From Nanobdellota archaeon (GTDB lineage Archaea; Nanobdellota; Nanobdellia; Pacearchaeales; GW2011-AR1): a stretch of DNA of 55,093 bases. The notes below the pieces were generated by a model. The model had not been told where the DNA came from. It was given only the letters and a program-made list of their open reading frames with translations, and ran no database searches. The position numbers and the translations under genes are program-made. Positions 1 through 55,093 of this stretch are shown here, piece by piece (within the stretch, counting starts at the first letter, position 1; the number at the start of each line of letters is the position of its first letter). Location: NCBI GenBank assembly GCA_039714095.1, contig JBDLJZ010000001.1, forward strand, positions 1-55,093, given 5' to 3'.

Positions 1-115
1 CTTTTATTTTATTTTCAATCCAATCTTCAATTTCAGAAAAATTTAATTTTTCAATAACAACTTCATTAACCTTTTTTGTATTAGTTATTTTTTTAAGAAA
101 ATTAAATATTCTCAT
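1..115 (-). CDS. hypothetical protein, 5' part only (runs off the left window edge)
   Basis: ATG at 115..113 opens a stop-free frame of 38 codons (MRIFNFLKKITNTKKVNEV...) to the window edge. An AT-rich TATA-like box (ttatataa, minus strand) lies about 25-30 nt upstream. No recognisable motif. Confidence 0.25.
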   Translation of the reverse strand, partial: MRIFNFLKKITNTKKVNEVVIEKLNFSEIEDWIENKIK

Positions 116-189
116 GCACTCTTTTTAGAGAATTTATTATATAAGATTTACGCCACAGCCTAATTATATAGGTAATGAAACATTAGAGG

Positions 190-239
190 ATTTTGGGTGA
201 CCACAAATTTACTTTTTCTTCTTTTTTGTGGACACCTCT
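190..239. repeat. left arm of composite inverted repeat bracketing the fic gene
   Basis: Box1 attttgggtgaccacaaa (190-207) and box2 gtggacacctct (228-239) are 20 nt apart. Both recur in inverted orientation with the same 20-nt spacing at 1146-1197. Confidence 0.75.
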
Positions 240-1138
240 TTAAGTGTCTTTTTATACTGATTAATTAATAATTTGAGAGTTGGTTTTAAATCATCTTGTT
301 TAGAATATTTTTGCAGTGATTTATAATATTCTTGTCTATCCTCAAGCATAATATTTATTGGGGGATAATTATTTTGTAATAAAATATAATTTAATAATAA
401 TCTTCCAACCCTTCCATTTCCATCTTGAAACGGATGAATATGCTCAAATTGATTATGAAGTATTGAAGCTAAAACCAATGGTTTAAATTTATCTTTATTT
501 TCTTTATGCCAGTCAATAAAATCATTTAGATAATTTTTGAGTTCTTCTTTAGGAACTCCTGCGTGAAGAATATGTCCTGTAGAATTTCTCACAACTACAT
601 TAACATTTCTAAATTTTCCTGCAAAAGATTTTGAACCTTTAAAACAAAAATTATGTAATTTTAATAATAATTTTAATGACAAATCTTCTTTTGTATTTCT
701 TATATGTTCTATTGCTTCTGCCACCCCCAAAGTTTCTATTTTTTCAGGGTCTTTGGTCTTGGGCTTTTCATCTAAAATTTCTTTAACTTCTTCTTCAGTA
801 ACTGTTGAGCCCTCAATGGCATTTGTATTATATACAAAATCCTCTGTAAAATTTTCCCATTCTTTTTTACTCAAATGGACAACTTTAATCTTATCATTAT
901 AACCATTTAGTACCTCTACCTGTTTTTTTGTTAACGTAAAAGAAAACACTTTCGTACTAATTTCTTCAATTAAATCTAAAATTATTTCTTCGGCTTTTTT
1001 TCTTTTCCTTTTCAATTCTTCTTCTGAAAGATTAAATCCTAAATATCTTCTTATTTTTTCAACTTTATTGTTTTCTCTATAAGAATGAACCAAATAATAT
1101 TTTATGTTTTTTCTTGATTTTCTTTTTTCAATGTGCAT
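209..1138 (-). CDS. fic: Fic/DOC family protein (AMPylase-type Fido domain)
   Basis: HIHPFQDGNGRVGRLL matches the Fic core motif HxFx(D/E)GNGRxxR. 309-aa ORF. Confidence 0.9.
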   Translation of the reverse strand: MHIEKRKSRKNIKYYLVHSYRENNKVEKIRRYLGFNLSEEELKRKRKKAEEIILDLIEEISTKVFSFTLTKKQVEVLNGYNDKIKVVHLSKKEWENFTEDFVYNTNAIEGSTVTEEEVKEILDEKPKTKDPEKIETLGVAEAIEHIRNTKEDLSLKLLLKLHNFCFKGSKSFAGKFRNVNVVVRNSTGHILHAGVPKEELKNYLNDFIDWHKENKDKFKPLVLASILHNQFEHIHPFQDGNGRVGRLLLNYILLQNNYPPINIMLEDRQEYYKSLQKYSKQDDLKPTLKLLINQYKKTLKEVSTKKKKK

Positions 1139-1145
1139 ACTATAT

Positions 1146-1197
1146 AGAGGTGTCCACGTTTTAAATATTTTTAGTTTTTTGTGGTCACCTCCAAAAT
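1146..1197. repeat. right arm of composite inverted repeat bracketing the fic gene (overlaps the likely fic promoter)
   Basis: agaggtgtccac (1146-1157) is the reverse complement of box2. tttgtggtcacctccaaaat (1178-1197) is the reverse complement of box1 with 1 extra nt. The AT-rich TATA-like spacer ttaaatattttta lies between the boxes. Confidence 0.75.
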
Positions 1198-1387
1198 GAA
1201 CTCTCTAAAATGCATATTTTGTGTTGACGCCCCAACCGTACGATTAGAATAAGTTTAACGCTCTTTATTTAATATTTAATTAATCTAAGATGTTAAAGTT
1301 TTTATACTTTTTGATTATTTTTGTAATCTTCTACATAGGGTCTTACACTTAAATTAAATATATAAGTTCAAGTTTATTAAAAAATTA

Positions 1388-4087
1388 ATGAGATCAGTAG
1401 ATGAACAAATTCATATTTTGGATGAAGCAATATGTAAGCATATCGAAAATTATGAAATGAATAAAGACAGGGGTTTTTTATCTCAAAGTATTTTAAAAAT
1501 CCTTAGAGATTTTATTGAAGCAGTCTCCGTAAAATCAAGTGGTCAAAGTGAATATCATTATGATTTATTTAAAAATGTAGCAAAAGGTTATGTTGCATCA
1601 AGAGCTGAACTAAAATTTTTAAATGATTTTCATAAATATCTTCAAAAAACAGTTTCACATTATCTTCCAAGTGAAGAAAATTCAGAAAGATTAATGTTAA
1701 AATATTATGATTATTTATTAAGAATTAAATATTTGTTAAAAGATAGATACAACATTAGTGTTTTAGAAAACATAAATAAATTTCCAATATTTAACGATCC
1801 TTCATTGCAAAAATATTATGAAAAAATAGTTATAGAAATTAATAAGCCTGTGGAAACCAGAAGAAGAAGTGATTATATGGATAGATATTATGTTAGGAAG
1901 ATAAAACCTTTTTTTATTAATCAAGAAAAATATTATGAAGTAACTTTTACAACCGCCAATGATTATGAAAGTAAATTTGACAGGGTGATTGCTTTTACAA
2001 AATGGGAAATTTCTCCAAATTATTCTGTAAGGCTTTCTATAAGTCATGGAAATATAGAAGTTTTTAATAAGAAAATGCCAATTCAAATCATTGATAACTG
2101 GGAAGTATCAATTCGCCCTTGCGAGTTAAATTATTTTGTAGATATATTTGGAGATCATCCAGAGATAAGTATTGGCTCAAGGGAATATAAAAATTTAATG
2201 ATACTTTTAACAGGAAGTGGTTTTAATCTTGCCGAAGTTATTGAATTTTCTGACAAGTACTATCAGCTTTTTAGAAATGAAGCAATTAGGAATGCACAAG
2301 TAACTCATATATTTGATGTCTTAGATAGAGTACGTGAATTAGTAAAGAATAATTCTCCTAGTAGTAATGTCCTTAAGTATTTGCTTTATAGTCTTAAAAA
2401 TAAAATTATTAAAGACCAAATTAATAGCAAACATTGTTTTCTTTTATCTGACTTAAGGCTTAAATGGGGATGCATACCTTTTGACAAGATGCCTTTTGTT
2501 ACATCTCCTGTAGGTCATAATCCTAAAATTCATGATCTGTTGAATTGTTTTGATATAGAAAACCATCAACATGAGTTATTTGCAAGACTCATAAAAAACA
2601 ATACCGGACAAAAAGGAATTTTATATACACCTCTTAAAGATTTAGAATTTGAAAACCCAAACCAATTAATTAATTCTTACAATAGCAAACTTTATCACAA
2701 GCATAGACCTGCACGTGATTTAGAAATTTATAAAGAGCATGTTTATATGAATAATTATGAACAAGATACACTTAAAATTATTAAAAAGTTAAAAGAATTA
2801 TCAAATTTAGGTATTAAAAATTATTCAAATTCTGTTAGTGTATGGTTAAACTCAAGCTCTGAAAATGTTGATTGTAGTTACAAAAGAGAGATTCTAAAAA
2901 AAATGTTTGAGCATTCGGGAATCGCATTGGTGTATGGTGCTGCTGGAACTGGGAAAACTAGATTAATTGAACATGTTTCAAGTTTTTTTAATGAACATAA
3001 TAAATTATTCTTAGCAAATACTCATCCAGCAATTAATAATTTACGAAACAGAGTAAGTACAAGAAATTCCTCATTTAAAACAATTGCTAGTTTCTTGCAT
3101 CCGCAAAATATGGATACGGAATTTGATGTTTTAATCATAGATGAATGTAGTACAATAAGTAATTCGGATATGTTAAGAATATTAGAAAAATCCTCCTTTA
3201 AACTATTACTTTTGGTGGGGGATGTTTTTCAAATAGAATCTATTCTCTTTGGAAATTGGTTTAATATAGCACAATCTTTCATTCCAAATAATTCTGTTTT
3301 TGAATTAACTAAGCCCTATAGAACCACAAATGAAAATCTATTAAAATTGTGGGATAAAGTAAGGAATGTTGAAGATGATATTTTGGAACATATCACTAAT
3401 AACAAATATTCTGCAGAATTAGACGAATCAATTTTTGAATATTCAGAAGATGATGAAATTATTTTATGTTTAAATTATGATGGATTATATGGAATCAATA
3501 ATATCAATAATTTTTTACAAGAAAATAATAAAAATAATAAAATACAGTGGGGTATTCATAGCTACAAAGTTGGTGACCCTATATTGTTCAATGAATCAGG
3601 GAGGTTTAGACAATTAATTCATAATAACTTAAAAGGAAAAATCTTGGGCATAGAATTATTAAAAGATAAGATTAAATTTGATATTGAAATTAATAAATCT
3701 ATAAATGAATTAGATGTGTTAGGGCATGATTTAGAGTTATTAGGCGAATCAAAGAATGGGAACTCTATCATTAGTTTTTATGTTCATAAGTTATCGAGTT
3801 CTGATGAAGATGATGAATCCTTAAATAAAATAGTTCCTTTCCAAGTGGCTTATGCTATCTCGATACATAAAGCTCAAGGTTTAGAATATAATTCAGTTAA
3901 AGTTATAATTACAGATGAAATTGGGGAAATGATTACTCCGAATATATTTTATACCTCAATTACTCGTTCAAAAGAAAAATTAAAGATTTATTGGACTCCT
4001 CAAACTGAAAAAAAGATATTAGCAAATTTACAACATAAAGATAACAAGAGAGATACGCATTTACTAAAAGCAAAATTTAAGATATAG
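1388..4087 (+). CDS. SF1 (RecD/Dda/Pif1-like) helicase with a large uncharacterised N-terminal region
   Basis: Walker A VYGAAGTGKT, Walker B VLIIDECS, LVGDVFQIES, and C-terminal YAISIHKAQGLEYNSVKVII plus FYTSITRSK, typical of AAA_30/UvrD_C_2 helicases. The first ~510 aa have no motif I recognise. Confidence 0.8.
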   Translation: MRSVDEQIHILDEAICKHIENYEMNKDRGFLSQSILKILRDFIEAVSVKSSGQSEYHYDLFKNVAKGYVASRAELKFLNDFHKYLQKTVSHYLPSEENSERLMLKYYDYLLRIKYLLKDRYNISVLENINKFPIFNDPSLQKYYEKIVIEINKPVETRRRSDYMDRYYVRKIKPFFINQEKYYEVTFTTANDYESKFDRVIAFTKWEISPNYSVRLSISHGNIEVFNKKMPIQIIDNWEVSIRPCELNYFVDIFGDHPEISIGSREYKNLMILLTGSGFNLAEVIEFSDKYYQLFRNEAIRNAQVTHIFDVLDRVRELVKNNSPSSNVLKYLLYSLKNKIIKDQINSKHCFLLSDLRLKWGCIPFDKMPFVTSPVGHNPKIHDLLNCFDIENHQHELFARLIKNNTGQKGILYTPLKDLEFENPNQLINSYNSKLYHKHRPARDLEIYKEHVYMNNYEQDTLKIIKKLKELSNLGIKNYSNSVSVWLNSSSENVDCSYKREILKKMFEHSGIALVYGAAGTGKTRLIEHVSSFFNEHNKLFLANTHPAINNLRNRVSTRNSSFKTIASFLHPQNMDTEFDVLIIDECSTISNSDMLRILEKSSFKLLLLVGDVFQIESILFGNWFNIAQSFIPNNSVFELTKPYRTTNENLLKLWDKVRNVEDDILEHITNNKYSAELDESIFEYSEDDEIILCLNYDGLYGINNINNFLQENNKNNKIQWGIHSYKVGDPILFNESGRFRQLIHNNLKGKILGIELLKDKIKFDIEINKSINELDVLGHDLELLGESKNGNSIISFYVHKLSSSDEDDESLNKIVPFQVAYAISIHKAQGLEYNSVKVIITDEIGEMITPNIFYTSITRSKEKLKIYWTPQTEKKILANLQHKDNKRDTHLLKAKFKI

Positions 4088-4164
4088 ATTCCAAACTGAT
4101 TTTTAATAAATAATTTCTAAGAATTAACAATAACTCATAAAAACACCTTATTCTATCCAGTTTT

Positions 4165-5706
4165 ATGTTAACAAAATCAAATTATCTCTTAGGATTGCAA
4201 TGCCCTAAATTATTATGGGTTTCTAAAAATAACAAAGAAAGAATTCCGGAATATGATGAGATGACTTTGGCGACTTTCAAGAATGGAGAAATAATTGGAG
4301 ATTTTGCAAAGAAACTATTTCCAGAAGGAATTGATTTATCTAAAGAAGGGTTTAAAGAAAACTTAGAAAAAACAAAAGAGTTATTAGAAAAAAGAGTTCC
4401 GTTATTTGAAGCAGGATTTTCAATTGATAATCTATATTCGAGAGCAGATGTTCTTTTGCCAGTTGAAAAAAACAAATGGGATATTTTAGAAGTTAAATCT
4501 GCGACAAAAGTAAAAGAGGTTAATATTCACGATGTTAGTTTTCAGAAATATGTTTATGAAAAAGCAGGATTGAAAATTAGGAATTGTTTTGTTATTCATA
4601 TAGATAATCAATATGCTAAAGAAGGAGAAATTGAGCCAGAGAAATTTTTTACCCAAAATGATATTACAGAAAAAGTTGAAGAGTTTGGTTTAGATATTGA
4701 AAAGAGAATTGAGAATATGTTAAAAATTATTAATTCAAAAGAAGAGCCGAAGTGTTCTATTGGAGTTCATTGTTCAGACCCGTTTGATTGTTCTATAACT
4801 GGAGAGTGCTGGAGTCACATTAAAGAGGGAAGTGTTTTTGAATTTTATAGAATGAGAAAAAAGAAAATATTTGAATTGTATGATTCTGGAATCAAACATT
4901 TGAATGAAGTTCCTGATTCAGTTAAATTAAACGATAAACAAAAAATACAGAGATTAATTGCAGAAAAAAAAGAAACGCATAAAGACAAAAAACAAATTAA
5001 ACATTTTTTAGACAATTTGAAATATCCACTTTATTATTTAGACTTTGAAACAATCAATCCAGCAATTCCAAAGTTTGAAGGAATGAAGCCTTACCAAAGA
5101 ATTCCTTTTCAATTTTCATTACATATTCAAGAAAAACCAAATGGAGAATTAAAGCACATTGGTTTTTTGGCAGAGGGAATAAACGACCCAAGACAAAAAT
5201 TCTTACAATCATTAAAAGATAACTTAGGAAAAGAAGGAGATATTTTAGTTTATAATCAAGCATTTGAAAAAGGAGTTTTGAGGGAATGCTGTAGGTCATT
5301 TCCAGAATTTCAAGAATGGTGTGAAAAAAATATTATGTCTAGAGTAAAAGATTTGTGGGATGTCTTTAAGGGATTTTGGTATTATGATTCTAAGCAAAAA
5401 GGTAGTGCTTCAATTAAAGCAATACTTCCATTATTTTCTGATTTGAGCCATAAAGATTTGGATATCACAAAAGGAGATATTGCAAGTTATGAATATGCAA
5501 GAGTTACTTATGGTTCTGATGATGAAATCTTGAAAGATGATGATTTGAAAGGTTTGAGTGAAGAAAATATTAAAAAATGGGTTGAGGATGAAAGAAAAAA
5601 AGTTCGAGATGCTTTGGAGAAATATTGCGAGTTGGATACTTTGGCAGAGGTTGAGATTGTTAAGGGTTTGGGGGAAAATATAAAAATGGAAGAAATTAGG
5701 AGATAA
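4165..5706 (+). CDS. DUF2779-type protein: N-terminal Cas4-like PD-(D/E)xK nuclease with a Cys cluster plus C-terminal DUF2779 (DxE exonuclease-like) region
   Basis: N-terminus SNYLLGLQCPKLLWV. Nuclease-like ADVLL...WDILEVKSATK. Four-Cys cluster CSIGVHCSDPFDCSITGECW. YYLDFETINPAIP follows. Confidence 0.7.
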   Translation: MLTKSNYLLGLQCPKLLWVSKNNKERIPEYDEMTLATFKNGEIIGDFAKKLFPEGIDLSKEGFKENLEKTKELLEKRVPLFEAGFSIDNLYSRADVLLPVEKNKWDILEVKSATKVKEVNIHDVSFQKYVYEKAGLKIRNCFVIHIDNQYAKEGEIEPEKFFTQNDITEKVEEFGLDIEKRIENMLKIINSKEEPKCSIGVHCSDPFDCSITGECWSHIKEGSVFEFYRMRKKKIFELYDSGIKHLNEVPDSVKLNDKQKIQRLIAEKKETHKDKKQIKHFLDNLKYPLYYLDFETINPAIPKFEGMKPYQRIPFQFSLHIQEKPNGELKHIGFLAEGINDPRQKFLQSLKDNLGKEGDILVYNQAFEKGVLRECCRSFPEFQEWCEKNIMSRVKDLWDVFKGFWYYDSKQKGSASIKAILPLFSDLSHKDLDITKGDIASYEYARVTYGSDDEILKDDDLKGLSEENIKKWVEDERKKVRDALEKYCELDTLAEVEIVKGLGENIKMEEIRR

Positions 5707-5707
5707 T

Positions 5708-6610
5708 ATGGCAGTTCCAGATTTTCAATCAATAATGCTCCCTTTATTGAAGTATCTACAAGATGAAAAAGAACATACATTAAGAGAAGTAATTGAACAT
5801 ATTTCTAAAGAATTTAATTTGACAGATGAAGAAAAAATGATATTATTACCTTCAGGGAAACAACCAACTATTGATAATCGTGTAGGTTGGGCAAGAACAT
5901 ATATGAAAAAAGCAGGGTTTATTCTTATGCCCAGTAGAGGATATATGAAAATTTCAAAAAAAGGTTTAGAAGTATTACAACAAAATCTTCCAAAAATTAA
6001 TATTGCATATTTAAAAAAATCTCCAGAATTTGTAGAATTTCAAACAATGAAGTCCGAGAAAGTAAAAGATTCTGCTAAAATTTCAGAAGATAATGAAGAT
6101 GAGACTCCCGATGAATTAATGGAAAGAGGAAACAAATTAATTAATTCTAATCTTATTCCAGATGTTCTTTCCGAATTAAGATCTTGTGATCCTTATTATT
6201 TTGAAAAGATTGTTGGGAATCTTTTAGAAACAATGGGATATGGAGATTTTGAAGTGACTAAAAAATCAAACGATGGAGGAATTGATGGCATTGTAAATCA
6301 AGATAAATTAGGCATAGATAAAATATTTTTTCAGGCAAAAAGATATGCGGAAAATAATTCTGTAACTGCTCATGAAGTTAGAGATTTTGTTGGAACTCTT
6401 GAATTAAGTGGTGTTAATAAGGGAATTTTCATTACTACTTCAAAATTCCCTTCCAACACTCAGGAATTGATACGTGGAGCACAAAAAAACATTATTTTAA
6501 TTAATGGGCAAAAACTTGCAGAATTAATGATTGAATATAATTTGGGAGTTTCTATTGAAAGAGTTTATAAAATTAAAAAGATAGATTCAGATTTTTTTAG
6601 AGAAGATTAA
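5708..6610 (+). CDS. mrr: Mrr-family type IV restriction endonuclease
   Basis: N-terminal Mrr_N-like winged helix (VPDFQSIMLPLLKYLQD). C-terminal catalytic core DGGIDGIV...IFFQAKRY. The start codon is 1 nt after the stop of the upstream gene. Confidence 0.85.
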   Translation: MAVPDFQSIMLPLLKYLQDEKEHTLREVIEHISKEFNLTDEEKMILLPSGKQPTIDNRVGWARTYMKKAGFILMPSRGYMKISKKGLEVLQQNLPKINIAYLKKSPEFVEFQTMKSEKVKDSAKISEDNEDETPDELMERGNKLINSNLIPDVLSELRSCDPYYFEKIVGNLLETMGYGDFEVTKKSNDGGIDGIVNQDKLGIDKIFFQAKRYAENNSVTAHEVRDFVGTLELSGVNKGIFITTSKFPSNTQELIRGAQKNIILINGQKLAELMIEYNLGVSIERVYKIKKIDSDFFRED

Positions 6611-6728
6611 AAATGAAAGTAATAATGCATAAATCTTTGGAGAAGTATTGAGATGGCTACGAAGGCAGAGGTTGAAATAGTAGATGGATTATATGAAATT
6701 ATAAAAACTTAATTTAATTAAAAATAGG

Positions 6729-7286
6729 ATGGTAGCATATAAAAATTTCTGGTCATTGAATACAGATGAAGCAGTTGTAACAGGAATTTTAAGAGAAAAG
6801 ACCCCTAAAGATATTGATGTTCTTATGCCAATTAATGCACAAATGAAAGACGTTGATTTAGTTTTAATGGATTTTACTAATAAAAAAAGCATCACAATTC
6901 AAGTCAAAGGAAGCAAGGCATACGAGCCAAAGAAAAAAGAAGTTGAGAAATATGGAGAAGGATCTAATGGTTGGTTTTTTCTAAAAAAAGATATTATACA
7001 TAGGTCAGAAGCAGATTACTTTATTTTTTTAGTTTATGTCATATCTGAAAACGAAAAAATTGGAAGAAGATTTATTGAACCCCATACAATAACAATCCCA
7101 ACAAAAAAATTACAAGAATTATGTTCAAAACACAAAAAACCTCATCCAGATAGATATAGTTTTTATTTCTGGGTAAACCCAAAAAAGAAAATTGCTTTTG
7201 ATTGGAGAGATGAGCAGTTTGATGTAACAGAGTATTTAGATAAGAATGGTTTTGAAAAATTGAATAAAGAATTTGAAAAAGAATAG
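6729..7286 (+). CDS. hypothetical protein with a possible PD-(D/E)xK-like nuclease fold
   Basis: ILRE...DVDLVLMD...ITIQVKGSK resembles an E/D...D...(E/Q)xK arrangement. Co-directional with the helicase/DUF2779/Mrr genes. Fold assignment is inference only. Confidence 0.35.
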   Translation: MVAYKNFWSLNTDEAVVTGILREKTPKDIDVLMPINAQMKDVDLVLMDFTNKKSITIQVKGSKAYEPKKKEVEKYGEGSNGWFFLKKDIIHRSEADYFIFLVYVISENEKIGRRFIEPHTITIPTKKLQELCSKHKKPHPDRYSFYFWVNPKKKIAFDWRDEQFDVTEYLDKNGFEKLNKEFEKE

Positions 7287-7302
7287 AAAATAATTCATAA
7301 AT

Positions 7303-8427
7303 CTATTTTCCGTTTTCTTCTATAAATTCTTCATAAGTTCCTGAAGGTCTGAAATCTATTGAATAAGTTTTTGAGTCCAATCTTTCTAAAACTACCGAGT
7401 CAAATCCTATCTCTTGCAATTTTTCATAAGTTAATAATTCTTTTTCTTTTAGACCTAATACATTTCTCAATAACCATTTTCCAAGGTCTGCATTGTGTTT
7501 ACTCATTAACGCTTTTGAGCCATCTTGACACACTTTTGCGGATAATATTTGTCCATCGGGCAATATAAGATTAAATGGCTTATCTCTTCCGAGAAAAAAT
7601 CCAGGAAATCTTTTATGAATCCACGTTGGAATTGGGACATAGATTTCATCAGGATTTCTTTTTCTTCCTCCTGCATTCCATTGATTAAGTCCACTTTTTG
7701 GATATACAATTTTGCCTTTTGAAGTAATGGAATAAAGGGGCAATACAACATGAACTTTCAATTTTGCCTCAGTGTAATATGTTTTCTTTATATCTAAAAA
7801 TTTCTCCTCTATGACTTCAAAAGGATCATCAAGAATTTTTACAGGAACTTTAAGAAGAGTGTTTTTTGTATGAAATCTTTTGTATAATGTGCTTTTGGTT
7901 AAATTAAAAGAATATTCATTTTTAGAGTCTTTAAAAGAAATAGTATTATTGCTTGATTTAAGATGTGTTATTTTATCAATATCAATTAAATCCATAGGGC
8001 ATTCAAAAGTTGAAATTTTACCTTCATCTCTAACAATGCAATGGTATATCATTTCATTTAATCCATAAATTCTCTTTGTTGCTTCTATCCTTTTATTTCT
8101 TAACTCTGCAACTTTTTTAATTGCATCTTCTTTGGAGAGATTTCTAAATTGTAAATTATCTCTATTGAATTCTGCCACCTTTTGCAATGTTTTCCCATTT
8201 CCATTAACAAAAGTTTTTATTCCAACCCCAACAGTTCCAAGTGATGCGTCCGCAGAAACATCTGAACGAGAAAGATTCTTTGCAGAGAAAGATTTACAAA
8301 AAAGATTTTCCGTAACTCTGTAATTTAAAAAAGGTATTGTGCTTTCAGAAAAAAGCCCAGTCAAAGACCCGAGAATTTTTAACATCTTTTCATAATAAAG
8401 ATGTTTTGAAGACTTTTTATTCACCAT
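7303..8427 (-). CDS. putative type II restriction endonuclease (partner of the adjacent m5C methyltransferase)
   Basis: 374-aa ORF starting 1 nt downstream of the stop of the co-oriented cytosine-5 methyltransferase. The call rests on gene context. I recognise no catalytic motif. Confidence 0.55.
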   Translation of the reverse strand: MVNKKSSKHLYYEKMLKILGSLTGLFSESTIPFLNYRVTENLFCKSFSAKNLSRSDVSADASLGTVGVGIKTFVNGNGKTLQKVAEFNRDNLQFRNLSKEDAIKKVAELRNKRIEATKRIYGLNEMIYHCIVRDEGKISTFECPMDLIDIDKITHLKSSNNTISFKDSKNEYSFNLTKSTLYKRFHTKNTLLKVPVKILDDPFEVIEEKFLDIKKTYYTEAKLKVHVVLPLYSITSKGKIVYPKSGLNQWNAGGRKRNPDEIYVPIPTWIHKRFPGFFLGRDKPFNLILPDGQILSAKVCQDGSKALMSKHNADLGKWLLRNVLGLKEKELLTYEKLQEIGFDSVVLERLDSKTYSIDFRPSGTYEEFIEENGK

Positions 8428-8428
8428 C

Positions 8429-9373
8429 TTACAGAACCTTTACAATCTCTTTTGCAACTCTTTGAATAACTGTAACATTAACACTATTTCCTGCCTGATG
8501 ATATAATTTTGCATCTGCTATTTTTGGAAGTTTCCAACTTTTAGGAAAGCCTTGTAGTCTAAAACATTCAAAAGGTGTTAATTTTCTTATTCCTTTGTGA
8601 TCTAAAATAATTGGGACATTGTGTCCTCCTGAACCCATATTTGCAGTTAGAGTAGGACAAACTTTACTCTTATTTTCTCGCACATATTTTCTCCGCCATT
8701 GATAAACTGTATCTTTGGAGGTGATTTCTTTTTTTAATTCAGGATAGATAAATTTACCTTTATAATAGTATTTTTCGTCTACATTTTTCTCTAAAAAATC
8801 TTTAAAGCTCTTATTGAGTTTTGTAGTCTTGGGGAACTTAAATTTCTTGGCTTTCTTATGATCTAAAAATCCTACAATGATAATTCTTTCTCTATTTTGT
8901 GGAAGATTTCCATGAGTCATTCCATTTAACACTTCAGATTTGACCATATAACCCAAATCTTCCAATGTTTTTTTAATCACCTTAAAGGTTTTTCCGTGAT
9001 CGTGAGTCTTTATATTTTTTACATTTTCCAAGAATACAATTTTTGGTTTTTTCTCTTCTATTATTTCAGCTATCCTAAAAAATAAATTTCCTCTTCCTTT
9101 TTTGTCTTTAAATCCTTGCCTCTGTCCTGCAATAGAAAAAGGTTGACAAGGAAACCCTGCCAATAAAATCTCAAAATTTGGAATATCTTTTATTGGATAC
9201 TTGCAAATATCCGCAATTGTTAATTTAACTCCTTTGTGATTTAAATCAAAAGTATCTTTACAGGATTTTTCAAAATCATTAGAGAAAACTGTTTTAAATC
9301 CTGCTTTTTCAAAACCCAACCTAATGCCCCCAACACCTGCAAATAAATCTATTGCCCTCTTTTTAATCACCAT
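8429..9373 (-). CDS. DNA (cytosine-5)-methyltransferase
   Basis: Motif I DLFAGVGGIRLGF, motif IV GFPCQPFS, motif VI ENVKN, LTPFECFRLQGFP, motif X QAGNSV. Confidence 0.95.
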   Translation of the reverse strand: MVIKKRAIDLFAGVGGIRLGFEKAGFKTVFSNDFEKSCKDTFDLNHKGVKLTIADICKYPIKDIPNFEILLAGFPCQPFSIAGQRQGFKDKKGRGNLFFRIAEIIEEKKPKIVFLENVKNIKTHDHGKTFKVIKKTLEDLGYMVKSEVLNGMTHGNLPQNRERIIIVGFLDHKKAKKFKFPKTTKLNKSFKDFLEKNVDEKYYYKGKFIYPELKKEITSKDTVYQWRRKYVRENKSKVCPTLTANMGSGGHNVPIILDHKGIRKLTPFECFRLQGFPKSWKLPKIADAKLYHQAGNSVNVTVIQRVAKEIVKVL

Positions 9374-9567
9374 ATTACATAAAAATCAGCATTGTTTTTA
9401 TATGTTGCCCATGCTCTTTTTTTAGCTTCAAAAATTCTTAAAATAGTTTTTCTTTTTAACTTTCTTTTCTAGTTTTCTTTCTATCTCTTTCAAGTCATTC
9501 ATTATCTTATCAAATTTATCTTCAACTTCCATTTTTTATTCTCATTAAGATATTTTTATACGAAAAA

Positions 9568-9729
9568 TCAAATTTCTAAGTGCTTCTTAATTTTTTCATA
9601 AAATGCCTTAAGTTTTTCCCTATCTCCAATATAAGCTAATACTTTCTGTTTAACCTTCCCATCAACAAGCTTCCCTTCAACTAAATAATAGTAATCTTTT
9701 CCTTTAATCAATTTCTTTCTTATATACAT
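9568..9729 (-). CDS. small hypothetical protein (53 aa)
   Basis: Hand translation gives MYIRKKLIKGKDYYYLVEGKLVDGKVKQKVLAYIGDREKLKAFYEKIKKHLEI. It is below the ORF-track cutoff. The YYYLVE..DGKVKQK.LAY.G pattern resembles N-termini seen in archaeal mobile-element proteins (recollection, not verified). Confidence 0.3.
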   Translation of the reverse strand: MYIRKKLIKGKDYYYLVEGKLVDGKVKQKVLAYIGDREKLKAFYEKIKKHLEI

Positions 9730-9893
9730 ATTAGGCACAAGGATTCTTAATATATAAATCTTATTATTTAGAGTAAATCTCTAGAATGAATATGGTATCT
9801 CCTATATGAAATGTATTCTGTGTGAAATGTATATAAATAATAAAACAAAACATTTATAAAGATTAGGCACAATATATATAGGTAATAATAAAT

Positions 9894-9916
9894 AAAAAAA
9901 GGAGCCCGAAGGCTCC
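9894..9916 (-). terminator. GC-rich UUCG-capped hairpin followed by a U-run (minus-strand reading)
   Basis: Minus strand reads GGAGCC-UUCG-GGCUCC followed by UUUUUUU. There is no annotated minus-strand CDS immediately upstream. Confidence 0.35.
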
Positions 9917-10002
9917 CCTGTCTCGTCGCTAAACAAAGACAAAATGAAAAGAAGTTATAGATATAAAAACCTTATTGTAAATCAACTTAGGAGAGATTGC
10001 TA

Positions 10003-10407
10003 ATGCAACAAGTAATCTATCTTAAAGAAAATTCTGATAGTATAAAGAATGCCAAAACAATCTTTGATAATATAAGTAAAATCAAAGTAGATTACGAACA
10101 AGAAAACTTTTTAGTTTTCTTCTTAGATACGAGATTAGAAATAATTGACACAGAGGTTTTATTCAAAGGTGGATTAAACTCTTGTTTGATAGACCCCAAA
10201 ACAATTTTTAGAAAAGCTTTGTTGAAAAATTCAGCTGCAATTATTGTTTCGCATAATCATCCAAGTAGAAATTTAAGCCCATCAAGTGAAGACATAGAAA
10301 GTTTTAACGAATTGAAAAAGATTGGCGAATTATTAGATTTAAGTGTTTTAGATAGTATTATCTTTGATGAAAATAAATATTACTCTCTTTCTGAAAATGA
10401 TAATTAA
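10003..10407 (+). CDS. RadC-like JAB/MPN domain protein
   Basis: IIVSHNHPSRNLSPSSEDI matches the JAMM-like HxHPSG...S.xD signature of RadC/DUF2466. ATG at 10003 is preceded by GGAGAG. The track start at 9997 is a TTG. Confidence 0.8.
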   Translation: MQQVIYLKENSDSIKNAKTIFDNISKIKVDYEQENFLVFFLDTRLEIIDTEVLFKGGLNSCLIDPKTIFRKALLKNSAAIIVSHNHPSRNLSPSSEDIESFNELKKIGELLDLSVLDSIIFDENKYYSLSENDN

Positions 10408-11092
10408 AACTTACAAAGAATTAGAGTTCTTCTTAAAAATGTTCAGAAATGGAAATGCGGAGCTTCTGATAGTCGAATCAAGGGGTGGATTAGGAAAATC
10501 AAGGCTTACAGAAAAAATGCTTAAGGATAAGGTTTACTTAAGAATTTTAAGCCATATAACGCCAATGCAATTTTATATTTTAGGATATAAATTTAAGGAC
10601 TTGCCTATTGTTATAGATGATTGTGATGGGCTTTTATCTAATGACCAGAATATTTCTTTGTTGAAAATGTTTTGCGAAACAAGGGAAACTAAAAGAGTTA
10701 GTTGGCTTAGTACAACAGGGGCTCTCAAAGAACAAGGAGTTCCAATGAATTATGAAACGCAATCCAAGGTTTTAATTTTGACTAATGATTTTCAAAATTT
10801 ATCTAAAAAAGTAGGTGCATTACAAGACAGAGGTTGGCACATCTCATTTGATCCCACACATAAGGAAATATTAAATCGAATTAAACAAATAAAGAAATTT
10901 TGCAGTTTAAATTTATCTGAGAATGAAATCAATGAAGTCTATGATTTAATTGAGAAATATTCTTCTGTTGGTCAATTTAGCCTTAGAACTTTTGTAAAAG
11001 GATTATTTTTGTATAAAGAATGTAAAAATACTGAGACTAATTGGAAAGAAATTTTATTGCAAGAAATGAAAGTTAATTCTAAATTATTTTGA
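10397..11092 (+). CDS. P-loop NTPase, plasmid or virus-like
   Basis: Walker A-like ESRGGLGKSRL and Walker B-like LPIVIDDCD. ATG at 10397 overlaps the RadC stop by 11 nt. The longer track start at 10364 would overlap more. Confidence 0.5.
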   Translation: MIIKTYKELEFFLKMFRNGNAELLIVESRGGLGKSRLTEKMLKDKVYLRILSHITPMQFYILGYKFKDLPIVIDDCDGLLSNDQNISLLKMFCETRETKRVSWLSTTGALKEQGVPMNYETQSKVLILTNDFQNLSKKVGALQDRGWHISFDPTHKEILNRIKQIKKFCSLNLSENEINEVYDLIEKYSSVGQFSLRTFVKGLFLYKECKNTETNWKEILLQEMKVNSKLF

Positions 11093-11362
11093 TTTGTCTA
11101 ATTTTTCAATATCATTTAACAAACTCTTGCCTTTTGTAGAAATTTTATAGAATCTTATGAGCTTTTGCTTTGGATTTAAACATTCAGCAAAACCTTTTTT
11201 GACTAATTCATTTAAGGTTCTACTGACAGAATTAAAATGTAAACCTGTTTCATCTTTTAGCTGTGTTGGAGTTTTTGGATTTCCAAGCAATTTTAGGATA
11301 TTTTTTCTATGTTTACTCCCCAAAATATAACTAATGTTTTCCCAACTACCTTCTTTTTTCAT
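11084..11362 (-). CDS. winged helix-turn-helix transcriptional regulator (ArsR-like)
   Basis: HRKNILKLLGNPKTPTQLKDETGLHFNSVSRTLNELVKKGF is a typical wHTH. Start trimmed to MKKEGSW at 11362 because the upstream 21 codons are Cys/Phe-rich, low-complexity sequence. Confidence 0.65.
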   Translation of the reverse strand: MKKEGSWENISYILGSKHRKNILKLLGNPKTPTQLKDETGLHFNSVSRTLNELVKKGFAECLNPKQKLIRFYKISTKGKSLLNDIEKLDKSK

Positions 11363-11462
11363 AAAAACAAAAATACAACAATAATTAAAAGCAAATCCAA
11401 CATCAATCCAACAACTATAACACAAAACTTATAAGTCTGAAAGAATTAATTTATTTAATAAA

Positions 11463-11603
11463 ATGGGTAAGCTCTTTGATTATTGTATGACAGGGGATTG
11501 GGAAGAAACGCAAAGAATAGCATTATATAAAAAGTTGGGCAAGAAATTGGATGATTTATCTCCTGAACAGCTAAAAAAGATTAAAAAAATAATGAATGAA
11601 TAA
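11463..11603 (+). CDS. small hypothetical protein (46 aa)
   Basis: Hand translation gives MGKLFDYCMTGDWEETQRIALYKKLGKKLDDLSPEQLKKIKKIMNE. No motif. Confidence 0.25.
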   Translation: MGKLFDYCMTGDWEETQRIALYKKLGKKLDDLSPEQLKKIKKIMNE

Positions 11604-11632
11604 TATAATTCTCATACCCAGATTATACAAAA

Positions 11633-11676
11633 TTCTATGGATTCCATAGAACTATAGACTCCATAGTTCCATAGAT
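11633..11676. repeat. iteron-like cluster of TCCATAG motifs including a 9-bp-arm palindrome
   Basis: TTCTATGGA-T-TCCATAGAA at 11633-11651, followed by actCCATAG and ttCCATAG copies up to 11676. Confidence 0.7.
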
Positions 11677-11801
11677 TTAGGCATTTTTTGTCGCTCTAGA
11701 AAGGTATTCCCTTTGTCAGAGATAATTTATACAATAAGATTTTGTTTTTTTGGTATTTTTTGTGCGGTGTCTCTCTTTTCTTAAGGCTCATCTAAATAAA
11801 A

Positions 11802-12032
11802 TCATTTCTCTCTTACATCATATATTTCCCCTCCTACAATTTTTATCATATCCGTCTTAACAAACAAATCTAAAATTTCTTTTCCAACCCTTATACTAGA
11901 ATGATGTTCTAAAGCAAACATTGCCAGAAATTTTTTTTCATTTATTGTACAATCTGAATTTTCATTGAAAACTCTTTCTATATTAAACTTAATCCAACCT
12001 ATTTTATCGGTTCGTGTTATTTTAGTTCCCAT
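11802..12032 (-). CDS. hypothetical protein (76 aa)
   Basis: Start trimmed to MGTKITRTDKIGW at 12032. That is 2 nt after the stop of the upstream DUF457 gene, which implies operon packing. The longer track ORF would overlap the neighbour. Confidence 0.45.
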   Translation of the reverse strand: MGTKITRTDKIGWIKFNIERVFNENSDCTINEKKFLAMFALEHHSSIRVGKEILDLFVKTDMIKIVGGEIYDVREK

Positions 12033-12034
12033 TT

Positions 12035-12403
12035 TTAATTTAACCCCCTTCGAGTTAGGGCATCGCCTAATAGATGCGTAATCATTCCAGCAAGAATCGA
12101 CATTATAAAATACCAATCTGAAGAACGGAAAAACCCTAATGTAAATACAACAGGAATTAAAATGAATGATATCACAAAGAAGCTCTTCCATGAATGCAGA
12201 CCGACCCTATGCCAAGCACTATTCGGAGTCTCAATTCTATCTATAATAAAGCTCCCTACAAGATAAAATGGCAAATTAATTAAAATTAATTTTATAGATA
12301 TTTCTCCAATAAACTCTCCATAAAGAAATATTCCAAAAAATCCCAATAGAACTGCCCAGTAAATATGCCCGCTAAAAGAGAGACCCCGCTTACATTTAAT
12401 CAC
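12035..12403 (-). CDS. membrane-bound metal-dependent hydrolase-like protein (YdjM/DUF457-like)
   Basis: Multi-TM profile with C-terminal ITHLLGDALTRRGL, reminiscent of DUF457. Confidence 0.45.
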   Translation of the reverse strand: MIKCKRGLSFSGHIYWAVLLGFFGIFLYGEFIGEISIKLILINLPFYLVGSFIIDRIETPNSAWHRVGLHSWKSFFVISFILIPVVFTLGFFRSSDWYFIMSILAGMITHLLGDALTRRGLN

Positions 12404-12671
12404 ATTTGATTTTAAATAGACATTTAATTCCTTTTTGATTGATTTCTAAAAATCCCATATCAGATAGAAAAAATAATAATTCTTTTACCTCTTGTTTTTT
12501 GAGTGAGAAATTTCTTCCTACCTTCAGATAAATATAAGAATAAGGTATGAATCCATTAATTTTTATTCCTTTAGTATTTTGCTTTACCTCGTAGAGTCTT
12601 AAAAGAAGCTTTCCATAGAGCCCATTTAGTCGATCCTTATTAAGAGGTATTGGTTGTTTTTGTTGTATCAT
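12396..12671 (-). CDS. hypothetical small protein, possible wHTH
   Basis: 91-aa ORF at the head of a three-gene minus-strand operon. Its 3' end overlaps the next gene by 8 nt. Confidence 0.4.
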   Translation of the reverse strand: MIQQKQPIPLNKDRLNGLYGKLLLRLYEVKQNTKGIKINGFIPYSYIYLKVGRNFSLKKQEVKELLFFLSDMGFLEINQKGIKCLFKIKCD

Positions 12672-12884
12672 TTAAATTATTTGAAAGAGAAGTTGTTTGT
12701 TGTTTTTTCTTCTCTTTCTCTTTATTTTTAATTAAATCTGTTAGCGTGTTTACCCAATTTGGATTTTTTTCTTTATTCATAATTAAAAAGAGCCCACGCC
12801 CTCTTTTAGAATTTTTTTGTATAAAAATTACTTATAAAAGAATCTTGTACAAAAATTTATATACGAAAAAGTGATATTTTTTGT

Positions 12885-13427
12885 ATGGGTGATATAAATC
12901 CACCTCATTTGAAAAAAGAATTTTTTGGAAAGGGAACCTCTGTTGTTAGGAATACAAAAAATCCATATATAAATAGAGATGAAAAGAATAAAGATAAGAA
13001 AAATAAAGATGTCTCTAAAAATGATAATTATTCTATAAGCATACCAATAAAAGTAGCCAAAATTATGGGGCTTAAAAATAAACAAAGATTAGATTTGATG
13101 TATTATCTTGATAAAAAATGTCCCCAAATTATACTTTCTATACCTCCTCTTTCAGATAAAGATAGGATACAAAAAATAAAGGAAAATAAAAAATTTCTAA
13201 AAATGGGAACCTCTTCAGACGAAATAGAATTATCAAGAGAAATATATAAGTTAGAAAAAGATATAGAAAGCAATAAAGATACACAAAAAATTATATTGTC
13301 TCATCCAGAATCTTCTGATAAAAAAGAGGCAATTAAATATTTAGAAGGAAGCGAAGAAGAATTAACAGAATTACTTAAAGAATTAAAAAATGATTTAAAT
13401 GAAATTAAAGAGAAATCTTCTTCTTAA
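12885..13427 (+). CDS. AbrB/SpoVT-like DNA-binding protein with a coiled-coil tail
   Basis: ISIPIKVAKIMGLKNKQRLDLMY resembles the AbrB-type swapped-hairpin motif. The remainder is charged and coiled-coil-like. Confidence 0.4.
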   Translation: MGDINPPHLKKEFFGKGTSVVRNTKNPYINRDEKNKDKKNKDVSKNDNYSISIPIKVAKIMGLKNKQRLDLMYYLDKKCPQIILSIPPLSDKDRIQKIKENKKFLKMGTSSDEIELSREIYKLEKDIESNKDTQKIILSHPESSDKKEAIKYLEGSEEELTELLKELKNDLNEIKEKSSS

Positions 13428-14577
13428 TTAATTCCAAAATTTCTGGATCCTTAATTAGTCCATCCATAACATTATCTGTTAAACTTCTTTCTGTTTCTGC
13501 TTCAATAATCTTTTCAGCTTCCTCTTTATCTAAAACTAATCCACAGATTTTACAAAATCGGTTTGTTGCTTCATTGGTAGTATTACACTTTATGCATTTC
13601 TTAGGTTGCATAACTGGAAGGTTTGATTCTTTCTTTATCTCTACGCCGTTAGCCCTTAGCACAGCTTCATCTGTTGTTTTTCCACACATGGAAATATATA
13701 CTCCACACATACGGCTACTTTGCCCCCAACCAAGATATTGCTTCATACATGCTTCACTCATAGTAGAAGCAAGCAGCGTAGCTCTTGAATGTCTAAGTAA
13801 ATGCAAATGAACTCTTTTTTTTATTCCTGCTTTTTTCGCAGCTGTTTTTAATACTCCTGAGATTCTTGTATAACTCATTTGTTGCCCATCACTTTTTATC
13901 CAAAGAGGAGAGTTTGAATTATCATTATCAGAATGTTGATTTATCCAGTTTTGCAAATAAGGAGAACTCCATACAACTAGAATTTTTCTCATGCCAGTCT
14001 TCCCATCCACAGTTAATCTTGCACCATATTCTTCAAATGAAGTATGTTTTATTTGCATTGACCCGATTTCTCCTGCCCTACAACCTGATTCGGCTAATGT
14101 AGCAATCAAAGCTTTGTCTCTTGGATTATTACATTTTTGAATTATCTTTTTTATTTCTTCTTCAGTTAAAAGTTCTTCAGGAAGCTTACTTTTACTTCTA
14201 GGAATATTAATTGAAATCCATCTAACTCTTTCTGGATAAACCCCTTTCTCATCTATATCTTCTATAAAACGATAAAGTTTTCTTACAATTACTTTAAATC
14301 CTTTTTTTGTTTCTTCTGCTAATCCTGTTTGGTTAAGTTCTCCAATAACAGCCCTGATGTCGTTTTTTGTAGCCTCTTCAAAAGGCTTTTTCAGCATTTT
14401 AGAATACTTTACTAATTCTCCAATACATCTTTCAATTCTTGGAACTCCAATTCCTTCACTCAATAAATAATTCTTAAATTTTAATATAGTCTCTTTATTT
14501 TCTTCGAGAATTTCTTTAGATTTCTTAATATTTTTAAGTGTTCTATCAAGTCTTCTTTTGTAATTATGTATATCCAT
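13405..14577 (-). CDS. tyrosine recombinase / integrase with a C-terminal zinc ribbon
   Basis: ESGCRAGE (Arg box), HLHLLRHSRAT (HxxR), GWGQSSRMCGVYI (catalytic Tyr region), CIKCNTTNEATNRFCKICG zinc ribbon. Sits 60 nt from the tRNA-Asp 3' end. Confidence 0.9.
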   Translation of the reverse strand: MDIHNYKRRLDRTLKNIKKSKEILEENKETILKFKNYLLSEGIGVPRIERCIGELVKYSKMLKKPFEEATKNDIRAVIGELNQTGLAEETKKGFKVIVRKLYRFIEDIDEKGVYPERVRWISINIPRSKSKLPEELLTEEEIKKIIQKCNNPRDKALIATLAESGCRAGEIGSMQIKHTSFEEYGARLTVDGKTGMRKILVVWSSPYLQNWINQHSDNDNSNSPLWIKSDGQQMSYTRISGVLKTAAKKAGIKKRVHLHLLRHSRATLLASTMSEACMKQYLGWGQSSRMCGVYISMCGKTTDEAVLRANGVEIKKESNLPVMQPKKCIKCNTTNEATNRFCKICGLVLDKEEAEKIIEAETERSLTDNVMDGLIKDPEILELIKKKISL

Positions 14578-14637
14578 GTTTGCTCATAATAACCGTGACT
14601 TATAAACCACGATTACGAGCACCAAACAAAAACTAAA

Positions 14638-14794
14638 CGCCCCAACCGGGAGTTGAACCCGGGTTTCTTGCGTTCTGCACATTTTCACCTTCTCTCGCGT
14701 TAGCGAGCATATTTAGGAAGGTTGACGGTCAAGGAAACCTATGTTTCCTTACCTGCACGACAGGCAAGTGTCTTAGCCGTTGGACAATTGAGGC
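14638..14794 (-). tRNA. tRNA-Asp(GUC) with an 85-nt intron at the canonical 37/38 position
   Basis: Hand-folded. Acceptor GCCUCAA/UUGGGGC, discriminator G. D arm GUCC..AGAC with GG in the loop. Anticodon stem CUUGC/GCAAG, loop CU-GUC-G|intron|C. T arm CCGGG-UUCAACU-CCCGG. Exons 14794-14758 and 14672-14638. The BHB has a central helix CUGU/GCAG flanked by 3-nt bulges. Confidence 0.85.
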
Positions 14795-14856
14795 AAATTA
14801 ATATAATTATCTACTAAATTCTTTTTAAAATTAACTATCTCAACTTGCCAATAAAA

Positions 14857-15150
14857 TCACCTAATTAATCTATTATAAATTAATGCAAAAATCCAAACCA
14901 TAAAAAATCCGTCAAAAAATCCATAAGTTGCCCCAAGAAAAACACCCAACCAAGAGGTAGAATATCCAAACATCCCATAAATTTCCGTTGTCATTGAATT
15001 ATATGTACTAAAATATCCAAGCATCCCAGCAATAGTTGAAAGAGAAATACAGATAGCAGAGATAATTCCTCCTGCTAAACCAAGTCTAAAAGCATCAAAT
15101 TTCATCGCCTTTGGCTTTTTTAAAAAACCTTTTACACCCTTTTTCATCAA
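14857..15150 (-). CDS. small membrane protein
   Basis: 97 aa with three hydrophobic, Gly-rich segments. No motif. Confidence 0.5.
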   Translation of the reverse strand: MMKKGVKGFLKKPKAMKFDAFRLGLAGGIISAICISLSTIAGMLGYFSTYNSMTTEIYGMFGYSTSWLGVFLGATYGFFDGFFMVWIFALIYNRLIR

Positions 15151-15167
15151 TAATTAAAACAAACAGA

Positions 15168-15395
15168 TTATTTAAAACTTTTGAATATAGACCAAATCAG
15201 ACTATAACTCCCAGCAATAATAAAATAAATTGGAATTATAATAACTGCTATAATAAAAAACAAAGCTTCCTCAAAACCAAAAATTGCACCAATAAAATTA
15301 TGCAAAATCACCACAACAAACCATAAAGCTATTAAGACTAAAATTCTTTTCCAATTCAATAATAAATATTTATCTAGTTTGTTTTTTCTTCTCAA
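15168..15395 (-). CDS. small membrane protein
   Basis: 75 aa with two TM segments. Its 5' end overlaps the serS stop region by 26 nt. Confidence 0.4.
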   Translation of the reverse strand: MRRKNKLDKYLLLNWKRILVLIALWFVVVILHNFIGAIFGFEEALFFIIAVIIIPIYFIIAGSYSLIWSIFKSFK

Positions 15396-16659
15396 TTTTC
15401 TTCTTACTATTCATATAAGGTTGTAAAACTTTCGGAATATTTATGCTTCCGTCTTTATTTTGATTATTCTCTAAAATAGCAACCATAATTCTAGAAGTTG
15501 CAATTACTGTATTATTTAATGTGTGCGCAAAATATCTCTTCCCTTTATTTTCAATCTTAATATTCAAACGTCTTGCTTGCGACTCTTCCATGTTTGTTAA
15601 GGAAGTAATTTCTTTGTATTCATTTTGACGAGGACTCCAAACTTCTAAATCACACGACTTTGCTTTTAAATTTGCCAAATCTCCTGAGCAACATTCCAAA
15701 ACCCTAAAAGGTAAATCTAATTTCTTAAATAAATCAACAGAATATCTAAGCATTTTATCATACCATTTATATGATTCTTTTGGCTCGCAAATAACAATCA
15801 TTTCTTGCTTGTTAAATTGGTGCGTTCTAAAAATTCCTTTCTCATCAATTCCATGTGAACCAATTTCTTTTCTAAAACACATAGAATAACCTGTCTGCAA
15901 AATAGGCAAATCTTTTTCAGAAAAAGTTTTATTCATAAATTGTCCAATTAAAGTATGCTCTGAGGTTGCAATTAAATACAAATCCCCTCCTTCAATCTTA
16001 TAAGACATTTCATCAATTTCTTCATTAGAATAAACTCCTCGCAAAATATCACCACGAATCATCAACGGAGGCTCAACATATAAAAAATTTTTTTCAACCA
16101 TAAAATCTCTTGCAAAATTAATTAACGCCACATTCAGTAATGCTAAATCTCCTTTAAGATAATAAAATCCTTTTCCAGAAACTTTAGCAGAATCATCAAA
16201 ATCTAAAATTCCTAATTTCTCTCCTAATTCAACATGACTCAAAACTTTGAAATCAAATTTTTTTATTTTACCAAATTTTTTAATCTCAACATTCTCAGAA
16301 TCGTCTTTTCCAATAGGAACTGACTCATGCATAATGTTTGGGATTTTAAACATAATTTCTTTAATTTTCCTCTCTAACTTTTTTCTTTTCTCTTGAACCT
16401 TTTCAATCTTAGTAGGAATTTCCTTTGCACTTTTTAATTCCTTTTCAACCTTTTTTCCAGATTTCTTCAATTCACTAATTTTCTTAGAAATTTTATTTCT
16501 ATCACCTCTCAAGTTGTCTTCATCAAATTTCAACTTCCTCCATTCCTCATCCAGCTTTTTAACTTCATCAACCAGTTTCAATTTATCATTCTGAAATTTT
16601 TTCTTAATATTTTCCTTAACTAAATCAGGATTTTTACGAATCAAATTAATATCAATCAT
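15370..16659 (-). CDS. serS: seryl-tRNA synthetase
   Basis: N-terminal coiled-coil arm starting MIDINLIRKNPDLVKENI. Class II motif 2 FRKEIGSHGIDEKGIFRTHQFNKQE. C-terminal GSINIPKVLQPYM. Confidence 0.95.
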   Translation of the reverse strand: MIDINLIRKNPDLVKENIKKKFQNDKLKLVDEVKKLDEEWRKLKFDEDNLRGDRNKISKKISELKKSGKKVEKELKSAKEIPTKIEKVQEKRKKLERKIKEIMFKIPNIMHESVPIGKDDSENVEIKKFGKIKKFDFKVLSHVELGEKLGILDFDDSAKVSGKGFYYLKGDLALLNVALINFARDFMVEKNFLYVEPPLMIRGDILRGVYSNEEIDEMSYKIEGGDLYLIATSEHTLIGQFMNKTFSEKDLPILQTGYSMCFRKEIGSHGIDEKGIFRTHQFNKQEMIVICEPKESYKWYDKMLRYSVDLFKKLDLPFRVLECCSGDLANLKAKSCDLEVWSPRQNEYKEITSLTNMEESQARRLNIKIENKGKRYFAHTLNNTVIATSRIMVAILENNQNKDGSINIPKVLQPYMNSKKKIEKKKQTR

Positions 16660-16971
16660 AAATTAATTTTACAAAACCAACTATTTAAAAATTTTGGAAA
16701 AATAATCCTGAAAGGCGAGTGTAACAATAATTACGAGTATAAAGATTTTTTAAAAAAAATCTGCAATAAATTAATTTTACAAAACCAACTATTTAAAAAT
16801 TTTGGAAAATTAATCTTAGAAAGGTGAGCATCTTCTGAAATTTCTAATAAATGAGCGAAAAAATTAAAAGTGAATTTAAAGAAGATTTCACGGAGTGCGA
16901 ATAGAGCGTTTCAATAATTACGAGTATAAAGATTTTTTAAAAAAAATCTGCAATAAATTAATTTTACAAAA
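16660..16971. repeat. duplicated intergenic promoter-region repeats
   Basis: A 42-nt unit aaattaattttacaaaaccaactatttaaaaattttggaaaa occurs at 16660-16701 and 16768-16809. A 60-nt unit caataattacgagtataaagattttttaaaaaaaatctgcaataaattaattttacaaaa occurs at 16725-16784 and 16912-16971. Each copy of the 60-nt unit contains the palindrome AGATTTTTTAAAAAAAATCT. Confidence 0.85.
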
Positions 16972-17028
16972 ATACTCTATTTAAATTTAATCAAAAAAAT
17001 ATATAAACTTATTTTAACAATTTAATTT

Positions 17029-17700
17029 ATGGTGATGACACAAGTTAGCTCTGTTTTTTTAGATGCTTATAATTCATTCATTGAAATCCTTCCACTCTGG
17101 GTGCAAAATTTTATAAGTTTTTTTTTGTTAGTTTTATTAATTGTTGCTTATTCAATTATGGTCTGGAGATTTTACCAATTTGTTTCAAAAAAAAATCCCT
17201 TAGGATTAAATCTTAATGAAAAATACAAACCAAATGAACACTCTTTTGGAACAAGATTTGTCGTAGGATTACTTTATTTTGTAGAATATATTTTAATATT
17301 ACCATTATTAATTTTTCTAATTTTTGGGATTTTTACTTTGTTCTTAATTGTTCTTTCTTCAAGCGAAGATGTTTCACAAATATTAATTATTTCTGCAACA
17401 GTAATAGCTTCAATAAGAATCACAGCTTATTACAATGAAAAACTTTCACAAGAAATTGCAAAAATCCTCCCATTTATGTTATTGGCTGTAGCAGTTCTTA
17501 ATCCAACAACATTCACACAAGTCCAATATATAGAAAAAATATTTAACCACCTAATTAATATTCCAAATTTCCTAAGTCAAATTTGGAGTTACCTACTGTT
17601 TATAATTATCATAGAAATTACTCTTACTTTTTTTGATTTGATTTTTTCTTTGTTTAATTTACATGAACCAGAAAAAGCAGAAGAAAAAGAAGAGAAATAA
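17029..17700 (+). CDS. integral membrane protein
   Basis: 223 aa with multiple TM segments and an acidic/Lys tail EPEKAEEKEEK. Confidence 0.6.
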   Translation: MVMTQVSSVFLDAYNSFIEILPLWVQNFISFFLLVLLIVAYSIMVWRFYQFVSKKNPLGLNLNEKYKPNEHSFGTRFVVGLLYFVEYILILPLLIFLIFGIFTLFLIVLSSSEDVSQILIISATVIASIRITAYYNEKLSQEIAKILPFMLLAVAVLNPTTFTQVQYIEKIFNHLINIPNFLSQIWSYLLFIIIIEITLTFFDLIFSLFNLHEPEKAEEKEEK

Positions 17701-17763
17701 ATTTTTTAATAAACATAAAATCAAAACATAAATTTTAAAAAGAATATAGATTTTAAATTTAAA

Positions 17764-18372
17764 ATGGGGTTGACAATGACGTTTACACTTTTTGTAATTG
17801 GTTTTGTAGCTTTTTTTGCTACAGGTATAGATGATACTGTAGCATATGCAAGTTCATATTTAAATAATAAAAGAAGAGACCACAAAAACTTAATTTCTTT
17901 AGGAATAATACTTGGAACATTTCTGGCATTAGCAATAGCTATTTTTGCAGGTTCATTAATGGCATCTATTCCTTCTAAACATTTAATTGGGGGGGCAGTT
18001 CTTATTACTCTTGGAGCATTATCTTTTTTTCATGGAAAAGGCAAACAAAAACAGAAAAAAGTTCATTTTACTAAAATTAAAGAAAATCTAAAATATTCAA
18101 GGACATCATTTCAAACTAATTTAAAATTTATTGGGTTAGGTATGGTGCTTTTTTTTGCTACAGGAATTGACGACATAATTGCATATTCAAATTTAATAAT
18201 GGCCAAAGGTTCATGGTTAGCAATTTGTTCAGGAGTAGTTATGGCTACATTTGTGTCATTAATTATAGCCCATTCTTTAGAAGAAAAACTAAAAAAATTC
18301 TCCCATCCAGAAAGAATTGGTGGAGTAATGATGATAATTATTGGTATACTTCTGGCACTAAAAATCTTATAA
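17764..18372 (+). CDS. CadD-like / LysE-superfamily membrane transporter
   Basis: Internal duplication with FFATGIDDTVAY and FFATGIDDIIAY motifs in the first TM of each half. Confidence 0.45.
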   Translation: MGLTMTFTLFVIGFVAFFATGIDDTVAYASSYLNNKRRDHKNLISLGIILGTFLALAIAIFAGSLMASIPSKHLIGGAVLITLGALSFFHGKGKQKQKKVHFTKIKENLKYSRTSFQTNLKFIGLGMVLFFATGIDDIIAYSNLIMAKGSWLAICSGVVMATFVSLIIAHSLEEKLKKFSHPERIGGVMMIIIGILLALKIL

Positions 18373-18484
18373 ATAATTATAATTAAATAAATATATTTTT
18401 TGTTTTCTTTTTTTAAATTCTTAAGGCACAAAAAGGTTTTTAAACTATTTTTATGATTGATTGTTAACTAAATGATTGCCTCCT

Positions 18485-18569
18485 ATGTGGTATCAGTTGG
18501 ACTGCACGAAAAGATACCACCTTCAATGCTTAGAGGAAGTTTAAGCGAAGAACCAGGAGGTATCCTCAC
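18485..18569 (+). promoter_or_regulatory. unclassified structured RNA leader, copy A (upstream of rps10)
   Basis: 8-bp helix GUGGUAUC(18487-18494)/GAUACCAC(18513-18520) encloses an 18-nt loop AGUUGGACUGCACGAAAA. A second stem CUUC/GAAG follows. Then comes a purine-rich GGAGG box in a small hairpin 10 nt before the ATG. Homologous copies lie at 49371-49546. Confidence 0.65.
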
Positions 18570-18878
18570 ATGCCAAAAGTAAGAATAAAATTAAATAGTA
18601 CTGACATAGAAATGCTTAATAATATTTGCGAAACTATTAAAGATATTGCAAAAAAATCAGGAATTACAATCTCAGGACCTGTTCCACTACCAACAAAAAA
18701 ATTAAAAGTCACAACACGAAAATCACCTTGTGGAGACGGAACAGCAACTTTTGATAGATTTGAAATGAGAATACACAAAAGGTTAATTGATTTACCTGCA
18801 AACGAAAAAGTTTTGCACCAAATTATGAAACTTCAAATTCCAAAGAACGTTAACATAAAAATTGAAGTAAAAGAGTAA
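18570..18878 (+). CDS. rps10: 30S ribosomal protein uS10
   Basis: RIKLNSTDIEMLNNICETIKDIAKKSGITISGPVPLPTKKLKVTTRKSPCGDGTATFDRFEMRIHKRLID is the typical archaeal S10 sequence. Confidence 0.95.
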   Translation: MPKVRIKLNSTDIEMLNNICETIKDIAKKSGITISGPVPLPTKKLKVTTRKSPCGDGTATFDRFEMRIHKRLIDLPANEKVLHQIMKLQIPKNVNIKIEVKE

Positions 18879-18965
18879 TTTTATATATATTTTAGAAAAT
18901 ATATTTTATATTATATAGATTTATTTTGTGGATTAATTTATAAAATAATTTTTTCTTCTTGGTCA

Positions 18966-21092
18966 ATGGAAGAGGAATGGCCAATTTACAAAAAAGAACT
19001 TCTGATTTTAGGAAATCAAAATAGTAATGTTAGTATATGTACGCTTTGGACTCCCAAAGAAAATGTCTTAAGAAAAATTTCTAAAAATAATTTTTTAATT
19101 ACTGGACAATGTTATAGCAAAAGTGAAGGTCCAAGTTTAATTTTAAGACATGCTTTATTAAATAAGAAATTAAGATATATTATTCTTTATGGAGCAAATG
19201 TAAATAAAACTGCAGAAATTTTATTAGCAATAAAAAATATGGGTGTAGATGAAAATCATAAAGTTATAGGATTTTCAGATGCTGAAATAGAAAAAGAAAT
19301 CACTTTAGATGCAATAAATAGATTTAGACAAAATGTAGAAATAATTGATAAGAGAGATTTAGAATTAGAAGAATTAAATAATTTTATTGAATCATTGCCC
19401 AAAAAAGAATCTTGGGGAGAACCAGAATTATTTCCTAGAATCCCTCCTAAAAAACCAGAATTCTTTCCTTCAGAGGAAACAGGGTTTGTAATTAGAGGAA
19501 AAACTGTTGGGAATGTGTGGTTAGAGATTTTACAAACTATAAGAAAATTTGGTAAAATAAAAAAGAGCCAGTATTCAGATGACCAACAAGAAATAGTTAA
19601 TCTAACAAGTATAATTACTGATGAAGATCCAAATAATCTAAGTTGGGAAGAATGGTTTCAATTTTCTAAAGAACATTTTCAAGAATATTTACCGCAATTG
19701 ATGACATCTGATTTAATTGGGGATGTTGAATATACTTATGGTTCTCGTTTAAGAAATTTTAAAGGAATTAATCAAATAGAATCAATTATTGAAGAATTAA
19801 AAAAAGCAATATACTCAAGAAGGGCTGTTGGCGTAACATGGGATATAGAAAAAGATCATAATAATTCTCACTGTCCATGTTTGGATTTAATTCAACCATT
19901 AGTACAAGATAAATTACATATGACAGTCTATTTGAGAAGTAATGATATGTTTAAAGCATATCCAGAAAATGCCTTGGCTTTACGAATGATTCAAAATGAA
20001 ATTGCGCAAAAAGTAGGAGTCGCATTAGGGTCATTAATTATAATTTCTAATAGTGCTCATATTTATTCTTCAGATTGGGAAAAAGTAAAGAATATTTTAG
20101 AACAATATTCAATAAAACAAACTAGACAATCTGATCCTCGTGGGAATATTCTTATAGAAACAGAAAACAAAAAAATAAAAATTATTCATCAATCTCCTGA
20201 AGGTGTTGGTATAGATGAAATTTATGCAGAGAACTCTTTAGATGCTTGTTCTAAAATAAATGCAAAAAAAATGATTTCCCAAATAAATCATTCTTTAGAT
20301 ATTGGAGGGGAAATCGCAAAAGCAGAAATTGCCATTAAAAATAATCTGAAGTATGTTCAAGATAAGCCTTTAGAGATAAGAAAAAAAGGAAAGATAATTT
20401 TAGTTGAAGGAACAGATTGTTCAGGCAAACAAACTCAAACAGAATTATTATTAAAAAAACTAAACAGCGAAGGAATTCCTTGCAAATTAATGAGTTTCCC
20501 TCGTTATAATACCCCAACTGGAAGAATTGTTGGACAAAGTTATCTGGGGAAAGTAAAAGATTATTGGAAGGGAGATTCTGGATGGTTTGGAGAAGCTGAT
20601 TCATTAGATCCAAAAATTGCTTCATTATATTATGCAGCAGATAGAAGAGCTTCTGTTGAAGAAATAGACAAAATTTTAGATTCAGGTTGTAATTTAATTT
20701 TAGATAGATATTATACATCTAATATGGCTCATCAAGGTGGAAAAATAAAAAATATAGAAGAAAGAAAAAAAATATTTGAATGGTTGCAAAATTTAGAATT
20801 AGATATTTTAAAATTACCAAAAGAAGACATTGCGATATTTTTACATATGCCTTTAGAAGTTTCAAAAATATTACGGACAAATAGAACTGGAGAAAATTTA
20901 GATAACCATGAAAATAATGAAGAGCATTTGAGAAGAGCAGAAGAAACCTATAACCAGTTATCAGAATTATACAATTGGAAAAATATTAGTTGTGCTCCAA
21001 ATAAAACAATTGAATCTCTCAAAACACCAGAAGAAATTCATGAAGAAGTTTACAGTGTTGTAAAAGATTTCCTAACACAAAACAAATCTTAA
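18966..21092 (+). CDS. multidomain fusion: MtrA-like N-terminal domain, thymidylate synthase (ThyA)-like, DUF4346-like, thymidylate kinase
   Basis: ThyA-like HCPCLDLIQP and YLRSNDMFKAYPENALAL...ISNSAHIYS. DUF4346-like DPRGNILIE...HSLDIGGEIAKAEIAIKNNLKYVQDKPL. Tmk P-loop ILVEGTDCSGKQTQ plus MSFPRY. N-terminal WPIYKKELLILGNQNSNVSICTLWT resembles MtrA-like domains (recollection). Confidence 0.75.
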   Translation: MEEEWPIYKKELLILGNQNSNVSICTLWTPKENVLRKISKNNFLITGQCYSKSEGPSLILRHALLNKKLRYIILYGANVNKTAEILLAIKNMGVDENHKVIGFSDAEIEKEITLDAINRFRQNVEIIDKRDLELEELNNFIESLPKKESWGEPELFPRIPPKKPEFFPSEETGFVIRGKTVGNVWLEILQTIRKFGKIKKSQYSDDQQEIVNLTSIITDEDPNNLSWEEWFQFSKEHFQEYLPQLMTSDLIGDVEYTYGSRLRNFKGINQIESIIEELKKAIYSRRAVGVTWDIEKDHNNSHCPCLDLIQPLVQDKLHMTVYLRSNDMFKAYPENALALRMIQNEIAQKVGVALGSLIIISNSAHIYSSDWEKVKNILEQYSIKQTRQSDPRGNILIETENKKIKIIHQSPEGVGIDEIYAENSLDACSKINAKKMISQINHSLDIGGEIAKAEIAIKNNLKYVQDKPLEIRKKGKIILVEGTDCSGKQTQTELLLKKLNSEGIPCKLMSFPRYNTPTGRIVGQSYLGKVKDYWKGDSGWFGEADSLDPKIASLYYAADRRASVEEIDKILDSGCNLILDRYYTSNMAHQGGKIKNIEERKKIFEWLQNLELDILKLPKEDIAIFLHMPLEVSKILRTNRTGENLDNHENNEEHLRRAEETYNQLSELYNWKNISCAPNKTIESLKTPEEIHEEVYSVVKDFLTQNKS

Positions 21093-21159
21093 ACTATATA
21101 CTCAATAATATATTTTGGTAAAAGAATTTCTTTATAAAAAATTAAATTCTTAAATATAA

Positions 21160-22185
21160 GTGATAATCGGAATAACAGGAACACTTGGAGCAGGAAAAGG
21201 CGAAGTTGTTAATTTTCTAAAACAAAAAGGATTTTCTTATTATTCGTGTTCAGATTATTTAAGAGAAGAATTAAGAAGACAAGAAAAAGAAATAACAATT
21301 CCAAATCTTGCAGAACTGGGGAATTCTATGAGGGAACAATATGGAAATGGAGAAATTACAAAACGATTATTAAAAGAAATAAAACAAGAAAACGTAATTA
21401 TAGATTCATTAAGACATCCAGACGAAATAAATGAGTTAAAAAAATCTAGCAAATTTATCTTAATTGGAATTGATGCAAATATAGGAATAAGATATGAAAG
21501 AATAAGGCAAAGAAATAGGAATGAAGACAATTTATCTTTTGAAGAATTTTATTTAGAGGAAGAAAAACAAAAAACTGATTCAGGACCAACAATGCAACTT
21601 CACAAATGTTTAGAACTTGCAGATTTTAAAGTTGAAAACAATGGAACAATTGAAGAACTTCAAGAAAAATTGGAAAAAATATTTCAAGAAATTATGCAAA
21701 AAGAAGTTTATGTTCGTCCGACTTGGGATGAATATTTTATGGAAATAGCAAAGACAATTGCAAAACGTGCAACTTGCGATAGAGGGCGAAGCGGTTGCGT
21801 TATAGCAAGAGACAAGCAATTATTAGTAACAGGTTATGTTGGTTCGCCAAAAGGTTTGCCACACTGTGATGATGTTGGACATCAATTCAAAAAAACAATC
21901 CACGAGGACAGACATATAACAAACCATTGTGTAAGAACTATCCACGCCGAACAAAACGCAATTTGCCAAGCCGCAAAATTAGGAGTTTCAATCAATGAGG
22001 CAACACTATATTGTAAAATGACTCCGTGCAGAGTTTGTGCAATGCTAATAATTAATTCAGGAATAAAACGAGTTGTTTGCGAAAAAAAATACCACGCAGG
22101 AGCAGAGTCAGAAGAAATGTTTAAGCAAGCAGGAATTCAAATAGAATTCTTTGATGAGAAAATTGAGCAATATAAAAATCAATAA
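21160..22185 (+). CDS. fusion of a P-loop nucleotide kinase-like domain and dCMP deaminase
   Basis: GTG start. N-terminal IIGITGTLGAGKGEV P-loop. C-terminal zinc deaminase motifs HAEQNAI and PCRVCA, as in ComEB/dCMP deaminases. Confidence 0.85.
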   Translation: MIIGITGTLGAGKGEVVNFLKQKGFSYYSCSDYLREELRRQEKEITIPNLAELGNSMREQYGNGEITKRLLKEIKQENVIIDSLRHPDEINELKKSSKFILIGIDANIGIRYERIRQRNRNEDNLSFEEFYLEEEKQKTDSGPTMQLHKCLELADFKVENNGTIEELQEKLEKIFQEIMQKEVYVRPTWDEYFMEIAKTIAKRATCDRGRSGCVIARDKQLLVTGYVGSPKGLPHCDDVGHQFKKTIHEDRHITNHCVRTIHAEQNAICQAAKLGVSINEATLYCKMTPCRVCAMLIINSGIKRVVCEKKYHAGAESEEMFKQAGIQIEFFDEKIEQYKNQ

Positions 22186-22219
22186 AAATCCTTAAAAACT
22201 TAATTTCTTTTGTTCTAAA

Positions 22220-22768
22220 ATGAAAAATCAAAAAAACGCAATTTTTATAATATGTCTTTTCTTATTAGTTACAACAGGTATTTATATAATGACTACTGAA
22301 AACAACACAAAAATCAAATTTGAAACAAATCACGGAGATATAGTAATAGAATTATACAGCGAAATGCCGATTACAACAGGTAATTTCAAAAGCTTAGTTG
22401 AAAAAAGAATTTATGATGGAGTAATTTTTCACAGAATAATTCAAGGATTTATGGTTCAAGGAGGAGACCCAACAGGCACAGGTTATGGCGATTCAAAAAT
22501 CCCAAATATACAAGACGAATTCACAAAAACAGATTTAGACCAAAACAACAGAGGAACAATTTCAATGGCAAACGCAGGACCAAACACAGGCTCAAGCCAA
22601 TTTTTCATAAACCTTGTAAACAATAATTTTCTTGATGGCAAACACCCTGTTTTTGGAAAAGTAGTAGAAGGAATGGACATTGTGGACGAAATAGCAAAAA
22701 CCCCCACAGATTATCAAGACCGCCCAATAGAAGAGGTTAAGATAATTAAAGCAAGTGTTTTGGAATAA
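22220..22768 (+). CDS. cyclophilin-type peptidyl-prolyl isomerase with an N-terminal membrane anchor or signal
   Basis: FHRIIQGFMVQGGDPTGTG and ISMANAGPNTGSSQFFI motifs. Hydrophobic N-terminus. Confidence 0.9.
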   Translation: MKNQKNAIFIICLFLLVTTGIYIMTTENNTKIKFETNHGDIVIELYSEMPITTGNFKSLVEKRIYDGVIFHRIIQGFMVQGGDPTGTGYGDSKIPNIQDEFTKTDLDQNNRGTISMANAGPNTGSSQFFINLVNNNFLDGKHPVFGKVVEGMDIVDEIAKTPTDYQDRPIEEVKIIKASVLE

Positions 22769-22860
22769 CTCAATATTTATTTACATAAATCAAATTTTTT
22801 AAATTTTATATAATACTAAAATCCCACAAAACTTAAAAACAATATTTATTCTAATTAAAG

Positions 22861-23130
22861 ATGGAAAAAGAAATAGGAAAGATAAACAAGCGAGATGATA
22901 CAGATATTGTTATAAGAATTGACGATTTTGCAGACAAGCGAGGGTTGACAATCAGAGAATTTGTAACCTCTGAAAGATACACTGGTTTCACAAAAGCAGG
23001 TGTGAGAATCTTGGCAAAAGACTTTCAAAAATTCAAAGAAATGGTTAACTCTATTTCTGACGAGGACATGAAAGAAGAAGCACAAGAAGCTCCAAAAGAA
23101 AACAAAGATTCAGAATTACCTGACTATTAA
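22861..23130 (+). CDS. PC4/YdbC-like ssDNA-binding protein (putative)
   Basis: IVIRIDDFADKRGLTIREFV...TGFTKAGVRILAKDFQKF follows the PC4-fold pattern. Acidic tail. Confidence 0.45.
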   Translation: MEKEIGKINKRDDTDIVIRIDDFADKRGLTIREFVTSERYTGFTKAGVRILAKDFQKFKEMVNSISDEDMKEEAQEAPKENKDSELPDY

Positions 23131-23150
23131 TCTAATATAATTTTTTGAAA

Positions 23151-23705
23151 ATGAGATACAAATTGCTTCCTGAACAGAAAGGAGATTTTAATTCTTTAGA
23201 CATTTCTAAGGAATTTCGCAAATTAATTGCAGGAGATGATAGTGCGAAGGATGATAAGTTAAAAAATGGTTTTCCCTATTATACAGGAATAGTTTTAAGA
23301 AATAAAAATAATCAAAATGATAAACGAAAGGTAATGTTAGGTTTTATGACTGACTTTGAATATGAACCTATTATTAATCTTGATACTTATATTTTAGGAT
23401 TAATGTATGCACAATTAGTAGGAAAAGAAACAAAAAAAACTCATGTACCTAAAGGATTAGAAGAAGAAATAGAAAATAAGCTTAATTATTTTTATCAAAC
23501 AAGATTATCTGAATCAGTTAGTTCATTAACTACTTATATAGGTTCAAATAAAAAAGTTATTAAAGAACAAGCAGGAGAAGCAATATTAGAACATATAAAA
23601 TCAGGGGGCAGATTTATGGGAGGAAAATATGAAAATAGAGAACCTCTTAAACCAACTAATGAAAGATTTAAACATTATGAAAAAATTTTTGCTGGGGAAA
23701 TATAA
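23151..23705 (+). CDS. hypothetical protein
   Basis: ORF with ATG at 23151 (the track start at 23145 is a TTG). No motif recognised. Confidence 0.5.
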   Translation: MRYKLLPEQKGDFNSLDISKEFRKLIAGDDSAKDDKLKNGFPYYTGIVLRNKNNQNDKRKVMLGFMTDFEYEPIINLDTYILGLMYAQLVGKETKKTHVPKGLEEEIENKLNYFYQTRLSESVSSLTTYIGSNKKVIKEQAGEAILEHIKSGGRFMGGKYENREPLKPTNERFKHYEKIFAGEI

Positions 23706-23758
23706 TTTGTAATCAATTACATCAAAACGTTTAAAAAAAAACTTCACATAATTTTTCT

Positions 23759-24091
23759 ATGAAAAAAAAGAGTGTTTTAACTTTGATAATTATTTTCGGA
23801 ATAATTTTATTATCTTTTGCAATTTTAAATAAACCTCATCCAGATATTGAAAAAGAAACCGCACAATGCATTGGGCAAAATTCAGTTCTTTATATTCAAT
23901 TAGGTTGTCATGCTTGCGAGACTCAGGAAAAAATGTTTGGAAATAATTATCAGCATCTTAATGTTGTTGATTGCTTTTTTGAAAAAGAAAAATGTCAAAA
24001 TATAAAATATACTCCAACATGGATAATAAATAATAAAAAGTATCAAGGTGTTCAAGATATAGATAAATTAAAAGAACTTACAAATTGTTAA
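23759..24091 (+). CDS. membrane-anchored thioredoxin-fold protein (CxxC)
   Basis: N-terminal TM segment, then LGCHACETQ CxxC active site. The stop overlaps the next gene's start (TAATG). Confidence 0.6.
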   Translation: MKKKSVLTLIIIFGIILLSFAILNKPHPDIEKETAQCIGQNSVLYIQLGCHACETQEKMFGNNYQHLNVVDCFFEKEKCQNIKYTPTWIINNKKYQGVQDIDKLKELTNC

Positions 24092-24789
24092 TGGATATAA
24101 ATTTTTTCAGAATAACTGCACTTGCACTTGCTGACTCTGTGAATCCTTGTGCCATCGCAGTTTTAACAATGGTTCTTATGTCCATTTTAATTCAAAATCC
24201 AGAGAAAAAGAAAAAAGTACTTTATGCTGGATTAGCATTTGTCGCTTCAGTTTACATAGGATATCTTTTTTACGGAATAATTATAATCCAGTTTTTCAAA
24301 ACATTTGCACAATTTCTAAGAGAGAGCTCAAATATTGTTTATAATGGTTTAGCAATTTTAGCAATGATTTTAGGAGGATTAAATATAAAAGATTTTTTCT
24401 ATTATAAAAAAGGAGGTATTGCAACAGAAATGCCGATTTTCCTTAGACCAAAATTAAAAAAGATAACTCAAAAAATAATCTCTCCAACAGGAGCATTTGC
24501 AATAGGATTTTTCGTAACATTATTTCTTTTACCTTGCACAATTGGACCTTATATTATTGCTTCAGGATTATTAGCTGAACTCGGAGTCTTAGGGGCAATT
24601 CCTTGGTTATTATATTATAATCTTTTATTTGTTCTCCCAATGTTAATTATTGTATTAATAGTATACCTTGGATTCACAAGAGTAGAAGAAGTCTCAGGTT
24701 GGAAAGATTTAAATATAAAAAGATTACATCTAATTACAGGAATACTACTCTTTGCAGTAGGTTTCGCCTTACTAATGGGATGGTTATAA
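24091..24789 (+). CDS. ccdA: CcdA/DsbD-family transmembrane thiol-disulfide electron transporter
   Basis: Conserved TM cysteines in SVNPCAIAVL and LLPCTIGPY. Six predicted TM segments. Confidence 0.8.
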   Translation: MDINFFRITALALADSVNPCAIAVLTMVLMSILIQNPEKKKKVLYAGLAFVASVYIGYLFYGIIIIQFFKTFAQFLRESSNIVYNGLAILAMILGGLNIKDFFYYKKGGIATEMPIFLRPKLKKITQKIISPTGAFAIGFFVTLFLLPCTIGPYIIASGLLAELGVLGAIPWLLYYNLLFVLPMLIIVLIVYLGFTRVEEVSGWKDLNIKRLHLITGILLFAVGFALLMGWL

Positions 24790-24790
24790 A

Positions 24791-25030
24791 ATGAGAACAT
24801 CACACATATCAACAGAAGGACATTATTCCTTAATAATTAGTCCGGAAATTCATAAAGAATGTTTAAGATTATATAGGAAAAGACTTATCCCAAAAGATTT
24901 TGATAAAGATTCTGATGAAATTGTTCAACCTACAGATTATATATCTGAGGCTATAGAGAATTGCAAAAATAAATTAGATGGTGTTAGCTTAGAACAAAAA
25001 TCTTTTGAAAAATTAATAGACTTCCTTTAA
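24791..25030 (+). CDS. hypothetical protein
   Basis: 79-aa ORF starting 1 nt after the ccdA stop. No motif. Confidence 0.4.
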   Translation: MRTSHISTEGHYSLIISPEIHKECLRLYRKRLIPKDFDKDSDEIVQPTDYISEAIENCKNKLDGVSLEQKSFEKLIDFL

Positions 25031-25052
25031 AAAGCATCCCATTTTTTTCCAT

Positions 25053-25349
25053 TTAATACTTCGGCATCAACTCATTATGCCCAAACTGAATAACTAAATC
25101 AACCTTTGGGTTTAATTTTTCAATACCTTCTGGCGTATCACAAGCACCATAACAACTTCCAATCCAAATCAAAAATTCAGCATTTGTTTTTTCACGCAAA
25201 TAATCCACAACAGAAGTTGCATATTGTTTAAGCCCATCAGGAAACTGCAATAAAACTAATTTTGCTTTTTCTTTTTTAATTTTAGAAATAACTTTTTCCA
25301 ATTCTAAATCATAACTCTCTTCCAAATTTTTTAAATTATATTGCTTCAT
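25053..25349 (-). CDS. Dph2 (diphthamide synthesis) N-terminal domain only: truncated gene or remnant
   Basis: LVLLQFPDGLKQYA...IGSCYGACDTP...VDLVIQFGH matches the first ~90 aa of archaeal Dph2, which is normally ~330-340 aa. The ORF stops after 98 aa. No continuation appears in any minus-strand frame. Confidence 0.6.
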   Translation of the reverse strand: MKQYNLKNLEESYDLELEKVISKIKKEKAKLVLLQFPDGLKQYATSVVDYLREKTNAEFLIWIGSCYGACDTPEGIEKLNPKVDLVIQFGHNELMPKY

Positions 25350-25350
25350 T

Positions 25351-25749
25351 TTACATAAATAAATATTTCACCAAATAATAACTAACCAAAGTACTGATTC
25401 CTCCAAACAAAATACCTTTGAAAATTTTTCTTTTGTCCTCTTTTAGGTAAATCAATGAAAATAAAAGTAAACAATAAACCCCACTAGCAAAAATTCCAAA
25501 TTTCAAATCATTGTAGTAAATTGTAGTGAACACCAGGGCTATCAACCCCAATCCTGCGTGCAATTCTCCTCTGAAGATAAACATTAAAATTAAAAATATA
25601 ATTCCTCCAAAAATAAACTGGAATTGATAATACTGTTTACTAATAAGCCAAACCCTCGCAATAACCAAAATAAAAAACGGCAAACCTCCAAGAGCAATTA
25701 AATCACGAGCAGTTTCACGGATTTTTTCTTTACCCCAAAATTCTTTCAT
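25351..25749 (-). CDS. integral membrane protein
   Basis: 132 aa with four hydrophobic segments. Confidence 0.55.
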   Translation of the reverse strand: MKEFWGKEKIRETARDLIALGGLPFFILVIARVWLISKQYYQFQFIFGGIIFLILMFIFRGELHAGLGLIALVFTTIYYNDLKFGIFASGVYCLLLFSLIYLKEDKRKIFKGILFGGISTLVSYYLVKYLFM

Positions 25750-25833
25750 AGTTTATTTATGCTTCCTCTAATTAAATATGTTTTGTATATGAAAATTTTT
25801 AAATAACAATTTCTTAATTATAAAAAAGAGAAA

Positions 25834-26688
25834 ATGATATACATTCCAGTTTTAGGAGCAATGGCCCTCGCATCAGGCATAATTTTGCAAAAGATAGTTT
25901 TAAAGAGAAAAAGAATTGACATTAAACTTTATCAGACACTGGAATTTTTCGCAATTGTTTTAGTAATGTTGCCTTTAATTTATTTCTTCTGGAAACTTGA
26001 TGCTGAAGCACTTCAAATGAAAAATATTTTTATTTTTTCTTTAGTAATTTTATTTTCCATCGCAGCAAATCTTTTTACTTTTTATTCTGTAAAATGGGAA
26101 AAAATAAGCAATATTGAACCTGCTAAAATTCTTGAACCTCTTTTTGTTATAATTCTCGCGATATTTTTTAGTTATGTTGTAGACGGAAATCTTTTTGATA
26201 GAAAACTTAGTGTGATTATTCCTGCATTTGTAGCTGGATTGGCATTAATTTTTTCACACGTGGAAAAACATAACCTAACATTCAATAAATATTTTATAGC
26301 TGCAGTGTTGGGGAGTTTTTTCTTTGCACTTGAACTTGTTATCTCAAGACTTATTCTTGATTATTATTCTCCAATGACTTTTTATTTTCTAAGAGGAATT
26401 TCAATATTTTCACTTAGCCTTATTATTTTTAGGCCAAAACTCATAAAATTAAAACCAAAAGTCAAAGCTCAAATATTTGTTATTGGATTTATTTGGGTTC
26501 TTTATAGAATTATTGTGTATTATGGATATATTAATCTTGGTGTAATTTTCACAACTTTAATGCTTATGCTCGGACCTATTTTTGTATATTTATTCGCATA
26601 TATATTTCTAAAAGAAAAACTCAAACCTAAAAATATCATCGCAGCGATTGTTATTGTAGCAAGTGTACTTTACGCTACTCTTTCGTAA
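25834..26688 (+). CDS. EamA/DMT-superfamily transporter
   Basis: 284 aa, about 10 TM segments arranged as two halves. Confidence 0.6.
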   Translation: MIYIPVLGAMALASGIILQKIVLKRKRIDIKLYQTLEFFAIVLVMLPLIYFFWKLDAEALQMKNIFIFSLVILFSIAANLFTFYSVKWEKISNIEPAKILEPLFVIILAIFFSYVVDGNLFDRKLSVIIPAFVAGLALIFSHVEKHNLTFNKYFIAAVLGSFFFALELVISRLILDYYSPMTFYFLRGISIFSLSLIIFRPKLIKLKPKVKAQIFVIGFIWVLYRIIVYYGYINLGVIFTTLMLMLGPIFVYLFAYIFLKEKLKPKNIIAAIVIVASVLYATLS

Positions 26689-26689
26689 A

Positions 26690-27424
26690 ATGTTGATTGA
26701 CACTCATGCCCACTTAGATTATTTCAGCGAAGATAGATTAAAAGAAATTTTACAAAATGCAAAAAAACACAGAGTAAAATTAATTATCACAAATTCAATA
26801 AATATAAAATCCTGCAAAAAAAATTTAGAAATTTCTAAAAAATATTCAAAAATAAAATTAGCAGTAGGACTTTATCCTGAAGAAAAAATAATAAAAAAAG
26901 AATTAAAAGATTTCAAAAAATTTGTAAATAAAAATAAAAAAGAAATATTTGCAATTGGAGAAATTGGTATGGATTTTAAATATAGCAAGAATAAGAAACT
27001 TCAAGAAAAAGTTTTCAAGGAACAATTAAAGATTGCTCAGGATTTAAATGTCCCAGCAATAATTCACACACGAGAAGCAGAAAAAGAAATAATAGAAATT
27101 TTAAAAAATTATAAAGGCAAAAAAATACTTCATTGTTTTCACGGGAGTTTTAAGCTCATAAAAAAAGCTGTTGAAATTGGTTGTTATTTTTCTATTCCAA
27201 CAAATGTTGTTAATTCAGAACATTTCCAAAAAATGATTGAAATTATTCCAAAAGATAAAATTCTTACAGAAACCGATACCCCTTATCTTTCTCCATACAA
27301 AAATAAAAAAAATGAACCTGCATTTATTTTTGAATCAATAAAAATTATCTCAAAAATTTGGAGAAAATCAAAACCAGAAACAGAAAAACAAATTCAGGAA
27401 AATTTTGAAAGAATATTCACTTAA
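26690..27424 (+). CDS. tatD: TatD-family metal-dependent hydrolase/DNase
   Basis: MLIDTHAHLD start motif, GEIGMD, HTREA, HCF, ETDTPYL. Start set at ATG 26690, directly after the upstream stop. Confidence 0.9.
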   Translation: MLIDTHAHLDYFSEDRLKEILQNAKKHRVKLIITNSINIKSCKKNLEISKKYSKIKLAVGLYPEEKIIKKELKDFKKFVNKNKKEIFAIGEIGMDFKYSKNKKLQEKVFKEQLKIAQDLNVPAIIHTREAEKEIIEILKNYKGKKILHCFHGSFKLIKKAVEIGCYFSIPTNVVNSEHFQKMIEIIPKDKILTETDTPYLSPYKNKKNEPAFIFESIKIISKIWRKSKPETEKQIQENFERIFT

Positions 27425-27857
27425 ACCAAGAAACAATTTTTAAAACAATTTTTGTAAATGTTAATTTTATTTTTTTACCTAAGGTAGCCCCTTTAATTTC
27501 AATTTCTTTATTCTTAACTTTTTCATTATACAAACCTAAAGAGTCTTCTGATTTACTAATCTCTTCAAGTGTCTTTAAATTATTAATATAAATATAATAA
27601 GTATTATCTTTGTTTTCTTCACATTTCATAGAATTTATTTTTCCCTCTTCAATAATTAAACTTCCACTAAAATTTTCTTCAAGAAGATAAAAATTAAAAA
27701 TCTCATTCTTGTAAGGAACAAATGAAGGAATTTCAAAACCTTCTAATTTTTCTGAATCTATATTTTGACAGAATAATTCAACATCCTGAATACTAATTGA
27801 ACTTACTAAACTAAATCCAAAAACAAAAATCATCAAACTTAAAATCACTCTTTTCAT
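27417..27857 (-). CDS. secreted hypothetical protein
   Basis: Signal-like N-terminus MKRVILSLMIFVFGFSLVSS. Confidence 0.5.
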   Translation of the reverse strand: MKRVILSLMIFVFGFSLVSSISIQDVELFCQNIDSEKLEGFEIPSFVPYKNEIFNFYLLEENFSGSLIIEEGKINSMKCEENKDNTYYIYINNLKTLEEISKSEDSLGLYNEKVKNKEIEIKGATLGKKIKLTFTKIVLKIVSWFK

Positions 27858-27958
27858 TTATTTATAAGTTTTATTTTATTTATAATATTTTCTATCTAAA
27901 ATTGTTGGGTCAATAAAAATTTAAAAAAGTTTATAAAGTATTTTTTCTATAATTAAAT

Positions 27959-28612
27959 ATGAAAAAGATTTTGATGTTAATGTTTTTAGGAATCTTCTTA
28001 ATGGGATTTGTTTTTGCAGCTAATAGGGAACAAGCACAAGATTCAACAGGTCCTTATCATGACGAGATAATTACAGCAGGAGGAATGAATGGAACTCCAA
28101 ACCAAATTCAAACTAATTCTGAAATAAGAAATAGAATTAAAGCAGGAAATTATGATGTTGAAGGAAAACAAATTAGAATTGAAGAACAGGTAAATAATAA
28201 AATTAGATTAAAGTCACAAGATATTTCTGCGGATACTGATTTAGAACTTGAAGAAGATACATCTAATTCTCAAACAAAATTAAAAACTACATTAAGTAAC
28301 GGAAGAAATGCAGAAATTAAAATTATGCCTGATACAGCTTCAGAGACTGCACTTCAAAGATTAAAATTAAAAGCTTGTTCTGAAGAAAATAATTGTTCTA
28401 TAGAATTAAAAGAAGTTGGACAAGGTGAAGAAGTTAGAGTAGCTTATGAAGTTAGAGCAGAAAAACAAGCTAAAGTTTTTGGTTTATTTAGAACACAGAT
28501 GAGAGTAGAGTCACAAGTTGATGCTGAGACTGGTGAAGTAATTCAAACAAAAAGACCTTGGTGGAGTTTTTTAGCTACTGAGGAAGACGAAGTTGTTGAG
28601 AGTTCTGAATAG
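27959..28612 (+). CDS. secreted hypothetical protein
   Basis: Signal-like N-terminus MKKILMLMFLGIFLMGFVFA. Acidic C-terminus. Confidence 0.55.
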   Translation: MKKILMLMFLGIFLMGFVFAANREQAQDSTGPYHDEIITAGGMNGTPNQIQTNSEIRNRIKAGNYDVEGKQIRIEEQVNNKIRLKSQDISADTDLELEEDTSNSQTKLKTTLSNGRNAEIKIMPDTASETALQRLKLKACSEENNCSIELKEVGQGEEVRVAYEVRAEKQAKVFGLFRTQMRVESQVDAETGEVIQTKRPWWSFLATEEDEVVESSE

Positions 28613-28691
28613 TTTATTAAAAAATTCTAAATATATTTAGGAAAGATATAAATAAAATAAATCATTAATTTGTTAAAGAGAATTATTTAAA

Positions 28692-29423
28692 ATGGTAACA
28701 AAAGTTGAAGCAATAAAAAAAGTAATTCAGGAATTTGGAGGGGTTGCAAATTGGAAACAAGTTTATGAGAATATTGAGAAATATTATCCTGCGGCGAAAG
28801 TCAGTAAAGAATGGAAAGCTGGGATAAGAGGTGTTTTATATCGTGAAATAAGAAATAAAAAGAATTTCAAAAAAGTAGGATTAGGACTTTATGCTCTTGA
28901 AGATTACAAAGAAGAAAATATTTTAGAGGAGAAAAAAAATAAAATCAAAATTCATAACTTTATCCAAGGGGTTTTAGTTGAAACGGGAAATAGAGAAAAA
29001 TTTGAAACTTATACTCCAGATAAATCAAGGAAATATAAAGAGAATATTCATTTATTTCAAATCCAAACTTTAAGAGAAATTCCAGAATTTACTTATCCTG
29101 AATTGATTGGAGATATTAAATGGATTGATGTTTTATGGTTTTCAAAAGAAACATTAAAATTCCCAATAAAAATTTTTGAGGTTATTGATAGTATTGGAAC
29201 ATTATCAAAATCATTAAGTAGATGCCTACAATTAAGAAATTTTAATGTAGAAATTTTTATTGTTGCTCCAAAAGAATACAAATGTAAATATAATAAGGAA
29301 ATAAATAAACAGTTATATAATGAATTCAGAAATAAATTTAGATTTATAGATTATGATTTGGTCAAAAAATGGTATAAACTTGCAAAAGAAAAAGAGGAAT
29401 TAAGATTTTTGGAAGTTATTTAA
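28692..29423 (+). CDS. wHTH plus putative PD-(D/E)xK nuclease-fold protein
   Basis: N-terminal Mrr_N/HARE-like AIKKVIQEFGGVANWKQVYENIEKYYP. C-terminal IDVLWFSKE...IKIFEVIDS...IVAP resembles a D...ExK-type restriction-endonuclease core lacking the Lys. Confidence 0.4.
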   Translation: MVTKVEAIKKVIQEFGGVANWKQVYENIEKYYPAAKVSKEWKAGIRGVLYREIRNKKNFKKVGLGLYALEDYKEENILEEKKNKIKIHNFIQGVLVETGNREKFETYTPDKSRKYKENIHLFQIQTLREIPEFTYPELIGDIKWIDVLWFSKETLKFPIKIFEVIDSIGTLSKSLSRCLQLRNFNVEIFIVAPKEYKCKYNKEINKQLYNEFRNKFRFIDYDLVKKWYKLAKEKEELRFLEVI

Positions 29424-29743
29424 TTCTTTAATAATCTGTTTTCTTAATTCTATTTTGCCCACTATTTCAAATTCTTCTGCTTTTTTGTTTAACCAGCTTT
29501 CATATAATTTTTGATATTCTTTTTTGTTTAAATTAAGTTGTTTCAAATCAGATTTATTGTCTTCTTCTAATTCTTCAATAATATTTTGGTTATTTTCTAT
29601 TAGAATTTTTTTTGGAAAACCAATAAAATAATTAAATTATTTCTAACCTTCTCTCAAATTTATGTTATTAACAACCCTCTTCAAAGAAATCTAACAAAGC
29701 AGATTTCATAACAACTAATCCTAAAAAAAATAAAAAAAATAAA

Positions 29744-30490
29744 TTAAATTATCTTGTAAACAGCAGTTACTCTCGCACTAACTTCTTTTTCACCAGGTTG
29801 AATACTTGAAACAGCTTCTTTTGCCAAACCCACGTCCCCCTCTGTAACTCCTGATGAAGAATACAATCTCCATGGATAATATCCAAAGTCATTCACATTT
29901 ACAGAAACTAACTTGCCAACTTTTTTATCAAATCCTATTGCCACTGACTCTGCCTTTGTCTTTGCGTCCTCTGCTGCAAGTTTTATAGCTTCAGCTTTAT
30001 ACTTATTTTGAGATTCCTGACTTAACTCAAAATTAATATAACTTATCCCTGCTCCAGCATCTACCCCAGCATCTATAATCTTGCCCAATTTATCTGTTTC
30101 TTCAGAATCAACCATGACTTTTATTGAATGAATTGCTTTAAAGCCTTTATCAATTCTCTTACCTTCAGTCCAATCATAATCTGGATAAATGTTATAATTC
30201 TCAGTTATAATATCTTCTCTTCCAAATCCTTGATTCCCAAGCGTTGCAACAAGTTTTTCCAATATATCAGAATTAGCATCTTTTGCTTCAGAACTTGTGT
30301 TTCCTTTTGTTTCAATATTAAAATAAACTCCAATTTCATCAGGCATTGCTTTTACAATCGCCATACCCTCCACACTAACAGTGTTCTCTGAACTCACAGG
30401 TTTAAACATAAATAATGCTGACAAAGCTATAATTAAAACTACTGCTGAAACAATCGCTGTTATTGTTATTGTTGTGTTTTGTTTTTTCAT
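29744..30490 (-). CDS. SIMPL/DUF541 (BP26-like) secreted protein
   Basis: N-terminal TM/signal, then VSVEGMAIVKAMPDEIGVYFNIETKG and a C-terminal EVSARVTAVYKI pattern typical of DUF541. Confidence 0.7.
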   Translation of the reverse strand: MKKQNTTITITAIVSAVVLIIALSALFMFKPVSSENTVSVEGMAIVKAMPDEIGVYFNIETKGNTSSEAKDANSDILEKLVATLGNQGFGREDIITENYNIYPDYDWTEGKRIDKGFKAIHSIKVMVDSEETDKLGKIIDAGVDAGAGISYINFELSQESQNKYKAEAIKLAAEDAKTKAESVAIGFDKKVGKLVSVNVNDFGYYPWRLYSSSGVTEGDVGLAKEAVSSIQPGEKEVSARVTAVYKII

Positions 30491-30506
30491 TTTAACCTCC
30501 TTCTCA

Positions 30507-31112
30507 TTATATTTTTTTCCAATTTACAATTGTAAATATGATTAATGTTAAAACTGCCCCACTCAAAAACCAAATCCATAAATTGCCTCCTGCATTACTT
30601 ACTATTTCTTGAGAAACAACTCCTGCAATTTCATTATTTACCATGGATTCATATATACCATCTCTAATTGAAGGCGCATCTGTTGATACTCCTTTTTGAA
30701 TCATCGCTGGAGTTCCTTTAATCTTTTCAAAAACATAAACCCCAAACGTTGACACACCTGTTAACAAAACAACTGGAAGCAAAGATTTTAATTTAGAAGA
30801 AATCTCTGAATTTTTAGGAGAAATTATTACAGATTTATTTGAAACTTTATACATTACGATTTTCTTCCCTTTCTTACTCCAAAAAAAATCTTTCTTTTTT
30901 TCAACCAATCCAGATTTCAAAAGCTTCTTAATATTATAGTCAACACCACTCATTCCAATTTCAAGTTCATCAGAAATATCTTTAGCACTCGCAGACTTAA
31001 TCTCTGCCAAATAATTAATTATTTTCTTGCAAGTTTTATTTCCTAAAACATCTGCTAAATCTTTTGACTTCTCATCTTCTAAAGACATAAGTATAAAATT
31101 ATTATCTTCCAT
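30507..31112 (-). CDS. membrane-tethered wHTH (ArsR-like) regulator
   Basis: KIINYLAEIKSASAKDISDELEIGMSGVDYNIKKLLKSGLVE wHTH followed by two TM segments. Confidence 0.6.
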   Translation of the reverse strand: MEDNNFILMSLEDEKSKDLADVLGNKTCKKIINYLAEIKSASAKDISDELEIGMSGVDYNIKKLLKSGLVEKKKDFFWSKKGKKIVMYKVSNKSVIISPKNSEISSKLKSLLPVVLLTGVSTFGVYVFEKIKGTPAMIQKGVSTDAPSIRDGIYESMVNNEIAGVVSQEIVSNAGGNLWIWFLSGAVLTLIIFTIVNWKKI

Positions 31113-31178
31113 AATATATTTTAGAAAACATAATTTATAAATAATTTGAAGACTTCAAAAGTTTTAGAACTAATAATT

Positions 31179-32786
31179 CTAACCCAATTTATTCATATAA
31201 TCTTCCCCAGCATAATTCATATTTCCTTTCTTCTCTGCTGATGCAATAACATCATCAATTCTTAAAATCATTGTAGCAACTTCAGTGGCAGAATTAATTG
31301 CCTGACTCTTGATTTTATAAGGTTCAATAATTTTTGCGTCAATTGAACTTTCAACTTTGTTTGTAAATAAATTAATTCCTGCATGAATTTCTCCAGCATC
31401 ATGCTTTGATTTTAATTCTGTTAAAATATCAATAGGGTCAACTCCAGCGTTTTCAGCCAAGGTAATCGGCACAAACTCCAATGCCTTTGCAAATTCTTCA
31501 ATTGCTAACTGCTCTCTCCCAGAAAGAGTTTGCCCAAAATTTCTTAGTCTCTTTGCAATCTCAATTTCAACTGCCCCCCCTCCTGCCACAACCAATCCAG
31601 ATTCTAAAGAACACGCAACATCTCCCAAACCATCTTTCATTGCTCTTTCAATTTCATCAATAACATGTCCTGTCCCACCACGAATTAAAATTGTCAATGA
31701 CTTAGGATTACTACAGCCTCTAACATAAGTAAAAACATCATCTCCTTGTTTTACCTCTTCAACAATTTGCGCATCACCCAATTCCCCAGAAGTAAGTTCA
31801 TTTAAATTACTAACAATTTTTCCTCCAGTTGCTTTTGCAATTTTTTCAACATCACTTTTTGCAACTCGCCTACACACATAAATTTTTTCCTTAGATAGTA
31901 AATATTGCGCAAACTCATCAACCCCTTTTTGACAAAAAACAACATTTGCCCCAGAATTTTTTACTCTTTCAACAATATCTTTAATAATTTTCTCTTCTTG
32001 ATTCAAAAAACCTTGTAGTTGTTCAGGAGATGAAATAGAAATTTTTGTATCAATCTCAGGATTTTTTAACTCTAAAGGAAAATCAACCAAAGCAATTTTA
32101 GCATCATTAATTTTTTTAGGCATATCTTTTGAAACCTTCTCCTTATCCAAAATAATCCCTGAAATAAGTTCACTCTCTCCAATACTATCTCCTTTTGCTT
32201 TTTCAATTTTAATATCATCTAAATCAATTTTATTATTTTCTTGTATTTGTTTAACAGCTCTAACAATTATATTTGCCAATTTTTCTTTAGAATCCTCAGC
32301 ACCCTTACCAGTCATAGCAGTCATTGCAATCTGTCGCAGAACTTCCTCATTTTCAGAGGTGATTTTCAAAGCGATTTCCTTTAAAATTTCTTGAGATTTC
32401 TCAGCAGCAATCTTATAACCTTTAGTAATAACAGTAGGGTGAATTTTTTTATCAAGTAAATCTTCAGCATTTTCTAATAATTTCCCAGCAATCATAACAG
32501 ATGTCGTTGTTCCGTCCCCAACCTCGCTTTCTTGCGTCTTTGCAATTTCAACCATCATTTTTGCAGCAGGATGTTTAATTTGCATTTCTTCCAAAATAGT
32601 CACTCCATCATTAGTAACAATAATCTCATTAGTTGGAGAAACAAGCATCTTATCCATACCTTTAGGACCCAAAGTTGTCTTCACAACATCTGCAACCATT
32701 TTTGCCGCTAAAATATTATTTCTCTGTGCATCTTTTCCAATAATTCTCTGAATATCTTCTGGCATAAGATTTACTGATTTATCCAT
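31179..32786 (-). CDS. ths: thermosome subunit (group II chaperonin)
   Basis: [18 protein letters not shown] and VGDGTTTSV motifs. 535 aa. Confidence 0.95.
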
Positions 32787-32886
32787 TATTAAAAAATACA
32801 GAATTTTTATTTAAATATTATTGTAAAGTAAAAGTCACTTTTAAGTATTGAATAACTTTTATAAGTATATTAATCCTATTTAATTT

Positions 32887-33450
32887 ATGAGAAATATACT
32901 TATAGCTGATGTAATGACACGAATACCTATAATTGTGACTCCAGAAACAAATCTTTTAGAATGTGCAAAAAAAATGGTGCGCAAAAGAGTAGGAAGCCTT
33001 CTTATTATAGATAAAAAAAGACTTGTAGGATTTATTTCTCAAAGAGACATACTTTGGGCATTAATCAAAAAATCAAAAAAAGATTTATCTTCAATAAAAG
33101 CAATTGATATTTCTCCAAAAAAAATAGCAACACTTACACCGAATATGACAATAAAAGATGCTATTAAAAAAATGAATAAATCAAAATTTGAAAGATTGCC
33201 TGTTGTTTATGAAAAAGAATTCGTAGGAATGGTGACTTCAAAAGATATTTTAAATTTTAATCCAGAATTATACCCTGAACTAGAAGAACTTGCTAAGATA
33301 AGGGAAGAAACAAATAAACTCAAACGTATAAAAGTTGCCCAAGAAAAAGGAACTTTTAACGAAGGAATTTGTGAAGAATGCGGAAACCAAGGAATTTTAT
33401 ATAGATTTAACGGCATGCTTGTTTGCGATTCTTGTAAAAACCAAATTTAA
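32887..33450 (+). CDS. CBS-domain pair protein with a C-terminal zinc ribbon
   Basis: Two CBS-like repeats (VMTRIPIIV...VGFISQRDIL and LTPNMTIKDA...VGMVTSKDIL) and CEECG...CDSC. Confidence 0.8.
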   Translation: MRNILIADVMTRIPIIVTPETNLLECAKKMVRKRVGSLLIIDKKRLVGFISQRDILWALIKKSKKDLSSIKAIDISPKKIATLTPNMTIKDAIKKMNKSKFERLPVVYEKEFVGMVTSKDILNFNPELYPELEELAKIREETNKLKRIKVAQEKGTFNEGICEECGNQGILYRFNGMLVCDSCKNQI

Positions 33451-33458
33451 TCAGTTAA

Positions 33459-33791
33459 TTAAATCCAAAATAATAATTTTTCTCTAAAAAAATAAATTAA
33501 AGTTATAAAACCAAATAAGAGCAATAGAGAAATTTTTGAATAATTATCTTCGTGATTTTTGCCACCAATTAAAAGATACCCTAATTCATCTACAAATAAA
33601 CCAAATCCAATACTGAAAATTACAACACTATTAAATAAAATTCCCAATGGAGCTAATATTGCGCCATACATATAATGATGAAATCTAATTCCTTTAATTG
33701 TTGGACTAGGGGTGGGATTCACATATAAAATAATTCTTGTTAATAAAATAGTAATGAGAAAAATTATAAAAAAATAATTTTTTATTTCCAT
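33459..33791 (-). CDS. integral membrane protein
   Basis: 110 aa with three to four TM segments. Confidence 0.5.
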   Translation of the reverse strand: MEIKNYFFIIFLITILLTRIILYVNPTPSPTIKGIRFHHYMYGAILAPLGILFNSVVIFSIGFGLFVDELGYLLIGGKNHEDNYSKISLLLLFGFITLIYFFREKLLFWI

Positions 33792-33841
33792 TATTCTATT
33801 TAATCAGTTAAATATTTAAATCTAATTCTTCTATTTATTTT

Positions 33842-34348
33842 ATGGCAGAGAGGGATATAATTTTTAATAATGAAGTTAAATACCAAGGAATTTTTAATTA
33901 TGGAGAATTCTATAAATTTTGCTATGATTGGTTAATGGAAGAAACTCAACTGGATTTTATTGCAGAAGAAAAATATAATGAAAAAATTGAAGGAAATAAA
34001 AAAAAGATAGAAATCAAATGGGTTGGACAAAAACAAATAACTGATTTTTTTAGATTTGATTTTGAAGTAAAGTTTAAAATGCTTCAATTAGAAAAAATTG
34101 AAATTAATCAAGGAGGAATTAAAATTAATACAAATAAAGGTATGGCTGAGATTAAAATGAAAGGAATTCTTGTAAGAGATTACAAAGGAAAATTTGAAAA
34201 AAATGCACTTCAGATATTTTTAAGAACCGCGTACGAAAAATGGATAATTCCTGGAAGAATTGACCAAATGGAAGGAAAACTTTTTGGAAGTTGTGATGAA
34301 TTTTTAGCCCAGGCAAAAGCCTTTCTTGATTTAGAAGGCAAACGATAA
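33842..34348 (+). CDS. hypothetical protein
   Basis: 168-aa ORF. No motif. Confidence 0.5.
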   Translation: MAERDIIFNNEVKYQGIFNYGEFYKFCYDWLMEETQLDFIAEEKYNEKIEGNKKKIEIKWVGQKQITDFFRFDFEVKFKMLQLEKIEINQGGIKINTNKGMAEIKMKGILVRDYKGKFEKNALQIFLRTAYEKWIIPGRIDQMEGKLFGSCDEFLAQAKAFLDLEGKR

Positions 34349-34407
34349 ATTTTTGATATATCTCTTTTTATAGATATCTTTAAATATATTTTATTAGTGA
34401 ATTTATT

Positions 34408-35769
34408 ATGAAAAAAATATTTTTACTGTCTTTTTTAGTTTTGTTACTACCTTCTTTATTAGCGCTGAATATTAATCTTGAAAAAGAGAACAATCAAGGA
34501 GTTATGGTTCATGGAATTGATGCTCCTGCAGTTTTTAATCTAAAAATAACAAACCTTGACAGAAATATGGAATTGAAATTCATGAATTTTTTAGGATTTG
34601 TAATTGAGCCAGAAATAGTTGAAATAAAAGAAGACGAGACAAAAGAAATTCAATTTAAAGTTTATCCAAAAGCAAATTTTAATTATCTTGGTTATTATAT
34701 TTTTAAGTACAGTATTTTTAAAGGAGAGGAACGTCTTGACGATGAATTAATATTAAAGTTAATTGAATTTAAAGACACATTTGAAATCGGAGCACAGGAA
34801 ATTGACCCTGAGTCAAGTTCTTTGGAAGTATATGTAAAAAACAAGGAAAATTTTAATTTTAAAGAACTTAATGTAAAATTTTCTTCAGCATTTTTTGAAT
34901 TAGAAGAAGATTTTAAATTAGGTCCAAACGAAAAAAAATCTTTTAGTGTGAATTTAAATAAAGAAGATTTTAAAAAATTAATTGCAGGATTTTATACTCT
35001 TAATGCTGAAATTACCTCTGCAAATGAAAAAGCAAATTTAGAAGGAGTGATAAAATTTCTTGAAAAAGACATTGTAACAACAGAAAAAAAAGAATACGGA
35101 TTTATTATAAGTTCAAAAATTATTAAAAAAGAAAACAAAGGAAATGTAATTGTTGAAACACAAACAACAATCAAGAAAAATATCATCTCAAGATTATTTA
35201 CAAGTTTTAGTCCTGAACCAGGTACAATAGAAAGAAAAGATTCTTATGTTTATTATATTTGGAACCAAAGTATAAAACCTGGAGAAACCCTTGAAATCGT
35301 TGTAAAAACCAATTGGTTGTTTCCTTTTATTTTGGTTTTAATTATTGTTTTAATTATTATTGTTGTAAAACAATCATCAAAGAAAAACCTTGTAATAAAA
35401 AAGAAAGTTTCTTTAGTAAAATCCAAGGGTGGAGAATTTGCATTAAAAGTAACATTGAATCTTCACGCAAGAAAATATATGGAAAGAATAAGATTAATTG
35501 ATAGACTTCCGCCGTTAGTGAAAATTTATGAGAAATTTGGAATAGAAAAACCAATAAAAACTGACGAAAAAAACAAAAGAATTGAATGGGCTTTTGAAAA
35601 ACTTGAAGCAGGAGAGACACGAACAATTTCTTATGTAATCTATTCTAAAGTTGGAATCTTAGGACGATTTATTCTTCCTTCGGCAATTGCGATTTTTGAA
35701 AGAAACGGAAAGATTTGCAAGGAAACTTCAAACAAATCTTTTTTAATGGCTGAGACAAGTGGGAAATAG
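34408..35769 (+). CDS. secreted, membrane-anchored hypothetical protein
   Basis: Signal peptide MKKIFLLSFLVLLLPSLLA. TM segment WLFPFILVLIIVLIIIVV near residue 305. C-terminal ~130-aa domain. Confidence 0.6.
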   Translation: MKKIFLLSFLVLLLPSLLALNINLEKENNQGVMVHGIDAPAVFNLKITNLDRNMELKFMNFLGFVIEPEIVEIKEDETKEIQFKVYPKANFNYLGYYIFKYSIFKGEERLDDELILKLIEFKDTFEIGAQEIDPESSSLEVYVKNKENFNFKELNVKFSSAFFELEEDFKLGPNEKKSFSVNLNKEDFKKLIAGFYTLNAEITSANEKANLEGVIKFLEKDIVTTEKKEYGFIISSKIIKKENKGNVIVETQTTIKKNIISRLFTSFSPEPGTIERKDSYVYYIWNQSIKPGETLEIVVKTNWLFPFILVLIIVLIIIVVKQSSKKNLVIKKKVSLVKSKGGEFALKVTLNLHARKYMERIRLIDRLPPLVKIYEKFGIEKPIKTDEKNKRIEWAFEKLEAGETRTISYVIYSKVGILGRFILPSAIAIFERNGKICKETSNKSFLMAETSGK

Positions 35770-36471
35770 TTAGAATTTATTTCGTTCAGAAGTTGTTTCA
35801 CTCTCACAGCTTACCATTTCATCAATGTATTTATCAGATTCAATTTCCATAGAAATAAAATGAACGGTGATATTAATTAACTTTTTCAGATCTACTAAGT
35901 CTTTGTCTTCCCATTTTTTTACATAGTGGGTTTCATCATTCCCTATCCAAGTGGCTCTTTTTGCAATTTCTTTAATTTTTTGATTGTTTATCATTTCAGA
36001 AATACAATTACCTAAAAATTTACTTTTTATTTCTTCTTCTTTATCAGAATCTTTTTTAATCAGATAATCTTTAATTAAATATTCTAATGCTTTTCTATAA
36101 CCTACCCCACAAATTTCTAGTAAATTTTCTTGTTCTGCAAACTCTGATTCCAAATAAATTTTAACAAAATTCTCAGAGACATCTTTTATTTCCTTCGCAA
36201 AATTTGTTAATTTATGATTTCCTTTTGAAAATTTATAAATACGGTAACATCCATCTGCAGATCTAGAAGAATAACCAATAAAAGAAGCTACACATTTTTT
36301 ACATTTAAAGAAAATTTCTGCAAACTTATCTTTTGTATACAAAAAACACATTGGCTGTGTTTCAATTTCTCTATGACAAAAAGGGCATTGAATTGATTCA
36401 TCCAAAGACAATTTTAAGGTATGTTGTGTTCCTCCCAATCCAAATCCATTTATTATAATAGAATCTACCAT
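35770..36471 (-). CDS. zinc-ribbon plus DUF4145 domain protein
   Basis: CPFCHRE...CKKC N-terminal zinc ribbon. C-terminal GVGYRKALEYLIKDYL...WIGNDETHY is typical of DUF4145. Confidence 0.6.
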   Translation of the reverse strand: MVDSIIINGFGLGGTQHTLKLSLDESIQCPFCHREIETQPMCFLYTKDKFAEIFFKCKKCVASFIGYSSRSADGCYRIYKFSKGNHKLTNFAKEIKDVSENFVKIYLESEFAEQENLLEICGVGYRKALEYLIKDYLIKKDSDKEEEIKSKFLGNCISEMINNQKIKEIAKRATWIGNDETHYVKKWEDKDLVDLKKLINITVHFISMEIESDKYIDEMVSCESETTSERNKF

Positions 36472-36715
36472 GAAATTTTTAATATTTAGTCCTATAAAAA
36501 ATTAATTGTAATTAAATATTCTATATTTAATAAAAATAAACGGGATCTTTCAATCCCGTCTTTATCCACACACCACAACTCCCAACCACACTTGCGGTTT
36601 TTAGAATTTGCTTCCAGGATTTAGTGCAAGTGTAATTGTTCGGATTCGAAAGGGGTTGAAATTAAAATTTCAAAAAATATTTTTGAATTTAACCTGTGAA
36701 AATCTGTGAGAATGA

Positions 36716-36734
36716 AAGGGGCATAAAGCCCCTT
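36716..36734 (-). terminator. hairpin immediately downstream of tRNA-Tyr
   Basis: Minus strand reads AAGGGGC-UUUAU-GCCCCUU followed by a U-rich tract, 4 nt after the tRNA 3' end. Confidence 0.4.
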
Positions 36735-36738
36735 ATTA

Positions 36739-36884
36739 TCCACCCACCCAGATTCGAACTGGGGATCTCCCGGGTACTGCTATGTAACCGAGCTGACTTT
36801 TAGGGTTTCATTTAATTTCCAAATGGAATATCCGCCTTAGTAATAAACTACAGCCAGGCGCTCTAACCGCTGAGCTATGGGTGG
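36739..36884 (-). tRNA. tRNA-Tyr(GUA) with a 73-nt intron at position 37/38
   Basis: Hand-folded. Acceptor CCACCCA/UGGGUGG with the archaeal/eukaryal Tyr identity pair C1-G72, discriminator A. D arm GCUC-AGCGGUUA-GAGC. Anticodon stem CCUGG/CCGGG, loop CU-GUA-G|intron|C. T arm CCCAG-UUCGAAU-CUGGG. Exons 36884-36848 and 36774-36739. Confidence 0.85.
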
Positions 36885-36975
36885 TTACATAATATCTATA
36901 TAATTTCAATTTTTAAGCATTTTGTATTTGCCAATTTCAAGAAAGTTTTATAAATCAAAATTCCACTAAATATTT

Positions 36976-37401
36976 ATGTTTAAGATAAATATATCAGACA
37001 AATCAGGAAAAACATACAAATTAGAAGCAGAAGCAAATGCTTTAATTGACAAGGAGCTTCACTCTAAAATTCAAGGAACAGATGTTTCTCCAGATTTAGA
37101 AGGTTATGAATTAGAAATCACAGGAGCAAGCGATAAATCAGGTTTCACAGCAATGAAAGACGTCGAAGGAATGGGAAGAAAAAGAGTTTTGCTTGGTTAT
37201 GGAAAAGGAATGCACAAAAAACCAAAAGGCGATAAAAAGAAAAACTCAAAATCAAAAGGACTTAGATTAAGAAAAAATGTTAGGGGTAAAGTTATCTCAG
37301 AAGATATTTCTCAAATTAATATGAAAGTTACAAAAGAAGGAACAAAAAAACTTGCAGATATTTTTTCAACAGAAAAACCTGCAAAAGAAAAATCTGAATA
37401 A
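36976..37401 (+). CDS. rps6e: 30S ribosomal protein eS6
   Basis: MFKINISDKSGKTYKLEAE...YELEITGASDKSGFTAMKDVEGMGRKRVLL is typical of S6e. Confidence 0.9.
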   Translation: MFKINISDKSGKTYKLEAEANALIDKELHSKIQGTDVSPDLEGYELEITGASDKSGFTAMKDVEGMGRKRVLLGYGKGMHKKPKGDKKKNSKSKGLRLRKNVRGKVISEDISQINMKVTKEGTKKLADIFSTEKPAKEKSE

Positions 37402-37494
37402 TTTTTAATTTATCTTCCATAAATCTCATTTTTTTGATAGAATTTAAAAAGTTACCCTACGTTCTTTTTTGAATAAAAATGGGTGATTTTATGT

Positions 37495-39225
37495 ATGAGA
37501 AAATCTAATAAAAAGAAGTGCAAATCTCAAAACATTTTTTATTATAATTTTTGGTTTTTTATTATTGGACTATTACTTATTTTTTCCTTAATTTTTGTTT
37601 TAAATAATAGTTTTGTAAGGGAGGAAATTACTAATTCTTTTTTTATAATAAGTTCATCATTAGATTCTATAAAAATTATGACTGGTTTTATAATTTCTGA
37701 AGAAATTGGAGAAGAAGAACCTATTGAAAAGATTTCAGAAGAAACTATTGGGGAATTAGAAGAACCTCCTGAAGAAAAATTAATTATAGAAACACCAGAA
37801 GAAGTAATTGAAAGTCAGATATCAGATGTCGGAAATCAGATATCAGAAGTAGAAGAAGTTGTAGAAGAACAAATAGAAAATCAAACAATTTCTGAATCAA
37901 CAAATAAAATTCAGCAAGAAGAAAGTGTAATTACAGAAAATATTACAACTGAAAATCAAACAATTTCTGAAAATAATAATTCAGAAACTTTTAATGATTC
38001 ACAAAAAATTTTAAATAAATCTGAAGAAATAAATCAAACAATCATTAATCAAACTGTTGAACAAAATTCTACACAAATAAATATAACAAACATATCAAAA
38101 AATATTATTCTTGAAACAAATATTACAGAAATTATTTCTAAAGTTTCAATAACAACAACACAATATCCTGCAATAGTTGATAAGCCTGTAAAATGGAAAA
38201 AATCTGTTTCTTTGGAAGAACCAAAAAATATAATTGTAAAATTACCTGCTGGTTCAAAAAATATAATTGTAAAAAAAATAAAAGAAAATAAAGATGAAAA
38301 AATAATTAATTCAAAAATAACAGGTGGCGTAATAGGAAGTGGAAGTGAAGGATTTTTATTTAAATTTTTCAAAAAGATTTTCAGATTAACTGGAGGAATT
38401 ATTGGAATAGAAGAGACACAGGAATTAGTTAAAGTAAATATTGATGAAAATACAACCGAGTTTGAAATTGAATATGAAACTCCTGCCCCACAAGTTTTTG
38501 AAGAAAATTTAGAAAATGGAAAAAAAATTACAATCTCTGGACCAGATGATGTTCATTATGAAAATGTTTTATCTTTCACAAATTTATCAGAAACATTTGA
38601 TATAAAAAATACTTCTAATGTAAAAATTTATTGGGTAGAAAATAAAAATTACATTTCAATACAAAAAATTGAAGATACAGATGGTAATGGTATTTATGAT
38701 TACATTGAATGGGTTACACCTTATTTATCTGAGCAAAATTTTATAATAGAAATTTCTTCTGAAAATATAAACAATGGTTATGGGTTAGAAGGGCATGAAT
38801 CATATCCTCTTAGAGGTTCAGAAAAATACAAAAGATGCCTTAAAGTTAATTCACCTGTGGAATTTAATTTAGTAAAAATTAAAACAAAAGTTGGATATGT
38901 TGCAGATGGCGGTGATTTGTATTATGGAATTTATTCTCACAACTCTATAAATGATGAACCAGAAACAGAATTAGGTAACTGCGATGTTTCAGATCCAATT
39001 AAAGTAAAAGCATGGGAATCTTGCGAAATTAGTTTAAGTCAAAGCCAAGATATTTATTGGATATGTGCGTATTCTCTCACAGGAAATAATTCTACTGATT
39101 ATTATAATATATATTGGAATAACCAAGACACAAATAAAAAAAGAGCTTTTTGGACTGGTTCTTATTGGCAGAAAATGGATGACGCATCATATACAATAAA
39201 AGCAGAGTTTAAGAAGAAAAAATGA
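37495..39225 (+). CDS. membrane-anchored extracellular protein with an acidic repeat region
   Basis: N-terminal TM segment FWFFIIGLLLIFSLIFVL. Glu-rich and NxT-rich segments. ATG at 37495 preferred over the GTG at 37483. Confidence 0.6.
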   Translation: MRKSNKKKCKSQNIFYYNFWFFIIGLLLIFSLIFVLNNSFVREEITNSFFIISSSLDSIKIMTGFIISEEIGEEEPIEKISEETIGELEEPPEEKLIIETPEEVIESQISDVGNQISEVEEVVEEQIENQTISESTNKIQQEESVITENITTENQTISENNNSETFNDSQKILNKSEEINQTIINQTVEQNSTQINITNISKNIILETNITEIISKVSITTTQYPAIVDKPVKWKKSVSLEEPKNIIVKLPAGSKNIIVKKIKENKDEKIINSKITGGVIGSGSEGFLFKFFKKIFRLTGGIIGIEETQELVKVNIDENTTEFEIEYETPAPQVFEENLENGKKITISGPDDVHYENVLSFTNLSETFDIKNTSNVKIYWVENKNYISIQKIEDTDGNGIYDYIEWVTPYLSEQNFIIEISSENINNGYGLEGHESYPLRGSEKYKRCLKVNSPVEFNLVKIKTKVGYVADGGDLYYGIYSHNSINDEPETELGNCDVSDPIKVKAWESCEISLSQSQDIYWICAYSLTGNNSTDYYNIYWNNQDTNKKRAFWTGSYWQKMDDASYTIKAEFKKKK

Positions 39226-40724
39226 AAAATACAAATAAAATTAGACTAATTGTTTTATTGTCTGGATTTATCAGCATGGAACTTGAAATTTTAGGAACAA
39301 GATTAATATCTCCGATTTTTGGTTCCACAATTTATGTTTGGACTTCTTTAATCGGAGTAACTCTAACATTTTTAGCATTAGGTTATTGGTATGGTGGAAA
39401 ATTAGCAGACAAAGGAAAAATAAATCTCAATAAATTAGGATTAATAATATTTTTACTTGGAGTCTATGTTTGTTTACTCCCTTTTATTTCAAGAGCAGTA
39501 TTATATCAAGTCAATAGTTTGGGAATGATTTTAGGACCTTTGTCAATCTCGTTTGTAATTTTAGCATTTCCTATTTTCTTCTTAGGATTTATTGTACCAA
39601 CTTCTGTTAAACTTGTAACAAGTTCTTTAGGAGAGGTTGGAAGAAAAGCTGGAGAAATTTATGCTTTGGCAACGGTTGGAAGTATAATCGGAACTTTTAC
39701 CACAGGATTTTTTTTAATTTTATATCTTGGAGTTATTAAAACCGCTTTAATCACAGGGATTATACTAATTTTATTTTCATTAATTATAATAAAATCCAAA
39801 ATAAAATTTTTATTAATTTTTGCAATACCTTTATTATTAATATTCCAATCCCAGTTTGTATACCCTTCTGAAATATTAGAATCCTTTGAAGGTCATAATG
39901 GACAAGTAAGGGTTATAAAAGAGAATAATGTCCACATGAGACTTTATAACGGTGCGCTAGCATCAACCTCTGTTAATCTAAAAACAAAGGAAAATGAAAT
40001 GGGGTATGCAAAATATTTTGAAATTCCTTTTATTTATAAACCAGAACATAAAAAAACATTAATGGTTGGTCTTGCAGGAGGGGCAGCGGCAAGAGAACTT
40101 GTAGAAAAATATAATCTGGAAATGGATGTGGTTGAAATAGAGCCAAAAATGCTTGATTTAGCAAGAAAATATTTTTACTGGGATGATGAAGCAACTGTTT
40201 ATTTTGATGATGGAAGACATTTTATTCAGAATTCAGATGAAAAATATGATGTAATAATGATTGATATTGGACTTATTTTTCCTGCTTGGCATTTGTACAC
40301 AAAAGAGGCATTTCAGAAATATGAAAAACATCTTAATGATGATGGAATGCTTGTTATTAATTTAATTTCAGCAAAAGAAGGCAAGTATTCAAAAACAAGT
40401 AAGAGTTTGTATAAAACTTTAGAATTGGTTTTTAAAGATGTTCTAATATTAAGACATCCTCGTATAAACCCTAATGGAATTCAAAATATTATTCTTCTAG
40501 CATCAAAAAATAATATTTATAAAAATAAATTTGTGTCAACAATAAAATTATCTAATTATTCTGGTCCATCAATAGAAGAAATAATAGAAGATAATTCTAA
40601 TTTTGAAATAGAAGACAATGTAAGATTAACTACTGATAACTTTCCTATTGCTGAATTTTATGATTATGAAAATCGAATGAATTTTGAACTTACTAAAAAA
40701 AGATTGAAATATTTTTTACCTTAA
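39222..40724 (+). CDS. membrane-fused spermidine synthase-like (SAM-dependent aminopropyl/methyltransferase fold) protein
   Basis: N-terminal ~7 TM segments. C-terminal TLMVGLAGGAAAREL (motif I-like) and YDVIMIDI. 4-nt overlap with the upstream gene. Confidence 0.7.
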   Translation: MKNTNKIRLIVLLSGFISMELEILGTRLISPIFGSTIYVWTSLIGVTLTFLALGYWYGGKLADKGKINLNKLGLIIFLLGVYVCLLPFISRAVLYQVNSLGMILGPLSISFVILAFPIFFLGFIVPTSVKLVTSSLGEVGRKAGEIYALATVGSIIGTFTTGFFLILYLGVIKTALITGIILILFSLIIIKSKIKFLLIFAIPLLLIFQSQFVYPSEILESFEGHNGQVRVIKENNVHMRLYNGALASTSVNLKTKENEMGYAKYFEIPFIYKPEHKKTLMVGLAGGAAARELVEKYNLEMDVVEIEPKMLDLARKYFYWDDEATVYFDDGRHFIQNSDEKYDVIMIDIGLIFPAWHLYTKEAFQKYEKHLNDDGMLVINLISAKEGKYSKTSKSLYKTLELVFKDVLILRHPRINPNGIQNIILLASKNNIYKNKFVSTIKLSNYSGPSIEEIIEDNSNFEIEDNVRLTTDNFPIAEFYDYENRMNFELTKKRLKYFLP

Positions 40725-40725
40725 A

Positions 40726-43700
40726 ATGAAAAAAATAAATACCAAAGAAATAATCCTAATATCAATCATTATATTAGCAATTCCTTTGTTTTTAACTATG
40801 GTTAAAGCTGGTACTGATGGTCCCCCACAATTTACTGTTAATCCTAATGATAGCCCAGATCCAGTAGAGGAAGGAAATACTGTCACATTTACAGCTACTG
40901 CAGAAGATCCTAAAAGTGATGACTGGTATTTAGCAATATGTAAGACTAATGAGATTACTGATGGCACTCCTCCAACTTGTAATGGTGGAGCCTATTGTGT
41001 ATCAGGTGCTACTGCTCATGCTGCGCAAGCTAGTTGTGGTTGGACATCAGATGTTTCTGGAGCTTGGTATGGTTTTCCTTGTGATGGTCAGGAGGGTTGT
41101 GGCACAATGGTTAATACAAATAGTCCAATAACTGTTACTTCAAATACTGCTCCTGATATAACTGGCACTGTTTCTAATGATGGGCCTAAAGACGAAGCCC
41201 AAACTATTACTTTTACAGGCGCTTGTACAGATGCAGATGGCGGAGACCTTTTTCATTTAGTTGTATGTCAAGGAGGAACAACTTGTAATGATGCTACTAG
41301 TGGGGCAGATTTAATATGCAAAGGAACTTCTGCAACAGATACAACACCAAGTTGTAGTTATGTTACGACATCTGGTGACGTTGGTATCAACACAGGAGAT
41401 ATAGCTACTTGTTGCGACGACAGCGGTGATTGCGATGCAACTACAGTAAGTGTAAATGACTGGACAGTGAATGATATAACTCCACCAGGATTTGAAGATG
41501 CACAAGTAAATGAAAGCATAATCGGTTTGAACCAGTATGCGCGATTTAAAATTAATGTTACAGATTCTTCATCAAATATTAGTTATACTAATGGAACAAT
41601 AGAAGGAACAACATACAGTTTCAGCGACGAGGACGGGCAAACAGGCAAAACAGGATTCTGGTATTATGATTGGCAATGTACTTCAAGTAATTCAGCAGTT
41701 GATTTTACTTATGCAGGGGCTAATGACACTGTCGGAAATTGGAACTCAACTACAATAACAGGAATTAATACAGAATGTGATGCTACTGCTCCAAGTTTAA
41801 GTAATGAAGGAGCAAATGAAACAACAATTAATGAAAATTCATATTTTTGTTTAAACATAACTGTAAGTGATACAGAAGGAAATTTAGATGCAGTTTATGC
41901 AGAAGTTTGGGACACTTCATCTTGGGCAAATTATACAATGTCAGACGCTGGTTCGACATCTTGTGATGGAGGTTCTGCAGATGGTATTTATGGTTTAGAA
42001 TTTCAGGGAACTTCTCAAGGAATTTGGAATTTCAGTAGAGCATATGCAAATGATAGCGTAAATAATTTAAACACTTACGACTTTACTGATTTAACTATAA
42101 ATGTAACAGCTCCCTCAGATTCTGAATATCCACAATTTTCTAACTTCCAAGAATATCTCTCAAATAATTCTGATTATTCTTATGGACAAACATATCAATT
42201 TAATACAACTGTGACCAACATAAATGGAACTGTTTTTTTAGAATTTAATGGAACAAATTATTCTGCATTAAATGACACTACAGATAATTTTTATGTGGAT
42301 TTTAGTTCTTTATCTGCAGGAACTTATTCTTATTATTGGGGGGGTTATGGAAATGGAACAAGCGAGCTTTACAATATTTCAGGAATAAGAAGTTATGTTG
42401 TAAAAAAAATAAATCCAACAGGAAGTCTTACAAATACAGACGCGTGGTCAATAACTTATCCAGAAGAAGTTACAATAGGTTTAAGTGAATCAAATAGTGG
42501 AGACACAGATGTGACTTATAAAATTTATAGAGACAACGTAGACAAAGGAACAGGCGAAACAATAACTCTTGGATACGGAACTTATGACTATATTTTAAAT
42601 ACAACAGGTGGAGCAAATTATACAGCCAATGAAAGCATAGAGTCACAAACATTCACAGTTAATCAGAATACTGGGGCATGTAGTGTTTTATTTAATGAAA
42701 CCTCTCCTATAAATTATTCGTCCACATTCAAAGTCTGGACAAACTGTAATTCTGATTTTACATTATATAGAAATGGCACAGCAATAAGCAACAACTCTGT
42801 TCAAGATTTAGCTGCAGGAGGTTATAATTTTACAGTCATAAGAACAGACAAATCAAATTATTCTATAATTTCTGATGAGCAAATTTTCACAGTTCAAAAA
42901 GCAGAAGGATTAATTTATACTTATATTAATAATCAAAGAAGTAATCAATCTATACTGGTAAATAATGAAAAATGGTTAAATGCAACACTTATTACAGGTG
43001 TTGGAGATATTACATTATATTATAACGATACAATAATAAATCAAGGAACAAGCCCACTTTCAAATCTAACAAATTTCGCAGATGAAGGAGTTTTCAATAT
43101 TACTGGAATTTATTTGGGCAATGAAAATTATACATCTGCATCAGAAACTTGGTGGGCTACTGTAAGTTCAGATTCAGCACCAACAATAAATCTTGTTTAT
43201 CCTCAAAATATAAATTATAATACTAATGTAAGTGAATTAAATTATACTGTTTCAGATGATATAGCTTTGGATATTTGTTGGTATTCAACAAATAGTGGTA
43301 TAACAAATACTACAATAACTTGTGGAAATAATGTAACTAATTTAAATTCTATAGAAGGTTCTAACACTTGGACTGTTTGGGCGAATGATTCAATTGGACA
43401 GGAAAGTTCAGATAGTGCAACTTTTTTTAAAGATACTATTTATCCAACAGTAACAAGTTTAACAGAATCTCCTTCAGACCCCACTACATATTCTTTAGGA
43501 GCAACTTATGAATTTAATGCCACAATTACAGACACAAATTTAGAAACAGTTTTAATTGAATTTGATGGAACAAATTATACGCCTTCAAATTTAGGAGATG
43601 TTTACAACTTTTCTATTTCAGATTTATCTGCAGGAGTTTATAATTATAAATGGTTTGTTAACGACACAACTAATAATATTAATCTTACAGAGATTCAAAC

Positions 43701-46700
43701 ATATACAATAAATAATGCAACAGGAGATGTGACCCTATTAATAAATGGTTCTGCATCAGACCAAACAATAACCTATGGAATTCAAACAAATGCAAGTTCA
43801 ACAACTTCATACGGAAGTGTTACAATTTATAGAAATGGTATTGATGTTACAGGAGAAAACAATAATTTTGTGACTTTGGGAGTTGGATATTATAATTATA
43901 CATCTGTTTCTTCAGGAGACCAAAATCATAGTTCAATTTCAGTAACGAGATTTGTAAATATAACAAGAGCAAACAGCGAGGTAAATTTAAGTTTAAATGG
44001 AACAGAAGAAAATATCACAATTACACAAGATAGTTCTATATTATTAAATGGAACTTTAATAACAGGAGATTTAGGAGCAACATTAAAATTATACAATGAT
44101 GGAATCCTTATCAATCAAGGAACAACCGAAGTAAGCAATCAAACCACATTCAATACAGTTGGTTTTTTTAATATAACTGTATATTATATAGAAAGTCAAA
44201 ATTATACTTATTCGTCTGAAACTTTTTGGGTTAATGTAACAGAAGCTCCTGACTTAACTAATCCGAGTGTAACTTTATTAACCGAAAATCCAACAGACCC
44301 TACAAATTATTCACCTGGAGCAACTTATGAATTTAATGTAACAATTACTGATAACAGAGAAATTGATTTAGTGTTTATTGAATTTGATGGAACAAATTAT
44401 ACACCAAGTAATTTAAGTGATGTTTATAATTTTACAATTTCTGGTCTATCTGTAGGAACTTATTCTTATTACTGGTTCGCAAATGATACTTCTGGAAATG
44501 TAAATAATACACAAAATAGAACTTATACAATAAATCAGAAAATACCTTCTTTAAATTTAACAATCACTCCTTTGCAATCAGAAACTTATGGTATAGAAAC
44601 AATAGCGACGGGAAGCGATTGTCCTGCTGAACTAACTTGCAATTTATATAGAGAACATATTTTGGTTGATAACTCAGACACGCAAACACTGGGGGTTGCT
44701 GTTTATAATTACACTTACAACACAACAGGGAATGTAAATTATTCTGCTACTTCAATAAGCAAGTTGCTGACTATCACGCAGGCTTCAAGTTCTGTTTACA
44801 CTTATTTAGATAATTCAAGGAGTAATAAATCAATAAATAATAATACTGCAATTTGGTTAAATGGAACTTTAGTGACAGGTTCGGGAAATATTAAAATTTA
44901 TAATAATGGGACATTAATCAATTCAGGAACTTCTCTTCTTTCAAATTATACTTTATTTGACCAAGTTGGATTATATAATATTACAACTATTTATGAAGGA
45001 AATGAAAATTATACTTCTTCGTCTGAAACTTGGTGGGTTGATGTTCTTGCAGTTGATTTAATTAATCCAAATGTCGTTATAATTTATCCTCAAAATATTT
45101 CTTATAATTCAATTCAAACAGAATTAAATTACTCTGTTTTTGATAATCAAGATTTGGATTCTTGTTGGTATTCAATTGACAAAGGAATTACAAACAATAC
45201 TATTAATTGTGGGGAGAATATAACTGGATTAAATTCAAATCAAGGAAGCAATACTTGGATAGTGTGGGCAAATGACACAAATGAAAATGAAAATTCAAGT
45301 TCAATTGTATTTTTTGTTGATAGTATTTTTCCGACAATAGATTTTGTTGCTCCTACAAAAACAAGTAACTCACCAACTATTGAAAATTTGATTGAAATAA
45401 ATATAAGTGCAAATGATACGAATTTAGATACTATTGTTATTAGGTTATATAATTCTACACACGATTTAATAAAAGCCAATTTCTCAATAAACAGTTTATT
45501 TTTTATTAATTATACTGGATTACCTGCAGGAATTTATTATTACAATGCCACTGTAAATGATACTTTAAATAATCAAAACTCAACTGAAACAAGAGCAATT
45601 AATTTAATTCTTCCCTCGCTAACAATCTATAAACCAAAAAACAAAACTTATGTTGCAAACACTTCTCTTTTATTAGATTATTCTGCAACCAATACAGATA
45701 CAGTATGGTATAATATTGATTCTGTACAAAATATAACTATAGATTCTGACACATATTTTAATACTTCTGGGGGAAGCCACACACTTTATCTTTATGCAAA
45801 TAACAGCAACGGAGTTATATCAAAAAATGTAACTTTCTTTATCAATTTAACTCAATTTGAAATAGGCTATAGTGAATGGGAAAGCTCTTACAAAGGCAAC
45901 TCAACAAATTTTAATGAATATCCTTTTGATGAAATACAAAATTTAAGCAATGTTATTTTAGAAAATACTTTACATGGGAAAATACTTTTTAATGAAGCTA
46001 TTAATTTAACTGACGATGAAAACCCTGCTGATAACCAAATAGATATTGATAGTTATATAAATATTTCAGATAATAAAATAGAAATAAATTCAACAGGTTT
46101 ACCTAATTTTAATAAATCTGCAACACTTTATTTTTATAATTTAACTTTTTCTAATCCAAGGATTTTAAGAGATGGAGATATTTGTCCTTCAACAATCTGT
46201 ACACTAAATAATTATTTAAATGGAAATTTAGATTTTAATGTAACCCATTTTACAATTTATTCTACAGAAGAAACTCCTTTGACACAAGTGGTTGTTTCTA
46301 CTGGAGGGGGTGGCGGAAGAGCAGGGGATGGAGGAGTTTCTATTAAAGATTATGAATGTTTCAATGATAGTGAATGCAAAGACAAAGATGAAGTGTGTTT
46401 AAATCATTTGTGTGTAAAACTATTTGACATAAAAATAATTGATTTTGAATCTCCAGCAAAATTAGGAGAATTTTTTGATTTTACTTATTTTATAAAAGGT
46501 ATGGCAAATATTAGTGGGGATGTTGAAATTAATTTTTGGATTGGAGATGGAGAAGAAATTTTAACCTCAGGTTCTGATGTGATTTATTTAGGAAATTTTG
46601 AAGAAAAAACAGAAACCACAAAAATATTTTTACCTAAAAGTGTTAAATCAGGAGTTTATGAATTTTTTGTTGAAGTATATCATGAAAGATATAAAGCAAG

Positions 46701-47304
46701 ATCCCATCGGACTATTGAAATAGAGGTAGAAGGCGGAATTGCAAAGATAATCTCTATTGAAGATAAAAGCATTAAGAATTATATAATTTTCATCTTGATT
46801 TGTGTAATTATTTTTAGTTTAATTACATTTTATTTTATAAGAAAAAATAAAAGAGCAAAAATTACTTCAGAAGAATTAATTGAGGATATTAAAAAACAAG
46901 ATGAACAGAAACCAAAAATAAAATTAGTGTATCCAAAACAAAAATATAAACCTGAAGAAAAAGGAAGTTTACAAATATCAAAGAAAAAATTTATAGAACA
47001 AAAATATAAATTAGAAAAAAAAGAAAATTTACAAATTCCTCAAAAGAAATTTGCAGAACAAATTGTTAAAAGAGTGAAAAAAGAAATTCCTTCGCAACCT
47101 GAAAAAATCCAAGAAATAAATAATAAAAAACAAAAGAAAATAATTCCTCAAATTAAAAAAGAATCTACAAATACAATTGAGAATACAGAAAAACGAACTT
47201 TTCTAAGAAGTCCAATAAAAAGGATTGTAAAAAAATTATCAAGAAAAAAAAGAAATATAGATGATATGAAAGAAATGTTTGAAGAAAAACCAAAAGTAGA
47301 ATAA
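40726..47304 (+). CDS. giant (2192 aa) repeat-rich surface protein with a C-terminal TM anchor and Lys-rich tail
   Basis: Signal/TM N-terminus. Module LEFNGTNYS/IEFDGTNYTPSNL appears three times. Module YPQNI.YN...ELNY.V.D...D.CWYS...GITN.TI.CG.N.T.LNS..GSNTW.VWAND appears twice. Very dense N-x-S/T sequons. TM segment YIIFILICVIIFSLITFYFI, then a K-rich tail. Confidence 0.9.
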   Translation: MKKINTKEIILISIIILAIPLFLTMVKAGTDGPPQFTVNPNDSPDPVEEGNTVTFTATAEDPKSDDWYLAICKTNEITDGTPPTCNGGAYCVSGATAHAAQASCGWTSDVSGAWYGFPCDGQEGCGTMVNTNSPITVTSNTAPDITGTVSNDGPKDEAQTITFTGACTDADGGDLFHLVVCQGGTTCNDATSGADLICKGTSATDTTPSCSYVTTSGDVGINTGDIATCCDDSGDCDATTVSVNDWTVNDITPPGFEDAQVNESIIGLNQYARFKINVTDSSSNISYTNGTIEGTTYSFSDEDGQTGKTGFWYYDWQCTSSNSAVDFTYAGANDTVGNWNSTTITGINTECDATAPSLSNEGANETTINENSYFCLNITVSDTEGNLDAVYAEVWDTSSWANYTMSDAGSTSCDGGSADGIYGLEFQGTSQGIWNFSRAYANDSVNNLNTYDFTDLTINVTAPSDSEYPQFSNFQEYLSNNSDYSYGQTYQFNTTVTNINGTVFLEFNGTNYSALNDTTDNFYVDFSSLSAGTYSYYWGGYGNGTSELYNISGIRSYVVKKINPTGSLTNTDAWSITYPEEVTIGLSESNSGDTDVTYKIYRDNVDKGTGETITLGYGTYDYILNTTGGANYTANESIESQTFTVNQNTGACSVLFNETSPINYSSTFKVWTNCNSDFTLYRNGTAISNNSVQDLAAGGYNFTVIRTDKSNYSIISDEQIFTVQKAEGLIYTYINNQRSNQSILVNNEKWLNATLITGVGDITLYYNDTIINQGTSPLSNLTNFADEGVFNITGIYLGNENYTSASETWWATVSSDSAPTINLVYPQNINYNTNVSELNYTVSDDIALDICWYSTNSGITNTTITCGNNVTNLNSIEGSNTWTVWANDSIGQESSDSATFFKDTIYPTVTSLTESPSDPTTYSLGATYEFNATITDTNLETVLIEFDGTNYTPSNLGDVYNFSISDLSAGVYNYKWFVNDTTNNINLTEIQTYTINNATGDVTLLINGSASDQTITYGIQTNASSTTSYGSVTIYRNGIDVTGENNNFVTLGVGYYNYTSVSSGDQNHSSISVTRFVNITRANSEVNLSLNGTEENITITQDSSILLNGTLITGDLGATLKLYNDGILINQGTTEVSNQTTFNTVGFFNITVYYIESQNYTYSSETFWVNVTEAPDLTNPSVTLLTENPTDPTNYSPGATYEFNVTITDNREIDLVFIEFDGTNYTPSNLSDVYNFTISGLSVGTYSYYWFANDTSGNVNNTQNRTYTINQKIPSLNLTITPLQSETYGIETIATGSDCPAELTCNLYREHILVDNSDTQTLGVAVYNYTYNTTGNVNYSATSISKLLTITQASSSVYTYLDNSRSNKSINNNTAIWLNGTLVTGSGNIKIYNNGTLINSGTSLLSNYTLFDQVGLYNITTIYEGNENYTSSSETWWVDVLAVDLINPNVVIIYPQNISYNSIQTELNYSVFDNQDLDSCWYSIDKGITNNTINCGENITGLNSNQGSNTWIVWANDTNENENSSSIVFFVDSIFPTIDFVAPTKTSNSPTIENLIEINISANDTNLDTIVIRLYNSTHDLIKANFSINSLFFINYTGLPAGIYYYNATVNDTLNNQNSTETRAINLILPSLTIYKPKNKTYVANTSLLLDYSATNTDTVWYNIDSVQNITIDSDTYFNTSGGSHTLYLYANNSNGVISKNVTFFINLTQFEIGYSEWESSYKGNSTNFNEYPFDEIQNLSNVILENTLHGKILFNEAINLTDDENPADNQIDIDSYINISDNKIEINSTGLPNFNKSATLYFYNLTFSNPRILRDGDICPSTICTLNNYLNGNLDFNVTHFTIYSTEETPLTQVVVSTGGGGGRAGDGGVSIKDYECFNDSECKDKDEVCLNHLCVKLFDIKIIDFESPAKLGEFFDFTYFIKGMANISGDVEINFWIGDGEEILTSGSDVIYLGNFEEKTETTKIFLPKSVKSGVYEFFVEVYHERYKARSHRTIEIEVEGGIAKIISIEDKSIKNYIIFILICVIIFSLITFYFIRKNKRAKITSEELIEDIKKQDEQKPKIKLVYPKQKYKPEEKGSLQISKKKFIEQKYKLEKKENLQIPQKKFAEQIVKRVKKEIPSQPEKIQEINNKKQKKIIPQIKKESTNTIENTEKRTFLRSPIKRIVKKLSRKKRNIDDMKEMFEEKPKVE

Positions 47305-47521
47305 TTCTAAAACTGAATATAAATTTAACTTGTACAATAAATTATTAAACATTATTCTTCTCTTATTTCTCCATGAATTTTGAATTATTTTTTTACAAGA
47401 TTGAGGCACTTTGTTTCTGTAGCATGGTCTACTATGTAAGGAAGGGAATAACAAAGAAGATTGTAAAAAAGAAACAAAATTCATCCAAAACCTTTTTTAA
47501 CTAACTAAATCTCTTTTTTTT

Positions 47522-48706
47522 ATGAAAAATATTCCAGAATTAAACATTGGTGTTGTAGGACATATTGACCACGGAAAAACAACTTTGCTTAGTCGTCTTA
47601 CAGGGAAATTTACAGATACTCATTCTGAAGAATTAAAACGAGGAATTACAATTAAATTAGGTTATGCAGATATTGTTATACACAAAGAAGGAAATAAATT
47701 CAATACTTCAAAGGGAGAAATTCAAAGGTATATTAGTTTTATTGACGCACCAGGACATGAAATGCTTATGGCAACAATGCTTTCTGGAGCAGCAATTATA
47801 GATGCTGCAATTTTAGTTATCGCTGCAAACGAAGGAATAAAACCACAAACAAAAGAACATTTTATGGCACTCCAATCAAAAAAAATAAAAAACATAATCA
47901 TTGTCCAAAACAAAATAGATTTAGTATCAAAAGAACAAGCAATTCAAAATCATAAAATAATCAAGGAGTTTGTAAAAGGAACAATCGCAGAAAACTCACC
48001 AATAATTCCAATTTCTGCACAACAAGGAGTGAACATAGACAAACTTTTAGAAGAACTTTGTAAAATTGAAATTCCAAAAAGAGAAATAGATACCGAACCA
48101 ATATTTTTAGTTGCAAGGAGTTTTGATATCAATAAACCAGGAACAAAAATAAATAATCTTAATGGAGGAGTTCTCGGAGGAATATTAAAAAAAGGAAAAT
48201 TAAAAGTTGAAGATGAAATAGAAATTAAACCTGGAATAAGCACAAAAAAAGCAGGACAACAAAATTATAAAACAATAACAACTAAAATTCTTTCACTTTA
48301 TAAGGGAAATAAAAAAGTAGATGAAATACTTCCAGGAGCAAGCATATCTATTGAAACAACACTTGACCCATTTATAACAAAAACAGATTCCCTAACAGGT
48401 TGCCTTGTCTCTACTCTTGGAACACTTCCAGAAATAGTTTATAAAATAAAATTAAAATACGAATTATTTAAAGAATTAATTGGAGCTTCAGAAATACAAA
48501 AAATTGAACAAATAAAACCAAAAGAAATGTTAATGTTAAGTGTTGACACAACAATTACTGTTGGAACTGTAGAAAAAATAACTGACAAAGAAATTGAACT
48601 CTCATTAAATATCCCTGTAGTGGCGCTTGAAAAAAGCAACACAGGAATCGCACGAAATATTGGTGGACATTGGAGACTTATAGGATTTGGAGAAGTTATT
48701 GAATAG
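47522..48706 (+). CDS. eif2g: translation initiation factor aIF2 gamma subunit
   Basis: NIGVVGHIDHGKTTL, ELKRGITIKLGYA, DAPGHE, QNKIDL. Domains II/III follow. Confidence 0.95.
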   Translation: MKNIPELNIGVVGHIDHGKTTLLSRLTGKFTDTHSEELKRGITIKLGYADIVIHKEGNKFNTSKGEIQRYISFIDAPGHEMLMATMLSGAAIIDAAILVIAANEGIKPQTKEHFMALQSKKIKNIIIVQNKIDLVSKEQAIQNHKIIKEFVKGTIAENSPIIPISAQQGVNIDKLLEELCKIEIPKREIDTEPIFLVARSFDINKPGTKINNLNGGVLGGILKKGKLKVEDEIEIKPGISTKKAGQQNYKTITTKILSLYKGNKKVDEILPGASISIETTLDPFITKTDSLTGCLVSTLGTLPEIVYKIKLKYELFKELIGASEIQKIEQIKPKEMLMLSVDTTITVGTVEKITDKEIELSLNIPVVALEKSNTGIARNIGGHWRLIGFGEVIE

Positions 48707-48734
48707 AGATAAAAATAAATTTATCAATCTAATA

Positions 48735-49262
48735 TTATTTATGATAAGCTAATCGCACAGCTTCTGTACAAGTTTCTTCTAGTGTAGAAAATAATTTTTT
48801 ATCTGGTGTATCAATTTGCAAATCAAATTCAATTGTGCGAATTTCAGAAAATTTGCCATCACTTCCAACACAAAAATGAATAGAATTATTATGTTTATAA
48901 TTTGTCATCCATTGGCCTATTTCAATTCTTGTCATTGCTCCGTAAACCTTTTCGCAATTATGCTTCTCTTCTCCAGGTAACCAAAATAAAATTGCTCCTG
49001 TTTTGGATGCAATATCTAAGTAGTGTCTTTCCCACGCTCTCTGTCTTGGAAAGTAATTTACATCACCTTTTATAATATACTGAGAAATTTTATCCCTAAT
49101 TCCTCTTCTTGGAGAAACAACAACTAAATTAGAATTTTGCGAAAATAAATAATTTATGGCTTTGTCTTGCCAGTTTGGAGCATTCTTTATAGGACCAGCT
49201 AAAAAAATTAATGGTTCTGCTATATTTTGAATATAATCTTTTGGAATAATCACCTTTCCCAT
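48735..49262 (-). CDS. nucleoside 2-deoxyribosyltransferase-like (Rcl/DNPH1-like fold) protein, putative
   Basis: IFLAGPIKNAPNWQDKAINYL and MTRIEIGQW resemble the YLAGP...E signature of the family. Assignment is tentative. Confidence 0.35.
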   Translation of the reverse strand: MGKVIIPKDYIQNIAEPLIFLAGPIKNAPNWQDKAINYLFSQNSNLVVVSPRRGIRDKISQYIIKGDVNYFPRQRAWERHYLDIASKTGAILFWLPGEEKHNCEKVYGAMTRIEIGQWMTNYKHNNSIHFCVGSDGKFSEIRTIEFDLQIDTPDKKLFSTLEETCTEAVRLAYHK

Positions 49263-49370
49263 AATAAATTAATTTTTGAAGAATATATAAATATTTGTTT
49301 CCTATTATTTTTTCACAACAAACTTTATAACTCTTCTTTTTCTAAAATTTCAATGGTGATGATTAACTTT

Positions 49371-49460
49371 ATGCTATATCCGTTGGATTGCACAAAAAGA
49401 AGTTGTCCTTCAATGAAGAGTGGAAGGTTACACGAAGGAAATCAGAAGGTATCCTCCTCT
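49371..49460 (+). promoter_or_regulatory. unclassified structured RNA leader, copy B (first of tandem pair)
   Basis: Helix GCUAUAUC(49373-49380)/GAAGUUGU(49399-49406) has 6 of 8 pairs. It encloses the 18-nt loop CGUUGGAUUGCACAAAAA. Stem CCUUC(49407-11)/GAAGG(49423-27). GAAGG box plus UAUCCUCC at the 3' end. Confidence 0.6.
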
Positions 49461-49546
49461 ATGCGACGTCAATCGGATTGCACAAAAAGATGTTGCCCTT
49501 CCATGCTTAGAGGAAGGAGCACGAGGAAAACAGAGGGTTTCCTCGT
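49461..49546 (+). promoter_or_regulatory. unclassified structured RNA leader, copy C (directly upstream of the Cas4-like nuclease ATG)
   Basis: Helix GCGACGUC(49463-49470)/GAUGUUGC(49489-49496) encloses the loop AAUCGGAUUGCACAAAAA. Stem CCUUCC(49497-502)/GGAAGG(49512-517). GAGGG-UUU-CCUC hairpin ends 2 nt before the ATG at 49547. Confidence 0.65.
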
Positions 49547-50470
49547 ATGGTGATGATTTATTCGCATTCTCGTTTAAGTACCTTTGAACAATGTCCTTTC
49601 AAATTTAAATTAAGATATATTGATAATGTTAAGCCTGAAATAGAAACAAGCATTGAAGCACATCTTGGAAGTGTAGTTCATAATACATTAGAATGGCTTT
49701 ACATTGAAGTACAAAAAAGAAATCTTCCAATAATAGAAGAAGTAATAAAATATTATTCTGAAAACTGGGAACAAATTTACAAACCAGGAACGATTATAGT
49801 TCGTAAAAATTTAACAACTAAAGATTATTTCAATAAGGGAGTTAAATTTCTTCTTGATTATTATATGAAACATCAACCATTTCAAGATGGAACTTTAGAG
49901 CTTGAAAAAAAAATCCTTCTTGATTTAGACGGAACCGGCAAATATAAAATTCAGGGATTTATTGATAGATTAATTTTCAATAAAGAAACAAATGAATACG
50001 AAGTTCATGATTATAAAACAGCAAATTCTTTGCCAACAGAAGAAAAAGTAGCTACTGATAGACAACTTGCTTTGTACTCAATTGCAATAAAAGAAATATA
50101 TGGACAGCATTATAATGTTTTATTGACTTGGCATTATCTTGCACATAACATAAAAATCTGCTCACGACGAACAACAAATCAATTAGAACAATTAAAAAAA
50201 GATATAATAAATTTAATTGATAAAATAGAAGTAACAACAGAATTTCCTGCACAAAAATCTGTTCTTTGTGGTTGGTGTGAATTTAAATCAATGTGTCCGC
50301 GATTTGGAGGAGTTGTTGGAGAACGACAACACACGTTGGTGTATACTGACTCACTTCGTTCCCAGCACGAGAACCTGCAAGCAGGCCCCGATAAATTTTC
50401 AAAGAAAATTTCTACTGAGGGCAAAGGAATTAGTGAATATCCAATTTTGGGAAAGTATATTAGATATTAA
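49547..50470 (+). CDS. Cas4/RecB-like PD-(D/E)xK nuclease with Fe-S cysteines and an unusual C-terminal extension
   Basis: YSHSRLSTFEQCPFKFKLRYI N-terminus. GFIDRL...YEVHDYKT (D...ExK variant D-x-K). C-terminal CGWCEFKSMC. About 50 extra residues follow, encoded by a locally GC-rich segment. Confidence 0.8.
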   Translation: MVMIYSHSRLSTFEQCPFKFKLRYIDNVKPEIETSIEAHLGSVVHNTLEWLYIEVQKRNLPIIEEVIKYYSENWEQIYKPGTIIVRKNLTTKDYFNKGVKFLLDYYMKHQPFQDGTLELEKKILLDLDGTGKYKIQGFIDRLIFNKETNEYEVHDYKTANSLPTEEKVATDRQLALYSIAIKEIYGQHYNVLLTWHYLAHNIKICSRRTTNQLEQLKKDIINLIDKIEVTTEFPAQKSVLCGWCEFKSMCPRFGGVVGERQHTLVYTDSLRSQHENLQAGPDKFSKKISTEGKGISEYPILGKYIRY

Positions 50471-50530
50471 TTAAAATGTTTTTATTCTTCAAATAGTTAA
50501 ATATTTAAATTTAAAACAAATATAATTTGT

Positions 50531-50713
50531 ATGGAATTAACAACCTTGCCAAAAAATATTGTAGAATTAAAACAAATAATATTAGAAACAATTAATGAAG
50601 TTAGTGAAAGATTTATCCCCTTTATTTCCCAAGACGAACAAGAAGAAATAGAAAAAATTCATGGGAAAAATTTAGAAGAAGAATATAATAAAGAAGATTA
50701 TATGAAAATATAA
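50531..50713 (+). CDS. putative antitoxin of a type II TA pair
   Basis: 60-aa acidic ORF ending 1 nt before the RelE/ParE-like gene. Confidence 0.45.
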   Translation: MELTTLPKNIVELKQIILETINEVSERFIPFISQDEQEEIEKIHGKNLEEEYNKEDYMKI

Positions 50714-50714
50714 A

Positions 50715-50969
50715 ATGTATGAAATTGAAATAAAAAAGAAAATTATTAAATTCATAAATAATCTTTCTAATTCTCAAATAATTTGGTCAAAAATTAAGAT
50801 ATTGAAACTTTTCAAGAGCGATAAAAAATTAAATTTAGATATGGAAAAAATGAGAGGAAAATATAAAAATTTATATCGTATAAGAATTGGAGAAATAAGA
50901 TTAATTTTTGAAGTTTTATCAGAAAAAATTATAATTAAATCCGCAGATTATAGAGGGAAAGTATATTAG
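50715..50969 (+). CDS. RelE/ParE-family toxin
   Basis: KNLYRIRIGEIRLIFEV...IIIKSADYRGKVY matches the RelE/ParE C-terminal pattern (yRiRvGdyRiif...i.hR...Y). Confidence 0.7.
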   Translation: MYEIEIKKKIIKFINNLSNSQIIWSKIKILKLFKSDKKLNLDMEKMRGKYKNLYRIRIGEIRLIFEVLSEKIIIKSADYRGKVY

Positions 50970-51775
50970 ATATTAACAAAACTACACTTTTTACAAATCT
51001 TCCCTCTTGAAGGTTCACCACAAATTTTACAATAATTAATTTCAAGGTTTTTTCTTTTTATTTTATGAGAAATTTTTTCAAAGTTTTTCATAATATTTAT
51101 TTTATCTTTTCCAGGAAGTTTTTCTAAAAAATTCCTAACTTGGATTCTATAAGAATCAATTGCACACGGACATTTTTCATAATGTACAGGAAGTTTAATT
51201 TTCTTAGAATATTTTCTTATATCATCTTCCAAAATATAAAACAAAGGTTTTATTCTTGTCACAAATTTTTTATTTTTAATATTTTTTGTTATAGGGCCTG
51301 AAGTCGCACTTAATTCTAAACTCCCCTTAAACACATTAATTAAAATTGTCTGCGCCTCGTCATCTAAATTATGTCCTGTAGCAATTTTATCAAACCTAAG
51401 TTTGCGTGCTTCCTTATTTAAAATCCATTTCTTAATAACTCCACAAATCGCACAATTTTTTATCGTCCCTCTGTGCTTTGACTGAATTGCCGAACGTAAA
51501 TAACACATAGAGCTACCCATTTCTTTTTTCACATCATAAATATAAAGGTTTATTTCTAAGTCCCCACAAAGTTTTTCAACAGCCCTTAAACAATCCTTAC
51601 TATATTTTCCCATCTTTAAATCAATATGAACACCAGAGATATTATAACCAAATTTCTTCAATAAATACGCAGTCACAGTTGAATCCTTGCCTCCAGAAAG
51701 TGCAACTAAAATTTTATCTTTCTTAGACAATTTAATTTTCTTTAAAGTATTTTTAACTTGAATTTCTAGTTTCAT
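50966..51775 (-). CDS. PP-loop ATPase, TtcA/Ncs6-like tRNA thiolation enzyme
   Basis: ILVALSGGKDSTV PP-loop. CAICG motif. C-terminal zinc ribbon CKICGEPSRGKICKKC. Confidence 0.75.
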   Translation of the reverse strand: MKLEIQVKNTLKKIKLSKKDKILVALSGGKDSTVTAYLLKKFGYNISGVHIDLKMGKYSKDCLRAVEKLCGDLEINLYIYDVKKEMGSSMCYLRSAIQSKHRGTIKNCAICGVIKKWILNKEARKLRFDKIATGHNLDDEAQTILINVFKGSLELSATSGPITKNIKNKKFVTRIKPLFYILEDDIRKYSKKIKLPVHYEKCPCAIDSYRIQVRNFLEKLPGKDKINIMKNFEKISHKIKRKNLEINYCKICGEPSRGKICKKCSFVNI

Positions 51776-51799
51776 AAAAATATTAAAGAGAAAATTGTT

Positions 51800-52606
51800 T
51801 TAAAGATTATCTAATGGTGATTTAATGTTTTGTAGTTCTTTGTTTGATACTTGTGTGTATATTTGAGTTGTAGATAAATCACTATGTCCAAGAAGTTTTT
51901 GTATATGTCTTATATCTGTTCCAGATTCTAAAAGATGTGTTGCAAAAGAGTGCCGAAGCATATGGGGAGTTAATTTAATTCCAACTTTTTCCCCTAATTT
52001 GTCTAAAACTTTTTGAATAGATTTTTTTGTGTATTTTCCATTTCTGCCTTCAAAAATATACTCAGTTGAAAAATTATAATTACTATAATATTTTAATAAA
52101 TCTAATTTTAAATTTTCAGAAATTATAGTTATTCTATCTTTTTTACCTTTACCTTTTTTTACATAAATTGTATTTCTCTCAAAATCAATATCTTTTCTTT
52201 TCAAATCAACTAATTCTTGAAGTCGAAGACCAGAAGAATAAAGAATTTTAACAATAACTTTATGTTTAATGTTTTCGCAAGATTCAATTATTTCTTTTAT
52301 TTTCCCTTTTGAAATTATTTTTGGAAGAGATTTTTCTTTCTTTTTTATTGGAACTTCTTCAAAATTAAATGGTTGATGTAAAATTTCTCTAAAGAAAAAA
52401 CTAAGAGATGCATACTGAAGTCTCATTGAGTTAATAGATAAGTTTAGTGTTAACAAATAACACTTAACAGAATCTTTTGATGGATTAAGTCTACTTTTCT
52501 CTAAAAAAGACAAATATCTAGAAACATTATAAGTATAGGATTTAATTGTTTGCTTAGAATATCCCTTTAAAATACAATAATTTGTTAATTCTTTAATATA
52601 ATCCAT
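51800..52606 (-). CDS. xerA: XerA-like tyrosine recombinase
   Basis: SGLRLQELVDLKRKDIDF...VKKGKGKKDR, TPHMLRHSFATHLLESGTDIRHIQKLLGHSDLSTTQIYTQV. Close to archaeal XerA over the catalytic region. It lacks the extra segment typical of integron integrases. Confidence 0.85.
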   Translation of the reverse strand: MDYIKELTNYCILKGYSKQTIKSYTYNVSRYLSFLEKSRLNPSKDSVKCYLLTLNLSINSMRLQYASLSFFFREILHQPFNFEEVPIKKKEKSLPKIISKGKIKEIIESCENIKHKVIVKILYSSGLRLQELVDLKRKDIDFERNTIYVKKGKGKKDRITIISENLKLDLLKYYSNYNFSTEYIFEGRNGKYTKKSIQKVLDKLGEKVGIKLTPHMLRHSFATHLLESGTDIRHIQKLLGHSDLSTTQIYTQVSNKELQNIKSPLDNL

Positions 52607-52707
52607 ATTAGAACTTTTAAATTAAAATATATTTAAATCTATGTTAAAACTTTTCAGTTTAATATTAAATCTACTTTTCAAGTAGACTTAATACATGTTA
52701 TATGACA

Positions 52708-52813
52708 TATTTTGGTGGCAATTTGAATTTTAAAATGAAAAAACTTTTATTTCCCTTTATTTTATTAAATTTTGCTTCACTATCGTTACGCAAAATGGGG
52801 GCGAAAAAATTTT
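52708..52813. repeat. upstream arm of a long inverted repeat flanking the aldehyde dehydrogenase gene
   Basis: Three perfect 17-nt blocks: tattttggtggcaattt (52708-24), aaaaacttttatttccc (52739-55), gggggcgaaaaaatttt (52797-813). Each recurs as its reverse complement downstream of the gene. Confidence 0.85.
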
Positions 52814-52838
52814 AAATACTAATGTAATTACTATTACT

Positions 52839-54215
52839 ATGGCAAAATTAATCTCAACAAATCCCGCAAAAAACTACGAAGTAGTCGGCGAAATAGAAAT
52901 CTCAACAGACAAAGATATTTCTGAAAAAGTATATCGCGCTAGTCAGACAAAAACCATTTGGAAAGAAATGGGGATAAAAAAAAGAATTGAACTACTAAAA
53001 CCCATATATCAAGACTTTCAAGATAACGCTGACGAAATTGCCATGTTAGCAACAAAAGAGACTGGTAGAGCAATTACGGAAAGTAGGGCAATTGTTAGTG
53101 GTCATATAAATAAAATCAAATGGTTTTTAGATAATGCAGAATCAGCACTTTCTGATGAAATAACGCATGAAGATGATGGATCAATTCATAAAATTATGTA
53201 TGAACCTATTGGTACAGCAGCGATAATAACTCCTTGGAATCATCCGTTCGGAATGTTTGTTTGGGGAGTAATTCCCAATCTTCTCGCTGGGAACACAGTC
53301 GTTTTTAAAATTTCAGAAGAGTGTCCGCTGGTTGGAAAGTTAATTGAAGACATTATGCTTTCCCACAGTCTTCCTGAAGGAGTTTTTTCCGAGGTTTACG
53401 GAGATGGAGAAGTTGGCTGGAAGTTAGCACAAGAAAATATTGACTTGATCTGGTTTACTGGAAGCACCAAAGTCGGACAACAATTATTCAAATTGGCAGG
53501 AGAAAAATTTATCAAGGCAATTTTAGAACTAGGTGGTTCCAATCCATGTATTGTTTTCGAGGATGTAGATATTGAAAAAATTGTTGATAAAATTTACGCT
53601 AAAAGATTTAAGCTTTGTGGGCAAACATGCGACGCCCTAAAAAGATTAATAGTTCATGAATCAATCGCTGGTAAATTAATTGAGGCTTTGAAGCAAAAAA
53701 TTGAATCGCAGAAAGTTGGTAATTCTGAGAACCCAAAAACTGACGTGGGAAGTTTAGTTGCTAAAAGACAACTTGATTTATTGGAAAGTCAGATGAAAGA
53801 CGCGCTTGATAAAGGAGCTAAAATTATTACTGGAGGAAGTTCGCCTAAAGATGTGGACGGTGCTTTCTACTTACCTACCTTGCTTACAAATATAAACAAA
53901 GAAATGCAAGTTTGGAACGAGGAAGTTTTTGGTCCAGTATTGCCAGTAATTACTTTTAAAACAGAAGCAGAAGCCTTATCGCTTGCCAATGATACAATTT
54001 ATGGGCTAGGTTCAATTATTTTTACCAAAGATATTGAACGAGCCAAGAAAATTGCTTCAAAATTAAATTCTGGAACAGTTGAGATTAATAGTGCGATTCA
54101 CTGGGTATCCTGCAATCCATTCGGAGGTTATAAAAAATCAGGAATGGGTAGAGAGCATGGCGTTATTGGATTTAGAGAACTTTGCCAAATCAAAGTTGTT
54201 TCAATGGAAAAATAA
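52839..54215 (+). CDS. NAD(P)-dependent aldehyde dehydrogenase
   Basis: ITPWNHP, FTGSTKVG, ELGGSNP, catalytic Cys in CGQTCDA, EEVFGPV, GGYKKSGMGRE. Confidence 0.95.
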   Translation: MAKLISTNPAKNYEVVGEIEISTDKDISEKVYRASQTKTIWKEMGIKKRIELLKPIYQDFQDNADEIAMLATKETGRAITESRAIVSGHINKIKWFLDNAESALSDEITHEDDGSIHKIMYEPIGTAAIITPWNHPFGMFVWGVIPNLLAGNTVVFKISEECPLVGKLIEDIMLSHSLPEGVFSEVYGDGEVGWKLAQENIDLIWFTGSTKVGQQLFKLAGEKFIKAILELGGSNPCIVFEDVDIEKIVDKIYAKRFKLCGQTCDALKRLIVHESIAGKLIEALKQKIESQKVGNSENPKTDVGSLVAKRQLDLLESQMKDALDKGAKIITGGSSPKDVDGAFYLPTLLTNINKEMQVWNEEVFGPVLPVITFKTEAEALSLANDTIYGLGSIIFTKDIERAKKIASKLNSGTVEINSAIHWVSCNPFGGYKKSGMGREHGVIGFRELCQIKVVSMEK

Positions 54216-54218
54216 GGA

Positions 54219-54242
54219 GTCGCTATCGCGACAAAATTTTTT
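54219..54242 (+). terminator. hairpin plus T-run directly after the ALDH stop
   Basis: GUCGC-UAUC-GCGAC at 54219-54232, followed by AAAAUUUUUU. Confidence 0.4.
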
Positions 54243-54321
54243 CGCCCCCTAATAATGTGTTCGCTATCGCTCACGGGAAATAAAAGTTTTTAGACAATAA
54301 TGAGAAATTGCCACCAAAATA
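54233..54321. repeat. downstream arm of the inverted repeat flanking the aldehyde dehydrogenase gene
   Basis: Reverse complements of the three 17-nt blocks lie at 54233-49, 54275-91 and 54305-21, in mirror order. Confidence 0.85.
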
Positions 54322-54377
54322 CGCTAAAGCCACGCTGCGCTCTCACTTCACTTCGTTCCGTTCGGGTCATATAACAA

Positions 54378-54772
54378 GGGATAAAAGGAAAATTGCTCGG
54401 CTCGCAATTTTCCCAAATTTTCTTCGCTACGCTACGAAAACTTCTTTTATCCCTGATGTTAGTTTCAATTTTTGAGAATGCCTACAAGTTAGAGTAAAGA
54501 CAAAGAAATAGGAAATAATATTTTTTCTCCCACCCAATAGGGGAGACGCGCGCAGTTTTCGAATTCTCGAAAACTAGATAGCAAAAACTTCGTTTTTGGA
54601 TTTATATGGGGATTTCCTTAGTCCTTCGGACAGATAGTCTCGGCTTCGCCTCGCAGAAAACTTCTTTTATTCGACCAACAAAAACCACAAAGAAATTAAA
54701 ATTTCTTCTAACAAAGGATAAAGGGCTTCGCCCAAATTTTTCCGATTTTATATTTGGTAGGCTGTCGGAAAA
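54378..54772. repeat. cluster of degenerate, hairpin-forming repeat units in a locally GC-richer noncoding stretch
   Basis: GGGAUAAAA(54378-86)/UUUUAUCCC(54445-53) closes a unit containing a 10-bp hairpin GGAAAAUUGC/GCAAUUUUCC. Related units occur near 54597-54672 and 54714-54810. Further hairpins lie at 54526-46, 54554-75, 54582-98, 54621-31, 54642-50, 54723-33 and 54738-72. Confidence 0.75.
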
Positions 54773-54824
54773 CGATTTGAAAACAAAAAGCTTTTTATAC
54801 TATCTCTTGATTATATATGTTAAG

Positions 54825-55093
54825 ATGAAAACAAAAATAATCTTGCCAATTTTTTTCTTAATGATTTTATCCTTATCTATTTTTGTTTCTGCTGAAAATT
54901 CATCAATTTGTTCTGACAGTGATGGGGGGTTAAATTATGATGTAAAAGGTGAAGCTAATAAAGAAGGTTTCGGAAGCACAGAAGATTTTTGTGTAAATGA
55001 TATTAAATTATCTGAAGCTCTTTGTAATAACGATGGCAATCCTGCAAATGCTCAATATGATTGTCCAAATGGTTGTTCTAATGGAGCCTGTAT
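54825..55093 (+). CDS. secreted Cys-rich protein, 5' part only (runs off the window)
   Basis: Hand translation gives MKTKIILPIFFLMILSLSIFVSAENSSICSDSDGGLNYDVKGEANKEGFGSTEDFCVNDIKLSEALCNNDGNPANAQYDCPNGCSNGAC. It has a signal peptide and regularly spaced Cys. The frame is open to the window end. Confidence 0.6.
   Translation, partial: MKTKIILPIFFLMILSLSIFVSAENSSICSDSDGGLNYDVKGEANKEGFGSTEDFCVNDIKLSEALCNNDGNPANAQYDCPNGCSNGAC

What the first reader, a model, noticed from the sequence alone, without database searches (positions are those of the whole stretch)
1388..7286. Co-directional helicase / DUF2779 dual nuclease / Mrr / small nuclease-fold cluster: candidate uncharacterised defence module
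Four same-strand genes are tightly packed, with gaps of 77, 1 and 118 nt. The DUF2779 gene and mrr are essentially translationally coupled. The 899-aa protein joins a ~510-aa N-terminal region with no motif I recognise to a RecD/Dda-type SF1 helicase core. The 513-aa protein combines a Cas4-like PD-(D/E)xK domain, a 4-Cys cluster and the DUF2779 region with an LDFET (DxE-like) motif. Mrr is a known modification-dependent restriction enzyme. A helicase plus DUF2779 plus Mrr combination is not a named defence system that I know of. Its location inside an integrated island beside a type II restriction-modification pair fits a defence island.
Basis: partly seen in the sequence, partly recalled or inferred. 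Interest (0 to 1): 0.75.

Follow-up and report, generated by a model that had tools for sequence, protein, structure and literature searches.

The report
Mosaic defence island, not one system
The four tightly packed genes are real, but they are a patchwork of separately acquired defence-type genes in a tiny archaeon's genome, not one new immune system; a leftover gene fragment shows how the restriction gene was spliced in.

Summary
In detail: ORFs, gaps (77, 1 and 118 nt) and domains are as described. The interpretation as one helicase/DUF2779/Mrr/small-nuclease system does not.

- **Helicase.** It matches PADLOC's untested single-gene candidate PDC-S53 end to end. The family occurs in at least 566 species and 61 viral contigs with no conserved partner. 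DUF2779 lay nearby in 1 of 80 genomic loci, Mrr in 2 of 80, ORF4 in none. Its three closest relatives also lack DUF2779 next door.
- **DUF2779.** None of 82 DUF2779 loci carries the helicase.
- **The recurrent link is DUF2779→ORF4.** All six DPANN ORF4 contexts (seven with this window) have DUF2779 just upstream.
- **Relic.** The Mrr–ORF4 spacer holds a decayed DUF2779 3′ end (6635–6711) at the native distance from ORF4. A foreign DUF2779+Mrr block therefore displaced a resident DUF2779.
- **Clade context.** The window's DUF2779 clade abuts restriction genes in 9 of 13 informative loci.
- **ORF4.** It models confidently as a PD-(D/E)xK-like fold.

Verdict: a mosaic defence island of mostly catalogued parts. 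The DUF2779–ORF4 pair and its link to restriction genes are the only fresh lead.

The parts
209..1138 (-). Fic/DOC-family protein (309 aa). It diverges from the helicase and is a separate defence or toxin-type gene.
   Evidence: Pfam Fic 75.7 bits. PADLOC SoFic 124.5 bits and PDC-S04. Bracketed by 43-nt imperfect direct repeats, 196-238 and 1149-1191 (D3).
1388..4087 (+). PDC-S53-family protein (899 aa): a conserved N-terminal region of about 500 aa with unknown fold, plus an SF1B (RecD/Dda/Pif1-type) helicase core. A stand-alone gene carried by mobile elements.
   Evidence: PADLOC PDLC05035 scores 1270.7 bits over residues 1-897 against model positions 1-894 of 900. Walker A G517-K523, DE585-586, GD611-612..Q615 and HKAQG827-831 are invariant. 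Foldseek hits RecD, RecD2, Pif1 and Dda at E about 1e-10. PHROG 325 covers residues 1-876. No conserved neighbour in 80 loci.
4165..5706 (+). DUF2779 dual nuclease (513 aa): an N-terminal Cas4-like PD-(D/E)xK domain with a 4-Cys cluster, plus a C-terminal DEDDy-type 3'-5' exonuclease domain. The allele belongs to the restriction-linked clade.
   Evidence: PF11074 140 bits. Invariant motif residues in alignment A2. 75%, 73% and 63% identical to the DUF2779 genes of L082, L083 and L086, which abut GmrSD, a methylase+S pair and Mrr respectively. Domain assignment follows PMC3985635 and PMC13621843.
5708..6610 (+). Mrr-type type IV (modification-dependent) restriction endonuclease (300 aa). It starts 1 nt after the DUF2779 stop codon.
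   Evidence: Mrr_N 112 bits and Mrr_cat 119 bits. PADLOC mREase_IV 235 bits. A 76%-identical Mrr follows DUF2779 in L086.
6635..6711 (+). Pseudogenised relic of the 3' end of a second (resident) DUF2779 gene. It ends 17 nt before the ORF4 start codon.
   Evidence: Reads ..LEKY*(TGA)..[2-nt deletion]..ATKAEVEIVDGLYEIIKT*. blastn: the L165 DUF2779 3' end matches 6665-6726 at 84% over 62 nt (E=2.4e-14), and the window's own DUF2779 3' end matches 6635-6707 at 75% over 75 nt (E=2e-8); all other hits in the window have E>=0.002. It is the largest direct repeat in the first 15 kb (D1). Intact pairs have a 16-19 nt spacer.
6729..7286 (+). ORF4 (185 aa): member of a small, highly conserved, unnamed family with a PD-(D/E)xK-like fold. 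The usual downstream partner of DUF2779 in DPANN archaea.
   Evidence: No Pfam, NCBIfam, PADLOC, PHROG or PDB-sequence hit. 373 clusters at 60-89% identity in DPANN and CPR. Only 201 representatives in 1.84 billion proteins, all single-domain. Invariant E14, D43 and Q58-V-K60. AF2 pLDDT 88. Foldseek: SPARDA nuclease domain E=1e-3, I-Ssp6803I TM 0.50/0.61, Hjc. DUF2779 lies upstream in L149, L105, L165-170, L173-176 and L179-180.
7303..8427 (-). NgoFVII-like type II restriction endonuclease (374 aa).
   Evidence: RE_NgoFVII_C 57 bits. PADLOC REase_II 364 bits.
8429..9373 (-). C5 cytosine DNA methyltransferase (314 aa), partner of the restriction enzyme.
   Evidence: PF00145 300 bits. PADLOC MTase_II 393 bits.
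9997..10407 (+). RadC-like JAB-domain protein (136 aa); such genes are commonly found on mobile elements.
   Evidence: PF04002 119 bits.
13405..14577 (-). Tyrosine integrase (390 aa), the likely right-hand end of the island. Seryl-tRNA synthetase follows at 15370.
   Evidence: Phage_integrase 72 bits; SerRS domains on the next gene.

Best explanation
The cluster is a mosaic defence island in a Nanoarchaeota (DPANN) genome, made of units with separate histories that lie head to tail.

1. **Helicase.** It belongs to family PDC-S53, a stand-alone gene that travels on prophages and integrative elements across many phyla. It most likely acts on its own, with an unknown N-terminal module coupled to a 5'-3' SF1B motor.
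2. **DUF2779 + ORF4.** This was the resident pair at the site.
3. **Incoming block.** A foreign block carrying another DUF2779 allele plus an Mrr type IV restriction gene recombined in. It replaced the resident DUF2779 except for its last 80-100 nt, which survive as a decayed relic just upstream of ORF4.
4. **Other units.** Fic and an NgoFVII-type restriction-modification pair flank the array.

Inferred function: Mrr cuts modified foreign DNA. DUF2779 has a Cas4-like nuclease domain (5'-3' polarity assumed by analogy with Cas4) and a DEDDy 3'-5' exonuclease domain. It most likely trims or destroys the DNA ends that restriction enzymes create, a RecBCD/AddAB-like job; that these reduced genomes lack RecBCD/AddAB is background assumption, not tested here. 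ORF4 may be a small PD-(D/E)xK-like partner.

Shown: architecture, family memberships, lack of helicase co-occurrence, DUF2779-ORF4 pairing, the relic, and the clade-specific adjacency to restriction genes. Inferred: all biochemical roles.
For: **Helicase**
- Full-length PDC-S53 match.
- At least 566 genome loci; the best 80 are 48-64% identical over the full length.
- 61 IMG/VR contigs and two isolated phages.
- Neighbours are serine recombinases (14 of 80 loci), HsdR (12), ParB-methylases (11), terminases and integrases. No partner is conserved.
- DUF2779, Mrr and ORF4 lie nearby in 1, 2 and 0 of 80 loci, and in 0 of 61 viral loci.
- Close relatives sit next to an integrase plus T4SS genes, next to a DpnII RM system, or alone.
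- On the contig of the 82% relative, DUF2779 lies about 16 kb away on the opposite strand and heads its own SMC-like/HsdMSR array.

**DUF2779**
- 0 of 82 loci carry the helicase.
- In the close clade, restriction genes (GmrSD, Mrr, HsdM, HsdR, HNH, SNF2, methylases) abut the gene in 9 of 13 informative loci, often at gaps of -11 to +1 nt.
- In the roughly 64 more distant loci, at most about 8 have such neighbours.

**ORF4**
- DUF2779 lies 1-2 genes upstream in all six DPANN contexts examined outside this window (seven with the window); it is absent from both non-DPANN contexts, a CPR bacterium and a viral contig.

**Relic**
- E=2.4e-14 and E=2e-8 against E>=0.002 for background; native spacing to ORF4.
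- The relic resembles the ORF4-paired L165 lineage (84% nt). The intact gene belongs to the restriction-linked clade.

**Literature**
- DUF2779 is a Cas4-like plus DEDD exonuclease fusion (PMC3985635, PMC13621843).
- DPANN solo-Cas4 genes were noted beside RM genes (PMC5704561).
- A Cas4-family nuclease boosts another defence system (PMC12094033).
Against: - The tight co-directional packing, including a 1-nt DUF2779/Mrr gap, is compatible with co-transcription. Functional cross-talk in this particular genome cannot be excluded.
- One bacterial locus (L044, Arcobacter) also has DUF2779 about 1 kb downstream of a PDC-S53 helicase.
- Diverse other motor proteins sit next to DUF2779 elsewhere: ResIII/SNF2 in 5 loci and an HI_1054 SF2 helicase in L179. 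A looser 'nuclease plus any motor' relationship therefore remains open.
- Most distant DUF2779 genes have housekeeping neighbours, and a homologue is quasi-essential in JCVI-syn3.0. That favours a repair role over a defence role for DUF2779.
- No anti-virus activity has been shown for PDC-S53, DUF2779 or ORF4.
- Only 2 of 82 DUF2779 loci have ORF4, so the pairing is one-sided.
Confidence: 0.72

Rival explanations
1. One reading: helicase, DUF2779, Mrr and ORF4 form one integrated, previously unnamed defence system. In this view it would be a split Dna2/AddAB-like helicase-nuclease machine guided by Mrr.
For: - Same strand with gaps of 77, 1 and 118 nt.
- An SF1B helicase plus an Fe-S Cas4-like nuclease recalls Dna2, which appears among the Foldseek hits at E about 4e-7.
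- One other locus, L044, has PDC-S53 and DUF2779 within about 1 kb.
Against: - Co-occurrence is 1 of 80, 0 of 61 and 0 of 82 loci.
- The closest helicase relatives lack DUF2779 next door.
- The helicase family is catalogued as a single-gene candidate.
- The relic shows the array arose by a recombination event.
- Gaps are small throughout this compact genome.
Confidence: 0.05
2. DUF2779, with or without ORF4, is a housekeeping DNA repair or recombination nuclease of reduced genomes. Restriction genes, the helicase and other mobile cargo simply accumulate beside it, because its conserved sequence serves as a recombination anchor or hotspot flank. No functional coupling exists.
For: - The homologue MMSYN1_0389 is quasi-essential in JCVI-syn3.0.
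- Most distant DUF2779 loci have housekeeping neighbours such as phosphorylase, SurE, OGG and RF-1.
- In L165-169 the pair sits beside proteasome and exosome genes.
- The relic shows recombination inside the gene's conserved 3' end.
- Solo-Cas4 is widespread in DPANN, and archaeal solo-Cas4 lineages are described as mostly vertically inherited.
Against: - In the window's clade, restriction genes abut DUF2779 in 9 of 13 loci. They are usually on the same strand with overlapping or 1-nt junctions, which looks operonic.
- Two paralogues can occur on one contig of the same length (P0170 and P0173).
- There is precedent for Cas4-family accessory nucleases in defence.
Confidence: 0.3
3. The PDC-S53 helicase is not a host defence gene. 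It is instead a replication, recombination or anti-defence helicase of prophages and integrative elements (Dda-like), present here as a remnant of such an element.
For: - 61 IMG/VR contigs and two cultured phages carry full-length homologues.
- In phage TPDSL_ph1 it lies between the replication module and a repressor.
- PHROG 325 is annotated 'Dda-like helicase'.
- Terminases, integrases and ParB-methylases are recurrent neighbours.
- PDC families are untested.
Against: - PADLOC selected the family because it is embedded inside known defence systems.
- HsdR, GmrSD and DpnII RM genes are also recurrent neighbours.
- It often sits near prophage ends, as accessory genes do.
- It occurs alone in archaeal chromosomal contexts.
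Confidence: 0.3

Closest known systems
PADLOC PDC-S53 (single-gene phage defence candidate, found by guilt-by-embedding; bioRxiv 10.1101/2024.01.29.577857)
   Same: The window's helicase matches the family model over its whole length (1270.7 bits). Like the family, it has no conserved partner.
   Different: Nothing differs structurally. The family itself has no demonstrated function, and here it lies in a DPANN archaeon, whereas nearly all named relatives recovered are bacterial or viral.
SF1B helicases RecD, RecD2, Dda, Pif1 and Dna2
   Same: The helicase core motifs are invariant. Structural matches reach E about 1e-10 to RecD, RecD2 and Pif1.
   Different: It carries a conserved N-terminal region of about 500 aa (helical bundle plus beta domain) with no sequence match in Pfam or PDB; no fold match was seen among the 50 listed Foldseek hits, all of which fall on the helicase core. 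It is not part of a RecBCD-type operon and is not fused to a nuclease as Dna2 is.
DUF2779/PF11074 (UU173 family; MMSYN1_0389) Cas4-like plus DEDD exonuclease fusion
   Same: Strong Pfam match. The PD-(D/E)xK triad and the DEDDy residues are conserved, as described in PMC13621843 and PMC3985635.
   Different: This archaeal clade keeps all four Cas4-type cysteines, whereas the mycoplasma protein keeps two. It is typically joined to restriction genes, and in some lineages it is followed by ORF4.
Solo-Cas4 next to restriction-modification genes in DPANN archaea (Hudaiberdiev et al. 2017, PMC5704561)
   Same: The same kind of context was noted there: a Cas4-family nuclease beside RM genes in DPANN, suggesting an uncharacterised defence role.
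   Different: That paper does not describe the DEDD fusion, the ORF4 partner or the recombination relic. Whether their DPANN solo-Cas4 set includes DUF2779 proteins was not checked.
pAgo-ACE1 (APACE1): a Cas4-family accessory nuclease that boosts another defence system (PMC12094033)
   Same: It gives a conceptual precedent for a Cas4-like nuclease acting as a helper to a primary nuclease.
   Different: The partner differs (Argonaute, not restriction enzymes). ACE1 has no DEDD domain. No interaction has been shown here.
Mrr / type IV restriction (PADLOC mREase_IV)
   Same: Full Mrr_N plus Mrr_cat architecture.
   Different: None detected. It is ordinary apart from its position between DUF2779 and the relic.

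Membership tests
PADLOC PDC-S53 | Full-length match to model PDLC05035 | tested here: met
   1270.7 bits, E=0, residues 1-897 against model positions 1-894 of 900.
PADLOC PDC-S53 | Single-gene unit with no obligatory partner | tested here: met
   No neighbour cluster occurs in more than 14 of 80 loci, and those lie 2-4 kb away.
PADLOC PDC-S53 | Anti-phage activity | not testable with these tools
   The source paper lists the 145 PDC systems as untested.
SF1B helicase (RecD/Dda/Pif1) | Walker A, Walker B and the conserved helicase motifs; RecA-like tandem fold | tested here: met
   Invariant GxxGTGK (517-523), DE (585-586), GDxxQ (611-615) and HKAQG (827-831). Pfam AAA_30, Viral_helicase1 and UvrD_C_2. 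Foldseek RecD2 and Pif1 at E about 1e-10.
DUF2779 (PF11074) | Pfam model match above the gathering score | tested here: met
   140.1 bits against a cut-off of 23.3, covering model positions 1-126 of 126.
Cas4-like PD-(D/E)xK nuclease with Fe-S cluster (N-terminal half of the DUF2779 protein) | D..ExK catalytic triad, QxxxY motif, and four Cys (one N-terminal, three C-terminal) | tested here: inconclusive
   D95/E109/K111, Q127/Y131 and C13/C203/C209/C215 are invariant in 23 sequences. However, Pfam Cas_Cas4 gives only E=1.4 on this protein, and a weak hit on the L179 homologue. The assignment rests on motifs and on HHpred results reported in PMC13621843.
DEDD(y) 3'-5' exonuclease (C-terminal half of the DUF2779 protein) | Four acidic residues plus Y/H four residues before the last Asp | tested here: inconclusive
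   D293, E295, D396/D399 and Y487-x3-D491 are invariant. No direct profile match to a DEDD family was obtained here. The classification follows PMC3985635 and PMC13621843.
Mrr type IV restriction endonuclease | Mrr_N winged-helix domain plus Mrr_cat PD-(D/E)xK domain | tested here: met
   112.1 and 119.4 bits. PADLOC mREase_IV 235 bits over the full length. Dependence on DNA modification is not testable here.
PD-(D/E)xK nuclease superfamily (ORF4) | alpha-beta-beta-beta-alpha-beta core with E...D...(D/E)xK residues | tested here: inconclusive
   Confident model (pLDDT 88). The top Foldseek hits all have this fold, but scores are borderline: E=1e-3 to 0.1, TM 0.36-0.61. Invariant E14, D43 and Q58-V-K60, with Q in place of the usual acidic residue. 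No sequence-profile hit.
Multi-gene defence system (conserved operon of helicase, DUF2779, Mrr and ORF4) | Component genes co-occur in the same arrangement across unrelated genomes | tested here: not met
   Helicase-DUF2779: 1 of 80, 0 of 61 and 0 of 82 loci. DUF2779-Mrr: only L086. No other locus has all four genes.
DUF2779-ORF4 two-gene module (proposed here) | ORF4 homologues lie immediately downstream of DUF2779 on the same strand | tested here: met
   Met in all six DPANN ORF4 contexts outside this window: gaps of -1, 1, 16 and 19 nt, or one interposed gene. Not met in the CPR bacterium or the viral contig. Only 2 of 82 DUF2779 loci carry ORF4.
Type II RM (NgoFVII-like) | Adjacent restriction enzyme and C5 methylase | tested here: met
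   PADLOC REase_II 364 bits and MTase_II 393 bits; 1-nt gap between the genes.

The most novel reading that the evidence does not exclude
DUF2779 together with the unnamed 185-aa ORF4 protein is an undescribed two-gene DNA-end-processing module of ultra-small archaea, with ORF4 also found in CPR bacteria. In this reading it does two things. It cooperates with whatever restriction enzyme sits next to it (Mrr, GmrSD or type I), degrading or processing the cut DNA in place of RecBCD. Its conserved 3' end also serves as a recombination anchor through which restriction cassettes are swapped, as the relic at 6635-6711 suggests.
Probability: 0.22. Interest if true: 0.65.

Novelty: new member of a known kind. 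Interest (0 to 1): 0.38.

Why it matters
As one new four-gene immune system it would have been notable, but the evidence says it is not one.

What remains useful:
- It is a clear worked example that tight co-directional packing in a compact DPANN genome does not imply a system.
- It extends the PADLOC candidate PDC-S53 to a DPANN archaeon and shows the family is largely prophage- or element-borne.
- It defines a small, very conserved, unnamed protein family (ORF4) that partners with DUF2779.
- It provides a datable recombination scar showing how a restriction cassette displaced part of a resident locus.

If DUF2779 and ORF4 really assist restriction enzymes, that would explain how organisms lacking RecBCD/AddAB dispose of restricted DNA. 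It would also give a function to a widespread domain of unknown function that is quasi-essential in the minimal cell JCVI-syn3.0.

Tried and rejected
- **ORF4 HMM against DUF2779 loci.** An HMM built from 120 ORF4 homologues, searched against all ORFs of 82 DUF2779 loci, found only L149 and L105. The many other 160-210-aa genes downstream of DUF2779 are not detectably related.
- **L086 182-aa ORF after Mrr.** Not ORF4 (hhalign probability 0.8%). It is probably the small restriction enzyme of the adjacent methylase.
- **282-aa gene upstream of ORF4 in the CPR bacterium.** Unrelated to DUF2779 and has no Pfam hit.
- **P0218 (740-aa DUF2779).** The extension is not ORF4. It gives only a sub-threshold UDG-superfamily hit (E=0.031) and no PDB sequence hit.
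- **Helicase N-terminus.** Pfam at E<=5 gave nothing meaningful. The PDB profile search hit only the core. Foldseek on the whole model listed only SF1B cores among its top 50 hits.
- **Promoter and terminator scan.** Uninformative: 52 promoter-like sites against 55 expected. The sigma-70 consensus does not apply to an AT-rich archaeon.
- **tRNA or att search.** No tRNA in the whole window, and no convincing island-bounding repeats.
- **Fusions of the ORF4 domain.** None among 201 representatives.
- **Literature.** No paper mentions PDC-S53 by name.

Full report
**Source and observation**

- helicase, 1388-4087, 899 aa
- DUF2779, 4165-5706, 513 aa
- Mrr, 5708-6610, 300 aa
- ORF4, 6729-7286, 185 aa

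The gaps are 77, 1 and 118 nt, and the DUF2779/Mrr junction reads TAA-T-ATG. A Fic gene diverges upstream (209-1138). An NgoFVII-like restriction enzyme and a C5 methylase converge downstream (7303-9373). A RadC-like gene (9997-10407) and a tyrosine integrase (13405-14577) follow. Beyond these come ordinary chromosomal genes, the first being seryl-tRNA synthetase at 15370 and including a ThyA-Tmk fusion; thermosome and eIF2-gamma are my reading of N-terminal sequences, not a family search. The same gene order is present in the Logan assembly of run SRR27843389.

**The helicase**

Residues from about 500 to 890 form an SF1B helicase core:
- Pfam AAA_30, Viral_helicase1 and UvrD_C_2 match.
- Sub-threshold RecD and RecD2 matches appear in NCBIfam.
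- All motor motifs are invariant in 26 homologues.
- Foldseek matches RecD, RecD2, Pif1 and Dda at E about 1e-10.

Residues 1-500 match no Pfam or PDB sequence. The AF2 model (mean pLDDT 64.5) shows a fairly confident helical bundle (1-151), a five-stranded beta domain (166-240) and further helices to residue 335, followed by a low-confidence linker.

The whole protein matches PADLOC model PDLC05035, family PDC-S53, from end to end at 1270.7 bits. [quoted passage not shown] They are explicitly untested (bioRxiv 10.1101/2024.01.29.577857). No paper mentions PDC-S53 by name.

The family is widespread and strongly conserved over its full length:
- At least 566 of the GTDB species genomes carry it. 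The best 80 loci are 48-64% identical to the query. Named sources include Patescibacteria, Bacteroidota, Bacillota, Proteobacteria, Melainabacteria, Elusimicrobia and Actinomycetales.
- 61 IMG/VR viral contigs carry it.
- Two cultured phages carry full-length copies at 44% identity.
- PHROG 325 covers residues 1-876.

**Does the helicase travel with the other three genes?**

No.
- In 80 genomic loci with up to 10-kb flanks, DUF2779 is nearby once (L044, Arcobacter, about 1 kb downstream), Mrr twice and ORF4 never.
- In 61 viral loci, none of the three is present.
- Clustering of all flanking ORFs found no partner in more than 14 of 80 loci, and those lie kilobases away. They are serine recombinases, HsdR, ParB-methylases, terminases, integrases and GmrSD, which is the signature of mobile elements and defence islands.
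- The nearest relatives behave the same way. P0002 (82% identity) sits between an integrase and a methylase plus T4SS genes. P0004 (76%) follows a DpnII restriction-modification system. P0007 (72%) stands alone among RadA, RPA and ThyA.
- On the P0002 contig a DUF2779 gene does exist. It is about 16 kb away on the other strand, and it heads its own array of DUF2779, an SMC-like ATPase, HsdM, HsdS and HsdR.

**DUF2779**

The protein matches PF11074 at 140 bits. Alignment of 23 homologues shows these residues invariant:
- a Cas4-type Cys set (C13, C203, C209, C215)
- a PD-(D/E)xK triad (D95, E109, K111) with a QxxxY motif
- DEDDy-type residues (D293, E295, Y487-x3-D491)

This agrees with published descriptions of the family as a Cas4-like nuclease fused to a DEDD 3'-5' exonuclease. 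One homologue is quasi-essential in JCVI-syn3.0 (PMC3985635, PMC13621843).

Its closest homologues (60-77% identity) are almost all from DPANN archaea. Among 82 DUF2779 loci (80 from the metagenome scan plus L082 and L083), none contains the helicase.

Over all 82 loci the immediate neighbours are heterogeneous. GmrSD_N appears 6 times, ResIII 5 times, and otherwise the genes are mostly housekeeping.

The clade nearest the window's gene (at least 54% identity) is different. In 9 of 13 loci with scorable flanks, a restriction-related gene abuts DUF2779, usually on the same strand with a gap of -11 to +1 nt:

| Locus | Neighbour |
|---|---|
| L082, L096 | GmrSD_N-HNH |
| L086 | Mrr (76% identical to the window's) |
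| L087 | HsdM |
| L083 | methylase plus specificity subunit |
| L097 | N6/N4 methylase |
| L088 | HNH and SNF2/ResIII |
| L091 | convergent GmrSD |
| L093 | convergent HsdR |

. Hudaiberdiev et al. (PMC5704561) had already remarked that DPANN solo-Cas4 genes lie next to RM genes.

**ORF4**

ORF4 hits nothing in Pfam, NCBIfam, PADLOC, PHROGs or PDB sequences. It belongs to a compact family:
- 373 clusters at 90% identity.
- Only 201 representatives at 50% identity among 1.84 billion proteins. All are single-domain proteins, mostly about 165-200 aa.
- Members are 60-89% identical to the window's ORF4 and come from both DPANN archaea and CPR bacteria.

E14, D43 and Q58-V-K60 are invariant. The AF2 model is confident (pLDDT 88, pTM 0.84). 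Its best PDB matches all have the PD-(D/E)xK fold: the SPARDA nuclease domain (E=1e-3), homing endonuclease I-Ssp6803I (TM 0.50/0.61) and Hjc resolvase. The scores are borderline, so 'nuclease-like fold' is supported but activity is not.

Six independent DPANN ORF4 contexts were examined outside this window. All six have DUF2779 one or two genes upstream on the same strand:
- Directly adjacent: L149 (1-nt overlap), L165-169 (16 nt), L170 (19 nt) and L179/180 (1 nt).
- One gene interposed: L105 (174 aa) and L173-176 (297 aa on the opposite strand, with a weak GIY-YIG hit).

In this window the interposed gene is Mrr. The exceptions are a CPR bacterium and one viral contig. The pairing is one-sided, because only 2 of 82 DUF2779 loci carry ORF4.

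**The relic**

The 118-nt Mrr-ORF4 spacer contains a degraded copy of a DUF2779 3' end (about 6635-6711).
- It reads ..LEKY, then TGA in place of the conserved Cys codon, then a 2-nt deletion, then ATKAEVEIVDGLYEIIKT and a stop.
- The stop lies 17 nt before the ORF4 start codon. Intact pairs have 16-19 nt.
- The DUF2779 3' end and spacer of L165 match window 6665-6726 at 84% over 62 nt (E=2.4e-14).
- The window's own DUF2779 3' end matches 6635-6707 at 75% over 75 nt (E=2e-8).
- Every other hit in the 55-kb window has E>=0.002.
- The repeat finder independently reports the pair as the largest direct repeat in the first 15 kb.

The relic resembles the ORF4-paired L165 lineage, and the window's ORF4 is 86% identical to the ORF4 of L165. 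The intact DUF2779 instead belongs to the restriction-linked clade, at 75%, 73% and 63% identity to L082, L083 and L086 but only 56% to L165.

The simplest history is as follows. A resident DUF2779-ORF4 pair was hit by an incoming block ending in a foreign DUF2779 allele plus Mrr, the arrangement seen in L086. That block replaced the resident DUF2779 except for its last 80-100 nt. Whether the helicase arrived with the block cannot be told.

**Mechanism**

The architecture is shown; the biochemistry is inferred.
- Mrr should cleave modified DNA.
- By analogy with Cas4 (5'-3' polarity) and DEDDy (3'-5') enzymes, DUF2779 can attack DNA ends from both polarities. I propose that it processes or degrades the ends produced by adjacent restriction enzymes, a RecBCD/AddAB-like task. 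That these reduced genomes lack RecBCD/AddAB is background knowledge, not tested here.
- ORF4 may be a structure-specific or DNA-binding PD-(D/E)xK-like partner.
- The pAgo-ACE1 system is a precedent for a Cas4-family helper nuclease (PMC12094033).
- The main rival for this part is a housekeeping repair role, with restriction genes merely accumulating beside a conserved recombination anchor.
- The helicase is best treated as an independent PDC-S53 unit. Whether it defends the host or serves the mobile elements that carry it is open. In phage TPDSL_ph1 it lies between the replication module and a repressor.

**Verdict**

The four-gene-system interpretation is not supported, and the helicase is already catalogued. 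The region is a mosaic defence island made of known or candidate kinds. The modestly novel elements are the unnamed ORF4 family, its pairing with DUF2779, the clade-specific coupling of DUF2779 to restriction genes, and the recombination relic.

Noticed in passing
window 196-238 and 1149-1191: The Fic gene (209-1138, - strand) is bracketed by 43-nt imperfect direct repeats (74% identity). Each has palindromic GGTGxCCAC...GTGGxCACC ends. They could be a cassette boundary or terminator-like elements (D3).
   Followed up: no
L081 and L247 (one 41,631-nt Logan contig, SRR34261244): The contig carrying the closest helicase relative has T4SS/conjugation-type genes (TrbC, PrgI-like, TraC/VirB4-like) next to an integrase. 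It also has a DUF2779 > SMC-like ATPase > HsdM > HsdS > HsdR array. Its DUF2779 and helicase are 60% and 82% identical to the window's, which suggests a DPANN origin. This looks like an integrative conjugative-type element.
   Followed up: partly
L087 199-2421 (protein P0218): A 740-aa DUF2779 protein carries a C-terminal extension of about 250 aa. Its only family hit is a sub-threshold match to the uracil-DNA glycosylase superfamily (E=0.031). It is immediately followed by HsdM.
   Followed up: partly
L179/L180 1-4555 (Woesearchaeota): An SF2 helicase of at least 863 aa (ResIII plus HI_1054 domains) is followed at 7 nt by DUF2779 and at 1 nt by ORF4. A different helicase family thus occupies the same position as PDC-S53 does in the window.
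   Followed up: no
window 49547-50470: A second, separate Cas4-like PD-(D/E)xK protein (PDDEXK_1, 307 aa) lies elsewhere on the contig. This is consistent with reports that DPANN genomes carry two distinct solo-Cas4 types.
   Followed up: no
window 18966-21092: A 708-aa fusion combines an MtrA-like domain, thymidylate synthase, a pterin-binding DUF4346 domain and thymidylate kinase. The next gene fuses a kinase-like P-loop domain to dCMP deaminase.
   Followed up: no
L171/L172 (CPR bacterium), about 3700-6555: In the bacterial context, ORF4 follows an unannotated 282-aa protein and lies next to a CAP12/PCTIR TIR-domain gene. This is another defence-type neighbourhood, without DUF2779.
   Followed up: partly
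L173-L176: A 297-aa gene on the opposite strand, with a weak GIY-YIG hit, is wedged between DUF2779 and ORF4. Like Mrr in the window, this suggests the DUF2779/ORF4 junction is a recurrent insertion point.
   Followed up: partly
window 9400-13400: About 4 kb between the methylase and the integrase has only short or doubtful ORFs apart from the RadC-like gene. It may be decayed mobile-element DNA.
   Followed up: no

Follow-up and report, generated by a model that had tools for sequence, protein, structure and literature searches.

The locus upstream of rps10, the gene for ribosomal protein S10 (102 aa; 18570..18878, + strand), raises the question of whether the ~85 nt preceding its ATG are a regulatory leader that belongs to this gene. 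An earlier note on this DNA had proposed as much, i.e. a translational riboswitch or protein-binding leader of no described RNA class, present in one copy before rps10 and in two more at 49371-49546. All three copies are indeed found in the window (the whole stretch of 55,093 nt that was analyzed), and the question is therefore what they are, how they came to lie before these genes, and what they might do there.

Three copies of one unit and two further members

The window holds 3 homologous copies of one ~88-nt unit, all on the + strand. Unit A (85 nt; 18485..18569) directly precedes the rps10 ATG at 18570, with the ancestral start region on its other side, while units B (90 nt; 49371..49460) and C (86 nt; 49461..49546) form a tandem pair directly upstream of a gene for a PD-(D/E)XK (RecB/Cas4-like) nuclease (307 aa; 49547..50470, + strand). 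The two loci are 31 kb apart. The loop core GGAYTGCACRAAAAGA has exactly 3 occurrences in the window, and the resemblance among copies is far beyond chance, with an independent metagenome copy (L133) matching both A and C by blastn at E = 2e-13. The units are also GC-rich islands in intergenic DNA, with a G+C content of 45–52% compared with 28.5% for the whole window.

All units share a common layout. The 5' part consists of a (T)ATG, the G of which is the first base of an 8-bp helix (H1) that closes an 18-nt loop; the 3' part consists of CCTTC, GGAAG(G) located 10–11 nt further on, a purine box (GGAGG, GAAGG, or GAGGG), a CCTC word, and an ATG. Read as sequence, the units tile in the form TATG-unit...YATG-. 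In unit A, the ATG (18485-87) leads into H1 (18487-94 paired with 18513-20; loop, 18495-18512), followed by CCTTC (18520-24), GGAAG (18535-39), the Shine-Dalgarno (SD) box GGAGG (18556-60), and CCTC (18564-67). Unit B has H1 at 49373-80/49399-406 (6/8 pairs; loop, 49381-98), CCTTC at 49407-11, GGAAGG at 49422-27, and GAAGG at 49445-49. In unit C, H1 (49463-70/49489-96; loop, 49471-88) forms 8/8 pairs, two of them G-U, and is followed by CCTTCC (49497-502), GGAAGG (49512-17), and a third hairpin (H3; 49521-29/49538-46) that carries the SD-like GAGGG (49533-37) in its loop. The 18-nt loop that had been ascribed to every copy is thus present in all three, and the 8-bp helix is complete in A and C, but not in B, where it is interrupted by U-U and A-A mismatches. 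Likewise, the purine box stands shortly before a gene's ATG in A and C, but the ATG that follows it in B is the first codon of unit C and no gene start.

Two further members were found outside the window, giving five in all (A, B, C, L133, and L137). A metagenome scan with a 20-base pattern returned 9 matches, of which L133 is the sole true extra copy. It derives from another metagenome and has flanks without homology to the window; its unit begins 21 nt after the TATA-like TTTTTAAT. This subfamily is therefore either rare or diverged past detection by an exact pattern. The fifth member was reached through P0025, an S10 homologue with an odd N-terminal extension, which led to L137, a contig where a 92-nt leader separates a promoter-proximal ATGCC from the rps10 ATG. 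When a covariance model is built from A, B, C, and L133 only, with L137 left out, this leader is the best match in 88 kb (24.2 bits, E ~3e-4; runner-up 13.7 bits), and the match runs over the full length and ends at the ATG. The 3' half of L137 retains CCUUCA...GGAA...AACCUGGAGGU...CAUAUG.

Other searches yielded no additional members. Specifically, running covariance model R1 over the window and ~100 kb of DNA from relatives adds no copy, and a genome-contig scan with the 16-nt loop core, a pattern that is too short, recovers chance bacterial matches only, none of them followed by CCTTC. Scans of viral contigs gave 30 and 0 matches, of which the covariance model confirms none, and blastn against phage genomes gave no match. 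Our literature searches returned no description of such elements.

H1 is perfect in A, C, L133, and L137, and has 6 of its 8 pairs in B. Compared with shuffled sequences, A and C fold better (z = -2.8 and z = -2.6, respectively), while B alone folds no better (z = +0.8). The H1 strands of A (GUGGUAUC/GAUACCAC) and C (GCGACGUC/GAUGUUGC) differ at 5 positions, and pairing is kept at all of these. Three are double changes (U-A to C-G, G-C to A-U, and U-A to C-G) and two are one-sided (G-C to G-U and A-U to G-U). The earlier note gave the right number of changes and was correct that each preserves pairing, but its list was wrong in part, as neither a G-C to C-G nor an A-U to U-A change is present. 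The L133 helix (GUGGUAUC/GAUGCCAC) combines an A-like stem with a C-like 3' half of the unit, and the L137 helix is wholly different in sequence yet makes a perfect 8 bp (GCGAUUUU/AAAAUCGC). In the five-sequence alignment, both sides have changed in 5 of the 8 H1 pairs and 94.9% of cells are paired, compared with 44–65% when the partner strand is slid as a control. Scoring H1 jointly with the CCUUC...GAAGG stem (H2) on the same five sequences, 0 of 500 shuffles attain the observed covariation score, and RNAalifold independently predicts both helices. Compensatory substitutions in H1 thus exceed both the shuffled and the slid controls, with statistics that are thin for a family of five members.

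Within the young subfamily (A, B, C, and L133) the best-conserved segment is the loop, with 14–16 of its 18 positions matching, whereas the stems match mostly at 7–11 of 16. The loop of L137 differs (CAGAGGAGGCAAUUUA), with 8–10 of 17 positions matching. A role for H1 in structure only does not explain why the loop is conserved in the young subfamily, and the complement of the loop sequence occurs nowhere else in the window. The G-U pairs of C, B, and L133 make the hairpin strand-specific, which fits an RNA and also fits a single strand of DNA.

The 3' half of the unit gives a more mixed picture. H2, as described in the earlier note, is among the helices predicted by RNAalifold, but its pairs show no informative variation, and it is weak in L137. 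The small third hairpin is present in A and C, but its form differs between them (a 4-bp GGAG/CUCC-type helix in A; a 9-bp helix with the SD-like box in its loop in C), and it shows no covariation. The SD-like box lies 9–10 nt ahead of the start codon, which is a sensible distance. By sequence reading, CCUUC may pair with either GGAAG or the SD-like box, as had been proposed, but these pairs never covary. The predicted accessibility of the SD box is 0.00 in A, where it is fully paired, 0.85 in C, where it is exposed in a hairpin loop, and 0.60 in L137. For A, the predicted partner of the SD region AGGAGGU is GCCUCCU at 18478-84, i.e. upstream of and outside the unit. Because predicted accessibility differs between copies, and is opposite in A and C, we see no sign of a conserved switch, and the translational switch of the earlier note is not supported.

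The suspicion that the unit belongs to no described RNA class agrees with Rfam 15, where no unit is matched at gathering thresholds and nothing is credible at E <= 10. Over the whole window, two intron-containing tRNAs alone pass, and nothing is returned at unit A at E <= 10; matches at B/C and L137 are noise, with 12.7–19.9 bits compared with gathering thresholds of 40–60 and on the wrong strand (among them a snoRNA-like match on the minus strand, 12.7 bits compared with 40). ARAGORN reports no tRNA. Several specific classes were considered and rejected. For a C/D-box guide RNA, the sole RUGAUGA is a duplicated gene start, CUGA is absent, and no tandem G-A K-turn lies by H1; for an H/ACA guide RNA, no ACA box is in position; and a K-turn/L7Ae site, a hammerhead, and other small ribozymes were ruled out by inspection and Rfam. 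A leader peptide or small ORF was rejected as well, since A and C, though conserved at the nucleotide level, are put out of frame with each other by a 1-nt indel. A protein search with concatenated forward-frame translations of the units gave no match at E <= 10.

Empty sites and insertions at leaderless gene starts

S10 and the nuclease both assign the contig to Nanoarchaeota/Pacearchaeota (DPANN). Most genes in the window look leaderless, with a TATA box that ends ~21–23 nt before the ATG. GGAGG-type boxes precede a few other genes, e.g. AAGGAGGT before 29744-30490 on the minus strand, and the organism appears to use SD-dependent initiation for some genes.

At the nuclease locus, the promoter TATA box CTTTATAA (49323..49330, + strand) is conserved in the relatives L141 and L138, with the first ATG 22 nt on. 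The L141 orthologue, which encodes an 80% identical protein, is an exact empty site consisting of AACAAACTTTATAA, 22 nt, and ATGGTGATGATTTATTCGCATTCTCG, and L138/L139 share this empty layout. Compared with L141, the window has a clean block of 194 nt added, with a 12-nt duplication, ATGGTGATGATT, at both borders. The first copy of this direct repeat (49353..49364, + strand) marks where the nuclease gene ancestrally began in leaderless form and is now cut off from the coding sequence, while the second (49547..49558, + strand) is the present coding start. A 6-nt junction, AACTTT (49365..49370, + strand), lies between the duplicated gene start and unit B. Given the empty site and the 12/12-nt duplication, units B and C and the 6-nt junction were therefore inserted 12 nt into a leaderless gene.

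The unit is also missing from rps10 in close relatives, which we compared using contigs that encode an S10 91–98% identical to that of the window. In L123/L124, L146-151, and L188-193, the promoter word AAAAAGGTTTTTAAAC is followed by ~20–21 nt and then by ATGCC(A/T)AAAGTA. This is a leaderless layout, i.e. the same promoter, ~21 nt, and ATGCCAAAAG. L122 has a near-identical promoter variant (AAAAAGATTTTTAAAG) with equal spacing, again without the unit, and the TerC-like gene upstream of rps10 is common to L123 and the window. In the window, the rps10 TATA box TTTTTAAA (18437..18444, + strand), with a purine-rich AAAAAGG before it, is separated from unit A by a rearranged spacer (18445..18484, + strand) with ATGATTG at 18453 and 18472, an extra ATTG at 18460, an upstream ATG at 18472-74, and the GCCUCCU mentioned above. 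With this spacer, the old rps10 AUG is probably not exactly 5'-terminal. We read unit A as an insertion that separated the rps10 ATG from the ancestral start region, and not as a conserved rps10 leader. Related elements before rps10 in two lineages could alternatively reflect old vertical inheritance followed by repeated precise loss. The 5' flanks of A (GATTGTTAACTAAATG) and B (GATGATTAACTTTATG) are alike at 12 of 16 positions, which in AT-rich DNA is too weak a resemblance to propose that A was copied from the nuclease locus.

The unit is thus dispersed, with two loci in the window plus L133 and with empty sites in L141/L138 and L123/L146. The claim of a riboswitch or protein-binding leader of rps10 is not supported, as the nearest relatives lack the unit at rps10 despite having the same promoter or one close to identical. 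That of a regulator dedicated to rps10 fares no better, as 2 of the 3 window copies precede an unrelated nuclease gene with an empty site in a relative, L133 lies elsewhere, and the loop is replaced in L137. The earlier note had named a repeated mobile sequence as the outcome that would overturn its reading, and this is essentially what the copies turn out to be. Neither a single unit nor the B+C block has terminal inverted repeats, and the 55-kb window encodes no transposase or reverse transcriptase. It does encode two tyrosine recombinases, one in an integrated island by a tRNA, the other an Xer-like protein whose gene is syntenic in relatives.

Insertions of other kinds are found at rps10 starts in relatives. 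For example, an unrelated insert of 42–43 nt in L183-187 has a perfect 13-nt duplication, ATGCCAAAAGTAA, on both sides. L125-127 have 41 nt inserted between ATGCCAAAACTC and ATGCCAAAAGTA, and L142-145 have 23 nt inserted after ATGTCAAATTAA; in L125 and L142, there are short upstream ORFs (uORFs) without an SD box before rps10. The short rps10 leaders of L183, L142, and L125 were tried as homologues of the unit, did not stand out from shuffles (p = 0.11–0.66), and are treated as independent insertions.

Counted from the ATG, three independent duplications span 12/12 nt at the window nuclease, 13/13 nt at L183 rps10, and 10/12 nt at L125 rps10. At unit A there is no clear flanking duplication, only the ATG being shared at the window's rps10, and in L137 the duplication is degenerate (7/12). 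In the three clean cases, the duplication starts exactly at an ATG that the TATA box precedes by 21–22 nt. Searching 196 kb for ATG-anchored 12-mers that recur upstream of long ORFs brings up the clean cases and little else. Speculatively, the agent would be a process coupled to the transcription start and not a classical transposase. A broader version, which we put forward as a doubtful proposal, is that Pacearchaeota have an insertion process linked to position +1, by which DNA would enter ~12–13 nt into leaderless genes and leave a duplication starting at the ATG. The insert would be either the unit described here or an unrelated short filler, and the unit would be a mobile leader fitted to that niche, giving genes SD leaders without killing them. 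Part of this proposal is that a duplication of 12–13 nt would match in length the scrunched bubble that forms in initial transcription, ahead of promoter escape.

A proposed leader cassette and the competing explanations

The explanation that we favor, with modest confidence, is that the unit is a lineage-restricted, dispersed 'leader cassette' of ~88 nt that has been placed between the promoter and the coding sequence of ancestrally leaderless genes, singly at rps10 and as a tandem pair at the nuclease gene, and that H1 and the SD box work as follows. The host gene's own TATA promoter would transcribe the unit, which would become a new 5' leader. With the G of the unit's first AUG contained in H1, the old 5'-terminal start codon would be buried and the 5' end of the mRNA structured; at the nuclease locus and in L133, the 5' start of the unit would lie at, or <= ~20 nt from, the presumed transcript 5' end. 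H1 should then keep ribosomes from initiating at the stranded AUG and may, in addition, shield the 5' end. A hairpin over a 5' AUG is a plausible block because leaderless initiation in bacteria is controlled by start-codon accessibility, together with leader length (PMC8459731). The terminal GGAGG-type box, 9–10 nt before the AUG, would move the host gene from leaderless to SD-dependent initiation.

The maintenance of H1 by compensatory substitution suggests that the hairpin is needed while its particular sequence is not. The proposed leader function would therefore account for a helix kept in structure without being kept in sequence, for the sense orientation of all copies and their position abutting a start codon, and for the tolerance of an essential gene to the insertion. 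With its start at the ATG, the presumed transcription start, the 12-nt duplication may stem from integration at a staggered break near the start site. Together with the distribution of copies, it also suggests spread of the element, which may be mobile.

Among the alternatives, a purely DNA-level selfish element of the MITE, REP, or IS200/IS605-PATE type is unlikely, though the most probable of them. Here the RNA would do nothing, H1 would act as a single-stranded DNA hairpin and be recognized by a transposase or HUH enzyme whose gene lies elsewhere, and the SD box and terminal ATG would be left simply because selection at insertion sites spares them. Dispersed copies with empty sites in relatives and the 12-nt direct duplication around the B+C insertion are all expected of such an element, hairpins with compensatory changes are also typical of REP and PATE ends, and the tiling of units after a (T/C)ATG resembles the insertion of IS200/IS605 elements 3' of a short target word. 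However, insertion of the IS200/IS605 type gives no target duplication, and one is present here; terminal inverted repeats are lacking, and a transposase is missing from the window. Furthermore, the G-U pairs of C, B, and L133 would be A-C mismatches on the opposite strand, and all copies lie in the gene sense, exactly from promoter to start codon, with a correctly spaced SD box, which argues for selection on the transcript.

The earlier idea of a cis-regulatory sensor, in which the 18-nt loop of a riboswitch or protein autoregulatory site binds a partner and CCUUC toggles between GAAGG and the SD box to gate translation, is now decidedly improbable. It draws on the covariation of H1, on the loop, which A, B, C, and L133 conserve better than any other segment, on the complementarity of CCUUC to both the GGAAG and the SD-like boxes, and on the related elements upstream of rps10 in two lineages. 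Such a sensor would nonetheless be expected to stay with its gene, but the closest relatives lack the element at rps10, and it was recently inserted before the unrelated nuclease gene and is found in a third context in L133. The loop sequence is not retained in L137, H2 is without covariation and weak in L137, and H3 and SD accessibility vary by copy. No Rfam family is matched.

Translational coupling through a uORF has still less to recommend it, and we consider it very unlikely. Leaderless translation would start at the old 5'-terminal AUG, run through the unit or units, and end near the true start, with the gene translated by termination-reinitiation. The ORF that opens at the ATG closest to the presumed transcription start does cross every unit and stop at the gene start. 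For example, that at 49353-49553 ends in UAUGGUGA, overlapping the nuclease ATG, and that at 18472-18583 shares with the L137 uORF an end at TAA, 9 nt into rps10; the short uORFs of L125 and L142, which stand before an rps10 without an SD box, would fit as well. By contrast, stop codons are few in the units (~1 per frame), such that frames left open are only mildly improbable (jointly, ~0.01). Copies differ in frame and share no conserved peptide, the corresponding frame of L133 stops within the unit, and H1 over the AUG should impede leaderless initiation. Lastly, an independent small RNA gene (C/D-box, H/ACA-like guide, or other sRNA) that merely happens to lie upstream of these genes is scarcely credible, since the GUGAUGA word just upstream of unit B that hints at it, along with the GC-rich islands, is the duplicated gene start ATGGTGATGA, while a CUGA D box, a K-turn, a positioned ACA box, and a promoter or terminator of its own are all lacking, the snoRNA-like Rfam match is noise, and the unit abuts the start codon.

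With the leader cassette as the preferred reading, the call of a new riboswitch gives way to a before-and-after case of a leaderless archaeal gene that gains a structured, SD-bearing leader through the insertion of a repeat. As such, the locus bears on how leadered and leaderless initiation interconvert in evolution. If the 12–13-nt duplications anchored at +1 reflect a mechanism, they would also point to insertion targeted to the transcription start in archaea. To our knowledge, DPANN archaea have almost no characterized non-coding elements.

Comparison with known systems

Structured 5' leaders at ribosomal protein genes recall the autoregulatory leaders of ribosomal proteins and riboswitches that sequester the SD box, and here CCUUC and CCUC can both pair with the SD box. 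Unlike those leaders, the cassette is not conserved with its gene and also precedes a nuclease gene, its loop is changed in L137, and it has no consistent switch architecture and no Rfam match.

The cassette shares with IS200/IS605 PATEs and REPs a hairpin that is conserved in structure over sequence and is strand-specific (G-T tolerated), and its (T/C)ATG boundaries resemble insertion 3' of a tetranucleotide. In contrast to these elements, it has a target duplication, one well-supported hairpin instead of one at both ends, and a strict position as a 5' leader. No cognate TnpA, RAYT, TnpB, or Y1/HUH gene is found in the 55-kb window.

Archaeal MITEs, such as the SM elements of Sulfolobus, are small non-autonomous repeats with target-site duplications and empty sites in relatives. 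Those of the SM type have terminal inverted repeats that match a parent IS, and they insert regardless of gene starts. The cassette has empty sites in common with them and, at the nuclease locus, a duplication, but not the terminal repeats of a parent IS and not the indifference to gene starts.

In bacteria, several families of intergenic repeats, including Correia/CREE of Neisseria, ERIC/IRU, RUP, BOX, and the Rickettsia palindromic elements, consist of non-coding, hairpin-forming sequences of ~40–150 nt that are scattered near genes and co-transcribed with them. Some of these donate promoters or processing sites and thereby alter the expression of their neighbors, and their presence varies between close relatives. 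By description, the cassette is likewise short, hairpin-forming, dispersed, and patchy in its distribution. It differs from these bacterial, MITE-like repeats in being archaeal (DPANN/Pacearchaeota) and without terminal inverted repeats, in always lying in the sense orientation between a leaderless promoter and a start codon and ending with an SD box and an ATG, and, in one clean case, in having on either side a 12-nt duplicated sequence beginning with the ATG. The cassette is best grouped with the small transcribed dispersed repeats, with an unusual niche and, possibly, an unusual mechanism of insertion.

Predicted base pairing and upstream reading frames at the units

At rps10, we find that the heptamer GCCUCCU lies just 5' of unit A, the single copy of the structured repeat before this gene (window 18478-18484), and its predicted partner is the Shine-Dalgarno (SD) region AGGAGGU at 18555-18561. 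This predicted pairing would close both internal stems of the unit (the 5' hairpin H1 and the CCUUC/GAAGG stem H2) into a three-way junction, and would leave the rps10 SD box fully sequestered. The heptamer is similar to the CCUCCUC tail of unit B, the first of the two copies before the PD-(D/E)XK nuclease gene, a likeness that raises the possibility that it may be the remnant of a lost upstream unit.

Every unit is also spanned by an ORF that opens at a promoter-proximal ATG and stops at or just past the true start codon, i.e. 18472-18583 through unit A, 49353-49553 through units B and C, and 608-712 through the unit of L137, a distant homologue of the element at rps10. The stop at the nuclease gene is UAUGGUGA, while at rps10 the window and L137 have the same TAA, located 9 nt inside the gene. 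These open frames may reflect termination-reinitiation coupling, and their statistics are weak because the units are stop-codon-poor in all frames.

Insertions and leaders in relatives

Three groups of relatives carry independent short inserts directly behind the first 12-13 nt of a leaderless rps10, specifically L183:945-1013 (also L184-187), L125:9947-10012 (also L126 and L127), and L142:1965-2012 (also L143-145). Each insert is flanked by a duplication that begins exactly at the ATG, with a TATA box 21-22 nt before it. The duplication consists of two copies of ATGCCAAAAGTAA in L183 (13/13 match), of ATGCCAAAACTC and ATGCCAAAAGTA in L125 (10/12), and of ATGTCAAATTAA and ATGCCAAAAGTT in L142 (8/12). 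Comparison of these inserts with the element reveals no relatedness (p = 0.11-0.66).

The more distant nuclease orthologue in L182 has an unrelated leader of ~125 nt in front of it (L182:1440-1567), with the GC-rich hairpins GAAATTTGAC-GCAA-GTCAATTTC and GCGCG-TAA-GCGC. At these genes, it seems, structured leaders have originated repeatedly.

Gene neighbors, repeats, and a probable integrated island

The window nuclease has a C-terminal extension of ~30 aa, and its gene is separated from that of a PP-loop ATPase by a pair of small ORFs of 60 and 84 aa (50471-50969); in L141, the relative with the empty site, these two genes lie directly next to each other. By eye, the second small ORF looks RelE/ParE-like (YRIRIGEIRLIF), and it has no Pfam match at E <= 1e-5. 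The next gene after rps10 encodes a 708-aa fusion (18966-21092) of MtrA-like, thymidylate synthase (ThyA), pterin-binding, and thymidylate kinase domains, in place of which relatives have a separate Thy1 (ThyX) or ThyA gene and a separate kinase gene.

The intergenic region that separates the divergent seryl-tRNA synthetase gene and ORF 17029-17700 contains, at 16658-16984, direct repeats of 44-68 nt that are nearly perfect (families D9-D11 and D17; identity 82-98%) and lie 108 and 187 nt apart. Another ~500 nt of non-coding DNA, 3' of an aldehyde dehydrogenase gene (54213-54740), has no Rfam match and contains many short G+C hairpins and TTCGCTATCGC/TTCGCTACGCTACGAA-like repeats, with G+C reaching 55% vs 28.5% in the genome.

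Positions 209-14800 are a probable integrated island adjoining an intron-containing tRNA. Rfam calls this tRNA gene (157 nt, 14638-14794) and another of 146 nt (36739-36884), both on the minus strand; ARAGORN detected neither, and both presumably contain long introns. On the island lie genes for a tyrosine integrase (13405-14577), an SF1 helicase, DUF2779, Mrr, RadC, and Fic, and for a C5 methylase together with an NgoFVII-like restriction enzyme. The leader of the Fic gene (1139-1200, minus strand; ORF 209-1138) holds a long-range inverted repeat, GGAGGTGACCAC ... GTGGACACCTC, a further case of SD-like/anti-SD-like pairing.

Follow-up and report, generated by a model that had tools for sequence, protein, structure and literature searches.

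A family of structured RNA leader repeats abutting start codons in DPANN archaea, present as a tandem pair before a Cas4-like nuclease gene

Two related sequence units, copies B and C, lie directly upstream of a gene for a PD-(D/E)XK (Cas4-like) nuclease, and a third unit, copy A, precedes rps10 in the same DNA. The question raised by the nuclease locus is what such a pair represents: a tandem RNA sensor, a repeated coding sequence for a small peptide, or the product of an element that duplicates and spreads. The window, that is the whole stretch of DNA analysed, is a contig of 55,093 bp with a GC content of 28%, and the proteins nearest to its S10 carry the label Pacearchaeota. The gene behind rps10 is a fusion of MtrA-like, thymidylate synthase and thymidylate kinase domains. 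A nucleoside-deoxyribosyltransferase-like gene is present on the opposite strand, upstream of the nuclease leader. The coordinates of the three copies and of the features around them are given in Table 1.

In the initial annotation, B and C were described as lying head to tail with lengths of 90 and 86 nt, and as sharing their motif with the leader of rps10. Both descriptions hold. The coordinates agree with a direct-repeat family, D14, in which B and C have 77% identity over 61 nt at a spacing of 90 nt. A covariance model built from 5 copies matches the 55-kb window only at C (116 bits), A (109 bits) and B (62 bits, covering model positions 23-89 only), and nothing else in the window is matched, the next-best score being 13 bits. 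The matches to A, B and C are far beyond chance. The repeated 12-mer at 49353, described below, had gone unremarked in the initial annotation.

Table 1. Positions of the leader copies, their helices and the associated genes and signals in the window
Feature	Position	Strand	Remarks
TATA box TTTTTAAA, rps10 promoter	18437..18444	+	
5' extension AACTAAATGATTGCCTCCT of copy A	18465..18484	+	Predicted transcript start and upstream AUG at 18472
Copy A	18485-18569	+	Directly before the rps10 ATG at 18570
Copy A, P2	18487-18494/18513-18520	+	
Copy A, P3	18520-18524/18536-18539	+	
Copy A, SD	18555-18561	+	AGGAGGU
rps10 (ribosomal protein S10)	18570..18878	+	PF00338, E = 3e-31
TATA-box-like CTTTATAA, nuclease promoter	49324..49331	+	Putative; 22 nt from its end to the ATG at 49353
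ATGGTGATGATT, ATG at the leaderless-start position	49353..49364	+	Opens the upstream ORF
Upstream ORF, 66 codons	49353..49553	+	Part of ORF 49227-49553; reads through B and C
Copy B	49371-49460	+	90 nt; upstream, partly decayed unit
Copy B, P2	49373-49380/49399-49406	+	2 mismatches
Copy B, P3	49407-49411/49423-49427	+	
Copy B, P4		+	Weak
Copy C	49461-49546	+	86 nt; intact unit
Copy C, P2	49463-49470/49489-49496	+	
Copy C, P3	49497-49501/49513-49517	+	
Copy C, P4	49522-49529/49538-49545	+	
Copy C, SD-like AGAGGGU	49532..49538	+	P4 loop; 8 nt upstream of the AUG
PD-(D/E)XK (Cas4-like) nuclease gene	49547..50470	+	PF12705, E = 4.7e-34, residues 6-251

No Rfam 15 family matches the window at gathering score, and with the threshold relaxed to E≤10 both regions, B-C and A, have only chance matches to snoRNA, miRNA and lncRNA families. 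Full-text literature searches returned nothing on a comparable element. In the nuclease ORF, a GC-rich tail (50300-50400) likewise has no Rfam match, and its fold is unremarkable. A first DNA pattern for the element, TGCACNAAAAGAN{4,8}CCTTCNATG, was built on the loop of the hairpin P2, later seen to be its least conserved part. There were 22 matches to this pattern in 185,579 species genomes and 28 in the JGI metagenomes, which is about the chance level, and each of the two scans contained a single true copy. One is locus L029, a Woesearchaeota MAG in which the element precedes a KH-domain gene, and the other is L050, where the copy is interrupted by the end of the contig. A 3-frame translation of the element was also used as a protein profile against collections of predicted proteins, in which ORFs are often called across the repeat. 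Only a few matches are found among 1.8 billion representative proteins, and this route led to about 20 further loci; in the DNA fetched for them the element was confirmed by the covariance model at 49-127 bits. Many of the loci having been found through called ORFs, the sample is biased toward open frames and in-frame fusions. A better core sequence, GAGGAAGGAGCNCGAGGAAAA, was run on viral contigs and the loci already retrieved, and has 0 matches in the viral contigs. In total, about 26 loci are known, and about 25 beyond those of the window came from DPANN metagenomes. B, C and A belong to a family of structured RNA leader repeats, not described before, in DPANN archaea (Pacearchaeota/Woesearchaeota-like).

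One unit spans about 85 nt, or about 110 nt if the 5' extension is counted. Comparison of 14 distinct copies resolves it into three consecutive hairpins, P2, P3 and P4, which in intact copies, including C, form the minimum free energy structure and leave the AUG mostly unpaired. Against shuffled sequences copy A folds with a z of -3.35, and B alone folds no better than the shuffles (z +0.7). P2 has 8 bp and is 97% paired over the 14 copies, with compensatory double changes at 5 of the 8 pairs, compared to 41-58% pairing in slid controls. Examples of its paired strands are GUGGUAUC/GAUACCAC, GCGACGUC/GAUGUUGC and GCGAUAUC/GAUAUCGC, with further examples in GUGCUAUC/GAUAGUAC, GCAACUUC/GAAGUUGC and GCGAUUUC/GAAAUCGC; C and A differ from one another by 3 compensatory pairs in this helix. 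The GGAUUGCAC loop of P2 common to A, B and C (GGAYUGCACRAAAAG) is replaced by unrelated sequence in other members. It varies from 16 to 66 nt in length across the family and contains a 48-nt insertion in L070.

P2 is the sole strongly covarying stem. P3 (CCUUC/GAAGG) and P4 (CGAGGA(AA)/(UU)UCCUCG) are almost invariant in sequence. The P4 helix is nevertheless supported by the copy before rps10 in L074, where GAAAA/UUUUC rather than GAGGA/UCCUC is present, the result of two compensatory G-C to A-U double changes. A run of G residues, located in the loop of P4 and at the beginning of its 3' strand, ends 7-9 nt before the AUG. A has GGAGGU here and C has AGAGGGU, while AAGGGGU or GGGGUG is present in other copies; because the archaeal 16S 3' end is CCUCC, the run is a plausible Shine-Dalgarno (SD) sequence. 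The 3' half of the element, comprising P3, P4 and the SD-like run, is almost invariant across the family.

Other pairings can be drawn within the unit. An anti-SD-like ACC(C)UU(C) at the junction of P2 and P3 could pair with the SD-like run (93% paired across copies), and an alternative hairpin could form from the P3 loop and the P3-P4 linker (alt-P3, 89% paired across copies). For both of these the covariation is insignificant, as 46-82 of 500 shuffles do as well or better. A closing helix P1, formed by a 5' pyrimidine run and the SD, seemed to covary in A, C and L029 but is missing from L061, L062 and L065 and was rejected. In arrays, the 5' pyrimidine run belongs to the unit before, as the 3' strand of its P4. 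Several known motifs were also considered and set aside. A K-turn or K-loop in P3 was judged, by eye, not to fit, since its tandem mismatches read 5'-AG/3'-GA and it lacks the 3-nt bulge. There is no match to an Rfam ribozyme and no cloverleaf that would indicate a self-cleaving ribozyme or a tRNA-like processing signal; processing of this kind that regenerates a leaderless mRNA is a minor possibility. The element has neither the single long imperfect hairpin nor the R'/R'' core sites of an integron attC site. It is not a CRISPR array, since the units abut or the entire 124-nt unit, including the 'spacer', is repeated.

The initial annotation had also considered a coding explanation, in which each copy starts with an ATG and B and C encode related Cys-rich peptides, and had preferred selection at the RNA level. 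As stated there, the DCTKR codons carry two silent differences, and A has a 1-nt deletion. The ATG starts are a feature of the window copies; elsewhere the corresponding triplet is ACG (L029), GTG (L050), TTG or TAG. Were the repeat to encode a leader peptide or a small Cys-rich protein (LDCTKR.CPSM), this would fit with B and C being open in one frame for 60-66 codons and with stop trinucleotides being about two-fold depleted on the coding strand. However, A is frameshifted, L029 has an ACG start and in L050 the frame is interrupted by a TGA. Which frame is open varies between loci, and in L060 one ORF passes through all 3 frames of successive units. Nor does the family conserve the DCTKR residues. 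A conserved Cys-rich peptide was rejected on these grounds, and it is extremely improbable that the repeat is there to encode one. In the homologues, for which a check of codon periodicity against base-pairing had been proposed, the pairing of P2 is conserved. The pairing of P2, with its compensatory changes, and the breaks in the peptide frame in A, L029 and L050 bear out the preference for RNA-level selection.

The position of the element is also regular. Every sequenced copy but one ends ..CCUCNN-ATG, the ATG being that of a co-oriented gene, and P4 is 1-2 nt from the AUG. The exception is the L060 array, where the truncated last unit faces the 3' end of a convergent gene. The view of the element as a structured leader in front of genes is upheld by this orientation and by its abutment to start codons. 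Copy C had been said to end 2 nt before the nuclease ATG. Its last P4 pair is at 49545, with one spacer base before the ATG at 49547, so that the end coordinate assigned to the copy abuts the ATG.

The ribosomal protein genes found behind the element are those for S10 (the window and L074), S17e, L44e and L37ae. Elsewhere it precedes genes for a KRR1/PNO1-like KH protein, Mre11-Rad50, the PD-(D/E)XK nuclease, a PC4-like protein and several unknowns, and in one case the ORF of a DUF167 protein runs directly into an element copy situated between two genes. HerA follows the element in two lineages, one from the marine TARA data and one from a JGI sample. These HerA orthologues are 74% identical in protein sequence and both have the element, the 3' half of which differs at 3 of 57 nt, so that at the herA loci the downstream protein is less conserved than this part of the element. 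The downstream gene set represents no single metabolic pathway. It had been suggested that a common signal acts on the rps10-thymidylate operon and on the nuclease; this suggestion is undermined by the mixed gene set and by relatives that run the operon without the element.

For most genes in the window, the TATA box ends 21-24 nt before the ATG, and the host genome appears to be leaderless in style. SD-like motifs before real starts are rare in the window, with one clean case, AAGGAGGTTAAAATG, at 30490(-). At each locus with the element there is an ATG at the place of a leaderless start, followed by the element or elements, followed by the real ATG. In front of the nuclease, the 12-mer ATGGTGATGATT at 49353 is repeated exactly at the start of the gene (49547-49558). 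The upstream ORF from 49353 ends with a TGA that overlaps the nuclease ATGGTGA; its chance of remaining open is 0.028 in dinucleotide shuffles, and its peptide is not conserved across the family. At rps10, the 5' extension AACTAAATGATTGCCTCCT shares homology with those of L029 and L062a, and the ORF from 18472 is open through copy A with a stop 13 nt past the rps10 ATG. An upstream ORF is open through the whole leader at A, B-C, L029 and L065/L073, all of which were found independently of that frame. Such ORFs end at a stop 1-13 nt after the main ATG or are fused in-frame. The probability of being open by chance is 0.03-0.3 per locus, and the Fisher combination of the 4 loci is about 0.02, making the openness of the upstream ORF suggestive, not proof.

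Comparison with relatives reveals that the element can be absent from promoters where it is otherwise present. In relatives L002-L009, the same BRE/TATA string, aaaaaggtttttaaac, precedes rps10 and the ATG is 21 nt further on, without the element, although the S10 proteins of these relatives are 91-98% identical to that of the window. L074, with 83% nucleotide identity in rps10, has a diverged orthologous copy before this gene in the layout TATA-21 nt-ATGCC, element, ATGCCAAAAG. Because it is missing from L002-L009 and present in both the window and L074, the element at rps10 has been gained and lost. Its loss there is an exact return to the leaderless layout. The PC4-like gene has the element in L062 and lacks it in the window, L002 and L004. 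Close relatives carry both rps10 and the PC4-like gene with the same promoter and without the element.

The insert is flanked by direct repeats, which include ATG, ATGCC, ATGGAA and the 12 nt at the nuclease, with lengths of 3, 4, 5, 6 or 12 nt. L065 and L073 are 100% identical over 1,853 nt and a further 77 nt of the element, and are then unrelated, the homology stopping precisely where the repeat has its 3' end. This break may reflect recombination, or else a chimera made at the repeat during assembly, and it has been downgraded as proof of recombination since a chimera would give the same 100% identity up to the repeat.

Units in tandem, from 2 to at least 3 per array, occur at several ORF-only loci as well as in the window, L060, L061, L062 and L066. 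The array in L060 has a period of 124 nt and at least 3 units. Single-unit loci are common. The upstream units of arrays are usually decayed, as is B, and L061a, L062a and L066a have deletions or insertions.

A tandem cooperative sensor had been the initial proposal for B and C. Each unit would be a ligand-binding aptamer, two units would provide a cooperative or two-input response, and a metabolite would link the rps10-thyA-tmk operon to the nuclease. The element does resemble SD-sequestering riboswitches and RNA thermometers (preQ1, SAM-II, ROSE/fourU) in being a structured and conserved 5' leader that acts in cis, co-oriented with its gene, with the SD in a helix-loop before the AUG. It also has an anti-SD-like strand with two alternative partners, mutually exclusive pairings that might serve as an expression platform, and a 3' half that is more conserved than the adjoining coding sequence. 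As in the glycine riboswitch and tandem aptamers, two homologous units can lie head to tail in one leader. There are also differences. The element has no Rfam match at E≤10 and no conserved junction or pocket. P2, the only strongly covarying stem, has a variable loop that tolerates large insertions, and the invariant part consists of two simple small-loop hairpins, P3 and P4, whose stems do not vary in sequence and which form no multi-helix junction. The upstream units are not intact: B has 2 mismatches in P2 and a weak P4, and those of L061, L062 and L066 are altered. The element is present or absent in close relatives, where the rps10-thymidylate operon occurs without it, in a leaderless archaeal host, and its genes are a mixture of ribosomal proteins, DNA end-resection and unknowns. 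Arrays vary from 1 to at least 3 units with boundaries at start-codon-like triplets. The decay of upstream units, the variable number of units and these triplet boundaries point to duplication, not design, as the origin of the tandem. A tandem riboswitch is therefore a quite improbable explanation, and the proposal of a cooperative sensor is not sustained.

Invariant stem sequences, where covariation would be allowed, are typical of recognition by a protein or RNA. P3, P4 and the junction between them could accordingly form an operator for a shared RNA-binding protein, such as a ribosomal or ribosome-biogenesis protein, that would co-regulate ribosomal-protein and DNA-repair mRNAs. Ribosomal and ribosome-linked genes (S10, S17e, L44e, L37ae and the KH protein) are enriched behind the element, and two lineages have retained it in front of herA. 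Against this, there is no known candidate protein, and neither a K-turn nor an rRNA-like motif is recognised. As to an autoregulatory leader that would mimic the rRNA binding site of the ribosomal protein encoded behind it, the Rfam families searched at E≤10 contain no partial rRNA match, and the element precedes four different ribosomal protein genes as well as DNA-repair genes. The element is dispensable at rps10 and at the PC4 gene in close relatives, and the gene sample is small; such an operator is considered somewhat unlikely. Another explanation is that of a selfish or neutral repeat, MITE/REP-like or a hairpin moved as ssDNA, which survives at start codons by means of its own SD and ATG and in which the hairpins serve mobility. 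Its presence and absence in relatives with exact restoration of TATA-21 nt-ATG, the tandem arrays and decayed copies, the short direct repeats of the first bases of the gene around the insert, the L060 array away from a start codon and the break of L065/L073 homology at the repeat all fit this. So does the dispersal seen in the two window loci. Against it, there are no terminal inverted repeats and no target duplication of fixed length, viral contigs have no match, and copies are few, with only 2 loci in 55 kb and the scarcity of matches among representative proteins. The orthologous retention before herA, with 95% identity in the 3' half, argues for host-level selection. A purely selfish or neutral repeat is unlikely. 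MITE-like scatter at random positions had been named in advance as the observation that would speak against a leader: the element is indeed dispersed, duplicative and polymorphic, but all sequenced copies except the L060 array end 1-2 nt before a co-oriented ATG, and its positions are non-random.

Several repeats from other genomes resemble the element in part. Like REP/BIME, ERIC, the Correia elements of Neisseria and archaeal MITEs, it is short, dispersed, duplicative, folded as RNA and polymorphic between strains, and these repeats can alter the expression of an adjacent gene. It differs from them in its lack of terminal inverted repeats, its single orientation, its abutment to start codons, its own SD and its low copy number. 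The Rickettsia palindromic elements (RPEs) are similar in being structured repeats tolerated in translated sequence, with few stops and ORFs that read through. Whereas RPEs sit inside protein-coding genes and join the protein, the element lies at the very 5' end, with a new SD and ATG behind it. The IS200/IS605-derived PATEs share subterminal hairpins, one orientation, a short target (ATG) with the same triplet at the end, and a loss that looks seamless. This is a resemblance only, as P2 differs between copies of the element and the flanking repeats are 3-12 nt. The ATG...ATG flanks are compatible with an IS200/IS605-type family, and are not proof of one.

The explanation preferred here, held with moderate confidence, is that the element is a duplicative cis-acting leader cassette that would change a leaderless gene to SD-led, possibly uORF-coupled, initiation, with the tandem as a by-product of duplication. 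The cassette would be situated on the coding strand, between the promoter-proximal AUG at the place of the leaderless start and the real start codon, and initiation dependent upon the 5' end would be replaced by SD-dependent initiation at the internal AUG. Initiation is probably also coupled to the uORF, which would run from the old 5' AUG through the repeat or repeats to a stop at or just past the main AUG. The anti-SD-like CCCUUC may pair with either the GAAGG of P3 or the SD, a plausible on/off gate. Duplication and recombination would have spread the family, with copies being lost through the same routes, and the B-C tandem would be a duplication product in which only the gene-proximal C stays intact. 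SD use, uORF coupling, gating and any regulation remain putative parts of this scheme. Some features of the data count against it. SD-led starts are rare in the genome of the window, and SD use is assumed. The simple presentation of an SD leaves the sequence-invariant P3 and P4 stems over about 55 nt unexplained, and the L060 array adjoins no start codon.

A bolder version of the leader cassette can be put forward tentatively, as possible though doubtful. In this version, a mobile 'start-codon cassette' would insert immediately behind the ATG of a leaderless gene, which would stay expressed, and end in its own SD and ATG, with seamless and reversible loss, and would place ribosomal-protein and DNA end-resection genes under common control at the RNA level. 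Were the element both mobile and start-codon-targeting in this way, it would represent a new route for a regulatory RNA to spread among genes.

To our knowledge, very few cis-acting structured mRNA leaders have been described in archaea, and we know of none for DPANN. The family described here stands before ribosomal protein genes and DNA end-resection genes (herA, mre11-rad50 and the Cas4-like nuclease). Each insertion is also a natural experiment, in which a long structured leader has been set between the promoter and the start codon of a leaderless gene. The repeats have a practical consequence as well, in that they mislead gene callers: annotations across them include an 'S10' of 114 aa, an 'L44e' of 140 aa, a 'HerA' extended upstream, and false small ORFs.

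Nearly all genes in the window have 21-24 nt between the end of a TATA box and the ATG, and the genome is therefore leaderless in style. Convincing starts preceded by a Shine-Dalgarno (SD) sequence were found in the window only at the two element-bearing genes and at one further gene (29744-30490, minus strand). At the nuclease locus, an exact 12 nt direct repeat, ATGGTGATGATT, is present at 49353-49364, which is the position for a leaderless start, and at 49547-49558, which is the nuclease start itself. The tandem array of copies B and C is thus flanked by the two copies of ATGGTGATGATT, and this pair could have arisen either by target duplication or by local duplication. The tail of the nuclease ORF, 3' of the end of the Pfam domain (50300-50400, plus strand), is GC-rich, at approximately 49% GC versus 28% in the genome. 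This stretch has no Rfam match and its predicted fold is unremarkable.

A sequence junction at the element was identified between L065 and L073, contigs of different assemblies. Positions 1-1930 of L065 and 5283-7215 of L073 are 100% identical over 1,853 nt together with the element's initial 77 nt. Beyond this point they are unrelated, with an unknown gene following in one contig and L44e-S3Ae in the other. The break in identity reflects either recombination between copies of the element or an assembly chimera at the repeat. A reverse transcriptase (RVT_1) gene is located at 3208-4245 of L073, approximately 3 kb from an element copy.

Positions 1-300 of contig L060 hold an array of at least three units with a period of 124 nt. 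Its extra spacer contains a second AATCGGATT motif as well as GTTTCGAATCC, which resembles the T-loop of a tRNA. The array ends in a truncated unit, opposite which lies the 3' end of a convergent gene. In the copy before herA in contig L070, a 48 nt insertion (10046-10093) is present within the loop of P2, the first hairpin; both the P2 stem and the element's 3' half are intact. Public gene calls have been misled by the element region (P0014, P0025, P0130, and the L070 gene at 10110-11480), examples being an 'S10' of 138 or 114 aa, an 'L44e' of 140 aa, and a HerA extended upstream into the element.

Behind rps10, a single 708 aa ORF (18966-21092, plus strand) fuses MtrA-like, pterin-binding, thymidylate synthase, and thymidylate kinase domains. 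In the relative L002, ThyX (Thy1) and a separate kinase are present instead.

Two tRNA genes were identified by Rfam, with scores of 50 and 41 bits in the order listed, neither being detected by ARAGORN in the window. Their length indicates that both contain long introns.

tRNA genes identified in the window
Feature	Length	Position	Strand	Source
tRNA gene	~150 nt	36739-36884	-	Rfam
tRNA gene	~150 nt	14638-14794	-	Rfam

Other repeats are also present in the window. Intergenic direct repeats of 36-68 nt each, at a spacing of 108 or 187 nt (16650-16990), are AT-rich and promoter-like. A 2192 aa surface-type protein with many N-glycosylation motifs (40726-47304, plus strand) contains internal repeats at intervals of roughly 820-1900 nt.

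Follow-up and report, generated by a model that had tools for sequence, protein, structure and literature searches.

Integron cassettes generally begin with the bases that follow the 5′ G|TT, which belong to the cassette and complement its own R″ box, and a canonical attC site has an unpaired spacer of about 5 nt between its R and L boxes together with extrahelical bases in the L box. attC sites are imperfect palindromes running from R″ to R′ with L″/L′ pairing, and it is their structure, more than their sequence, that is conserved. In the superintegron of Vibrio cholerae, the highly similar palindromic V. cholerae repeats (VCRs) lie between the cassettes. Of the other arrangements by which single genes are moved, pdif sites of Acinetobacter plasmids are 28-bp XerC/D sites, and the ends of Bacillus mobile insertion cassettes (MICs) are shared IS-derived terminal inverted repeats (TIRs) accompanied by target duplications.

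Archaeal integrons and the transfer of cassettes across domains were described by Ghaly et al. in 2022, integrases being recognised by an IntI-specific domain and most archaeal arrays having none nearby (PMC9668308). Because integron finders define integrons by that domain, the majority of archaeal arrays count as having no integrase (PMC9668308). Integron integrases are considered to derive from Xer-like enzymes through the gain of the I2 helix, which enables them to read folded single-stranded attC sites, and the hairpin of CTX-phi is a duplex-like substrate for XerCD (PMC7790495). A full-text search of the literature returned no paper in which attC arrays were connected with XerA-type recombinases, nor any description of integron arrays in CPR or DPANN other than that of Ghaly et al. 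2022.

The window considered here, by which is meant the whole 55,093-nt stretch of DNA analysed, is archaeal, encoding aIF2-gamma, a thermosome subunit and two tRNAs whose genes are interrupted by long introns. It carries an aldehyde dehydrogenase (ALDH) gene that is very probably the leading cassette of an integron-like platform, the host being a DPANN archaeon. With integrons the platform has four features in common, namely attC-like sites, arrays, an attI at G|TT and mobile cassettes, but it lacks the IntI domain: it is an integron-like platform with a Xer-type head, and not a canonical integron. The kind of system is a known one, while the Xer-type array head and the cassette-end repeats are unreported in the literature searched.

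Comparison with described systems

As in integrons, including sedentary chromosomal and archaeal examples (PMC9668308), the recombinase gene is transcribed divergently from an array of ORFs that are poor in promoters, mixed in G+C content and for the most part co-oriented, with imperfect palindromes between them whose borders are ...AAC and GTT...; a fixed insertion site with a GTT breakpoint lies beside the recombinase, and cassettes are common to both domains. Unlike integrons, the recombinase is without the IntI-specific additional domain (I2 helix), and the attC-like sites have a different R–L spacing, an L stem without bulged bases, an inner CCCAAATT motif that is conserved and, preceding R″, a module rich in G+C. 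A further difference is that the cassettes have long end-to-end inverted repeats extending beyond the R boxes.

CTX-phi and the IMEX, which use host XerCD at dif (PMC7790495), resemble the present platform in relying on a Xer-type enzyme without I2 and in an insertion tied to the Xer system; the likeness to CTX-phi would extend to a single-stranded substrate with a long hairpin imitating duplex DNA. By way of contrast, the mobile units of IMEX systems are phages or islands rather than arrays of single-gene cassettes, and the crossover here is beside a dif-like palindrome instead of within it, with catalysis by XerA being putative. As with the VCRs, each gene appears to be bracketed by inverted sequence, but there the bracketing consists of similar neighbouring attC sites, whereas the arms described below are cassette-specific and lie outside the attC-like site. 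The pdif modules and MICs likewise carry single cargo genes between inverted recombinase or transposase sites and are moved in trans, but neither has structured attC-like sites or recombinase-headed arrays.

Inverted-repeat arms of the ALDH cassette

The features of the cassette and its arms are as follows.

52698–54458, plus strand: ALDH gene cassette, 1761 nt, running from the G|TT crossover position in the attI-like site to that in its own attC-like site
52696–52813, plus strand: left arm, comprising block 4 (R′ core, GTTATATGAC), block 1, block 2, a TATC-loop hairpin insert and block 3
52839–54215, plus strand: ALDH coding sequence, the cassette cargo, 458 aa, PF00171
54219–54232, plus strand: terminator-like hairpin, GTCGC-TATC-GCGAC, followed by a T-run
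54233–54321, plus strand: right arm, comprising blocks 3′, 2′ and 1′ (mirror order) and a TATC-loop hairpin insert of its own
54322–54365, plus strand: G+C-rich module before R″, containing ACGCTGCGCT and common in attC regions of this cassette family
52708–52724 and 54305–54321: block 1 pair, 17 nt, perfect reverse complements
52739–52755 and 54275–54291: block 2 pair, 17 nt, perfect reverse complements
52797–52813 and 54233–54249: block 3 pair, 17 nt, perfect reverse complements

The three 17-nt blocks recorded in the initial annotation were confirmed as perfect reverse complements placed in mirror order around the coding sequence, with the small indels it had recorded between them corresponding to unequal spacers of 14 versus 13 nt and 41 versus 25 nt; the arm limits were also as first described, the left arm ending 25 nt before the ATG (52839) and the right arm starting 17 nt after the stop (54215). 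A further block missed at that stage, block 4 (TGTTATATGAC, 11 nt, 52696–52706 and 54366–54376), prolongs the arms outward, and between blocks 1′ and 4′ a 44-nt G+C-rich stretch is present on the right side only. A G+C-rich module with ACGYTGCRCT precedes many attC-like sites of this cassette family, and the 44-nt stretch is a shared part of the attC region and no ALDH-specific indel. This module and small G+C-rich hairpins with a TATC loop account for the gaps between the ALDH blocks; of the hairpin sequence GCTATCGC the window holds two copies, both within the ALDH arms.

The repeats flanking the ALDH gene are far above chance expectation: the longest inverted match was 16 nt, found once, in 2000 shuffles of the two flanks, and 14 nt among 2000 random pairs of window segments. 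No further copies of the arm blocks occur anywhere in the 55,093-nt window. The ALDH gene is richer in G+C (0.36–0.37) than the window (~0.28) and no target-site duplication is present at the unit, both as initially annotated.

A scan for sigma-70 promoters gave sites no more numerous than in shuffled sequence. Searches of Rfam, conducted with the whole window at gathering scores and with positions 52550–55093 at E up to 5, matched no family to the arms or the downstream structured region, and readings of the structure as a ribozyme, a riboswitch or an intron were dropped for that reason. The 615-nt downstream region folded alone gave an uninformative z of −1.1.

attC-like sites and cassette arrays

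Three features lie downstream of the right arm.

54366–54464, plus strand: attC-like site, comprising R″ (GTCATATAAC), a 12-bp L″/L′ stem, two inner hairpins around CCCAAATT, and R′ (GTTAGTT, 54458–54464)
54705–54816, plus strand: weak degenerate attC-like stretch, 7.6 bits, E 1.6 with filters off, not significant
54827–55093, plus strand: start of the next ORF, with a signal-peptide-like N-terminus, running off the contig

Alignment of 15 attC-like sites established TAAC and GTTA as invariant, and gave a constant order of TAAC, one half of the 12-bp stem, a hairpin, CCCAAATT, another hairpin, the remaining half of the stem and GTTA. Compensatory changes were present in 15 of the 25 predicted pairs of this alignment, by which the L stem and the inner hairpin are kept. 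A covariance model built from the 15 sites recognised 39 sites across the fetched loci, and the site that directly follows the right arm in the window (54368–54464) scored 88.3 bits (covariance model R1; E 1e-20).

The R″–L″...L′–R′ anatomy of these elements is that of integron attC sites. The geometry nonetheless departs from the canonical one, which tells against reading them as ordinary attC sites: in the consensus, the gaps between R and L boxes have 1 unpaired nt on one side versus 3–4 on the other, and the 12-bp L stem has no bulged bases. A further point against the reading of an array is that in the window a single strong attC-like site precedes the end of the contig. The ORF from 54827 is possibly a further cassette.

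Arrays proper are found elsewhere. Locus L140 consists of 13 co-oriented ORFs, ranging in G+C from 19 to 64%, with an attC-like element in each spacer, and an ALDH gene with the same arms is cassette 8 of that array; four other loci (L141, L144, L148 and L149) have four to seven attC-like sites apiece. Because such elements recur in array spacers and directly after the right arm of the window, the outermost repeat pair of the ALDH cassette, GTTATATGAC and GTCATATAAC of block 4, is its R′/R″ core-site pair.

Two other candidate identities were considered for this region. A transposon inserted in a palindromic target (GTTATATAAC, with ATAT duplicated) was rejected, the 10-mers concerned being the R′ and R″ boxes of arrayed attC-like sites, and the structured element of ~100 nt was rejected as a MITE or a hammerhead-like ribozyme, being an attC-like site that occurs in arrays and has no match in Rfam.

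The recombinase and the adjacent insertion site

Two features lie to the left of the ALDH coding sequence.

51800–52606, minus strand: XerA-type tyrosine recombinase gene, candidate integrase, 268 aa, Pfam Phage_int_SAM_4 and Phage_integrase
52664–52699, plus strand: attI-like site, a near-palindrome ATTAAATCTACTT-TTC-AAGTAGACTTAAT followed by ACAT-GTT, conserved upstream of xerA

The tyrosine recombinase gene noted initially to the left of the ALDH unit has its start codon 90 nt from G52697. Its best NCBIfam model was NF040815, recomb_XerA_Arch (234.9 bits; cut-off 220), whereas the integron-integrase model TIGR02249 reached 196.8 (cut-off 265) in two separate stretches. The protein is colinear with the XerA of P. 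abyssi (4a8e), and by comparison with VchIntIA (2a3v) some 43 residues are missing (IntI 173–245 versus query 166–195), the IntI-specific additional domain (I2 helix) being absent from the enzyme and array-linked recombinases having lengths of 268–275 aa. Homologues 70–89% identical are widespread and syntenic in DPANN, as is expected of a housekeeping dimer resolvase.

The insertion site was compared in seven DPANN genomes, made up of the window and six fetched homologous xerA loci. In all seven, a conserved stretch of 35 nt with AAGTAGAnnTAATAnATGTT at its end lies upstream of xerA and divergence sets in directly after the GTT, the site being located about 55–90 nt upstream of the gene; in the window, the point of insertion falls at G52697|T52698 or immediately ahead of it. 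Six of the seven loci gave matches to the attC-like model, every one of them 5′ of xerA and on the strand opposite to it. At the position of the ALDH gene, the syntenic locus L141 (XerA 89% identical; xerA, PP-loop ATPase, PD-(D/E)XK nuclease and aIF2-gamma in the same arrangement) holds other cassettes, so that the comparison with relatives called for in the initial annotation revealed different genes at the same place.

A head-of-array geometry like that of the window was also recorded in two CPR bacterial loci, the recombinases of which are of the same type and only 39% identical to the XerA of the window. In one of these (L128) the recombinase is followed by 110 nt, GTTATGT, a first cassette, an attC and a cysteine synthase (cysK) cassette, and in the other (L064) cysK is the first cassette. 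These loci, taken with the archaeal ones, showed a fixed insertion point at G|TT next to xerA.

From this sequence-based evidence, it seems probable that the XerA-type enzyme inserts and excises the cassettes. Against this stands the lack, in this recombinase, of the IntI-specific domain by which integron integrases are defined and folded attC sites are read. The conservation and synteny of XerA would also fit a dimer resolvase whose site the cassettes merely target, or the cassettes might be moved by an enzyme encoded elsewhere. Such an array, real but with XerA not its integrase, would be served in trans by a canonical IntI encoded elsewhere, or by incoming DNA, or else its cassettes would make an IMEX-like use of the host dimer-resolution site that merely happens to adjoin xerA, and this alternative is plausible but unlikely. 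In its favour are the XerA-type character of the enzyme, without the I2-bearing domain, and its high conservation and synteny in the manner of a core gene; a dif-like near-palindrome, with 11-bp arms and a 7-bp centre, directly beside the insertion point; one xerA locus (L146) with no detectable attC; and the lack of a neighbouring IntI in most of the archaeal arrays reported to date (PMC9668308). The divergent gene, fixed distance and GTT breakpoint, however, recur in six of the seven archaeal and in both bacterial loci, and do so in the bacteria beside recombinases as distant as those described above. A further point against the alternative is a crossover ~5 nt outside the palindrome and not central, and the IMEX version would still have XerA as the catalyst.

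Distribution and mobility of the cassette

ALDH relatives at 62–93% protein identity are common in Patescibacteria (CPR) and DPANN archaea, and no NCBIfam equivalog model reached its cut-off on the ALDH of the window. The gene together with its arms was also found in other arrays and other hosts (L140, L006 and L002–L005), and contigs carrying the 90% and 83% ALDH relatives have the same left and right arms in very different surroundings. In L006 the gene and arms adjoin dnaA, dnaN and rnpA, on which basis the carrier is a bacterial chromosome. A metagenome pattern search located the arms next to more distant ALDH genes (47–55% protein identity) in L127, L139 and L140. A search of a viral collection returned no match. 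The ALDH coding sequence is mosaic between the window and L002.

A search for other genes bounded by the same termini, as proposed initially, was successful: blocks 4, 1 and 2 also flank a cysteine synthase gene on both sides, in L009 and L064 from a genome scan and in L128, L129, L131–L134 and L136–L138 from the metagenome pattern search. The scan of species-representative genomes with block 1 alone gave mostly chance matches, with L009, L064 and L094 the real ones among the matches listed.

Collectively, these occurrences showed the ALDH cassette to be mobile between arrays and between domains, that is, between DPANN archaea and bacteria. Its ends and its gene form an integron-style mobile unit common to tiny archaea and bacteria, and the two symbiont groups have the cassette in common with nearly identical non-coding ends. 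The arms travel with the ALDH gene, the occupancy of the site varies in relatives and the blocks recur elsewhere, as a mobile unit of the kind envisaged in the initial annotation would have it.

Comparison of the window with L140 gave nucleotide identities of 95% for the left arm, 90% for the right arm and 63% for the coding sequence, which points to sequence-specific constraint or recombination; the partial sharing of arm blocks between ALDH and cysK cassettes similarly suggests sequence-specific constraint or frequent recombination.

Cassette-end repeats and the excised circle

Arms of this type are not confined to the ALDH gene. In L140, L128, L141 and other loci, the two ends of every cassette form an inverted repeat peculiar to that cassette, which often reaches the start and stop codons, an example being the 24-nt perfect pair ATTATTCGGGCAAATTTTATTTTT and AAAAATAAAATTTGCCCGAATAAT. 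End-to-end complementarity exceeded the 95th percentile of mismatched cassette pairs in 20 of 25 cassettes (median score 18, versus 9 for mismatched pairs), thereby showing end repeats to be general in this cassette family, although the remaining 5 of the 25 have no clear end repeats, a point against arms as a universal component.

The junction of the excised circle was modelled as positions 54216–54458 joined to 52698–52838 and folded with DNA parameters. A single long hairpin was predicted, at −88 kcal/mol for the top strand and −94 kcal/mol for the bottom strand, while the attC joined to its array neighbour was predicted to fold at −52 and −55 kcal/mol, respectively.

The mechanism that may be proposed begins with insertion of the ALDH cassette at the conserved attI-like site 90 nt upstream of xerA. 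Blocks 1–3 are a cassette-specific continuation of the R′/R″ complementarity up to the start and stop codons, such that arms lying 1.4 kb apart in the array would abut the attC-like site in the excised circle, and would prolong the attC hairpin in that circle only. The attC stem would there be extended by 3 × 17 + 11 bp into one hairpin of ~380 nt, and so long and nearly perfect a stem might make the folded single strand look duplex to a Xer-type enzyme without the I2 helix. That the arms act by offering such a XerA a duplex-like hairpin, in the way that CTX-phi does for XerCD, is conceivable and, on balance, somewhat doubtful. The broader proposal, that the XerA of DPANN and CPR, which is without I2 and possibly a housekeeping dimer resolvase, is the integrase and that cassette-end repeats compensate for the missing domain, is put forward tentatively. 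The end repeats themselves may grow through fold-back template switching until the coding sequence is reached.

Two observations are awkward for stem formation as the whole explanation. Mismatches in blocks 2 and 3 that distinguish the arms of L002 and L006 are uncompensated, which argues against strict selection for pairing, and a pure stem model leaves the disparity between arm and coding-sequence identity in the ALDH cassettes unexplained.

If XerA without I2 were indeed the integrase, the platform would be a living 'Xer-stage' integron, and an explanation would be available for many archaeal arrays that are at present classed as having no integrase. Were XerA the catalyst, natural enzymes could be used to test the scenario for the origin of integron integrases, integron-like systems would have a wider known range, and a direct route of gene traffic would be identified between ultra-small symbionts of two domains. 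As a simple signature in the sequence, the cassette-end repeats could help to define cassette borders, and repeats that stop exactly at ORF borders could offer a clue to how cassettes arise.

Alternative explanations of the arms

The same fold-back template switching, starting at the base of the attC stem in circular or single-stranded cassettes, duplicating one cassette end at the other and stopping at the selected coding sequence, could have left the arms as a by-product without function, an explanation that merits attention but is not likely to be correct. It would account for arm sequences that differ from cassette to cassette, for arms that stop at ORF borders, and for blocks that are perfect and separated by stretches resembling later insertions of small hairpins. 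It would not account for ALDH arms that are 90–95% identical where the coding sequences are 63% identical, nor for the presence of blocks 4, 1 and 2 in both ALDH and cysK cassettes.

A role in RNA, which had been raised in the initial annotation as pairing between 5′ and 3′ untranslated regions, appears improbable. Here the ends of the cassette transcript would pair, protecting or insulating the mRNA and ending transcription, and expression would be rendered independent of neighbours and host. Such pairing is physically possible, the flanks being able to form three helices, and the idea gains from several cassettes in which the arms extend precisely as far as the start and stop codons, from the terminator-like hairpin and T-run at the start of the right arm, and from an arm sequence far better conserved than the coding sequence. 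It is, however, neither needed nor specifically supported: the arms show no covariation or G–U pattern, existing mismatches are uncompensated, and the types of mismatch have no usable strand bias (24 versus 37 wobble-compatible, against 158 others). No Rfam family matched, and the complementarity begins inside the recombination core sites, which is indicative of a unit at the DNA level.

On the preferred reading, an integron-like cassette that is probably moved by XerA, the mobility suggested in the initial annotation for a TIR-bounded cassette beside a recombinase stands, having been borne out by the other contexts, the cysK cassettes and the different occupancy of L141, while its transposon TIRs do not, the repeats being cassette-specific and the borders G|TT...AAC. 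A single gene inside long terminal inverted repeats would fit a mobile insertion cassette, as a TIR transposon that is non-autonomous and moved in trans, or an on/off inversion by the neighbouring recombinase, and the transposon would also fit the IS4-type transposase that in L006 lies ~0.8 kb away from the ALDH unit. Both are most improbable, since cassettes within one array carry unlike arms that are not family-wide, no target duplication accompanies them, the unit ends coincide with attC and attI core sites, and, in place of the inverted-orientation variant that was absent among the loci compared, the ATG adjoins the left-type arm in every locus that has either both arms or the left arm together with the gene (the window, L001–L007, L139 and L140).

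Signs of recombination among aldehyde dehydrogenase cassettes

Alignment of the aldehyde dehydrogenase (ALDH) coding sequence of the window with that of L002, a comparison locus bearing an ALDH cassette, demonstrated identities of 95-100% in the middle of the gene as against about 77-85% in its 3' third. Because identity to L002 is thus mosaic along the coding sequence, the alignment indicates homologous recombination between ALDH cassette alleles. The segments compared were as follows.

Window 53292-53650 versus 53712-54130: segments of the mosaic comparison with L002

Altered cassette ends were also recorded. In L002 (4416-4440), and also in L003-L005, the ALDH cassettes were devoid of the attC core, a clean loss in which ...GTCATATAACAAGGG directly abuts TTAGTTTCAAT; the deletion ends precisely at the G|TT position in all four loci, leaving two cassettes fused. 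At L007 (3010-4570), a 77% identical ALDH relative retained the left arm, its stop codon being followed immediately by GTTAGTT with both the right arm and attC absent. A run of N lies upstream of this gene, preceded by a second copy of the 22-nt stretch usually found ahead of the ATG, an arrangement suggestive of a mis-scaffold or of population heterogeneity.

Sequence elements of the cassette and its insertion site

Three types of short element were located in and around the cassette.

Window 52484-52499, 52664-52679 and 52680-52692: three copies of the motif ATTAAGTCTACTT (13-16 nt)
Window 52778-52793, 54219-54232 and 54260-54273, also L140 spacers: small TATC-loop hairpins
Window 54322-54365: G+C-rich module with ACGYTGCRCT, just upstream of R'', the AAC core of the attC-like site

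Two of the ATTAAGTCTACTT copies constitute the near-palindrome of the attI-like site, and the third lies in direct orientation 180 nt distant within the coding region of xerA, the tyrosine recombinase gene; they could serve as recombinase binding sites or as an autoregulatory operator. The hairpins (..GC-TATC-GC..), with a constant loop and variable G+C stems, are dispersed through the cassette arms and occur even within one attC loop; they resemble miniature insertions that arose independently, or hairpins to which a protein binds. The G+C-rich module, with ACGYTGCRCT some 30 nt ahead of R'', was found with many attC-like sites, exclusively on the 5' side, and directly precedes R'' in L140, L006, L134, L136, L139, L144, L148 and L149 also; it may act as a hairpin branch or an accessory binding site.

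Other genes in related arrays

Further features were recorded at other loci.

L147 4144-8000: 3.7-kb unit that follows the attI-like site and ends short of the first attC match
L006 8209-9384: IS4-type DDE transposase (DUF4372 + DDE_Tnp_1)

The L147 unit, with two genes for N6/N4 methyltransferases and one for an AlwI-type restriction enzyme, is apparently a restriction-modification system borne as a cassette. The transposase of L006, a bacterial contig, separates two groups of attC-like sites of opposite orientation.

Other features of the window

Window 14638-14794 and 36739-36884: tRNA genes (146-157 nt)

Both genes were matched by the Rfam tRNA model and missed by ARAGORN, and presumably contain long archaeal introns. 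An ORF of 2192 aa (40726-47304), almost devoid of Pfam matches save a weak one to DUF4625, includes a G+C spike (0.39 at 41001-42000), the only other one that the window shows. Short neighbouring ORFs of 60 and 84 aa, situated between the nuclease and PP-loop genes (50531-50969), are by their sequence a putative toxin-antitoxin pair.

Follow-up and report, generated by a model that had tools for sequence, protein, structure and literature searches.

The hairpin-packed stretch at positions 54322-54824 is best explained as a cassette recombination site followed by a cassette leader, in other words as one junction of an integron-like gene-cassette array; we put the probability of this reading at about 0.75. 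That a XerA-type enzyme is the catalyst of this array, and folded single strands its substrate, seems to us a slightly better than even bet, both ideas being drawn from sequence. The window, by which we mean the whole stretch of DNA analysed (55,093 nucleotides), is an entire contig (C1) of a 757-kb genome (G000; 59 contigs, 89.6% complete). Judging from its archaeal rRNA genes and from the closest relatives of the recombinase, which are found in MAGs labelled Woesearchaeota, Pacearchaeota and Iainarchaeum, the host is a DPANN archaeon.

In the mechanism that we envision, the segment 54368-54465 would be a folded attC-like site closing a cassette that carries an aldehyde dehydrogenase (ALDH) gene. 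The recombinase encoded at 51800-52606 would most likely cut and join at a conserved AACA/TGTT core, and cassettes would be excised as circles and inserted at a docking site (52687-52699) beside the recombinase gene. Recognition would be by shape and not by sequence. The shape in question would comprise an outer box stem in which five to seven variable bases are paired, a one-sided bulge of 2-3 nt, an inner arm stem and a branched top. The features on which this scheme is built are collected in Table 1.

Table 1. Features of the array end on contig C1 and matches of the spacer to contig C15
Feature	Positions	Strand	Details
XerA-type tyrosine recombinase gene	51800-52606	-	268 aa; transcribed away from the array
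attI-like docking site	52670-52699	+	17-nt hairpin 52670-52686; conserved 13-nt core ending ATGTT 52687-52699
Cassette 1	52697-54457	+	ALDH gene 52839-54215; Pfam Aldedh, 4.4e-133
attC-like site 1	54368-54465	+	the 76-nt unit of the first-pass annotation
Site 1, outer parts			5' box 54368-54375; A 54376; bulge GAT 54455-54457; 3' box 54458-54465
Site 1, inner parts			left arm 54377-54387; variable hairpin 54387-54413; conserved CCCAAATTTT 54412-54421; right arm 54444-54454
Closing arms of the 76-78-nt unit	54377-54387 / 54444-54454		11 bp, 100% complementary
Inner 10-bp stem	54387-54396 / 54404-54413		
Start of cassette 2	54456-54557	+	leader module common to the cassette following C15 171
Structured non-coding head of cassette 2	54458-54824	+	
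Double-hairpin module, copy 1	54554-54598	+	9-bp palindrome, AGATAG, 7-bp hairpin
9-bp palindrome	54554-54562 / 54567-54575		
Double-hairpin module, copy 2	54621-54657	+	4-bp hairpin, AGATAG, imperfect hairpin
'Inside-out' attC-like hairpin	54661-54725	+	right-arm-like 54664-54672 pairs with left-arm-like 54716-54724
Partial site	54723-54772	+	short hairpin 54723-54733; CCCAAATTTT 54731-54740; 8-bp hairpin 54737-54745 / 54765-54772
Other hairpins	54582-54598, 54621-54631, 54642-54650, 54723-54733, 54737-54772		read from the sequence
Cassette-2 gene start	54792-55093	+	TATA-like box 54792-54799; ATG 54825; continues into C15
Match to C15 1372-1308	54367-54431		95% identity
Match to C15 171-70	54456-54557		92% identity; homology begins at ATGTT
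Match to C15 5014-4968	54503-54549		89% identity
Match to C15 14422-14347	54657-54730		81% identity

The array and the recombinase beside it

The last 99 bases of C1 overlap exactly, in reverse orientation, with bases 17306-17208 of contig C15, and the start of C15 overlaps exactly with the end of contig C20. These overlaps give the order of the locus as C1(+), C15(-), C20(-), with the array extending from 52.7 kb on C1 across C15 into C20. Nine attC-like sites of 93-162 nt lie along it, all on one strand and in direct orientation, each between unrelated genes. The genes of the array (NYN, CYTH, Mrr-like and NUDIX genes, a glycosyltransferase/radical-SAM/methyltransferase cluster and small ORFs) bear no relation to one another. 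The spacers that separate them measure 300-700 bp and show a common succession of modules on the array strand: a stop codon, AT-rich hairpins with a GC-rich word, the 93-162-nt site, a double-hairpin leader, frequently a site-like hairpin in permuted form, a TATA-like box and a start codon. The AT-rich hairpins 3' of the stop codons have T-runs. Long non-coding heads and tails, together with the promoters that cassettes apparently carry on their own, would account for the length of the spacers; those of bacterial integrons are far shorter, which counts against the comparison.

The first-pass annotation had called for a genome-wide search for the words recurring in 54322-54824. Pieces of this region do recur in the genome, always within the array and on the same strand (Table 1), and profiles of the junction motif and of half-sites matched nothing in the genome outside the end of C1, C15 and C20. 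Two observations concern the limits of the locus. On the 1.6-kb contig C59, bases 1121-1244 are a 124-nt inverted copy (92.7%) of the leader segment C15 15708-15830 and may represent an unplaced array fragment. Past the last site, at about 12880 on C20 (array strand), a box within a small ORF complements the 3' box of that site at five variable bases; it may be a decayed terminal site, or a product of chance.

The gene of cassette 2, which follows the stretch under study, likely has its true start at the ATG at 54825, and the TATA-like box upstream of it looks like a promoter. Its product has a signal peptide and weak CarboxypepD_reg-like matches.

The recombinase scores as an archaeal XerA: it passes the XerA equivalog model (NCBIfam NF040815, recomb_XerA_Arch; 234.9 bits, cut-off 220) and is collinear with Pyrococcus abyssi XerA (4a8e). 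With the integron integrase model TIGR02249 it reaches 196.8, below the cut-off of 265, and the match falls into two stretches, as does that to PRK15417. In an alignment with Vibrio IntI4 (2a3v), residues 10-166 and 195-267 correspond to residues 12-173 and 245-319, so that about 43 residues of the integrase-specific insert are missing between residues 166 and 195. By profile match and by alignment alike, the IntI-specific additional domain around patch III is absent from the protein. No other protein of the 89.6%-complete genome exceeds the XerA cut-off. Since it is the only XerA of the genome, the enzyme may be a chromosome-dimer resolvase that happens to adjoin the array.

The linkage between recombinase and array is conserved. 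The recombinase gene adjoins array matches, divergently, in four genera (genomes G000, G003, G022 and G021). In a further genome (G018) recombinase homologues and array matches lie on different contigs, and in another (G009) a recombinase homologue was not found. Half-site matches occur in 5 of 29 recombinase loci of relatives, all five upstream of the gene and on the opposite strand; the remaining 24 loci, which count against the array reading, gave no match to half-site profiles that are narrow, having been built from G000's own sites. At 12 of these 29 loci the contig extends no further than 900 bases upstream of the gene, as against one locus on the downstream side, which fits assemblies that break at variable arrays. 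The array reading would thus explain the hypervariable, assembly-breaking regions in DPANN genomes. The docking hairpin and its core are likewise found upstream of the recombinase gene at loci L031, L032, L033 and, in part, L030, and the sequences diverge directly after ATGTT, where the L030 and L034 contigs stop. An nhmmer search with the single docking-site sequence as query gave no matches in 37 loci.

Boxes, folds and the predicted crossover

In the first-pass annotation, 54322-54824 was portrayed as a noncoding stretch, richer in G+C than the genome, with at least nine strong hairpins and several recurring words. This picture is accurate. The hairpins lie where they had been placed, to within a base or two. 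The G+C content is 0.36-0.41 as compared to 0.285 for C1. The sole reading frames look spurious, one being a TTG-initiated frame of 55 aa (54308-54475) and the other running from 54606 in frame into the next gene. Perfect stems of at least 7 bp with loops of 3-8 nt number six, versus a mean of 0.55 in dinucleotide shuffles, and this count is reached by 1 of 300 shuffles and by 2 of 104 other 503-nt windows of C1. The minimum free energy of the 611-nt spacer is unexceptional (z of -1.57 on the plus strand and -1.66 on the minus strand, with 20 shuffles each). Among the words, a 15-mer is found at both 54436 and 54656 and a 9-mer at both 54642 and 54724; a 10-mer is repeated at 54412 and 54731, and the 22-mers at 54367 and 54704 are 82% alike. 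The proposal that three or so diverged copies of one structured unit are present was right as to the repeated pieces, but there is just one complete site (54368-54465), together with a partial copy that is permuted, or 'inside-out' (54661-54741), and the double-hairpin module in duplicate. The exclusion of a CRISPR array stands, as the repeat table contains no periodic constant repeat. CRISPR, C/D-box RNA and retron readings were dropped, their defining motifs being absent from the sequence.

The left half of a site consists of a 5' box ending in AAC, an A, the left arm and variable hairpins with the conserved CCCAAATTT; the right half consists of the right arm, GAT or AAT, and a 3' box beginning with GTT. 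Folded as single-stranded DNA, site 1 forms a box stem, a 2-nt bulge, an arm stem and a branched top, with dG values of -18.6 for the top strand and -21.5 for the bottom strand (z of -5.9 and -6.7, respectively). For seven of the nine sites both strands give z values of -4.5 to -7.8. Folding is weaker in sites 4 and 7 (z of -2.4 to -3.9), which counts against the array reading. In an alignment of 13 sites (eight from G000 and five from G003, a member of another genus; site 9, on C20, was left out), AACA is invariant and is paired with TGTT in 12 cases, and three arm pairs are changed on both sides. These changes are of the compensatory kind for which a comparison with relatives had been recommended. 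Also to be counted against the array reading is one 3' box, among the array sites, that is devoid of its G. The sites are mosaics of halves, as illustrated by site 1 and the site at C15 1371, which are alike in their 5' half only.

A crossover at the 3' box predicts that each cassette begins with bases complementary to the 5' box of its own site. The ten consecutive boxes of the array (those of the docking site and of the nine sites, with five variable positions each) largely bear this out. The numbers of complementary variable positions at the successive junctions are 5, 5, 5, 5, 1, 5, 5, 2 and 2; complementarity is therefore perfect at six of nine junctions, a result equalled in 8 of 100,000 permutations, as compared to 3 of 81 pairings of non-adjacent boxes. 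The junctions that are not complementary (4 to 5, 7 to 8 and 8 to 9) count against the rule; a single site type present in near-identical copies is involved here, along with a stretch of 7 kb that holds several genes. The bases from 52697, 90 bases from the recombinase start codon, complement the 5' box at 54368, which identifies the ALDH gene as cassette 1. In G003, six complementary variable bases are found between docking site and site 1, between sites 1 and 2, and between sites 4 and 5; the rows of the regex finder used for these junctions were also read by eye, since the regex gave many AT-rich false positives in relatives.

Some cassettes have mirror-image non-coding ends. In cassette 1 these lie at about 52707-52755 and 54275-54325 (inverted match 54275-54321 / 52755-52708). 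Matched pairs of ends have a mean score of 29.4, versus 20.2 (sd 4.0) for unmatched ones, with scores of 46 for the ALDH cassette and 34 for cassette 4. The signal is clear only in these two, and in cassettes 2 and 6 by way of a shared module, and is not a general property of the array.

Homology breaks off at the predicted crossover within the genome, between genomes and in other metagenomes. The within-genome case is the match of 54456-54557 to C15 (Table 1). A case from another genome is that of the first cassette at L033, directly after the docking site; the recombinase of this genome is 74% identical to that of G000. The leader of this cassette matches that of the third cassette of G000 (93.9% over 214 nt, from the ATGTT at C15 15851 onward), as does its trailer (95.8% over 120 nt), and the two genes in between are both different from the payload found in G000 (region compared, C15 15851-14537). 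The same ends flanking different genes might offer a handle on how cassettes are born.

For the metagenomes, contigs from public runs were compared over 52600-55093, small-share runs (X3, X4, X6, X7 and X9-X24) being left out. A landfill contig of 2686 nt (X5) aligns to 52695-54344 with 129 differences, its sequence upstream of 52695 being unlike that of C1. In a marine contig from another study (X2) the match begins at 52697, and in a groundwater contig (X8) at 52701, again preceded by unlike sequence. Contigs from three other studies thus have a left breakpoint no more than 4 bases from the predicted crossover, and the ALDH cassette therefore exists elsewhere in other contexts. Against this picture, the X2 contig continues past the ALDH cassette into the sequence of a different site (loose end at 54349). 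The summed depth in these runs, 80-400 over 54280-54620 versus 2-31 over the ALDH gene, shows that site and leader modules are multi-copy in those metagenomes. No excision or reordering joints were seen in the public-run contigs over 52600-55093, a result that is uninformative since contigs drop rare forms.

Conserved leaders of the cassettes

Between site 1 and the start codon of the following gene lie modules that are found again in relatives. In the double-hairpin module, two hairpins flank an A-rich hexamer in 14 of 15 instances from eight genomes, as judged by per-sequence folds. The stem sequences differ, with at least six different first stems among the instances; near-identical copies of copy 2 occur in G028, G047 and G003. 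RNAalifold found no pairs in a MAFFT alignment of the 15 instances, which can be ascribed to stems of unequal length that fall out of register.

The second module is a hairpin whose stem pairs a right-arm-like with a left-arm-like segment and whose loop contains two AAC-type cores and an inner hairpin (54690-54707). We read it, on account of this arrangement, as an attC-like site turned inside out. In ten homologues from nine genomes, 96.7% of cells are paired and five of nine pairs are changed on both sides; the covariation score is 0.368, versus 0.158 in shuffles (0 of 500 reach the observed value) and at most 0.156 in slid controls. The third module (54723-54772) has its parts in the order seen in the 5' half of a full site, the right arm and the 3' box being absent. 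Genome G035, in which no clear module was seen, was left out of module alignments A1 and A3, and the L031 instance out of A3.

The modules keep the orientation of the array even though the payload genes of two cassettes are on the opposite strand, and this leads us to view them as cassette structure and not as gene leaders. We read them as structure-conserved parts of a cassette 'chassis'. One could guess at a role as accessory binding sites, as secondary recombination sites or as insulators between cassettes.

With one C15 spacer as query and a threshold of E <=0.001, matches were obtained in 26 of 36 genomes of the family and in 8 of 24 genomes that represent other families of its order. Short matches are numerous among them, and in the strongest the identity across genera is 87-96%. 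No DNA match to this spacer came from G001, a 77%-complete genome of the same genus, which counts against the array reading. The site family was also encountered upstream of a divergent XerA-like gene on two contigs with unexpected labels: L039 (at about 8690-9380), attributed to the CPR bacterium Candidatus Andersenbacteria (G+C 0.44), and L040 (at about 10040-10200), from an uncultured Pseudomonadales MAG (G+C 0.36). Each has a box complementarity of 9 nt. Either these contigs were mis-binned or the cassette system occurs in both domains; with correct binning, archaea and bacteria would draw on one pool of cassettes.

Other readings, known systems and neighbouring features

The same array could be operated by classical duplex recombination of the Xer/dif type. 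The junctions formed by right arm and 3' box would then be double-stranded dif-like sites, and cassettes would pile up at a chromosomal dif beside xerA in the manner of Xer-exploiting elements, with folded strands unneeded. The status of the recombinase as the genome's sole protein to pass the XerA equivalog model favours this idea, as does the resemblance of the docking site to a half-site made of right arm and 3' box; in archaeal dif, a 6-nt spacer separates two XerA-binding sites (PMC3646895). However, the boxes vary in sequence and yet remain complementary, and the arm stems have undergone compensatory changes, both of which point to recognition of pairing and not of sequence. Moreover, all sites are in direct orientation and the cassettes carry no replication or mobility genes. 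We consider duplex recombination an unlikely explanation, though the most credible of the three weighed here.

Less plausible still is a scenario in which the hairpins act mainly as RNA: they would serve an island of accessory genes as common untranslated modules (5' and 3'), as terminators or as small RNAs, and ordinary homologous recombination between conserved spacers would shuffle the modules. For most genes the modules are on the gene strand; AT-rich hairpins with T-runs lie past the stop codons, the stems covary and a few pairs on the array strand are of the G-U type, all of which would suit an RNA. The cluster of small structured RNAs that was among the candidates of the first-pass annotation finds no support as the main explanation, however. 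No family of Rfam 15 matches the spacer or C15 at the gathering score, the best E-value in a permissive scan of 54150-54900 is 4, and the key pairings span 1.4-7 kb across genes and whole cassettes, which is unlike an RNA gene. The array orientation of modules next to opposite-strand payloads and the confinement of homology breakpoints to one 5-base core argue in the same direction. A second candidate from that source, REP/MITE-like palindromic repeats selfishly accumulated in one intergenic-rich region, we regard as highly improbable. The genome does contain other G+C-rich hairpin repeat families (978 non-self blastn matches in all), and module copies are multi-copy in other metagenomes. Yet the site family is confined to one array, on one strand and once per gene boundary; the terminal boxes differ between units, whereas an end recognised by a transposase would be conserved; and the linkage to the recombinase is conserved. 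It is the third candidate, recombination sites for the nearby recombinase, that is supported by box complementarity, recombinase linkage, homology breakpoints and the docking site.

What defines an integron is an integrase whose special domain reads folded attC hairpins. Canonical attC sites conform to a RYYYAAC / GTTRRRY consensus and have a symmetric unpaired central spacer and extrahelical bases. Set against this consensus, the present sites keep AAC and GTT and do not keep the purine/pyrimidine pattern. They also differ in having a paired AACA/TGTT core, a one-sided bulge of 2-3 nt in place of the symmetric spacer, and the conserved CCCAAATTT in their top. The recombinase differs from an integrase in being without the IntI-specific insert and in scoring as an archaeal XerA, and the cassettes differ in their long conserved non-coding heads and tails with double, inside-out and AT-rich hairpins. 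There are also similarities to integrons (PMC9668308). In both, a tyrosine recombinase gene points away from the docking site next to it and from an array whose cassettes, mostly with a single gene each, are all on one strand. Every cassette is closed by an imperfect palindrome that has inner arms, a top that varies and two outer boxes, one ending in AAC and the other starting with GTT. The cassette's own first bases are complementary to the 5' box, and restriction-type, secreted and unknown proteins are among the payloads. Archaeal integrons and integrase-less attC clusters are already known (Ghaly et al. 2022, PMC9668308), and the archaeal integrons reported so far follow the integrase-domain rule (PMC9668308). 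We found no description of XerA-linked cassette arrays in the accessible part of the literature, a review of archaeal tyrosine recombinases included; the archaeal attC clusters in the supplements of PMC9668308 may include such arrays.

Two further systems can be compared. The repeats of Vibrio cholerae and other homogeneous chromosomal attC sites are about 120 nt or more in length, with a branched top and within-array similarity. The present array shares with them the long branched-top sites, the high similarity within the array and the large number of cassettes whose function is obscure. It differs in that theirs require a bona fide IntI and are not known to have the conserved leader and trailer modules seen here. 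The other system is the resolution of chromosome dimers by Xer at dif (for archaeal XerA, PMC3646895 and PMC8371274), together with the elements that exploit it. In bacteria these elements include phages and plasmid dif modules, and one phage presents its Xer site in a folded single-stranded genome. What is common to this system and to ours is the enzyme family and the location of the site next to the recombinase gene. The difference is that here many directly oriented sites, with boxes that are variable but paired, bound small non-replicative cassettes, and none of the sequences was recognised as a dif.

It is tempting to speculate that the cell's own XerA-type recombinase, devoid of the attC-reading domain, runs a full integron-like gene capture on a conserved non-coding chassis. 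We advance this broader idea tentatively and would sooner bet against it than for it. If it were true, shape-reading cassette capture would not need the integrase-specific domain, and the system would be a living model for the origin of integron integrases from Xer recombinases.

Several other features of contig C1 deserve mention. Two segments on the minus strand, 36739-36884 and 14638-14794 (146 and 157 nt), match the Rfam tRNA model over its full 71 positions. ARAGORN, which reports no tRNA in the window, finds neither; long introns or inserted repeats in archaeal tRNA genes are the probable explanation. The one at 14638-14794 adjoins a gene for a 390-aa tyrosine recombinase (13405-14577). 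A G+C-rich element of 100 nt (50326-50425) lies within the 3' end of a PD-(D/E)XK nuclease frame and shares 96% identity with C20 9039-9137; its copies on C2, C3, C4 and C5 are 77-89% identical to it. It is a repeat family distinct from the array sites. Finally, 16647-16985, 47323-47499 and 49367-49562 belong to multi-copy repeat families, AT-rich and intergenic or in tandem within a frame, with copies on many contigs.
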